Below, one piece after another: positions 1-34,773 of a stretch of 34,773 bases of DNA. Below the pieces are notes generated by a model. That model did not search any database. It was not told where the DNA came from and saw only the letters and a program-made list of their open reading frames with translations. Source of the DNA: Nitrososphaeraceae archaeon. GTDB taxonomy: Archaea > Thermoproteota > Nitrososphaeria > Nitrososphaerales > Nitrososphaeraceae. Location: NCBI GenBank assembly GCA_035250975.1, contig DATFEP010000006.1, positions 1 to 34,773 of the forward strand. Reading direction: 5' to 3'. The translations under genes and the position numbers were made by a program. Numbering within the stretch: the stretch's first letter is position 1; each line of letters starts with the position of its first letter.

Positions 1-108
1 CAACACTGCTGTTGCATTCGCTGGCAACACTGCTGTTGCATTCGCTGGCAACACTGCTGTTGCATTCGCTGGCAACACTGCTGTTGCATTCGCTGGCAAC
101 ACTGCTGT
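1..108. repeat. Perfect 24-bp tandem repeat (caacactgctgttgcattcgctgg) x4 plus a partial fifth copy
   Basis: Identical units at 1-24, 25-48, 49-72, 73-96 and a partial unit at 97-108; in frame with the minus-strand CDS. Confidence 0.95.
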
Positions 109-222
109 AGTGTTTTGTCCATGAACAGGCAATACTGAAAAAGACAGAAAGACCGTTAAAAAAATCGAAGTGACAGCGACTGGCATCATTAGTAGCAGTA
201 CTACATTACTTTTATTTTTCAT
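1..222 (-). CDS. Secreted protein with PANATAVL tandem repeats (5' part only; runs off the window start)
   Basis: Not in the ORF track. ATG at 222 reads MKNKSNVVLLLMMPVAVTSIFLTVFLSFSVLPVHG-QNTTAVL(PANATAVL)x4 with no stop to position 1. Basic N-terminus, hydrophobic stretch and VHG resemble a Sec signal peptide. Confidence 0.8.
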   Translation of the reverse strand, partial: MKNKSNVVLLLMMPVAVTSIFLTVFLSFSVLPVHGQNTTAVLPANATAVLPANATAVLPANATAVLPANATAVL

Positions 223-645
223 ATTTACTAATAGAAATGGCAAATGTATTATAAAGATAGTGCAAGAAAATACAGATATATTTATAGTTTAAAATAGTAG
301 AAAACAATTCTGAAATTTCTTATCATCATTTTTACATATTGTAATTTAATATTAATGATTTAATTGTTATTTACTAGATTGATAGACTTTGCACAATATT
401 CACAGAATGGCATATTTGTCAGTTATTGCTAGATGTTTTCTACCAAATCGATATTCGAAGCTTGGGAAAGAACTATTGGTTAATAGAGATGGAATAATTT
501 TGTTGAAAAAGTAGAGTGATAAAAAATATATTGAATTTGCTACAAATTAATATTCGATCTTTTTATTAGGTATAACAAGAAACATAGCTAAACAAAAATA
601 AATATTATTTTTAGGATTTCTTACATAAATGATTTTGCAGCATTA

Positions 646-2895
646 TTATGTTATACTTTTACCGATAAAAGTATCAAGACTAGGTTTTCCAAATCGTTCA
701 GCTATCTTTTCATACATACTTATCTCTTGAACAGACAATGGTCTAATTTTTTTCATTGCTTCTTCAAAATGGTGCATTGTTATTTTTAATTCATTCTTTT
801 TATCCTCTGCTTCTTTTGGATCTTTATATTTTGTTATATGTTCTCTTAATGCCAACATCACTGCAGCTGAGGCCAGAGCAGCAATATCCGCACCTGTATA
901 ACCTTTGGTTTTCTCTACCAGATCTTTTATATTTACATCATCAGCAAGAGGCTTCTTTTTAGTATGAATTGAAAAAATTTGTGTCCTTGATTCATCATCT
1001 GGAGGAGCAACATACAGTAATCTGTCAAATCTTCCTGGACGAAGTAATGCTGGATCTATTATATCAGGTCGATTAGTAGATGCGATCACCACAACATTCG
1101 TCAATATCTCCAAACCATCTAGTTCTGTTAATAGCTGACTAATTACACGTTCTGTCACATGAGAATCACTTCCAGCTCCCCCTCGTGCTGGGGTAATTGC
1201 ATCGATTTCATCAAAAAAGATCAAACATGGTGCTGCCTGTCTGGCTTTTCTAAATACTTCTCTTACTCCTTTTTCTGATTCACCAACCCATTTCGAAAGA
1301 AGTTCTGGTCCTTTTATACTAATGAAGTTAGCTTCGCTTTCATTAGCTGTAGCTTTTGCAATAAGTGTTTTTCCTGTGCCAGGCGGTCCGTATAAAAGAA
1401 CTCCTTTTGGCGGAGTTGCATCAGTATGATTGAAAAGACCTTGATATTTTAGGGGCCATTCTACTGCTTCCTGTAGCTCTTGCTTAATTGGAGTAAGCCC
1501 ACCGATATCATCCCATCTAACGTCTGGAACTTCAACAAAGACCTCTCTGAGAGCAGAAGGTTCCATCTCTTTGATCACTTCTAGAAAATCTTGCATGGTC
1601 ACAACTATTTTCTTTAAGGTTTCAGAAGGGATACTTTCGGTTGCCAGGTCAATTTCTGGTAATACCTTTCTCAAAGAACGCATCGCGGCTTCTTTTGCCA
1701 GTGCGTGGAGATCAGCACCCACAAAACCATGAGACATACTGGCTAACTTTTCAAGGTCCACATCCTTGGAGAGTGGCATTCCCCTGGTATGAATCTGAAG
1801 AATTTCAAATCTCCCTTCTTTATCGGGGACACCTATCTCGATCTCTCTATCAAATCTTCCAGGACGTCTAAGTGCTGGATCAATGGCATTTACCCTGTTC
1901 GTTGCCCCTATTACAACAACCTTACCTCTTGAAGACATTCCATCCATCAACGATAACAGCTGTGCAACAATTCTTCGCTCAACCTCTCCACTGACTTCAT
2001 CTCTATTTGGTGCGATAGAATCAATCTCATCAATAAAAATTATTGAAGGTGCATTTTGTTCTGCCTGTTTAAACACATTTCGTAGTTTTTCTTCTGACTC
2101 TCCATAAAATTTGCTCATTATCTCAGGGCCGCCGATGGTATAATAGCTTGCATTGGTTTCATTTGCAATAGCCTTTGCAAGCAAGGTTTTACCAGTGCCA
2201 GGAGGTCCGTGTAATAACACACCCTTTGGTGCCTCTACACCAAGCCTTCTAAACAATTCAGGATGCCTCAATGGAAGTTCTATCATCTCTCTTACCCGGG
2301 ATACTTGCCCCTTGATCCCTCCAATATCCTCATATGTTATTGACGGAGCAATTCCTTCTTTTGCAATCTGGACAGCTTTAGCACTTTCTTCTGAAATAAT
2401 TATTTCGGTTGATTCATTAATCAATACAGGACCTGATGGTCTTGTAGATATTACAACCAAATCTACACGTTGACTCATTATAATGAGCGGAATGACATCG
2501 CCAGTAGTTACCAGATTACCAAGTAAATATCCCCCAAGATATTCTTCTGCACCTACAATTCTAAGAGGTTCAGTTGGTGCAAGGGTGATACTTTGAGCAT
2601 CTTTGGATTCTACTTTTTTAATATCAACAACATCATTTATACCTACATCAAGTCTATTTCTAATATATCCATCAATCCGGATTAGCCCTTTTCCTCTATC
2701 ATTTTCTCTTGCCGGCCAATTTAATACCGTCACTTTTTTACCCAGAGAAGATACCTCTATAACATCACCAGATGATATTTGTAATTGATGTGCGATATCT
2801 GGGTCTATACGTGCAATTTTTCTTCCCACATCTCTTTGTTCTGCTTCTGCAACTTTGAGACTTGGATTTAATTTATTGTTACCGTTTTGACTCAT
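646..2895 (-). CDS. cdc48: CDC48/VCP/VAT family AAA+ ATPase
   Basis: N-domain ([19 protein letters not shown]) and two AAA modules with Walker A GPPGTGKT x2, Walker [17 protein letters not shown] and arginine fingers [16 protein letters not shown]. Confidence 0.97.
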
Positions 2896-3388
2896 ATTTA
2901 TATTTATTTATTGGTTTGTCACCTTATTTAAAGAAATCAGGTTATTACAATAAAATAAAATAAAAGAATTTAAAATCAAATCATGTATCGTATAGTTAAT
3001 AAATTAAACGAAACTCAGATATTAAACACAATTATTGAATATTATATTACACAAGATAATATATTCAAACCAATAAAATGAGAAAGCTAGAAAAAGGAAG
3101 CTAACAAAAATGAATTTGACTAAATTAGATGGAGATGAATCAGAGACCATCGAATGATCCAATTTTCTCAATCATTTTAATGATTACATAATCACCAAAT
3201 TTCTTTTCGAAATTCATCATATGTATCATTTTTTATTGTATCAGATTCTTTATATAAAACAAAAAACTGAAGAATTAATATGATAATTGATCTTATTTTT
3301 TTATGATATTAATAGGGTTCCTCACACTATAAAATGGTTAAATCCCTGATAACACATCTATATAAATATATTGGTAACAAAACATAAA

Positions 3389-3406
3389 TTTTTCGGCGCC
3401 GAAAAA
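3389..3406. promoter_or_regulatory. Palindrome TTTTTCGGCGCCGAAAAA, copy 1 (putative operator or dispersed repeat)
   Basis: Perfect 18-bp palindrome in the divergent intergenic region between cdc48 and the 3498 ORF. Recurs at 10618 and 21824. Function is inferred. Confidence 0.6.
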
Positions 3407-3497
3407 GTTCCAAAAATTAAAATATGGATTGACTCTAATGTCACGAATATCTTTAAAGGTATAAATAACGTTAAAGAACTATGGTGAGGAAATTAAA

Positions 3498-3905
3498 GTG
3501 ATAATAGTAGATGAAAAGTTGATAATTGATCATGATCAGAATAGAAAACTTGCCAATGTAACTGTTACTGGAGAAATAAGATTTTCACCACAAGAGATAT
3601 ATCAAATGATTAATTATGAGGAAAAGTTGTTTAAATTGAAATGTGAATTATGGGGACAGGATATGGTTGCTAAAGACAAGTTATACACATTTAATCCGTT
3701 AAAATATTATCCGGGTTATACACCTAATCCTACTGAAAGATTTACATTCAAAGAAATACTAGGTCAAGGAGTTTTAGACGAGGATGTAGGAAAAGAGGAG
3801 ATATATGCAAAACTCATTTTGACTAATCTACTTACTGGAAATCAAGTTATTGATAAAACTGAAGCTATAAGCTTTGGAAATAAAATTTATGCAAGTTCAT
3901 TTTGA
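3498..3905 (+). CDS. Hypothetical protein, probably a beta-rich single domain (CELWGQD...LDEDVGKEEIYA)
   Basis: 135-aa ORF with a GTG start preceded by ggtgagga (SD-like) and an upstream tataaata. No family recognised with confidence. Confidence 0.7.
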   Translation: MIIVDEKLIIDHDQNRKLANVTVTGEIRFSPQEIYQMINYEEKLFKLKCELWGQDMVAKDKLYTFNPLKYYPGYTPNPTERFTFKEILGQGVLDEDVGKEEIYAKLILTNLLTGNQVIDKTEAISFGNKIYASSF

Positions 3906-3942
3906 CTAATCTACTTACTGGAAATCAAGTTATTGATAAAAC
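3814..3942 (+). repeat. 46-bp exact direct repeat, offset 83 bp, duplicating the 3' end of the gene
   Basis: tcattttgactaatctacttactggaaatcaagttattgataaaac at 3814-3859 and 3897-3942. Confidence 0.9.
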
Positions 3943-4169
3943 GGAAACGTAAAATGACTTTCATTATTGGATAATAAACTAAAACTATTGTTCTGAAATA
4001 AGGTGACATTTTGAAATAATAATTCATAGACAATATATAATGTACATTTTCCGAATGTATATTTTATTTTATTTTCTTATGGTCACAGAAATTATGTTTA
4101 TCGTTATTTTTTCTTGTCTTGATAGTAAATTATATTATTCTTACAATTTAAATTTCATTTTCAGACAAC

Positions 4170-4409
4170 TTAAATGTGAAAAAAGATTTTCCCTATCTGT
4201 TTTTTCACATCTCTTGGCATATTAGGATCTTCCATTATTTTATGAAGATCGTTTCGTTTAATGCACAAACCATTTTTGTTTATTTTGTAAAACCAATCAA
4301 TATCCAAAGGACTAATAACAGTAGTATCTTTGTTGCATCCCTTCATTCCACAAAAAGTTAGGTTATCTTTACTGAAACAAACATGATCGTCTTGACAGCC
4401 ATAAATCAT
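4170..4409 (-). CDS. Small Cys/His-containing hypothetical protein (possible metal binding)
   Basis: 79 aa, ATG start, CQDDHVC...CGMKGC...LC motif, protein-like composition. Confidence 0.65.
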   Translation of the reverse strand: MIYGCQDDHVCFSKDNLTFCGMKGCNKDTTVISPLDIDWFYKINKNGLCIKRNDLHKIMEDPNMPRDVKKQIGKIFFHI

Positions 4410-4831
4410 ATCGTTATATATGTGAGGTTGATCATAATAAATTTTGGCCTAAAAAAATGGTAAAAGAAAAAACTAATTATTTTTTAGTTGCAAATATAAT
4501 CAAACAGCAGGTACAACTAACTCTACAGATCTGATTCGTTTTAATACAAGATACACATAATATATTCATTTTAAACCTAGCAAATAGAATCAATATAATA
4601 GATTCTGCATAATCAGAGGATTTTATATCCGAATAGATTGAAGATGGGTAGGAAAGAAAATATTATTAAATATTCATATTGCTATAACACAAAAAATAGT
4701 ATATTAATACATAAACAAAATCAGAAAATATTATTTTTTTAATTCATACTATTTGTATTTATTCAAACTGTTAAATGTAAAAATTACAACTGATATGGAT
4801 CTTTTATATTGACTTGTTTAATAATACAAGT

Positions 4832-5053
4832 ATGGAGATAACAGCTATAAAGAAATTGCAAAATTTAATTGATAATAATTATAAAATTGACAAAATTCAT
4901 CCTCCTATTTTTGGATCGGATGCAGAAATTAACATAGTCACTATTACATTAGTTTCACCTGAGGGAAAAAAAGAAAATTTAAGAGCCTTTAGAGAAGAAT
5001 CGCATCAGTTAAGAGAATATATTAGAAAAAACAAGCTCTTTCAGCAATATTAA
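4832..5053 (+). CDS. Small hypothetical protein
   Basis: ATG at 4832 (MEITAIKKLQ...) preferred over TTG at 4814 because cttttatat (TATA-like) lies about 25 bp upstream. Globular composition. Confidence 0.7.
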   Translation: MEITAIKKLQNLIDNNYKIDKIHPPIFGSDAEINIVTITLVSPEGKKENLRAFREESHQLREYIRKNKLFQQY

Positions 5054-5294
5054 GGTGCTAATGACCAAACCAAATCTGATTATTAAAAATTTTAGCTATT
5101 TTATGACAACATTGAGTAAAGTATACAACCAAAATCAAATGTATCTTAAATAAATTTTCTGTATATTTTTGACATATATTAAAATGAAAACTGTTTTTGA
5201 CGTTTTATAATTGCATATTTTTGTCCTCTTAGTTATGAAAAATGAATAGAATATAATTTTAAAATATAATTTTAATCTAAAAATAATATAAAAA

Positions 5295-6512
5295 TTATAC
5301 CCATCCTTTGATTCTAAAATAGACGATCATGCCACCGCCTACAACTAATAATAGCCCCAAAGCGTAGTAGTAACCATGTGGAGAAACTAATTCTGGCATG
5401 AATTCAAAATTCATTCCGTAAATTCCAGTTATCAAAGTAAGAGGTAAAACGATGGTTGCGATTACAGTTAAAGTCCTAATTGTTTCATTTAAATTAGAAC
5501 TTAATGATGAGTTGTAAGCTTCACGTAAGTTAATTATCCTATTGTGAATATTTGTTAAATCATTACGCATATAGTTAATTTTTCCCTTTAACCAATACAT
5601 ATGTCTAAAAGTCTCAATTGTAAGGATATCTTGCTTATCATTGATTTCGTCCATTTGAGATTTATTGATAAAATCGATACTAAAAATATCATTTTCTATT
5701 AGACCGACATCACTTAGAAAATTATCAACAGCCCTTGATATCATATCCATGGTTCTTTCAACAGAGTTAATCTTCCTTTTTAGTAAAAGAATATCTGTTA
5801 ATTGATTTCTTGTAACTTTATTTTTTCCCTTATCATAATCTAGAATATAATCTTCGGCCTGTTCAAGATTTTCTCTTATACTGTCTAACACAGGATAGTA
5901 GGTGGATATCATTTCTTCTAATGACAAACGAAATACAATTTCGTTCATCATTCCTATCTGAACTGGTTTAGAATTAATCGTATTATCGGTACTAGCGGTA
6001 GAAGACGAAGAGGAAGATGGTGCAGGTGATGATGGAACAATTAAGGATTGATGAATAATATGTTTGATCCTTTTCTTTATATTTTCTTCAAAATCAGGAT
6101 TATGAAAATTTATTGTAATTATCCATCGTTCTTGAAGGAAGATAAATAGATCATCTTCAACAAGTATTTGTTCCTTTTTTGCGATTTCATTTTCATCTGT
6201 TGTCGATTTATACCGGTCTTGACTGCCGTAACTGGTCTTCTTTTCTTCTCTAATGCCGTCAATTATCGCAAAGATATATTTATCATATTTTTCAATTTTA
6301 GACGGGAGATTGTGATGTATGATAGATTCTACTTCTAATGGATGAAGGTTAAATATGTCTTGAAGTTGAAATATGTCTTGAACTTCAGTGGCATGAACCC
6401 ATAGATATTGGAACAGATTAGATTTCATTTCAGACTTTATGGATGTAGATTCAAGTGTAATATTTACTGCTTTTATTGTCTTTGAACTCATGAGATAAGA
6501 AGTGATTGTCAA
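5295..6512 (-). CDS. corA: CorA family Mg2+/Co2+ transporter
   Basis: FNLHPLEVE near the N-terminus; C-terminal LTVIATIVLPLTLITGIYGMNFEFMPEL (GMN signature) followed by a second TM helix and a KGW end. Ser-rich insert in the cytoplasmic domain. Confidence 0.95.
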   Translation of the reverse strand: MTITSYLMSSKTIKAVNITLESTSIKSEMKSNLFQYLWVHATEVQDIFQLQDIFNLHPLEVESIIHHNLPSKIEKYDKYIFAIIDGIREEKKTSYGSQDRYKSTTDENEIAKKEQILVEDDLFIFLQERWIITINFHNPDFEENIKKRIKHIIHQSLIVPSSPAPSSSSSSTASTDNTINSKPVQIGMMNEIVFRLSLEEMISTYYPVLDSIRENLEQAEDYILDYDKGKNKVTRNQLTDILLLKRKINSVERTMDMISRAVDNFLSDVGLIENDIFSIDFINKSQMDEINDKQDILTIETFRHMYWLKGKINYMRNDLTNIHNRIINLREAYNSSLSSNLNETIRTLTVIATIVLPLTLITGIYGMNFEFMPELVSPHGYYYALGLLLVVGGGMIVYFRIKGWV

Positions 6513-6621
6513 CTGTTATTCATATTGAATCAAAATCAATTTAATAAATAAAGCTTTCAAATTAAAAATTCAATATAGCAGACAAAATAATTGGATATGA
6601 TCACAATGTTGAAAAATATCT

Positions 6622-7563
6622 CTATAAATTTGTATTTTCTATCTTCTTTACAAATCTCAAAACTTGTGATTTAACTTTCGATCGAATTTCTATTGGAGAA
6701 TGTTCATGAATAGCTTTATCAAATATGGATAGATCAAAGAATCTATCTACAGATTCAAGAATCGTTTTTTTAAATTCATGTGGAGCTACTGCAGGAAATG
6801 TATCTAATTCAATCTGCAAATTCTCATAATTTTGATCCCTAAATGATTTTATACTAGGATCTATTTTTTTTGATTTACGTGATCTTACTATTTTGTAGTT
6901 TTCGGGTAAATCGTATTTTTTTATTTGTTCCTCGTTTATAGCAATTCGTTTAAAATCTATATCTAGACCCTCTTCCAAGAATTTATTAGTAAATATCATG
7001 TGAATATTTTCAGAGAAAGAATCTAGGTCACCAAAATAATTGATATGCACCTTTTTGTCTTGTTCTATATATGATCCGAGTCTTTTAACATTTTCATTTA
7101 TCGAACTAAAAGGATTAAATTGGTTAATTGGAACAATCCTTACTTGCCGTTCTCTCAATACTGACCTAAAAGTCGACATTAGTTCTTGTTTTTCAACCCA
7201 TATTTCTACATAATGACTTTGATTATGCCACCGTGGAATTGTTCTTGCATAGATGTACGGTATATTCTCCAAGACTGAAATTTCATGATTTATGTATTCA
7301 ATCAATGGTATATATCTATCATCAAGGTCTTGAATGAAATTCATATTCTGATCTTCAAAATATTTACTAGAAAGCTTACCAGTTTTTTGTGCTCTGGAGA
7401 TATATTTTCCTAGACGTTGATACCCACTACAAGAATTAGATATGATTCCAAGAGAAACAAGTGTATAAAACAACATAGATAAAGTTGGAACTATATTATG
7501 GTGTTTGTACACGTCTAACCTTTTTTGTATTGTATTTGTCAAATCTTTTTTATTCCAATTCAT
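6622..7563 (-). CDS. Topo VI-A/Spo11-like winged-helix plus TOPRIM domain protein
   Basis: N-terminal PTLSMLFYTLVS (LRxxYY-like helix), VEIWVEK (TOPRIM Glu), YFGDLD (DxD), RIAINEEQIKKYDLP and ELDT match the pattern of stand-alone Topo VI-A-like TOPRIM proteins. Confidence 0.7.
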   Translation of the reverse strand: MNWNKKDLTNTIQKRLDVYKHHNIVPTLSMLFYTLVSLGIISNSCSGYQRLGKYISRAQKTGKLSSKYFEDQNMNFIQDLDDRYIPLIEYINHEISVLENIPYIYARTIPRWHNQSHYVEIWVEKQELMSTFRSVLRERQVRIVPINQFNPFSSINENVKRLGSYIEQDKKVHINYFGDLDSFSENIHMIFTNKFLEEGLDIDFKRIAINEEQIKKYDLPENYKIVRSRKSKKIDPSIKSFRDQNYENLQIELDTFPAVAPHEFKKTILESVDRFFDLSIFDKAIHEHSPIEIRSKVKSQVLRFVKKIENTNL

Positions 7564-7643
7564 CTAATTTGGTAATGGTTAATAACGGTTATAAACATTT
7601 CGTAGGCGTTATGTTTATTAATATTTATAACTATATTAGAATA

Positions 7644-8000
7644 TTGCCTCAACCAGGTCAAAAGACGATTACTGTTAGTGGAAAAATACTAAAGAGACTA
7701 GAAGAACTTTATAGTATAGAAAAAACTAAAAATCCTAATATTTCATTTTCCTTGTTCGTATCTGAATCAGCGATAATAGAAATAGAAAGAAGACAAATTC
7801 TAAAAGAAGCACAGTTAATATCATTAATTAGCCTAACAGACGATACAATTATTTTAAAGGATGTAAGAAAAAATAATAGACTTGTAGAAGTACAAATTAG
7901 GAACAAAAATTTAAAATGTATCACAGAAGATAAATTTGATTGCATTCATGTTGGTTTTGCGTTAGCGCTTCCAGAAGTTAGAAAAGGATTGAATAAATAG
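7644..8000 (+). CDS. Ribbon-helix-helix-like DNA-binding protein with C-terminal C...CxH (SWIM-like) Zn motif
   Basis: Likely start is TTG at 7644 (MPQPGQKTITVSGKILKRLEELY, an RHH-like strand-helix). C-terminal LKCITEDKFDCIHVGFALALPEV. The track's start at 7485 overlaps the divergent gene. Confidence 0.7.
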   Translation: MPQPGQKTITVSGKILKRLEELYSIEKTKNPNISFSLFVSESAIIEIERRQILKEAQLISLISLTDDTIILKDVRKNNRLVEVQIRNKNLKCITEDKFDCIHVGFALALPEVRKGLNK

Positions 8001-8398
8001 ACGAAAGAAGACAGATAAGCTGTTGATGGTAATGAGAGAAATTTTTAATGTCAAACATATCTTGTAATGGTATATAAATAAATACTTTGAAGGTATTTCT
8101 CATTAATTATTCTGCTTGGTTTATGTTCTTATGCAAAGATAATATTCATTTGTTATTTAATTTTCTTAGATCCTATTTCTTTTTAGGAGAGCATTATTTT
8201 TAACAATTTTATCTTACTTTCTAGCCTTTAGTTCGATGTACATAATTTTTTATCCTCCCAATCCAGTTTTAAAAGATGGGTAAACAAGTCCAACAATATA
8301 AAGACAACAATTACCATAAAAAAATTACAAACACTCGGTCAGATCGATTCAGAGATATTATAAATTCATCTAAATTAGGATATTGAACTTCAAGAAAA

Positions 8399-9826
8399 TC
8401 AAGAAATTTTATTGGCTGTTTCCGATAACCATATTCTCTCAAATAAGTTAGAATAAATTAGTATTTGTGATTTATTGTCTGTGTACGTGACATTATAATC
8501 ATTTTCGCTATTTATGTTATTTGATTCGGTAGAAATAAGAAATAATAATGAATTATCTACAATAAAAAAAATAGCATCAAAATGAATATCTCTCTCAAAG
8601 TACTTGATTAGAATATTATCACTTTTTTCTGAAAATATAATATTACTATTTCTATTTTTTAGCAATGTTTCTCTATTTTTTAGTACTGGTGCTAGGATCC
8701 TAATATTTACTCGATTCTTTTTATTAGATACTATATTTAAAAAGTTAATAACCTCATCCATGTAACTAATCATTAAAAATGATTCCTTAGTAAATAGTAC
8801 ATCAATTTCTCTTTCTGCTTTTTGAATTATTTCTGCTGCAGTTTCAAAGGTCTCTTTTTTATCTTTGAAATTTTTCTTAATTTCTCTTTTATGATCATAG
8901 CCATCAAAATGAGAAAAATCGTATTTGCTCAGATTTTTGTGAAAATTGTTAGCATTCTGTAAAATATTTTCAATCTCTTCATCATATAATATACTTTTAA
9001 TTTTTCCATACCAAAAAATACCTGCTACTATTAACATATCAGAAATTGCATATAAAATATTCCATAAAGAATGTGTTTCTGATATTAATTCGTCGCTTAT
9101 TTGTGCTGCGTATGTATATCCAAGGTCGGCAACTGTTAGAAATGTTATTCCCAACGTCAAAGATAGCCAATGAAAAATAAGTATATTGTTTTTCTTTATA
9201 GTAATGATAATAATAACGGAAGAAACCAATAACAGAATATCCTCTGCATAATAAAGAAGATCTGTCAAAAAATAAATAGGATCGGTAATGATACTTATAT
9301 CTGAAATATATATCAGATTGAAAACAAAGTATAGCGGAACGATAGAAACTGCTACACTGATCAGGAGAACATTCATCAATTGTATGTTCCCTTCTTTTTT
9401 TAAGGAGAAAATATTAGATATCAAATGATATCCAAGAAACAGATAGGCAGATAAATATCCGATATCGGAAATGGATGGATAAGGTACTGAAATTCCTAAG
9501 ACAAATTGTTGATAAACATATGTAATTTCAGCAATAAAGCTGATTAACAAGTACAAGGATATTGCTACAAATTTTTTAATTTCATGTCTTTCAAGTCTGC
9601 CACGAAAAAGGACCATTATTGAAATTACTAAACCAATTCCAAGAATAGATGCAATTGGGAATGAATTATAACTTAATGTATTATCCCGGTCAGCAAAGGA
9701 TATCACTATATAAACAAATATAATGATAAAAGTTGCAGGCAACAAAATACGGGATAGGAAATGTCGGAATTCACTGCTAGTCTTCGCAAGTAATTTGTTT
9801 GTGACTATATTTCCTTTCCTTCCCAT
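8399..9826 (-). CDS. Multi-pass membrane sensor-like protein with C-terminal TrmB/PLD-like domain
   Basis: About 7-8 hydrophobic helices with PYPSISDIGYL and ADLGYTY motifs typical of membrane sensory domains. C-terminal AEREID...VNIRILAP...FFIVDN...LFERIW resembles the PLD-fold domain of thaumarchaeal sensor proteins. No kinase H-box or ATPase seen. Confidence 0.75.
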   Translation of the reverse strand: MGRKGNIVTNKLLAKTSSEFRHFLSRILLPATFIIIFVYIVISFADRDNTLSYNSFPIASILGIGLVISIMVLFRGRLERHEIKKFVAISLYLLISFIAEITYVYQQFVLGISVPYPSISDIGYLSAYLFLGYHLISNIFSLKKEGNIQLMNVLLISVAVSIVPLYFVFNLIYISDISIITDPIYFLTDLLYYAEDILLLVSSVIIIITIKKNNILIFHWLSLTLGITFLTVADLGYTYAAQISDELISETHSLWNILYAISDMLIVAGIFWYGKIKSILYDEEIENILQNANNFHKNLSKYDFSHFDGYDHKREIKKNFKDKKETFETAAEIIQKAEREIDVLFTKESFLMISYMDEVINFLNIVSNKKNRVNIRILAPVLKNRETLLKNRNSNIIFSEKSDNILIKYFERDIHFDAIFFIVDNSLLFLISTESNNINSENDYNVTYTDNKSQILIYSNLFERIWLSETANKIS

Positions 9827-10071
9827 GGTCTTCTGATCTTCGTTTGGTTTTATATTGCAAATAAGTCTTTTTGTTGCTCATTCAGGAAATTTCATGAGGT
9901 TTGGTGTTATTGATCTGTTTTTGATTAAATTATCTATAAACATAATATTATCAACAATCAGAAAAAGATAAGATAAAATTTATATAAAAAATAAATCTGT
10001 TACAAGTAAAATTGAGATACCTCCAAAAATTATAAATAATTTAAATGGAATAATTAATATAAGGGAAGAAA

Positions 10072-10209
10072 ATGCGATCCAAAAAATGTCAGAAATGTGG
10101 TAATAAAATAAATGAGCTAGTAACGATAAACGTTGCTAAAAATATTTTTCTTTATTGGTGTAAAAATTGTGTTTTTATAGAAATGGAAAAAAGAATAGGA
10201 AATATTTAA
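10072..10209 (+). CDS. 45-aa zinc-ribbon microprotein
   Basis: Below the track cutoff. Translated by hand: MRSKKCQKCGNKINELVTINVAKNIFLYWCKNCVFIEMEKRIGNI, with two CxxC motifs. ttataaat lies about 35-40 bp upstream. Confidence 0.65.
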   Translation: MRSKKCQKCGNKINELVTINVAKNIFLYWCKNCVFIEMEKRIGNI

Positions 10210-10234
10210 GGCCATTCTTCAATCTTTTCCTAGT

Positions 10235-10417
10235 CTAGTGTTTTCGAGACTTGATTATTCTTGGATATTCATTATACGTTATATTGCAATACAAACAAGA
10301 ATAGATTTCCATTCTTAAATTATCTTCTTTTTCCTTACTGACAACATACTTTAAATCATTTTGACAAAATGAGCACTTCATCTTGTAATTCTTATCAATC
10401 TCGATGAATTGTTTCAA
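10235..10417 (-). CDS. Small zinc-ribbon protein (CSFC...CLYC)
   Basis: Two CxxC motifs; alternative ATG start at 10381 (MKCSFCQ). Confidence 0.65.
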   Translation of the reverse strand: MKQFIEIDKNYKMKCSFCQNDLKYVVSKEKEDNLRMEIYSCLYCNITYNEYPRIIKSRKH

Positions 10418-10426
10418 TTAAAATTC

Positions 10427-10454
10427 AACTCTGTTAATAGATGTTAACAGAGTT
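10427..10454. promoter_or_regulatory. 11-bp inverted repeat aactctgttaa-N6-ttaacagagtt
   Basis: Perfect inverted repeat immediately upstream of the minus-strand zinc-ribbon ORF; operator or hairpin role inferred. Confidence 0.45.
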
Positions 10455-10617
10455 ATTAAATTAATTGTATTAAAAAAATGAAAAATATAGTTTATTAAAA
10501 AGGAGAAAACAATTTTACAAGATAACAGTACCTAATTTTGTTTTGAAATAGTTGAGCTACATATGAAAAGAAAAGAGAACCGAAAAAAACAATAATTTTT
10601 TAATTTTCGATATTTGA

Positions 10618-10639
10618 AATTTTTCGGCGCCGAAAAATT
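10618..10639. promoter_or_regulatory. Palindrome AATTTTTCGGCGCCGAAAAATT, copy 2
   Basis: Perfect 22-bp palindrome, intergenic between the zinc-ribbon ORF and the cyclase. Confidence 0.6.
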
Positions 10640-11421
10640 CCCGATATAGGTATAAAATAGGCTTAAAATAACTTTTTAACAAATCATTTTCAGTTTTTTG
10701 TATAAAGATATAATTGAAATTCTAATAATATATTTTTACGACCATTTCCTGATTTGTCAAATAATTATAAATAAACTCATACGTGTTGCAGAAGATGCTT
10801 TAATTCCTAATTTATTTGGAACTATGAAAAAATGACTGCCATATTCTATAGAGATATCATGTTACTTGGGTATAAGCAACTTTATTTTAACAATTATTCA
10901 ACTTGATAGACAAATTAACGGAATACAAGCATATGAGGGGCAAAAGGTCCAATTGAGGGATGTCTCGTATTCACAGGATAAAATAGAATTACCAGATAAA
11001 GAAAGTAATAAATATATACAATCAAATAACGATATTTGAATTTCAAAGGAAATAAGACTATAAATTTTCTCTGCAATAAGCAACTAAAAATGGATTATGG
11101 AGAGTATTTGGTTTTGTTATAAATAAAGATTGATCACATTTATGATTCACGAAATTCATGATGAATTAATGAGATATCTATAGTTTAGTGTCAAGGAATT
11201 TTGTACGGATAGAGGATACTACAGATATCGAATCTATATACCAAATCTTTTTTATAAATTAGTTTACAATATAATATTATGAGTAGTCTTACTATAGATA
11301 TAGTATTGTTAGGTTATAGTCATTTGGCAAATTATGTTTTTTCGAAAAATAACAAACATACATTTTTCGAATTAGTAGAAAGATATATTTTTTCAATTAA
11401 AGGAGGACATTCATATTAAAC

Positions 11422-12540
11422 ATGAGATTTTTTGGTTCGAAAGGAGTCAGATTTTCAGAGAACAGTATGAAATGTTGTATATGTTTTATTGATCTTGTAG
11501 ATTCAACAAAAAATACTTTAAAATTTAGTAATTCAAAGGATACCAGAGGATATTACTCGACATTTATTAACGCGATATATGAAATAGTAAAAAAGAATAA
11601 TGCAAAGGTTGTAAAAAATATTGGTGATTCATTACTATTTTATTTCCCCAATACATCCGATACAACAAATATTTCTAGTTTTGAGAAGGTTATAGAATGT
11701 GGTTTGGAAATATTGGAAAACCGAGAAAATATCAACCAGAAATTATCAAATGAAAACTTTCCACCATTCAATTATAGAATTAGTATAGATTATGGTGTGG
11801 TTGAATTAGCTTTATCTGGAGAGTACAATCAATTAGATATTTTTGGGTCGGCGGTAAATCTATGTGCCAAAATTAATGTTCTATCTAAACCAAATGAATT
11901 AGTAATAGGTGACAATTTCTATAGAATGCTAAAAGCCTATTCAACATTTTTTGAAAAGTATTACCTGTTTGATTTATCCGGAGAATTCAAGATACTAGAA
12001 GATGCTACATATTCTGGCTACGTCATTAAAAAGAAATTCATTGCAGATACGTTACCCAAAGGTCAAGATATCTCATATATCTCCAATGATAGAACTGCCT
12101 TTGCCGATTCTATTTCCCTAAATAAGGATCAAATTGAACAAGAGACAATGCGCAGAATCTATAATAATAAGAAAAAAATTATTCTAATAGATGATGACCC
12201 TGATGTCCTATACAGTTTAGAATTATTTTTGAGTGAATGTAAGTATAATGTTATTTCCTTTACAGATTGCAGATACGCTCTAGAATATATCAGATCAAAT
12301 CCATTCTATCACAATCTTTTGATAATATCAGATATTAGATTTAAAAAATTCAATGGCCTGCAACTTTATCTACAAATAAAAAGCATTGATCCAACTATAA
12401 AATTCCTTTTTATTACGGCCCTAGATATTGTAGATGAGGTAACATCTTTAGTGCCTGGATTGGATAAGAGTCACATAATTAGGAAACCTATAGAAAAAAA
12501 TATATTTGTAGATAAAATAAAGACACTACTACCTATCTAG
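11422..12540 (+). CDS. Class III adenylate/guanylate cyclase with C-terminal response-regulator receiver domain
   Basis: FIDLVDST and VKNIGDS (two metal-binding Asp, Lys specificity residue), RISIDYG, DIFGSAVNLCAKI. REC domain LIDDD...IISDI...FITA...RKP. Confidence 0.9.
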   Translation: MRFFGSKGVRFSENSMKCCICFIDLVDSTKNTLKFSNSKDTRGYYSTFINAIYEIVKKNNAKVVKNIGDSLLFYFPNTSDTTNISSFEKVIECGLEILENRENINQKLSNENFPPFNYRISIDYGVVELALSGEYNQLDIFGSAVNLCAKINVLSKPNELVIGDNFYRMLKAYSTFFEKYYLFDLSGEFKILEDATYSGYVIKKKFIADTLPKGQDISYISNDRTAFADSISLNKDQIEQETMRRIYNNKKKIILIDDDPDVLYSLELFLSECKYNVISFTDCRYALEYIRSNPFYHNLLIISDIRFKKFNGLQLYLQIKSIDPTIKFLFITALDIVDEVTSLVPGLDKSHIIRKPIEKNIFVDKIKTLLPI

Positions 12541-13423
12541 GATTACATCTACCTTTATTGAGGATGTATCTATTTCAAATTTATTTTTTAAAGATATAAA
12601 TTTTAGTCAATATCTATGGATCTGAAATATTTTCAGAGAATATATGGTTTATATGGTTCGTTTAATAAGGAAGTTGGGTCAGCTATCAATGTCATATTTC
12701 TAATATATGGTCATTATATTTGAAATAAAAAGACCATTAACTGTTGTTATTATGTTTTCCTTTGTTTATCTGTACCCCATGTTCAGGGTCTTCGAAATAT
12801 GTCCAAGACTTGTGATCTTTAGGGATAAGAGTACAGGTGATGATTGAAGTTCGAGAAGAGCCAGTTGAAAACAGTTGTTGTAGTTCACAGATCCATATTT
12901 TCTTATCTTTTTCCAATTTATTGTTAGGACATAGTCAAAACCTTCCCATTTATTTTTTATATCGTTATCAATGTCGATTAACATTCTATGAGTAGTATAA
13001 TTTACTTTAGGAGAAGCGGTAAAAAGTGAATTTAACGGATCAAAAAAATGTTAAATTTAGAATATTACCATTAATATAAAAAGTAACAGATTTTAAATCT
13101 AAAAAATTTTCTGTTGTAATATATTATTGCGTTAAATGATCGCAGGCATCATTAGAAGAATCTATAATTTCCTGAAGTACAAAAGGAGACAACAAACCAA
13201 AATCCAAAATAAGAGGCATTAGAAAATTGAATTAACAAAATAAAACAAGTATTAAAAGAAATTTTATATCCAGACTCTTGCTATTATTACAATGGGCAAG
13301 ATAATATAAAATTGTTCCAATAATATTTCATTTTTGTTCTTTTAAACAATAGAGAAAAAAGAAAATACTTTTTAAAATTTTAAATAAAACACTTTTTATA
13401 TAATAAGGCGCTCTTATATACCC

Positions 13424-14143
13424 ATGACAAGATTTGATTTTAGTTATTTCAATTTTTTATTTATCGCAGTGGTAGTATTCATACTTTTAAATTTCACTAA
13501 TATAATATCAGAATCAATCGCGTCTTTTGAGTCTTCTGAGGTTCTCAAAAATGTTGTAAAACCAGAATTAAAAATTAAAGAGCCAGAAATAATAATGGAC
13601 CAAAAATCAGAACTTGAAGCAGATAAAATGGATGATGAGGATCAGGGATATTTTGATGATAAAATTTTTGAGAGTGATGTTGAAAAGGATGTTGATGATG
13701 GAAAGGATGATGATGATGATGATGGAAAGGATGATGATGATGGAAAGCAAAACCAAAATCAGGGCCCAACACCTGGGGCTCCTCAACCTTTAATAGGACC
13801 TACTAGTGCAGGCCCAACAGCTGGCGCTCCTCAACCTTTAATAGGACCTGTTAATACAGCTCCAACAGCTATAGATAATCCAGATAAAATAACAACGGGA
13901 AAAGATAAACCAGTTGAGATAACATTAGCTGGCAGTGATGCAGACCAGGGTGATGAGTTAACAGCTGAAATTGATAAAGCACCTTTGAATGGAAATTTAA
14001 GTACTGTAAACCAGACAACAGGTAAAGTAACATATATTCCAAATCCTAATTTTGTAGGACAAGATGTCTTTACGTTCAAAGTTAAAGATAAACAAGGACA
14101 ATATAGTACTAATGTTGGTACTGTTAAGATCAATGTACAATAG
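13424..14143 (+). CDS. Secreted/surface protein: acidic linker, Pro-rich repeats and C-terminal Ig-like (Big_9/cadherin-like) domain
   Basis: N-terminal hydrophobic helix, DDGKDDDDDDGKDDDDGK, GPT(P/A)GAPQPLIGP x2, then NTAPTA...ITLAGSDADQGD...YIPNPNFVGQDVFTFKVKD. Confidence 0.85.
   Translation: MTRFDFSYFNFLFIAVVVFILLNFTNIISESIASFESSEVLKNVVKPELKIKEPEIIMDQKSELEADKMDDEDQGYFDDKIFESDVEKDVDDGKDDDDDDGKDDDDGKQNQNQGPTPGAPQPLIGPTSAGPTAGAPQPLIGPVNTAPTAIDNPDKITTGKDKPVEITLAGSDADQGDELTAEIDKAPLNGNLSTVNQTTGKVTYIPNPNFVGQDVFTFKVKDKQGQYSTNVGTVKINVQ
13692..13849 (+). repeat. GAT microsatellite units plus a 48-bp-period duplication inside the CDS
   Basis: gatgatggaaag/(gat)n repeated; ggcccaaca(c/g)ctgg(g/c)gctcctcaacctttaataggacct occurs twice. 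Confidence 0.85.
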
Positions 14144-14464
14144 ATCTTTTGTGCAATAAACAAGCTTACAACCATATTCCTCTTTTTTAGCAGTTAATTT
14201 CTAGATTGGCTAGAATATTCAAGAGTACCGAGAAAACATCCATTGTTCAGGTAATTTACTGGACAGGAATTATCAGAGTTTGATTTTATTTACACATAAA
14301 TAGAATCAAAATACCAACAACACAAGGTAAAACATCTATCTAAGAGAAAGAAGAGAAGAATAAAACCTGTAGATTTTATGATACAAATACATATGTATAT
14401 TTAATCTAATATTTACCAAAAATTAAGGGTGTAAAATACAATCATTAAAAAGGAAGAATATAAA

Positions 14465-15847
14465 TTATTCAAGATATATTTTACAAGCCTCGACTAGACC
14501 AGCTGAAACCTCACACATGACCTTTGTTGCTTGTTGATAAGTTGGTTGGAACATTTTAGCTGTTTCTATAGTGAACCCCCTTATGTCTCTGTTCGCACCA
14601 TTGTACCTTAAGCTATACATATAATCATCACAAGTACCAGATGTGGGATAAAGACCAAGACTTGGCTGCGCATGATAATCAGTTCCTTGTACTTCTGTAA
14701 TTGTATTTTTAATACGTCTTCCTGTACTTTCATACCATTCTAAATCTTTTTTATGTATATATTCTTTGTATATACTGTCTCCAGGAATTCCACGCTCTCC
14801 ATCATAATTAGGATTTCCAAAATTCATATCTGGGTCGTCAGTCTGACTGTCATCATCACCCCAAGGATAAAGTATAAGTTCTGAATATGAGTGAATATCA
14901 AATACACAGCTAATGTTTTTGTATTTGTTTATAATATGTAGAACATTCTTTGTTTCTCTTTCTGAAGATGGTTCTTTTCCCTTGTAAATTTCGGTAGCTG
15001 AATTTGTGCTTGTACCTATTCCACTATCCCAGAGGAAATCATAGTTTCTATTTAGATCCACACCTTTCTGTTCAAGCCCAGGATTAGGATTTCTATTCTT
15101 TCTCCACCATACATCTCCATTAGGTGCCTGTACAAATGATCTACCATCTGGATTTACCAATGGAAATATAAAAAGTTCTAGATTCTCTACTATTTGCTTT
15201 ATCTCTTCTGAGGTAAATGATTTTACTCCGAACGTTAATTGTGTATTTGTTGCATATGCCTGACATAAATTTAATGCAAGTTTTACTAGAAGGTCAGGAT
15301 TTAGGATTTCACGAGCATGCACTCCCCCGAGGAATAGTATTCCGTTCTTTGGAGTTGCGTTTTCTATACCTATTTTTATTGCCTTTGAGACATATCCCCC
15401 ATATGTCTTTTCTGGAAGAGATATTAATTGTACAATAGAGGGATACGATTTAGCCATATACTGTAACGCTGAATGTATTCCCTTTGAAGATAAATATCCT
15501 TTAAAAATTGGTGCTTTCTCTATTTTTTCTCTAAAACCTTCCTCTTCTTTTTCTTTTTTAACCGATTCACTCCATTCCTGAAAAGACATTGTCTCTTCTA
15601 TAGCAGGAGTTCGTTTGGGGGATTCTTTCTTTACTAGTACCCTGTAACCATTTTTTACCAATTTATCTACATCGTCTAATGTGATCAATCCCTCAATTGA
15701 GAATTTTTTATCGTTGGTAGGTTTTGCTGTGGCTTGAAATAAATCCAGCTCGAATTTCTGTAAATCCATTAATTGTTGTCTATCATTCGCTATAACTTGA
15801 ACAAAATATTTTGTTGTCATTAAATTTTGGTAGTTATACAAACTCAT
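14465..15847 (-). CDS. M14 zinc carboxypeptidase (carboxypeptidase T/A/B-like) with N-terminal pro-domain, paralogue 1
   Basis: HAREI (HxxE Zn ligands), WRKNR, DLNRNY, DIHSYS (third Zn ligand), YPTSGTCDDY and FTIE (catalytic Glu). No signal peptide. Confidence 0.93.
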   Translation of the reverse strand: MSLYNYQNLMTTKYFVQVIANDRQQLMDLQKFELDLFQATAKPTNDKKFSIEGLITLDDVDKLVKNGYRVLVKKESPKRTPAIEETMSFQEWSESVKKEKEEEGFREKIEKAPIFKGYLSSKGIHSALQYMAKSYPSIVQLISLPEKTYGGYVSKAIKIGIENATPKNGILFLGGVHAREILNPDLLVKLALNLCQAYATNTQLTFGVKSFTSEEIKQIVENLELFIFPLVNPDGRSFVQAPNGDVWWRKNRNPNPGLEQKGVDLNRNYDFLWDSGIGTSTNSATEIYKGKEPSSERETKNVLHIINKYKNISCVFDIHSYSELILYPWGDDDSQTDDPDMNFGNPNYDGERGIPGDSIYKEYIHKKDLEWYESTGRRIKNTITEVQGTDYHAQPSLGLYPTSGTCDDYMYSLRYNGANRDIRGFTIETAKMFQPTYQQATKVMCEVSAGLVEACKIYLE

Positions 15848-15959
15848 AAGAATTTTGGTTATCGTGTGAAATTAGCGTCAATATAAAAAGCCAATGCTCG
15901 CTAATATCAAAAACATATATATTCTGACAACATAAAAATATATATCTATTTTCTCGTCC

Positions 15960-16230
15960 TTGTCTACACTTTCATGGTCAATCTTAAAAATACATGAAAG
16001 TCTCTTCATTCATCATTTCAGAAAAACCTGACGAAAAGAGTCAATCAATATTTTAAAGATGGAATCGAATATTTTGATGACTATTATCCATTTATGCAAA
16101 GAAAAGATAATGAAGGCAATCTATTCATGTATATAACTGGATACAATTCTTTGTTTCTGTGTATAAGTCAAAAACAACAAATAATAATAATCATTTTGAA
16201 TGAAAGGAGTGATTAGTATTTGAATAATCT
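15960..16230 (+). mobile_element. IS6-family transposase C-terminal remnant (pseudogene)
   Basis: Broken reading HSSFQKNL.KRVNQYFKDGIEYFDDYYPF...HVYNWIQFFVSVY resembles the ERxxQYxKDRxExFDDYxPC C-terminus of archaeal IS6 transposases; frameshifted. Boundaries approximate. Confidence 0.7.
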
Positions 16231-16451
16231 ATAGTAAAAATAGCAATATTTTTTTGTAGCATATTAACTTATTGTTCATCAGAATAACATTGTATTATCC
16301 TAGAGATCTAAGGCATTATGTTTGATAAGAGGAATATAGTTGTAAGCCTGTCAATCCTCAGATCTAATTTTTAGTTACTATTATACAGATATATTATTCT
16401 GTCAAAAAATATGACCAAAGAACTTAAATATATTTGTGGATAGCACAAAAC

Positions 16452-16793
16452 ATGGAAAAAAAAGCGGGTAAAGAAGTTGTTGTGAAGGCAGAACAAGATC
16501 TTACTGCAGCCATAGGAAATGTTACATATTGGAGAGTTAGAGTAGGTCCTAGGGGAGGAGATGTAATATTCAAGATAACAGGCTTAAATTTTGCTACTCC
16601 AACGCCATTTTGTATCATATTTCAGAGTAGACAAAGTGAGAATATAGATAATGGATGGGCAGATCAATTTGCAATACAAATTATTGAGACTGCAAGAGAT
16701 TTTATACGTGTTAGGGTTAGAAGGATAGACAATCCATTCCATGGCAGTGGTTGGGGACAACAATTAAACCTAAATTTCATAGTGAGAGAATAG
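16452..16793 (+). CDS. Small beta-rich protein with DQF...VRRID...GWGQxL motif (possibly lectin-like)
   Basis: ATG at 16452 with cttaaatata about 25 bp upstream; alternating beta-strand pattern. The fold assignment is tentative. Confidence 0.7.
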   Translation: MEKKAGKEVVVKAEQDLTAAIGNVTYWRVRVGPRGGDVIFKITGLNFATPTPFCIIFQSRQSENIDNGWADQFAIQIIETARDFIRVRVRRIDNPFHGSGWGQQLNLNFIVRE

Positions 16794-17382
16794 ACTTAGT
16801 TATTCTTTATCTTGCAACTATCTTACCAATGCTAATCCGATAGAAAACCCACACACACTTTTTTTCTGCTTCAAAGAACTATTATATAAATTAGTTAACA
16901 GTTACGTGAACATATTCATTACTCCTATTACTAAAATATCAGTTATGTTTCTACAATTTTTTAGTCTCGACTCTAAAATGATTGCACATAGCAACGGAGA
17001 CTTTTTTAATCCTTTTATTTTCAAAATAGCAGAAAGCAGAACTAGCAATAAGAGATAAGAGATGTATTTGTCGACTATAACTAGACCACGATACATTCTG
17101 CCCTATGATATTTATCTCTATACAAGTTTATTTCTTGATCGAAATAACTACATCATATTGATTAGAAAAAGAGGAGAAGGTGATAAATATTGTTAATAAA
17201 AAATAGTATCTGCAAAATAATGGGACAGTCCGCTACGAATTAATGTTATTTAGTATACAGAATTCAAATAATAAGAAGATCCTCGTTTGTTTAAATACAA
17301 AATACTATTTTTTTAAATACATTCCTAAAAATCTATTTTCTATTATCACTATGTTTTTATATATACTTTTACACCTAAAATC

Positions 17383-18708
17383 ATGAAAAATTTTTCATTT
17401 TTTACATATATGGCAGGGGATAATAATCTCAGCGACTATGGAATGAGGGATATTGAAGAAATGCAAGTAAGTGGTTCTTCACCAAAAACAAATGTAATAG
17501 TAGAAATAGATCAAGAAGGTGATTTTGATGGTGTAATTAGATATGAAATATCTGAAAAGGACCCTCGGACAGGAAAAGCAGATCGTATTGTTAAAGAAAG
17601 AATTGGAGAGAAAGATAGCGGAGATCCAAAAACTCTTGTAGAATATTTAAAATGGGCAAGATCTTTGTATCCTGCAGAAAAATATTTTGTTGTCGTCTGG
17701 AATCATGGAAGTGGATTTAGGAACAGGCTAAGAGCACTTGCTAGAGGTATATCAATAAACGCAAATGGAACTGTGGTTAAAAATGAACAGGAGATAAAAG
17801 AATCTATTACTAGAAGTGGCAGGAGTACTCTATTTCATCATGATTATTCTCAGGAATTCTTACAAAGCTCTGTCAACCTACGTGCAATTGCATCTGATGA
17901 TATGACAGGAAATTCGTTGGACATGATAGAACTTAGAAGTGCACTAACCAAGGCAGGATTTTCTGGAGCAAAAAAAATAGAAGTATTGGGATTTGATGCC
18001 TGCTTGATGAATCTTTTGGAAGTTGCTTATGAAATGTCAAGTTGTGCAAACTTTCTAGTAGGTTCAGAAGAATTAGAACCAGGAGATGGATGGCCATATA
18101 ACACAGATACGCAGACACTTAATACGTATAATGGTAATACAAAACAATTAGTTACAAATTTTGTTAAAAATTATCATAAATATTATCAGTCACGTAGAAA
18201 TCAATGGCCTATCACTCAATCAGGAATAAATCTTGCAGAGATAGGATCTTTATCGGAAAGTCTTAATGGATTAGGAAAATCTTTATCAAATGTTCTGCCA
18301 GACTCTACCATGAAAATTTCAGATATTAGAGAGTCAGTTCAGGCTTATGCAATAGCAGAAGATTATGATGACTATGTAGATTTAGGAGACCTTGCAGATC
18401 TTTTTGTAAATAATATGGATGATGATGTCGTTATTTCTGCAGCAAAAAATGTTCAAAGAGATTTAAAAAAAGTAGTAATAGCTGAAGCACATTTGGGAGA
18501 AGAAGTAAAAAATTCTTACGGTCTAACTATATGGTTTCCCGAAACTGCACACAAATACCATGCACATAAGCTTGTCTATAATAAACTTTTGATGACAAAA
18601 AAATATCCAGAATGGACAAAATTTCTTGCAAAATATCATCCGGCTAAACCAAAAGGTAAAGAATTAAAACGTAGTAAAAAAGTAATAAATAGAAGAATAA
18701 AAAAATAG
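17383..18708 (+). CDS. Clostripain-family (C11, clan CD) cysteine peptidase
   Basis: YMAGDNNL, DSGDPKTL, YPAEKY, VWNHGSG (catalytic His), GFDACLM (catalytic Cys), EVAYE and GSEELEPGDGWPY. No signal peptide. Confidence 0.93.
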   Translation: MKNFSFFTYMAGDNNLSDYGMRDIEEMQVSGSSPKTNVIVEIDQEGDFDGVIRYEISEKDPRTGKADRIVKERIGEKDSGDPKTLVEYLKWARSLYPAEKYFVVVWNHGSGFRNRLRALARGISINANGTVVKNEQEIKESITRSGRSTLFHHDYSQEFLQSSVNLRAIASDDMTGNSLDMIELRSALTKAGFSGAKKIEVLGFDACLMNLLEVAYEMSSCANFLVGSEELEPGDGWPYNTDTQTLNTYNGNTKQLVTNFVKNYHKYYQSRRNQWPITQSGINLAEIGSLSESLNGLGKSLSNVLPDSTMKISDIRESVQAYAIAEDYDDYVDLGDLADLFVNNMDDDVVISAAKNVQRDLKKVVIAEAHLGEEVKNSYGLTIWFPETAHKYHAHKLVYNKLLMTKKYPEWTKFLAKYHPAKPKGKELKRSKKVINRRIKK

Positions 18709-18768
18709 AATCAAATCAATTTTTTATCTTGAAATACTAATATTCCATGACATATATATTGAATAACA

Positions 18769-19715
18769 TTAATTCACAGACTTTGTCAGACATGTCACCA
18801 TATCCTATCGAATCTTGTAGTTCAGTAATAATAAGAAATTGTATCTTTTAAAAAATCAAACACGGATAATAGGTATAAAGTATGATACTTACTTGTCTAC
18901 AGCACTCTACTACTGCATTAAGCGCTGGAGAACTAACAGAAGAATATTCGATCTTTACGGTATCTTTTTTACATTACATCAAGAAATCTTCTGCTAATTT
19001 TAGAGCATTGGGGTGTTCCTCTACCAACAAATATTACAAATTTGCTCGTACCTGTTTTATATAATAAACAAAATTATTGTTGTTAAATTTATCATATTGT
19101 TTGAATAATTGTTACCATCTAGAGATAGGCAGTCAGTAACTGTAACTACAGGTCCCTTGCATGCAGAAATCCATTTCTTTCGTCTAATCACATAATCATA
19201 TAAATAGGGATTAATTCTGTACTAGCAATGTCTAGTCTGATTTTAAACTGACTAGAATCAATTCTACTCTTTTTAAATCTTCTTTTTCTTGGTATAGGCA
19301 GTATTTACAAACCTTCCTTGCGGAGTTTTAGACTTGAATCCTCGTTTGTGTAATAGACGAGAGATATTACCTCATGATATCTCAGTGCTGTCTTTCTATA
19401 CATCATTCGTTATCTGTCTGAAACCCCCATCCTGCATTGCTATCTTCTAATAATTCCTGTCTTATTTGTTAGATTGTAACCTTTTATATGTCTGCAGGTT
19501 TACCACTTTGTTTTTTGTCTTCTAATCATTATAATCTATCATCATTATGTCTGTTGTACCTTTTGTTCCTTTTGTAACCCCAAGTTCTACACCTATGTAT
19601 TCTTTTGTTACATCTTCTTTGTATTATTTGTCTTCTACTACCCTCCTGACAATAAATATTCTTTCCTCTTACATCTGGATCTGATTCTTGTTTGGATGTC
19701 TTATCTAATATATAA
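18769..19715 (-). pseudogene. Near full-length, heavily decayed IS630-family transposase
   Basis: Minus-strand fragments: ESDPDV..RIFIVRRV, SGKP, RYHEV..RLLHKRGFKSKTP.GRFVNTA (winged HTH); YDYVIRRKKWI..KGPVVTVT; LSLDG.QLFKQYDKF; SPALNAVVEC (DDE_3 SPxxNxxE); many stops and frameshifts. Confidence 0.8.
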
Positions 19716-19788
19716 TGGAAATATAAGAGATATTAAACGAAAGTTAGCTAAAATGTGTCAGCGATCTTTGATTAGCCTATATATTAGA

Positions 19789-21147
19789 TCATTTTGATAA
19801 TTCCAGACATATTTCTACGAGACCTGTGGATACTTCAGACATAACCTTTGTTGCTTCAGAATAGCTAGGCTGAAATCTTGTTCCAGTTTCAATAGTATAT
19901 CCAAATATATCTCTTTTTACACCACTAAATTTCAGACTGTAAAGGAAATCATGACAAGTACCTGTCGTAGGATAAAGATTCATGCTTTGTATCACTTTGT
20001 AGTTCTTACCTCTTACAGAAGAAATTGCATTTTTTATTTTATTTCCCATAAATATGTACGAATCTGAGTCCTTTTTGTGTATGTATTCTCTATAGTCACT
20101 ATCTCCTAAATGTCCCCTAACACCATCATAAACTGGATTTAGAAAATTCATGTCAGGATCATGAGTCTGAGTCTCATCGTCTCCCCAAGGATACAGAATT
20201 AGTTCTGAATAAGAATGGATATCTAATACACAAATGATGTTATTGTATGTATTGACCAAATGTATAACATTCTTTGTTTCAGGTTCTGAATTAGGCGCAG
20301 TGCCTTTAAAAATCTCTGAAGAGGGATCCGCACTTGTTCCTATTCCACTATGCCAAAGAAAATCATAATTACGATTAAGATCTACTCCTTTGGCCGGAAG
20401 ACCTGGATTAGGATTTCTATTCTTTCTCCACCACACATCTCCTGTTGGTGATTGTACATATACTCTCCCATCAGGATTTGCCAATGGAAACACAAAAAGA
20501 TCTATGTTTTCTACTACTTGTTTTATGTTTTCAAAGGTAAATGATTTGCCTCCAAAGGTCAGCCCAGTCTTGGAATCAAAAGCTTTACATAAACTGAAAG
20601 CAAGTTTAACCAGTAAATCGGCATTCACAACCTCACGGGCGTGAACACCTCCAACCAATAGTATACCTTTTTTGGAAACATTATTTTTTGTACCTATTTT
20701 TATTGTTTTACAAATACGACCTTGATGTGTTTTTTTTGGTAGTGTTATTAATTCTGTGATAAGTGGAAAGTTTTTTGAAATATATCTTATGGCTGAATCA
20801 ATTCCTTCTGAACTCAAGTAACCAGTAAATGGTAGCATGGATGATGATAGCTCTGTAGTTCCTTCCCTACTTTCTACTTCAAAGCCCTTTTCAGCAATTT
20901 CAACCCAATTCCCAAAAGGCATTGATTCTTCAGTAGCAGGCGTTTTGGTCATAGCTTCCTTTTTCATAATAACTTTGAATCCATTTTCTACTAATTTGGA
21001 AACTTGATCTAAAGTAACTAGTCCCTCTATGCTGAACTCATTTTCAATAGATTTTACGGTAGGTGAGAATAAATCTAATTCAAATTTCTGTAATTGAACA
21101 AGTTGTTGTTTATTCGAAGCAATAATTTCTACAAAATACTTCTTCAT
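19789..21147 (-). CDS. M14 zinc carboxypeptidase with N-terminal pro-domain, paralogue 2
   Basis: HAREV, WRKNR, DLNRNY, DIHSYS, YPTTGTCHDF and YTIE; colinear with and clearly homologous to 14465-15847. No signal peptide. Confidence 0.93.
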   Translation of the reverse strand: MKKYFVEIIASNKQQLVQLQKFELDLFSPTVKSIENEFSIEGLVTLDQVSKLVENGFKVIMKKEAMTKTPATEESMPFGNWVEIAEKGFEVESREGTTELSSSMLPFTGYLSSEGIDSAIRYISKNFPLITELITLPKKTHQGRICKTIKIGTKNNVSKKGILLVGGVHAREVVNADLLVKLAFSLCKAFDSKTGLTFGGKSFTFENIKQVVENIDLFVFPLANPDGRVYVQSPTGDVWWRKNRNPNPGLPAKGVDLNRNYDFLWHSGIGTSADPSSEIFKGTAPNSEPETKNVIHLVNTYNNIICVLDIHSYSELILYPWGDDETQTHDPDMNFLNPVYDGVRGHLGDSDYREYIHKKDSDSYIFMGNKIKNAISSVRGKNYKVIQSMNLYPTTGTCHDFLYSLKFSGVKRDIFGYTIETGTRFQPSYSEATKVMSEVSTGLVEICLELSK

Positions 21148-21823
21148 ATTAATTCAAACATAATTTAGATTTTATTAAATATTTTGGTACATATACTACA
21201 AATCTGGTATATTTCTATTCTCAGAGTATCAAAAATTGTTTTATTTAGTGTAAGCGAACTTGGAATTTTTTTATCCATAGTATGAGATCAAATGTGCTAT
21301 ATTTTTAACTGTTAGTCTTTCTATTGTTATCATCTGGTTACAAATTCTAAAAAAGAATTTATCCGCATCCGAATGCTATATAGTTGATATATGTATTAAG
21401 TATATTATATTCGATTGATGCTGTTATTTTTAGGTAAAATTATCTTCGTTGGCGATGGGAACTCCAGCAAATTTCATACTATCTCATTTTAAAGGATTAT
21501 TAAAAGATTCAATGGTGTCTTTAGAATATTATTATTCGAACAATCAATTTAATTTTTTCCGACAGATGGATAAAAATAACATTCCAATACAGGTGGAGGT
21601 CATTCTATTTCTTGTAAATCTGATCTTATCAAAATCAAGCATTGTATTCATCCATTTAATTACCATGCATTATGTTCAATAAGTCTGTTGAATTTGTCAG
21701 TTGTAATAAGTTTCTCTACAAATTATCTAATTCAGATTATATTTTCTTTCCACAGAAATTGTAGTTATCTTTTACGCAAAATCAGTTTGGTTTGCTTTTA
21801 ATAATTTGTTTAAAAGGATATAC

Positions 21824-21840
21824 TTTTCGGCGCCGAGAAA
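21824..21840. promoter_or_regulatory. Palindrome TTTTCGGCGCCGAGAAA, copy 3 (one mismatch)
   Basis: Intergenic between the divergent M14 paralogue 2 and subtilisin, about 190 bp upstream of the subtilisin ATG. Confidence 0.55.
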
Positions 21841-22029
21841 TTTCACTGAATATTAGCTGCTAATTATGTTTTGATCTGGTAAAATTTAAGTTCAAGAATT
21901 GCTCTGATAAAGACAAAATAGGTTTCAAAACAATATAATGATTTTAGAGATGGTTCATGAGCTTTTGTATGTCTAAATATAATGAGTAGACACCGAAAAA
22001 TATTTAACAGATGATTATCACCAAGCAAC

Positions 22030-23244
22030 ATGGAAGATAAAAAAGAATCTTACATAATAATGTTCAAGCCAAAAGACAAAAGGAAAGACAAGAAAAGTGA
22101 CAAGACAGAAATCTTTGCTTCAGTCACTAAATCTGACCTAAATTTTGTAGAACCAAGGAACAAAATGCGTATTGCTACTATTCCGGATGAAGAGATTTCT
22201 TTTGACATAAATCAATATCAGGCGCCTATATTGACCGCCTCTTTAACGAAGAACCAGGTTACATCCTTAAAGAAGCATGATGATATTGTCTCCGTTGAAC
22301 CAGATGGAAAAGTCTATGCCTTGGGAGGTTTTGAAATCGAGGGACAGCCTTCTCTATCTGCAAGTGAAACTGTGCCATATGGTATTGATGCGGTCAAAGC
22401 ACCATTAGCATGGGACATAACCAAGGGAAAGGGAATAAAGGTTGCAGTGGTTGATACTGGTATTGATTATACGCATCCAGACCTTAAAACAAATTATAGG
22501 GGCGGAATAAGTTTTGTGCCCACAGAAACAGATCCTAAAGATCATAATAGACATGGATCGCATGTTGCAGGTACAATTGCTGCATCCATGAATGGCTTGG
22601 GGGTTATAGGTGTAGCTCCTTCAGCCTATCTTTATGCAGTTAAAGTTCTAGGTAGTGCGGGACAAGGAAACTGGAGTTGGCTTATCGCAGGACTAGATTG
22701 GTGTATCACCAACAAAATGCAAGTAGCAAACATGAGCTTGGGTTCACCAACAGCTGCCCCAACTGCGGTTGAAAGTATTTGTAACCTTGCATGGGAAAAT
22801 GGTTTGATTCTTGTAGCTGCTGCTGGAAATGAGGGAACGCAAAAACCTGTAGGTTATCCTGCAAAGTATAAATCAGTTATAGCAGTGTCTGCAATAGATA
22901 GTTCGAATGTAATTGCTCCTTTTAGCTGCACAGGACCGGAAGTAGAAGTTTGCGCACCAGGAGTAAATATTACGTCAACAGTACCAGGAGGTGGATATAG
23001 TAGTTTAAGCGGGACAAGTATGGCTTCACCTCATGTTGCTGGTGTTGCCGCATTAGCTCTATCTACTCATAGATGGCCACTTGGTGGAGTCCCTCAGAAT
23101 GTTGCAATAAGACGGTTGTTAGCAGCTACGTCTGACAATCTTGGAATCCCCGGACGTGATAAAGTTTTTGGATTTGGAAGAGTCGATGCAGAAGAAGCAG
23201 CTTTCTCTATGGATATTCCACCAACACTGCCAGGAATTCCATAA
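22030..23244 (+). CDS. Subtilisin-like S8A serine protease with I9-type propeptide
   Basis: VAVVDTG (Asp), HGSHVAG (His), AAAGN (oxyanion Asn), GTSMASPHVAG (Ser). Propeptide YIIMFK...VSVEPDGKVYAL. No signal peptide. Confidence 0.96.
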   Translation: MEDKKESYIIMFKPKDKRKDKKSDKTEIFASVTKSDLNFVEPRNKMRIATIPDEEISFDINQYQAPILTASLTKNQVTSLKKHDDIVSVEPDGKVYALGGFEIEGQPSLSASETVPYGIDAVKAPLAWDITKGKGIKVAVVDTGIDYTHPDLKTNYRGGISFVPTETDPKDHNRHGSHVAGTIAASMNGLGVIGVAPSAYLYAVKVLGSAGQGNWSWLIAGLDWCITNKMQVANMSLGSPTAAPTAVESICNLAWENGLILVAAAGNEGTQKPVGYPAKYKSVIAVSAIDSSNVIAPFSCTGPEVEVCAPGVNITSTVPGGGYSSLSGTSMASPHVAGVAALALSTHRWPLGGVPQNVAIRRLLAATSDNLGIPGRDKVFGFGRVDAEEAAFSMDIPPTLPGIP

Positions 23245-23294
23245 CAATTTATTTGATTCGTAAGTGATATCTTCAAAAGTTAGACACAACTAAA

Positions 23295-23352
<58 letters not shown>

Positions 23353-23353
<1 letters not shown>

Positions 23354-23643
23354 CAAGATGGGTTATCTAAAGCTCTTACATCGTTTGAATCCTCTTCTAT
23401 GGCGACTATCTCGGGTATTTTTGAAAGATTTATTATATTTCTCAAGGACACCAGTCCAGAAATATAGTCTATTTTCTCAAAAACATTTGTAATCTCCATT
23501 TCGAATTGATGCAATGTAGACCGATCAAAATTGATGAGATACTTGGGTTGAAATTTTACAAGAACTGCTATTTTCTTCTCTTTATCTACATTGTTATCGT
23601 TTAATAACCTTGTAATTTTTTCATCTATTTTGGAGGTACCCAT
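23353..23643 (-). CDS. Stand-alone subtilisin propeptide/I9 inhibitor-like protein
   Basis: IAVLVKF...ITNVFEKIDYISGLVS...LSKIPEIVAIEEDSNDVRAL follows the I9 beta-alpha-beta-beta-alpha-beta pattern and mirrors the neighbouring propeptide end LKKHDDIVSVEPDGKVYAL. Confidence 0.7.
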
Positions 23644-24285
23644 TTTATACGTTTGTCAAAATACATATATAAAACTTATCTTTAATAGGATAATGATTAA
23701 CATTGGTAAAGTATTATCATAATAAGTAGTTTGTGAGCTATAAATATTCTAAACTTGTGTCCTTTATTATGTTTTAGGTAGTACCTAAGATCTAAAAAAG
23801 TTTTTACAAGCATTTTTGATAGGATTGACTACAAATCCATATTTGGGTTATTGAATCTAATTTCAAGCTTTCAGATAAAGATGAAAAAATATTGTCCATA
23901 GATGTATCTATAAATACACACCATGTATTGTTATAACCTCCATAATTTTATCATTGAACTTTTGCTAAACGGTATAGCTAATAGCTACTCTGATCGAAAA
24001 TTTTGCCTGATAGTAAAAAAGTCAGTATAGTTATGCTAATTGGTATACTTTTTCTTTTTCACATATTTTTTCGAAAAGAATGGAAGATTGAACCTCTTGA
24101 TTGCAATTCGTACGGGTATAAATGTCAATAAGGATTTCTGTGACAGGTAAAGAATAAGTTACTAAATTATATAATCATTTTGAGAGTATATCATAAAAAA
24201 TAAGGCAACATAAAATTTAATACTCGTTTTACTTTTTATCAATTCTTACCAGTAAAATTCAAGTAAATATATTTATTATAACTCT

Positions 24286-24558
24286 TCATTTTTTTGATAA
24301 ATTTACTTCAATATTCTTTTTGGAACTACTTTCAGCTTTGATTTTTACACTCTTTTTGATAAATTCATCTGAAATCACTTCAATAACATATTCTCCTGCT
24401 ACAGGCATTGAAAGAACAAATTTACCATCATCATTTGTTAATGCGGCAATGTCTGGAAGTGGTACTGGTCCTGCTACAAAAGATACCCTAGCTTGGGAAA
24501 CTGGATTACCATTCTTGTCTTTAACTACTCCGTACATTACTATGGGAGTTTCTGTCAT
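24286..24558 (-). CDS. Carboxypeptidase regulatory-like (CarboxypepD_reg/transthyretin-like) domain protein
   Basis: GVVKDKNGNPVSQARV...TNDDGKF...GEYVIEV. ATG at 24558 preferred over TTG at 24600. Co-oriented directly downstream of the S1B protease. Confidence 0.85.
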   Translation of the reverse strand: MTETPIVMYGVVKDKNGNPVSQARVSFVAGPVPLPDIAALTNDDGKFVLSMPVAGEYVIEVISDEFIKKSVKIKAESSSKKNIEVNLSKK

Positions 24559-24625
24559 ACCTAATGGTCCGGATTTAAAAAAATTATTGCTATAAAGCAA
24601 TAATTTATAATATTAATGCGCGTTT

Positions 24626-25585
24626 TTATGCCTTCCATGCACGCATGTTTTCAAATACAGCAGTCACTATCCTGGTACCAGAATTTGTTGTTGCTCCACC
24701 ATAAGCATGAATCGCAACAGCATAGCGATTTCCATTTATAACGCGATAAACCGCACTACCACTCTGTCCCCCATAAGTGTCAATATCATAATAGACCTTT
24801 CTACTGTTGACTGATGCAACCTTATGATAGTCGTACCATTGCGTTCCTTGGGGTTTATCGCCGGGATATCCGGATATATTTACTGTAGATGCTAACAAGT
24901 CCGAATCTGAATAGACGCCAAAACCAAACCAACCTGTTGTATTACCCAAATTTGTCGGAAGTATAATTGCTCCATAATCATAATTTTCGTTACCACTATC
25001 AGTCCATCCTTTTACAGAACGGAAACTAAAACTAGTAACAGCTCCATATGGGAGAGTGTTTCCATTACGTCCTGGCATAACCAATATGCTTTTAACCCAT
25101 CCATCACGCCCAGGAACGCCACTATTCTTAATATAAACAACATGACCAGCAGTAATTAATGTATGTGGTCCGATAAACCAACCAGTGCCTATCCATTTTG
25201 AATTATCTGCTGCTGTAATGAGCAAAGAACTATGTACTCTCCAAGGGTACACACCTGTATTTGTGATTTGTATTCGATTGTCCACTCCATGTACTGTTTC
25301 TAAAGTTACTCCAAATGATGCTTCGCCTATATCTCGCAAATTAGCGGTATCAGGTGCATTAAACATCATATCCATTGATTCAATAGATTTCCTTTTGCCG
25401 GCGACAGCCTCGGTACCATCCTTATTAGCCTTTTCAGCTGTCTTACCTTTACCGTCTAATGGTTCTTCAGAAACAGGTTTTGTTATAAAAAAATCGGATT
25501 CCATATCCTGAACAGTCATTTCATCTTTATTTGATACTGATGTATGTCCACCCTTAGGTGTCGAAATTTTCTTTTTTGCTGACAT
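24626..25585 (-). CDS. Glutamyl endopeptidase-like (V8/S1B) trypsin-fold serine protease, pro-form
   Basis: ITAGHV (His), YDYGAI (Asp), DTYGGQSGS (Ser, with S1 Thr), AIHAYG (S1 His), GYPGDK, and a mature-type N-terminus TVHGVDNR after a charged pro-region. No signal peptide. Confidence 0.92.
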   Translation of the reverse strand: MSAKKKISTPKGGHTSVSNKDEMTVQDMESDFFITKPVSEEPLDGKGKTAEKANKDGTEAVAGKRKSIESMDMMFNAPDTANLRDIGEASFGVTLETVHGVDNRIQITNTGVYPWRVHSSLLITAADNSKWIGTGWFIGPHTLITAGHVVYIKNSGVPGRDGWVKSILVMPGRNGNTLPYGAVTSFSFRSVKGWTDSGNENYDYGAIILPTNLGNTTGWFGFGVYSDSDLLASTVNISGYPGDKPQGTQWYDYHKVASVNSRKVYYDIDTYGGQSGSAVYRVINGNRYAVAIHAYGGATTNSGTRIVTAVFENMRAWKA

Positions 25586-26173
25586 CTTTTTATATTTATT
25601 CTGATCATAAATAAATTTTTTGGTAAGAGGTCGTTTGATTGTTTATTTCCATATATCCTAGACATTTATTTCAAGATATTTTTTATATCTTAATTAAGGA
25701 TCTCTGAAAATTGTCTGCATATAAACAATAATGCCTCTTGTTACTTTACACAGACAAGGTAATTCTCATCCTTCTTTTCCAGTATTGTAAATAACTTTTT
25801 GAATCCATCATCTATTAATTCGTACTGTCTTTCTATAATATTTCTTTTGGGAGGAAATATCTTGAAATTTATGTTATTACAATAGATCATTAGAAATATA
25901 TTTTCAGTACATGAATCATTAAAGAAGTAAGATCAAATACTAATTAACATAATTTTTTCTTGTATATAACATCTAAAAAATCAAGATCTTACAGAAAGAG
26001 TATGTTGCATTATGAAGAATCTGTAATAGAACTTGTGTTAGCTATTATAGGATATCAAACTTAAGCGAATATGAATTAGGATGCTAAAGATACGTTAATT
26101 TAGTTCCATCTATCTGGATTGAGATTTAAAATATTTGGAAAAACTTCTTAAGCAATGGATTAAATTGACTAAT

Positions 26174-27739
26174 ATGTCACTTAACGATAAGAGTGATCGT
26201 TCAATTTATGGTTATTGGGAACCAATAAAATACAAATTTAAAAATTTACCGGTTCATATGGCATTACTTCATACTGGACAGGTACTGGCGTTTGGCGGGT
26301 CTGGAAATGACCCTCGTTATCTTAAAAACCCATTTCCTGCAGACATATTTGAGCCCAATGAAATAGGAAAAGATAATGGTAAAATATTTACAATTTCTAA
26401 TGATGGTATAGAAGGAGACATTTTTTGTGCTGGCCATACATTTCTTCCAGATGGTAAATTATTAGTAGCTGGAGGCACTTTTAAGTACGATGGGTCTGTT
26501 TTAAATCCAAAGATTCCACCATTTTGGGGCCTTGAACAGACTTACCTTTTTGATCCGTTGACACTTAGGTGGGAAAGAGTTCAGAATATGAAAAATGGAC
26601 GCTGGTATCCAACCTGTATAATGATTCCAGATGGAAGAGTAGTTACAATGGCTGGATTATCAAAGAACTTTCCTTGGGTATTTCTCGGAGAAATAGAGGT
26701 ATTTTCCAGTGAAAGGAGGGAATGGAAGACATTGAAGGGGTCAAATTGGAGACTTCCGTTATATCCCAGACTTCACATCCTTCCTAATGGTGATATATTT
26801 TATGCAGGTTCATTTAATACTCATTATGTTTATCCATTTGTGGTCACAGCCTTTCCAAGCGCAACCTTAAATATACATACAGGAAAGTGGAAAACAATTG
26901 GAAATCCAAATAATGTAAAAAGAGAGGAAGGTACCACTGTTTTACTCCCCCTGTTACCTCCTGATTATCCTGCGAGGATTCTTTTGATAGGTGGAGGAAC
27001 GCCCCAAGGAGAGGATGCTATTAGTGATGTAGAATTGATCGACTTTTCTAGATCTAATCCTAAATACCAAAGAAAAGGTAACATGAAAAATCCGAGGTAC
27101 TATAACTATGCTGTAATATTGCCAGATCAGAACATACTAGTTCTGGGAGGAAAAATTGGTAAAAAAGGTCACATACCCGATCATGACCTTAGAACTCTCC
27201 GTCAACGTCACCGTCACGATGGACAATTGCATCACATACCAGAAGCAGTTATGGAACCAGAGTTATTTAAACTAGATGAAGAAAAATGGTATCCAATGGC
27301 TGATATGAAAGTTGACAGGTTATATCATTCAAATGCATTATTGTTACCTGATGGTCGAGTAATGACAGCAGGAAGTAATCCAGAAAGAACTATGAATGAA
27401 TTAAGGATAGAGATTTTTCATCCACCATACCTTTTTAAAGGCATGCGTCCAACAATAAATAAGGTTCCAGATCGACTGAGATACGGAAATACCTTTGAAA
27501 TAGAAACAAATGAAGCTTCAGAAATCGGATCGATTGCATTGATCCGACCTTCGGTAACTACGCATTGTTTAAATGTTGACCAGAGATATGTAGGACTAGA
27601 ATTTAATCAAATAAATTCAAATATTTTGAAAACATCAGTTCCTACAAATAGAAATATAATTTTACCAGGATACTATATGTTGTTCATAGTAAGTGAAAAT
27701 AAAATTCCATCTGTTGCAAGATTTGTAACTGTTAACTAG
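26174..27739 (+). CDS. AA5 copper radical oxidase (galactose/glyoxal oxidase-like; Kelch propeller plus C-terminal DUF1929 Ig domain)
   Basis: DIFCAGH (cofactor Cys), RWYPT (cofactor Tyr), RLYHSNALLLPDGRV (Tyr/His Cu ligands), VTTH (His), PGYYMLF...PSVA. ATG at 26174 preferred over TTG at 26135. No signal peptide. Confidence 0.93.
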   Translation: MSLNDKSDRSIYGYWEPIKYKFKNLPVHMALLHTGQVLAFGGSGNDPRYLKNPFPADIFEPNEIGKDNGKIFTISNDGIEGDIFCAGHTFLPDGKLLVAGGTFKYDGSVLNPKIPPFWGLEQTYLFDPLTLRWERVQNMKNGRWYPTCIMIPDGRVVTMAGLSKNFPWVFLGEIEVFSSERREWKTLKGSNWRLPLYPRLHILPNGDIFYAGSFNTHYVYPFVVTAFPSATLNIHTGKWKTIGNPNNVKREEGTTVLLPLLPPDYPARILLIGGGTPQGEDAISDVELIDFSRSNPKYQRKGNMKNPRYYNYAVILPDQNILVLGGKIGKKGHIPDHDLRTLRQRHRHDGQLHHIPEAVMEPELFKLDEEKWYPMADMKVDRLYHSNALLLPDGRVMTAGSNPERTMNELRIEIFHPPYLFKGMRPTINKVPDRLRYGNTFEIETNEASEIGSIALIRPSVTTHCLNVDQRYVGLEFNQINSNILKTSVPTNRNIILPGYYMLFIVSENKIPSVARFVTVN

Positions 27740-27957
27740 ATATATTGATAGCAATTTTGAGAAAATGAATTTGAATGAGTGGCATATTCTGTATATATTT
27801 GGTCAGATCTGAAATAGGAAAAAAATGCAATAACTTGTATTGTTCTATGATGCCTGTGCATTTTTTATCATGTTTTAATTATCAACATATGGAAATTATT
27901 TAGTGATGTACAATTAGATCGGATATTTCTGTTACAAGTTTCGATGTTTACAATAAA

Positions 27958-28398
27958 TTATGTCGGGGGTTCTATTAGAAATCTTTCACATATTATCTTA
28001 GGTCCATGTTTGAGAATAATGGCAACTATATAAGCTACTATCCCAGAGATTAAATTCCAAGGAGACGGTAATACTTTTTTTAAAATTTCTATTAATTGTT
28101 CTATAAATTTGTCATTTATTTTTTCATCTTTATTTTTCTCCCACCAATTGCAAACTTGTTTAGCTATTTTTTTCCAATACTTTTTAAGAAATTTAAATCC
28201 TACATCTTTTAAGTCTGTGGGAATTATCATCTTTTCTTCAAGGAATTTCTCTTTCTGTACATTTTTCTTGCTAGATTTTTCAAATTCATTAATTTTCTCT
28301 GTTATAACAACTCGTGTTCCCAAACCTTGATAAATTTCATTCAAGTTTTTTTTCCTTAGCTGTTTAACAATTGCAACATCTTCATTAGACATGATCAA
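27958..28398 (-). CDS. Hypothetical Lys-rich protein with amphipathic/hydrophobic C-terminal helices and a Cys pair
   Basis: 146 aa: charged N-terminal half, then GFKFLKKYWKKIAKQVCNWW, LISGIVAYIVAIILKHG and PKIICE. ctttatata about 15-25 bp upstream on the minus strand. Confidence 0.75.
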   Translation of the reverse strand: MIMSNEDVAIVKQLRKKNLNEIYQGLGTRVVITEKINEFEKSSKKNVQKEKFLEEKMIIPTDLKDVGFKFLKKYWKKIAKQVCNWWEKNKDEKINDKFIEQLIEILKKVLPSPWNLISGIVAYIVAIILKHGPKIICERFLIEPPT

Positions 28399-28508
28399 AA
28401 CATCTATTGCTTGTATATAAAGATAATTATCTAAAGACAGTCAAGCAGATAAAAAGTCTTACCTATGTCAGTAAATGAAATTCTAACCTATGTGTATAAG
28501 TACAACAA

Positions 28509-29560
28509 CTAACTATAAATTTTAGATATTTTGTATATGTCGCCACCATAATTGGTAACATATATGTTATTATTATATGCACTTATTATTATTTTTTCTA
28601 TATTATAAATATAGTATGGAGATTTATATAATGATATCACATCCACTAATCTGTAAGACGTGTTCAAGATGAAGATGTTTCCTGCATAATGCACGTAGAC
28701 ATTCCTATAATTGTCACTAAAGATATTTTGAGGATAATCATACAAAGACAGGCTTGAGCTTCTTATCTCAAAAAAAGGTGAATGCAGATTCTATTTTCGT
28801 TGTACCCAATTGTTGTGTCAAAACATGAATACTGTCTGGATTTAATTGAGAATTAATATCTTTATTCCTTGTATGTTTATTCGGTTTGTGTTGTTTAGTG
28901 TAACCCCGTCGTAAACATATAGTATATAACCTGATACTACATATATTGTGTTAGCTGCAGAATTACAAAAATTGGACAACTAAGATAGCAAAAAGGGAAT
29001 TGATCCTTTTTAATATCTATTGTTTTACTATCAATAATTAAGAGATTTTTACCTTTAAGACCATATACTTTTTCAGTATTTTTGTTTACATTTAATTTAA
29101 CCATGCTATACTCTGATGAATTTGATTCATAAATAGATATTATAGATTTTTTGTCTTGGATCTCTTCTACGAAAATGACATCTTTTCCTTTTTCTGAGTT
29201 AGTTTTTGTTGCAATATATAAGAGATCATTAATTGGATTAAATACCACATCTCCTGATCCCGCAATTTGGTGCACATAATTCAAATTTGATGTTTTTGCT
29301 ACCGTCTATAAGGTTAATTATGAATAAAGTATTTTGATTGTATTGCCAAATGTTTTGTGACCCGTAAAATATATATATTTATCATCGATAACGACGTCAT
29401 CTATGTAATACTTATAGTTACAATCTTGAATTTTAGTGACATTCCATTTTTCAGCATCAGTTTGATCAGAAACATCAAAAATGAAGATAGTGAGTACAAG
29501 CAGAACAATTATTGTTCTGATAAAGGAAAAATATTTATTATAAATTGAAAAATATTTGGT
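28509..29560 (-). pseudogene. Frameshifted secreted YncE/YVTN-like beta-propeller protein
   Basis: Consecutive minus-strand fragments in different frames: signal-like IIVLLVLTIFIF, VVFNPINDLLYIAT, VNKNTEKVY, NSAANTIYVV, YVYDGVT, YNNNIYVTNYGG, which are YncE blade motifs. Could also reflect assembly errors. Confidence 0.6.
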
Positions 29561-29948
29561 TGGGTTAGATTTAAACTTCTCTGTGCATATATAAACTGGC
29601 TCTAAAGTAACACAAAATTTATAAATTAAATCGAAAAAATCTACTAAAATTGAGTACATAACAGGTAAACAAAACATATCTAATATTTTATACTAACTTA
29701 AGAGCCTAGAAACCTATATCTATAAAAATGATGGCAATGAAGAGTTATTTTTTAATTAAAATACTCTTATTGGCAAATGTTTGTCAAGCTAAAAAATATA
29801 TAATATACAAAGAGATTTGTTTACTTTAACCTGATCTTTTCCTGATGAAACTTGGGGGAAGTATATTTCTAGAGGTTAGATCGAAGAAGAATAATATAAT
29901 ATAATGTGTCCACGTCGTTAGTCTAACATAAAAAAAATTATAATTACT

Positions 29949-30234
29949 GGCTCTGATGAGTTAAGACTACTTCACCTCGCTTCTGTGTTTGTTATAAATA
30001 TGGGAAGAACCCAATCGTTGAATTCAATCCCATACAGCAACAAAATGACTTCTCTTTTGATCCTTAAAAGGTTCCAATGCATTAGACGTATTACGTAAAC
30101 TGAGACAACAAGAAAATACACATACTAAGAATACATTACAATAAAGGCTGAGGTTCTATTTCTAACAAATTTTAGCAACACATGTTAGAGTAGAACATTC
30201 GCAGCTGAATCTATTTCCTTAAATTAACAGGTGC
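29949..30234 (-). mobile_element. Internally deleted IS6-family element (MITE-like), with both putative terminal inverted repeats
   Basis: Minus strand reads LLKFVRNRTSAFIVMYS*YVYF..LSLRNTSNALEPFKDQKRSH.VAVWD*IQRLGS (archaeal IS6 N-terminus), joined directly to an element end. ggctctgatgagttaag (29949) versus reverse complement gcacctgttaatttaag (to 30234) match at 11/17. Confidence 0.7.
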
Positions 30235-30708
30235 TGTGTAACTATAAGATCTTTTTAGATACATGTCATACCTCTTCGTATCCTGAATTCGACGGATGCT
30301 GTTTGAAGTTGAACAGGGATAAGAATACATAATACATAACAAGAAAGAATTTTACATGTATTCAAAAGATCTATTGAAGGTGTCAATTTTTGTATGACTG
30401 CATAATGTGGTATTCACCAAGTGATGTAATAACCTCAAACATTATGCTTCAAAAAAATAAGCTGAAATATTCTAGTTTTTCTTATATTTCATACTGTTGT
30501 ATTATTGTAAGTAACACTAGGTGTGGCTAGATTCTGCAAATGTGGCTTCTCTTTTAGATAGTCGAACATGAAAATGTTTTAAAATGGAGTAATTTTACCG
30601 ATGTAACATATCCGCATTGTTATTTATTCAATAACTAACCAATGATGTGAATATCTATGATCTTTTTGATTTCATCACAGCGTAGATTATTGGCTTTGAA
30701 TATTTATT

Positions 30709-32070
30709 TTAAAACTGCTGAACCTCCGAATCAGAGTAAGAAACATTCATACAGTCTGTAGATATAGATATGAGCGATAGTGGAATCACCTTAACATTAA
30801 ACTCTCCAGGATTTATTACCAAATTCAATTTAATCATTGCATTATTGTTCTCTGTCAGAAAAGCCTGATCGGATGGTATCAAATCCACTGTAATTCTTAA
30901 AGATATTTTCTGTTCTCCCTCTATTCCTACTAATTTTGAGCTATCGATTCCCGATACTACTTTATAATTTGATATTACATTTTGTGCATTAGAATCAATC
31001 TCAAAAATATTCTTACACGAAACAAATGGAGGGTTTAAAATGTTATTTTGGTTTGATGATCCCAAATTTGATAATTCTGTTTTAGATGCAGTAGAAGGTA
31101 ATAGACCGTTTTCCTTGGTACCTAACTTGACTGATGAATCTCTGTCAAGGTCAGATGGTACCTGTGCATTAGATGGAATAGCATGATCTAATTGTCCTAA
31201 TGGTACTATTTTTGTTCCTTCAGCTGAACTTTCAGATGAACCTTTATATGATGTCTGCGCATTTACGATTGGAATAAATTCGCAATTAGTCCATACTCTA
31301 TCTATAGTGAATCCAGCAACTTCGTGATTGTATGGTTCCTGATCTCCATATATTTTACCCTTAAAGATTGAATTGGTAGGTGTTAATTTTATTGTTTTAT
31401 CTGGATTGGTATTACTAGGTTTTAAATTTGCATTTACATTATCAAATAAGATTTCAAAAATTAGTTGTTGTACAGCATATTTTCTTGGATATTTACCATC
31501 AACAATTGAACTAGATGTTGTAGCGATTTCTTTTATCTTTGAAATGGATGTCTTTCCTTCAAAATTGTATGTGGCAGAAATAGGTCTGAATTGTGTACTG
31601 TCTTTTACCTTACACAAATCCATTGGCAAATTTTTGTCACTAGTTAGTGCAGGACCAATAACTCCAACGGTAGAAGATTCTAACTGATTGTCTGTACCTA
31701 TGTTGGTGTTTGCTGTTGTTGTTCCTGCTGGTGAACGACCAACAAATCCAACGGTATTGTCTGTACCTATGTTGGTGTTTGCTGTTGTTGTTGTTCCTGC
31801 TGGTGAACGACCAACAACTTCAACGCTAGAAGATTCTAACTGATTGTCTTTACCAAGTTTCGCTTTATCAAAATTCTCTGGGAATACACCAACAAATCCA
31901 ATCAAACTTGGACCTTCATTAAAATCAGCTTCATTAGGGAAATTAGTTTGTGCAAATGTTTTAACAAAAAACTTATGATCTGAAATTTCCAATGTATATA
32001 AAGTTAATATACAAATTATAAGAAAACCAAATAACTTAGTATAAAATGGAATACTCTCCTTTAGCAGCAA
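30709..32070 (-). CDS. Secreted hypothetical protein with Thr-rich N-terminal repeats and a probable internally duplicated Cys-bracketed domain
   Basis: Signal-like N-terminus ending TFA-Q; VGRSPAGTTT(T)ANTNIGTDN x2; domains LCK...WTNC and SCK...STDC. Confidence 0.8.
   Translation of the reverse strand: MLLKESIPFYTKLFGFLIICILTLYTLEISDHKFFVKTFAQTNFPNEADFNEGPSLIGFVGVFPENFDKAKLGKDNQLESSSVEVVGRSPAGTTTTANTNIGTDNTVGFVGRSPAGTTTANTNIGTDNQLESSTVGVIGPALTSDKNLPMDLCKVKDSTQFRPISATYNFEGKTSISKIKEIATTSSSIVDGKYPRKYAVQQLIFEILFDNVNANLKPSNTNPDKTIKLTPTNSIFKGKIYGDQEPYNHEVAGFTIDRVWTNCEFIPIVNAQTSYKGSSESSAEGTKIVPLGQLDHAIPSNAQVPSDLDRDSSVKLGTKENGLLPSTASKTELSNLGSSNQNNILNPPFVSCKNIFEIDSNAQNVISNYKVVSGIDSSKLVGIEGEQKISLRITVDLIPSDQAFLTENNNAMIKLNLVINPGEFNVKVIPLSLISISTDCMNVSYSDSEVQQF
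31670..31849 (-). repeat. Nested intragenic direct repeats (about 59-62 bp unit x2; about 23-bp unit x2)
   Basis: attgtctgtacctatgttggtgtttgct(gtt)3-4cctgctggtgaacgaccaacaa at about 31687 and 31756; tagaagattctaactgattgtct at about 31670 and 31827. Confidence 0.9.
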
Positions 32071-32273
32071 TACAATCTCATATAAATTTTATTTAATTTT
32101 GTTTTTATATATTTTTGAGATTTTTATCTATAAAAAGAGTACTAAAAAAAATATGGATGATTCTACTAACTGTTTGACTTATATATGAACCCGTACTGTG
32201 AAGCCAAATCAGACTCTAACATGTTCAACATCTTTACAGCAAGGGATTTTGACAAGAACTATTTACAGATAGC

Positions 32274-32620
32274 TGGACAGCATCCTCGTTTTCGGGAACA
32301 CTTTTCCCAATATTTTATGGATACTATTTTTTTTCATTACCAATATTTATCTCCTTCATCTTTTCGTCTTGCTGTCTTTTCTATTCTGAAATGAATTTGT
32401 ATAGTGTCAGATATCGTAGTGAGAAATGTATTCTCTATTGATTATAGTCTAAAAATGCAACTCTTATTACTCATTTCACTTCCTAATACTTTTGAAAATC
32501 ATTTGACTATATGTCTTCTTCTTAAGTGTCTTGTAATGATTCGATGTATCCATTGTATTCTGAAGTTTTTGGAACCAACAAAGCAATTTATTTATCTATG
32601 AATTTTTCAAGACATCAATG
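32274..32620 (-). mobile_element. IS3-family (rve integrase) C-terminal remnant with a putative right terminal repeat
   Basis: Minus-strand fragments PKTSEYNGYIES...TLKK...AFLDYNQ*RIHFSLRYLT resemble the rve tail (NGxxESFxxTLK...YNxxRxHSSLGYxTP). tggacagcatcctcgttttcgggaacactttt resembles an IS3-type terminus. Confidence 0.55.
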
Positions 32621-32730
32621 AATTAGTTTTCTTTTATGTACTTTCAATAATTTAGACCTGATACTTGGTAATATAAATTTCAGATACAGGTAGAAAAAAC
32701 CTTAAATATATTGTACTAAATATAAATACG

Positions 32731-33288
32731 ATGAAAAAAATTCTTATAATGACAAGTTTAGTCTTTGTATTATTATTTCAAACCTATTCGATGGGTGGTG
32801 CATATGGTGAACTTGGACTTATGAATTCTACAATCGAAGCTGATATATCCAATCAACTAGAATCGGCATCCGCCGGCGGGATCGCAGACTTAGCAGTAAA
32901 TGCCTCTAATTTTAAATTTAAGGATATTATTGCAGAAGGTAAATCAACCTTGCTGAATGTTCTAGATATAAAACCAAATACTCCAATTAAATATAATACA
33001 ATAGACTGTTTGCTTGGGACATATTGGTTCTTGCCGGAAGGTGCTAGTATATCTGAGGTTAACTGTGATAAGATAGCAGTTATTGGACATGGTGAGACCG
33101 TTTTGGTTAATAATCAAACAACATATAGAAATACTCCCACAGTAGCATCATCTTTACTTACGGCCGTTAGCCAAGGTATTGAGAAACCGATAAGAGGTTG
33201 TTTTCTATTTCAAGAGTCGCCTGCGATGGTTTCTGGGTACCATATATCCACGCTTGATTGTGGTAAACTGAATGTTTTATACAAATAA
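32731..33288 (+). CDS. Secreted hypothetical protein (4 Cys)
   Basis: MKKILIMTSLVFVLLFQTYSMGGAYG signal peptide; BRE/TATA-like aaaaaaccttaaata about 25 bp upstream. Confidence 0.8.
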   Translation: MKKILIMTSLVFVLLFQTYSMGGAYGELGLMNSTIEADISNQLESASAGGIADLAVNASNFKFKDIIAEGKSTLLNVLDIKPNTPIKYNTIDCLLGTYWFLPEGASISEVNCDKIAVIGHGETVLVNNQTTYRNTPTVASSLLTAVSQGIEKPIRGCFLFQESPAMVSGYHISTLDCGKLNVLYK

Positions 33289-33379
33289 TCTCTTTATTTT
33301 TGATAATTTTGTTATTCGATATTTTATGAATTGATGAACATATCGACATTCCAATGAAATTAGTTTTACTACTTTGCAT

Positions 33380-33790
33380 GTGTTAGTTGATCTCTTCCAA
33401 AAAAGCAGATCTCATATCAAGATGATGGCTTTTTGTTCTAAAAATATGTAGATGTTTTTTTGAAATCTGTAAATGATGAATAATGCTGGAACAAGAGGAT
33501 CATCTTTGACTATATTCCAGCATCCCTCATGTACCATAAACTCTGGAGATGCTGTTGGAAGACATAACATAATCAAACTTTTATTTATTGTCAGTAAAAT
33601 ATTGTAGTACATTTTTTGATCTATAATGTTGTTTTGCCTTATCCAGGAACAGATAGCATTTGGAAACTTTTTGTGTATTTTCTTTAGCCAATCTAAAAAA
33701 AAGTATTTCACCAATCAAACCAGTCATATTGTCTGAACAGTTGTCTCCTTCCAGGCTTGTGCCAAATAATACTCATATATACTGAAGATG
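33380..33790 (-). mobile_element. IS630-family transposase C-terminal (DDE) remnant
   Basis: LFGTSLEG.QLFRQYDWF...FLDWLKKIHKKFP...LPTASPEFMVHEGCWNIVKDD...HLDMR; frameshifted; homologous to the 18.8-19.1 kb remnant. Confidence 0.75.
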
Positions 33791-33803
33791 AACTATAATG
33801 TAT

Positions 33804-34772
33804 CTATTTTCCAAAATTAGCAGATTGATTTTTTGTAGTATTATTAAATTCAAAATTAGACCAAGGATTACCTCTGTAGATAAAGGAGGGAGCATTCACT
33901 GGATCCAGTTTAATAGCTTCCTCGTACAGTTTCAACGCTTCAGTGTTATTCCCAATTCTGAAGAGTACATTACCCTTAGCAAAATATGCGTTTGCATTTT
34001 TCGGATCTTCTTTAATCAAGCTATCGAAATAACTTAATGATTCGTTGAGTTTATTTTGTTTGTAGAGATCAAGTCCTTTTTGAATTAATATTGGAGAATA
34101 AGTACTGCGATCAAGTTCAAGGGCTTGTATAATCGCTTCCAACGCTTCTTGATATTTTTCCATTTTAAAAAGCACATCAAATTTAGAATAGAATGCCTTC
34201 GCATTGCTTTGACTGCTTTGATTATTTTCGATAGCTTTATCAAATTCCCTTAGAGCTTTCTTGAAATATGGAAGTTGGTCCGACATATTTTGATATGTGT
34301 CTGCGAGTTTTACAAACGCACTCCCTTTGTGAATATATGAGGAGGAATTAAAAGGATCCAGTCTTATTGATTTTGAATATTCTTTTACGGCGTCGGTATA
34401 GTTTCCAATATTTAGCAGAGCATTTCCTTTTTGAACATAAAAAGTAGGATCTATAAAAGATAAAGAAGTAGCTATATCATATTGGTTCAACGCTTCAGTA
34501 TTGTTTCCCATTCGTAACATTGTGTTGCCTTTGGCATAGTAAACTTCAGAATTATTTTGATCTAGCTCAATCATTTTATCGAAATAACTTAATGATTCGT
34601 TGAGTTTATTTTGTTTGTAGAGATCAAGTCCTTTCTCTAGGATAACGTCGTAATAAGAACCACCATTGCCTTTAAATGCTTGTGTAAACGATTCTAATGC
34701 TTCATGATATCTTCCAAGATTAAATAATGTATTTCCTTTATCATAGTAAACTTTTGTATTGTTGGGATCGAA
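33804..34772 (-). CDS. Tetratricopeptide repeat protein (5' end beyond the window)
   Basis: Repeated YYxKGNxL..LG.Y.EA...Y..AI.LDP units. The frame stays open from 34574 to the window edge (FDPNNTKVYYDKGNTLFNLGRYHEAL...), so the track's start is internal. Confidence 0.92.
   Translation of the reverse strand, partial: FDPNNTKVYYDKGNTLFNLGRYHEALESFTQAFKGNGGSYYDVILEKGLDLYKQNKLNESLSYFDKMIELDQNNSEVYYAKGNTMLRMGNNTEALNQYDIATSLSFIDPTFYVQKGNALLNIGNYTDAVKEYSKSIRLDPFNSSSYIHKGSAFVKLADTYQNMSDQLPYFKKALREFDKAIENNQSSQSNAKAFYSKFDVLFKMEKYQEALEAIIQALELDRSTYSPILIQKGLDLYKQNKLNESLSYFDSLIKEDPKNANAYFAKGNVLFRIGNNTEALKLYEEAIKLDPVNAPSFIYRGNPWSNFEFNNTTKNQSANFGK
34022..34634 (-). repeat. 58-bp exact intragenic duplication, offset 555 bp
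   Basis: tatcgaaataacttaatgattcgttgagtttattttgtttgtagagatcaagtccttt at 34022-34079 and 34577-34634. Confidence 0.9.
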
Positions 34773-34773
34773 T

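Follow-up and report, generated by a model that had tools for sequence, protein, structure and literature searches.

We judge the chances to be about even that the 14.4-28.4 kb region of contig DATFEP010000006.1 (assembly GCA_035250975.1), from a Nitrososphaeraceae archaeon, that is, a soil ammonia-oxidising archaeon, is a variable-region cluster of separate cassettes encoding signal-less latent peptidases, two of them with private inhibitors, for regulated intracellular self-proteolysis. Within the 34,773-nt stretch that was analysed (hereafter the window), ten proteins are encoded at positions 14465-28398: five peptidases, of which two are M14 carboxypeptidases and the others a C11 enzyme, an S8 subtilase preceded by an I9 propeptide and an S1B-like protease; a GlxA-like oxidase; and four smaller proteins, one CarboxypepD_reg-like, one with an I9 fold and two without a family match. 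Active-site motifs were located in every enzyme: HxxE, H and E in M14; His108 and Cys207 in C11; Asp, His and Ser in S8; His148, Asp203 and Ser275 in S1; and, by alignment to GlxA (4unm), the Cys, Tyr, Tyr-His and His of the oxidase. A previous sequence-only reading of the region had described five peptidases of the M14 (twice), C11, S8 and S1B families as signal-less zymogen types with intact motifs, and the families were confirmed by Pfam and, for S1, by a structure match to 1p3c. The best reading is that these enzymes are latent cytoplasmic zymogens restrained by their pro-regions and by cognate inhibitors, with regulated self-proteolysis or defence, or else non-classical release, as candidate roles. 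At least two of the peptidases probably adjoin small proteins that keep them inactive in the cell, in the cassettes S1B plus a 90-aa beta-sandwich and S8 plus a free I9-fold protein; no partner was identified for C11 or M14.

The S1B glutamyl-endopeptidase-like zymogen (24626..25585, minus strand, 319 aa) lies under the Pfam cut-offs (Trypsin_2 25.1 against 27.6) and matches the Bacillus intermedius glutamyl endopeptidase 1p3c with an E-value of 5.8e-21. The mature N-terminus aligns at Thr97/Val98, directly after a signal-less pro-region of about 96 aa; of 38 sequences, at least 90% keep Glu96. The best 120 S1 matches are all 310-346 aa long, and archaea and Acidobacteriota share the pro-region motifs. 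On the same strand, the 90-aa CarboxypepD_reg-like beta-sandwich (24286..24558, ORF extendable to 24600; PF13620 36.4 bits, cut-off 32.3) adjoins S1 in all six loci examined, namely G000, G102, G123 and G108 and the Acidobacteriota G217 (GC 54%) and G219 (GC 66%). The cassette thus occurs in four Nitrososphaeraceae and two Acidobacteriota genomes, with a protein identity across the domains of about 68%. It is scarce, being found in 4/200 family genomes, in 1/300 further Acidobacteriota and in 2/15 C11-bearing bacterial genomes, one of which had been chosen because an S1 match named its family.

Prediction of the complex between S1 and the beta-sandwich reached an ipSAE of 0.93 in three of three runs, the best of three controls scoring 0.00, with a partner pLDDT of at least 90 and contacts agreeing by at least 98% between runs. 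This mark was reached by 116/157 solved complexes and 2/215 mismatched pairs, counts that are approximate because our own alignments were used for complex prediction. The predicted interface involves His148, Ser275 and residues 270-276 and 293-298 of the protease and residues 33-40 of the partner, whose loop PLPD|IAAL would occupy the active site with Asp36 as P1. This loop is found in 18/18 stand-alone relatives, in which the proposed P1 is always acidic. On these models the CarboxypepD_reg-like protein is most likely a dedicated inhibitor of S1 and not a carboxypeptidase accessory, and we read it as a member of an undescribed, substrate-like inhibitor family; its presence had been noticed from the sequence, but not this role. 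The two genes are probably co-transcribed, protease first. Contigs from RNA libraries of three studies, which may include DNA and from which a single transcript is not demonstrable, cover S1, S8, the I9-fold gene, one small-protein gene (113 aa), both M14 genes and C11, and two S1 contigs bridge into the inhibitor gene. Two inhibitor relatives (P0375 and P0302) have lipoprotein-like N-termini, and therefore in some bacteria the pair may function beyond the cytoplasm.

The S8 subtilase (22030..23244, plus strand, 404 aa; PF00082, 219 bits) carries triad motifs at 141, 175 and 328 and an I9 propeptide from residue 7 (PF05922 27.4, cut-off 21.2), without a signal peptide, and has orthologues of 61-67% identity in G102, G123 and G108. 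Downstream on the minus strand, a free-standing 96-aa protein (23353..23643) has no Pfam match, I9 included, and was modelled by AF2 (pLDDT 81) as a beta-alpha-beta-beta-alpha-beta fold. The top Foldseek matches of this model are subtilisin propeptides (TMq 0.55-0.70, best E 2.5e-3), and it superposes on the Tk-subtilisin and BPN' prosegments with an rmsd of 1.4-2.2 A over 61-93 columns, in agreement with the stand-alone I9-like protein that had been proposed from the sequence. Alignment with the S8 propeptide by hhalign gave a probability of 41% (E 2.7e-4). The I9-fold gene lies next to S8 in four genomes, with small homologous ORFs in the three genomes carrying the S8 orthologues. The modelled fold makes this protein a candidate inhibitor or chaperone of S8; as S8 already has a covalent I9 propeptide, the free copy would be a second lock or a chaperone.

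Divergent from S8 lies the M14b carboxypeptidase (19789..21147, minus strand, 452 aa; PF00246, 183 bits), a layout repeated in G108 (locus L157). Among solved structures it is nearest to carboxypeptidases A4, B and T, and it is a paralogue (about 61% identity) of M14a (14465..15847, minus strand, 460 aa; PF00246, 188 bits), which lacks a signal peptide, shows HARE at 177, DIHSY at 317 and IETA at 427, has an N-terminal domain of about 115 aa outside assigned families and is 82% identical to its orthologue in G019. The signal-less clostripain-family cysteine peptidase C11 (17383..18708, plus strand, 441 aa; PF03415, 195 bits) belongs to an Arg/Lys-specific family. All 13 sequences compared keep His108 and Cys207, and a long Arg/Lys-rich linker separates the His and Cys blocks. 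It is to be noted that this linker and the M14 N-terminal domain sit where activation segments usually lie.

Export leaders were sought by averaging Kyte-Doolittle hydropathy over 12-residue stretches of the first 60 residues and taking the highest mean, a measure of hydropathy alone and not SignalP. This maximum was at most 1.34 in all ten proteins of the region and 2.6-3.6 in the flanking ORFs 243-1, 13424, 30709 and 32731, which bears out the earlier contrast between leaderless peptidases and leader-bearing neighbours. Upstream starts that would add signal peptides were also checked and none is possible: the ORFs already begin at the first ATG, GTG or TTG after a stop, so that no longer reading frame exists. 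No 12-residue mean of 2.3 or more was found in any of 119 other best matches of C11, any of the 120 best matches of S1 or, among the orthologues fetched, any of the seven for M14, two for S8 and seven for the oxidase. As judged from these sequences, the missing leader is a family trait.

The signal-less GlxA-like (AA5-like) copper radical oxidase (26135..27739, plus strand, 534 aa; PF09118, GO-like_E_set, and PF07250, Glyoxal_oxid_N) scores 314 bits against the NCBIfam GlxA model, under its 800-bit cut-off. The 113-aa beta-sandwich protein (16452..16793, plus strand, TTG start possible at 16434) matches nothing in Pfam, NCBIfam or PADLOC, has eight relatives among 5.8 billion proteins and is absent from all 200 family genomes searched; its all-beta AF2 model (pLDDT 69) gives weak fold matches to a pyocin fibre tip (Z 7.0) and an H-type lectin (Z 6.1). 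The 146-aa protein (27958..28398, minus strand), with a weakly hydrophobic C-terminal segment, likewise has no match in these three collections; its Atlas look-alikes are unnamed bacterial proteins, and none of the loci fetched has a homologue of it next to a peptidase or the oxidase.

Several spacers contain repeats. Between C11 and M14b, an element of about 1 kb without a long ORF (18751..19801) matches many sites in G016, G012 and G017 at 67-73% identity and four in its own genome, itself counted. The M14b/S8 spacer holds a GC-rich perfect palindrome, TTTTCGGCGCCGAGAAA (21820..21845), with 14 genome copies, all intergenic and three on this contig. A short genus-wide repeat (16003..16219) and its usual partner (29980-30235) have 13 own-genome matches each; elsewhere the two are inverted and about 270 bp apart.

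The sequence-only reading had proposed one horizontally acquired island encoding a cross-activating protease cascade, the oxidase and small proteins included, an explanation that we now regard as improbable. The genes do lie together, in the same arrangement in a second sample (run X2, 90-99% likeness), and the closest relatives do not have them: synteny with G016 (90% DNA identity) ends at 12539, and a search of 24 genus relatives found no C11 orthologue, three of them having only C11 domains of about 30% identity inside much longer frames. Groups of peptidase genes are also present in other Nitrososphaeraceae (G123/TH526, G102 and G108), and a 7-kb TH526 contig links C11, S1, S8 and the beta-sandwich gene; furthermore, Lys/Arg- and Glu-rich junctions, as read from the sequences, would be fitting cut sites for C11 and S1. 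However, what recurs is a set of small cassettes (S1 with the beta-sandwich, S8 with the I9-fold protein, M14 beside S8) rather than a single unit, with components differing in distribution (C11 in 5, S1 in 4, M14 in 26 and the 113-aa protein in 0 per 200 family genomes) and frequently on separate contigs in carrier genomes. The TH526 contig excepted, 0/80 bacterial C11 loci contained M14, the S1 orthologue, the oxidase or the small proteins. Recent import of the whole block is not supported: GC3 values are native (z-scores of -1.5 to +0.8), and the region has no tRNA gene or visible integrase. Oxidase orthologues occur in unrelated housekeeping contexts without peptidases, and by this comparison the oxidase is a bystander and not a conserved part of the peptidase cassettes.

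Under regulated self-proteolysis, the enzymes would accumulate in the cytoplasm locked twice, by pro-region and inhibitor; S1 could release itself by a cut after the conserved Glu96, and once the inhibitors were outrun or destroyed the set would digest intracellular proteins, endopeptidases acting before carboxypeptidases, in defence, cell death or starvation turnover. In sister species, the neighbours of M14 orthologues and of an S1 paralogue include caspase (C14), CHAT, TPR-pYEATS and TPR-S genes. By tblastn G000 has no caspase, CHAT, emfourin or M4 homologue, no NTPase or sensor gene was identified in the window, and PADLOC yields no fitting model beyond a general likeness to S8 and trypsin; the reading as defence or cell death therefore leans on gene neighbourhoods in other genomes, and these may be no more than shared variable regions. 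An unlikely but more serious competitor than the single island is that these are extracellular digestive peptidases for organic-nitrogen uptake, leaving by vesicles, subpopulation lysis or an unknown exporter, with the inhibitors as cytoplasmic safety catches comparable to staphostatins and emfourin. The set is complementary (Glu-specific S1, C11, broad S8 and two A/B-type carboxypeptidases), every family is classically secreted, the protealysin literature, in the part drawn on here, treats action on other cells (PMC9505478), and the lipoprotein-like leaders of P0375 and P0302 and the presence of the genes in soil RNA libraries point the same way. Set against this are the uniform lack of leaders described above, the cassettes without an accompanying transporter gene in the loci fetched, and S1 pro-region motifs common to archaea and diderm Acidobacteriota, which have no dedicated exporter in common beyond Sec and Tat. 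As improbable as the single island, in our view, is that each protease and its inhibitor form a selfish addiction module (protease toxin, unstable inhibitor antitoxin) that spreads among soil archaea and bacteria and accumulates in variable regions without service to the host. Rare and patchy occurrence, repeat-rich spacers and the identity of the two-gene cassette across domains despite DNA GC of 31-66% would fit such modules, but these would not need the latency already given by the pro-region, no plasmid or phage context was seen, and the strong conservation of pro-region motifs suggests a regulated activation step.

Several known systems resemble parts of this region. The best structure matches of S1 (E 5.8e-21 to 1e-8), with the triad kept, are the Bacillus and Staphylococcus glutamyl endopeptidases (GluBI 1p3c, V8; MEROPS S1B). 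These enzymes are secreted with signal peptides, and we know of no dedicated inhibitor co-encoded with them, whereas the archaeal S1 combines its cross-domain, signal-less pro-region with an adjacent candidate inhibitor. The modelled fold of the 96-aa protein relates it to subtilisin propeptides and to free I9 inhibitors, of which yeast proteinase B inhibitor 2 is an example; it differs in lacking a Pfam I9 match and in facing an S8 with its own covalent I9. Structurally, the oxidase is closest to Streptomyces GlxA (4unm; E 1.7e-63, copper-site motifs aligned), but the PDB entry calls GlxA secreted, whereas the archaeal oxidase and 7/7 fetched orthologues are signal-less, and the archaeal protein lacks the GlxA part at chain residues ~112-230. 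Trypsin-like and caspase-like peptidases are described, in the part of Kaur et al. (eLife 2021, PMC8195603) used here, as effectors or activators in conflict systems of multicellular prokaryotes; its main text contains "subtilisin", "carboxypeptidase" and "clostripain" 0 times each. The sister-genome neighbourhoods resemble such caspase/CHAT/TPR systems, unlike the window, where caspase, CHAT, STAND NTPase and adaptor domains are all missing. Bacillus subtilis Isp1, an intracellular subtilisin with the Ig-like inhibitor IPI (PMC3901451, as far as drawn on), offers an intracellular serine protease controlled by an all-beta protein inhibitor; here the protease of the beta-sandwich is S1B and not S8, no BsuPI-type Pfam match was found, and the predicted binding is substrate-like through a single loop. 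In protealysin-emfourin (M4/M4in), according to the sections of PMC9505478 cited above, the protease is intracellular, the inhibitor is encoded in the same operon and the layout is likened to effector and immunity genes. The window proteases are serine enzymes (S1B, S8) with partner folds (CarboxypepD_reg-like, I9) unrelated to emfourin. The shared layout is, as far as that source goes, a small cytoplasmic inhibitor encoded beside a zymogen that lacks a signal peptide although its family is classically secreted; additionally, related clusters contain a signal-less M10 (G102 contig) and, on the TH526 contig, a true pair of signal-less M4 and Emfourin (PF20242, E 1e-13).

The clearest new item in the peptidase-rich region at 14465-28398 is a predicted protease-inhibitor cassette common to archaea and bacteria, formed by the S1 peptidase gene (24626-25585, minus strand) and the adjacent gene for a 90-aa CarboxypepD_reg-like beta-sandwich (24286-24558, minus strand). 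The S1 protein scores slightly under the Pfam cut-offs for Trypsin and Trypsin_2, carries the triad of the chymotrypsin fold and matches the Bacillus intermedius glutamyl endopeptidase 1p3c (E 5.8e-21). With an E cut-off of 0.001 the search gave 3,524 homologues; the best 120 measure 310-346 aa with at least 96% query coverage and at least 65% identity. The pro-region spans ~96 residues; the motifs GGHT..SN, PSEGK and DGTE.V.G and an invariant DIGEASFG are kept across domains in 38 aligned members, at least 90% of which conserve Glu96, directly before the position at which mature GluBI starts. This junction suggests that S1, as a Glu-specific enzyme, would remove its own pro-region by cleavage after Glu96, and it is solely from this junction and from an acidic P1 residue in the loop of the partner that we infer specificity for Glu/Asp.

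The two genes were adjacent in all six loci examined, namely in four archaea (G000, the genome of this contig, and its family relatives G102, G108 and G123, the last being TH526) and in two genomes of Acidobacteriota (54% and 66% GC). The proteases of the latter retain ~68% identity to the archaeal S1, a level that points to movement of the cassette between domains at some time. When the mature S1 domain (98-319) and the 90-aa neighbour were submitted to complex prediction, three runs each gave an ipSAE of 0.93, whereas the best of three controls gave 0.00; the partner pLDDT was 90 or higher, and the runs had at least 98% of their contacts in common. The same mark was reached in 116/157 solved complexes and 2/215 mismatched pairs, counts which are rough because our own alignments were used. 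The predicted interface joins S1 His148, Ser275 and segments 270-276 and 293-298 to partner residues 33-40 (PLPDIAAL), Ser275 contacting residue 36 and His148 residue 35, and the model supports binding. Asp36 can be read as the P1 residue, which is consistent with an acidic-specific protease and with the Asp or Glu found there, within GPxPL[PQT][DE][IV]AAL, in 18/18 stand-alone relatives of 78-128 aa from a profile search. The two proteins show the attributes of co-encoded protease-inhibitor pairs of the emfourin/staphostatin type: conserved adjacency, predicted binding at the active site and, both being signal-less, a presumably shared compartment. Two relatives of the inhibitor have lipoprotein-like leaders, which point to an extracytoplasmic version of the pair in some bacteria. 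The sequence-only reading had made the CarboxypepD_reg protein one more component of a protease cascade; that role was misread, the protein being instead a predicted inhibitor of S1. We found no publication on such a pair in Creative Commons PMC and bioRxiv full text. The ~90-residue sandwich with its invariant PLPD|IAAL loop is the most concrete outcome, a candidate inhibitor family that can be tested. All six loci examined pair it with a large S1 family strongly conserved among its closest matches, and the pairing spans Archaea and Acidobacteriota. Both Acidobacteriota loci also carry another signal-less protease-like ORF after the pair (L189, 5171-6295; L190, 8718-9527), the motif being GDSGA (trypsin fold) in one and HEVGH (zincin) in the other; their Pfam scores are sub-threshold and we list them as leads.

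A second, more tentative pair is formed by the S8 peptidase (22030-23244, plus strand) and a 96-aa ORF (23353-23643, minus strand). S8 scores 219 bits against PF00082 and 27.4 bits against the I9 propeptide PF05922 (cut-off 21.2), with Asp-His-Ser triad motifs at residues 141, 175 and 328. The 96-aa ORF has no Pfam match, PF05922 included, and its profile reaches a probability of 41% against the S8 propeptide in hhalign. Its model (pLDDT 81) has the element order beta-alpha-beta-beta-alpha-beta, and almost all leading entries of its Foldseek list are subtilisin prosegments (probability 1.00, TMq 0.55-0.70, rmsd 1.4-2.2 A), the best E being 2.5e-3 and none at or below 0.001. The earlier label of an I9-like protein appears right at the level of the fold, because the model resembles these prosegments; that the protein would inhibit S8 is our reading of this likeness. 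A small homologue also accompanies S8 in G102, G123 and G108.

The remaining peptidases are members of the families named for them. The two M14 proteins (M14a, 14465-15847, and M14b, 19789-21147, both minus strand) score 188 and 183 bits against PF00246 (cut-off 21.6), and both have the Zn-ligand and catalytic motifs HARE, DIHSY and IET(A/G) of A/B-type carboxypeptidases; a match to CPA4 has an E of 1.2e-29. C11 (17383-18708, plus strand) scores 195 bits against PF03415 (cut-off 25.8), has the His-Cys dyad of this clan CD family, with His108 and Cys207 invariant in 13 aligned members, and matches the zymogen C11 structure 6mzo (E 3.3e-15); it is a family member and not clostripain itself, since it reaches 50 bits against the 550 of the NCBIfam clostripain equivalog. 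Besides these domains, Pfam found in 14465-28398 the CarboxypepD_reg-like protein (90-104 aa) and a glyoxal/galactose-oxidase-like protein. Judged from sequence, the catalytic motifs of all five peptidases are intact, and the families and motifs first proposed were borne out by Pfam, the 1p3c match and the location of the motifs. No family match in Pfam, NCBIfam or PADLOC was obtained for the ORFs of 113/119, 96 and 146 aa (the last at 27958-28398, minus strand), and Pfam at E up to 10 gave nothing credible for the S1 pro-region, both small unassigned proteins or the ~105-115 residues preceding the M14 catalytic domains, Propep_M14 included. An Atlas search with the 146-aa protein returned unnamed clusters only, and resemblances of the 113-aa protein to H-lectin, gp53 or pyocin-fibre-like sandwiches (Z at most 7.0) are too weak to tell kinship from a shared arrangement. 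PADLOC matches of S8 to a subtilase model (1.2e-31) and of S1 to LmuA (2.3e-5) and RT-Protease_XI (5.6e-4) are generic and were judged to reflect similarity of fold, not membership of a system.

All these proteins lack an export signal by hydropathy. The test took the most hydrophobic 12-residue window within the first 60 residues, and its top value is at most 1.34 in every protein of the region as against 2.6-3.6 in the flanking ORFs at 243-1, 13424, 30709 and 32731, so that the contrast first noticed from the sequence was upheld; by this measure neither the N-terminal hydrophobic h-region of Sec signals nor, with twin arginine, that of Tat signals is found in the region. Upstream start codons that might add a signal peptide do not exist, because each ORF was already opened at the earliest start that follows a stop codon and admits no in-frame extension. 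Among the 119 other best C11 matches, the 120 best S1 matches and the fetched orthologues of M14 (n=7), S8 (n=2) and the oxidase (n=7), not one reached a hydropathy of 2.3, and on this comparison the missing leader is a trait of these families and not a peculiarity of this genome.

The oxidase (26135-27739, plus strand) scores 88 bits against PF09118 and 53.5 bits against PF07250, and its FCAGH, RWYPT, LYHSN and TTHCL fall opposite the corresponding segments of GlxA 4unm, which we take to hold the copper ligands (the Cys-Tyr pair, Tyr-His and His), as in AA5/GlxA-type copper radical oxidases, enzymes built of a Kelch propeller plus an E-set domain; against the NCBIfam GlxA equivalog it reaches 314 of the required 800 bits. 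Its orthologues sit in housekeeping neighbourhoods free of peptidases, and we treat it as a bystander, unrelated to the protease genes with which it had been grouped. It has all copper-site motifs and no signal, and a radical copper oxidase in the cytoplasm would be unusual in itself. A second copy, 31-36% identical, lies on contig C87.

Is the region a single imported block? The window is the complete contig C31 (34,773 bp) of a 2.49-Mb, 91-contig genome, 94.6% complete with 2.6% contamination. Its left flank is shared with the two closest genomes at 89-94% DNA identity, synteny stopping after 12539; this 12.5-kb identity to same-genus genomes and the typical GC3 led us to reject contamination or mis-binning. 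In close relatives, 12540-32500 is represented by dispersed repeats and one M14a orthologue (G019, 81% DNA identity), the region being absent from G016, G012 and G017. GC3 of its genes lies between -1.5 and +0.8 standard deviations relative to 1,538 genome ORFs, the window has no tRNA gene and its Pfam matches include no integrase. The block is thus accessory yet compositionally native. Each gene was searched in 200 Nitrososphaeraceae genomes, and the distributions are separate: C11 orthologues in 5, S1 in 4, M14 in 26, the 113-aa protein in none and oxidase homologues in 42 (a tally that counts G111, flagged as unpublished), 11 of them orthologues of 54-63% identity. No C11 orthologue occurred in the 24 genus relatives searched; G003, G004 and G010 have merely ~30%-identical C11 domains embedded in much longer frames. 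These distributions speak against the single unit that had been proposed, and native GC3 with no tRNA gene or integrase lends no support to a recent horizontal acquisition of the block.

Smaller linkages do recur. An M14 gene lies divergently beside S8 in G108, as M14b does here; a 7-kb contig of TH526 carries C11, the S1 pair, the I9-like gene and S8 together with a signal-less M4 and an Emfourin gene (PF20242, E 1e-13); and the G102 contig has an additional signal-less M10 matrixin. M14 matches are present in 4/4 S1-bearing family genomes versus 26/200 overall, genomes too related for a statistical test. C11 and M14 are both present in G080, a complete family genome of 3.43 Mb. Signal-less peptidase genes thus tend to gather in Nitrososphaeraceae in varying combinations: cassettes co-occur as anticipated, but the full set is not one unit. 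In bacteria, 80 C11 neighbourhoods showed no conserved partner; cell-division neighbours recur in one lineage and reflect synteny, a metagenome scan yielded a single, uninformative 2.3-kb locus, and a genome-level link of C11 with S1 is too weak to use, S1 occurring in 2/15 C11-bearing genomes including G217, chosen since its S1 match named its family (unbiased, 1/14).

Genus-wide repeats fill the spacers at 14139-14372, 16003-16219, 18751-19801 (~1 kb) and 29980-30235, which fits a recombination-prone variable region. The two short families at 16003-16219 and 29980-30235 (also at 14139-14372 and 32273-32500) have 13 matches each in this genome, and genus relatives have dozens. At other sites the two lie ~270 bp apart and inverted; here they are in direct orientation with 13.7 kb between them, the arrangement expected after an inversion that had one of its breaks in the spacer. 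The 18751-19801 element has no long ORF, occurs at many sites at 67-73% identity in G016, G012 and G017 and may be a decayed insertion sequence. A perfect GC-rich palindrome, TTTTCGGCGCCGA(A/G)AA, is present in 14 copies in this 30.6%-GC genome, all intergenic, three of them on this contig (3386-3411, 10617-10642 and 21820-21845), one in the divergent M14b/S8 spacer; an operator of a protease regulon would be one possible role, though the copies are found at the promoter side of genes as well as at the tail side. At 1-120, four tandem 24-bp repeats lie at the contig end inside the ORF of a signal-bearing protein with AVLPANAT repeats, and the recurrence of 113 of these bases at C52:17285-17397 suggests that the assembly broke within a repeat. 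The stretch 11422-12540 encodes a fusion of a class III nucleotide cyclase and a receiver domain, which weakly resembles the Pycsar cyclase PycC (E 2.4e-13) and has at least two paralogues, ~47% identical, on C20 and C23.

DNA nearly identical to 17383-25585 is present in metagenome runs from 14 studies, and one independent DNA run repeats the gene order, with contigs across the 113/119-aa gene, C11 and M14b and across the inhibitor, S1 and the oxidase. Three metatranscriptome libraries from three studies (90-99% likeness) gave contigs on the S1, S8, I9-fold, 113-aa, C11 and both M14 genes, and two such contigs run across the junction of S1 and its inhibitor gene, by 88 and 105 bases; RNA-library contigs may contain DNA and do not prove a single transcript, and their absence from parts of the region is not interpretable. 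In the gene of a Big_9/cadherin-like surface protein, RNA-library contigs from two studies show a variant join that goes back 279 at 13860-14138, probably between-strain variation in repeat number.

What stands of the original interpretation is a recurrent clustering of signal-less zymogens with an inhibitor; the single imported cascade, the oxidase as a member and the role given to the CarboxypepD_reg protein do not. For conflict systems, PMC8195603 describes peptidases of the trypsin-like and caspase-like kinds in the role of effectors or activators. The sister species G003, G004, G010 and G019 have M14 orthologues (62-82% identity), and G003 an S1 paralogue, lying among caspase (C14), CHAT, TPR-pYEATS, MAP3K_TRAF_bd/TPR-S, astacin and further trypsin genes, a context that hints at conflict or cell-death systems. 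The link is weak because tblastn (E up to 1e-5) found no C14 or CHAT homologue in this genome and Pfam found no STAND or other NTPase, caspase, CHAT or adaptor (EAD/Death-like) domain in the window; common residence in variable regions could explain such neighbours. At L111 (G003:C300, 2312-7681) the S1 paralogue (48-50% identical), a 1,033-aa CHAT-like/TPR/pYEATS protein and a C14 caspase lie together in what looks like a three-gene unit resembling a conflict system.

We consider it improbable that S1 and the beta-sandwich form a protease toxin/immunity module (abortive infection or cell death) of soil archaea and bacteria, and that in Nitrososphaeraceae latent S1, S8, C11 and M14, joined in relatives by M4 or M10, have come together as a proteolytic death cascade inside the cell, where loss of one inhibitor would unleash the rest. 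Alternatively, the proteases could leave the cell unconventionally to digest protein, the inhibitors acting as safety catches; the two inhibitor relatives with lipoprotein-like leaders suggest action outside the cytoplasm in some bacteria. Ammonia-oxidising archaea are generally seen as minimal chemolithoautotrophs, and recurrent, presumably cytoplasmic and inhibitor-locked "digestive" proteases point to an unstudied layer of regulated proteolysis, which could serve defence, cell death, recycling of nitrogen in starvation or unconventional release. Both partners of each pair here, S1/beta-sandwich and S8/I9-fold, are without export signals, and a pro-region together with a separate inhibitor is sensible if the enzyme would otherwise become active in the cytoplasm. 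Among described cases protealysin and emfourin come closest: according to PMC9505478, protealysin is intracellular and shares an operon with emfourin, and the pair is likened to effector and immunity genes.
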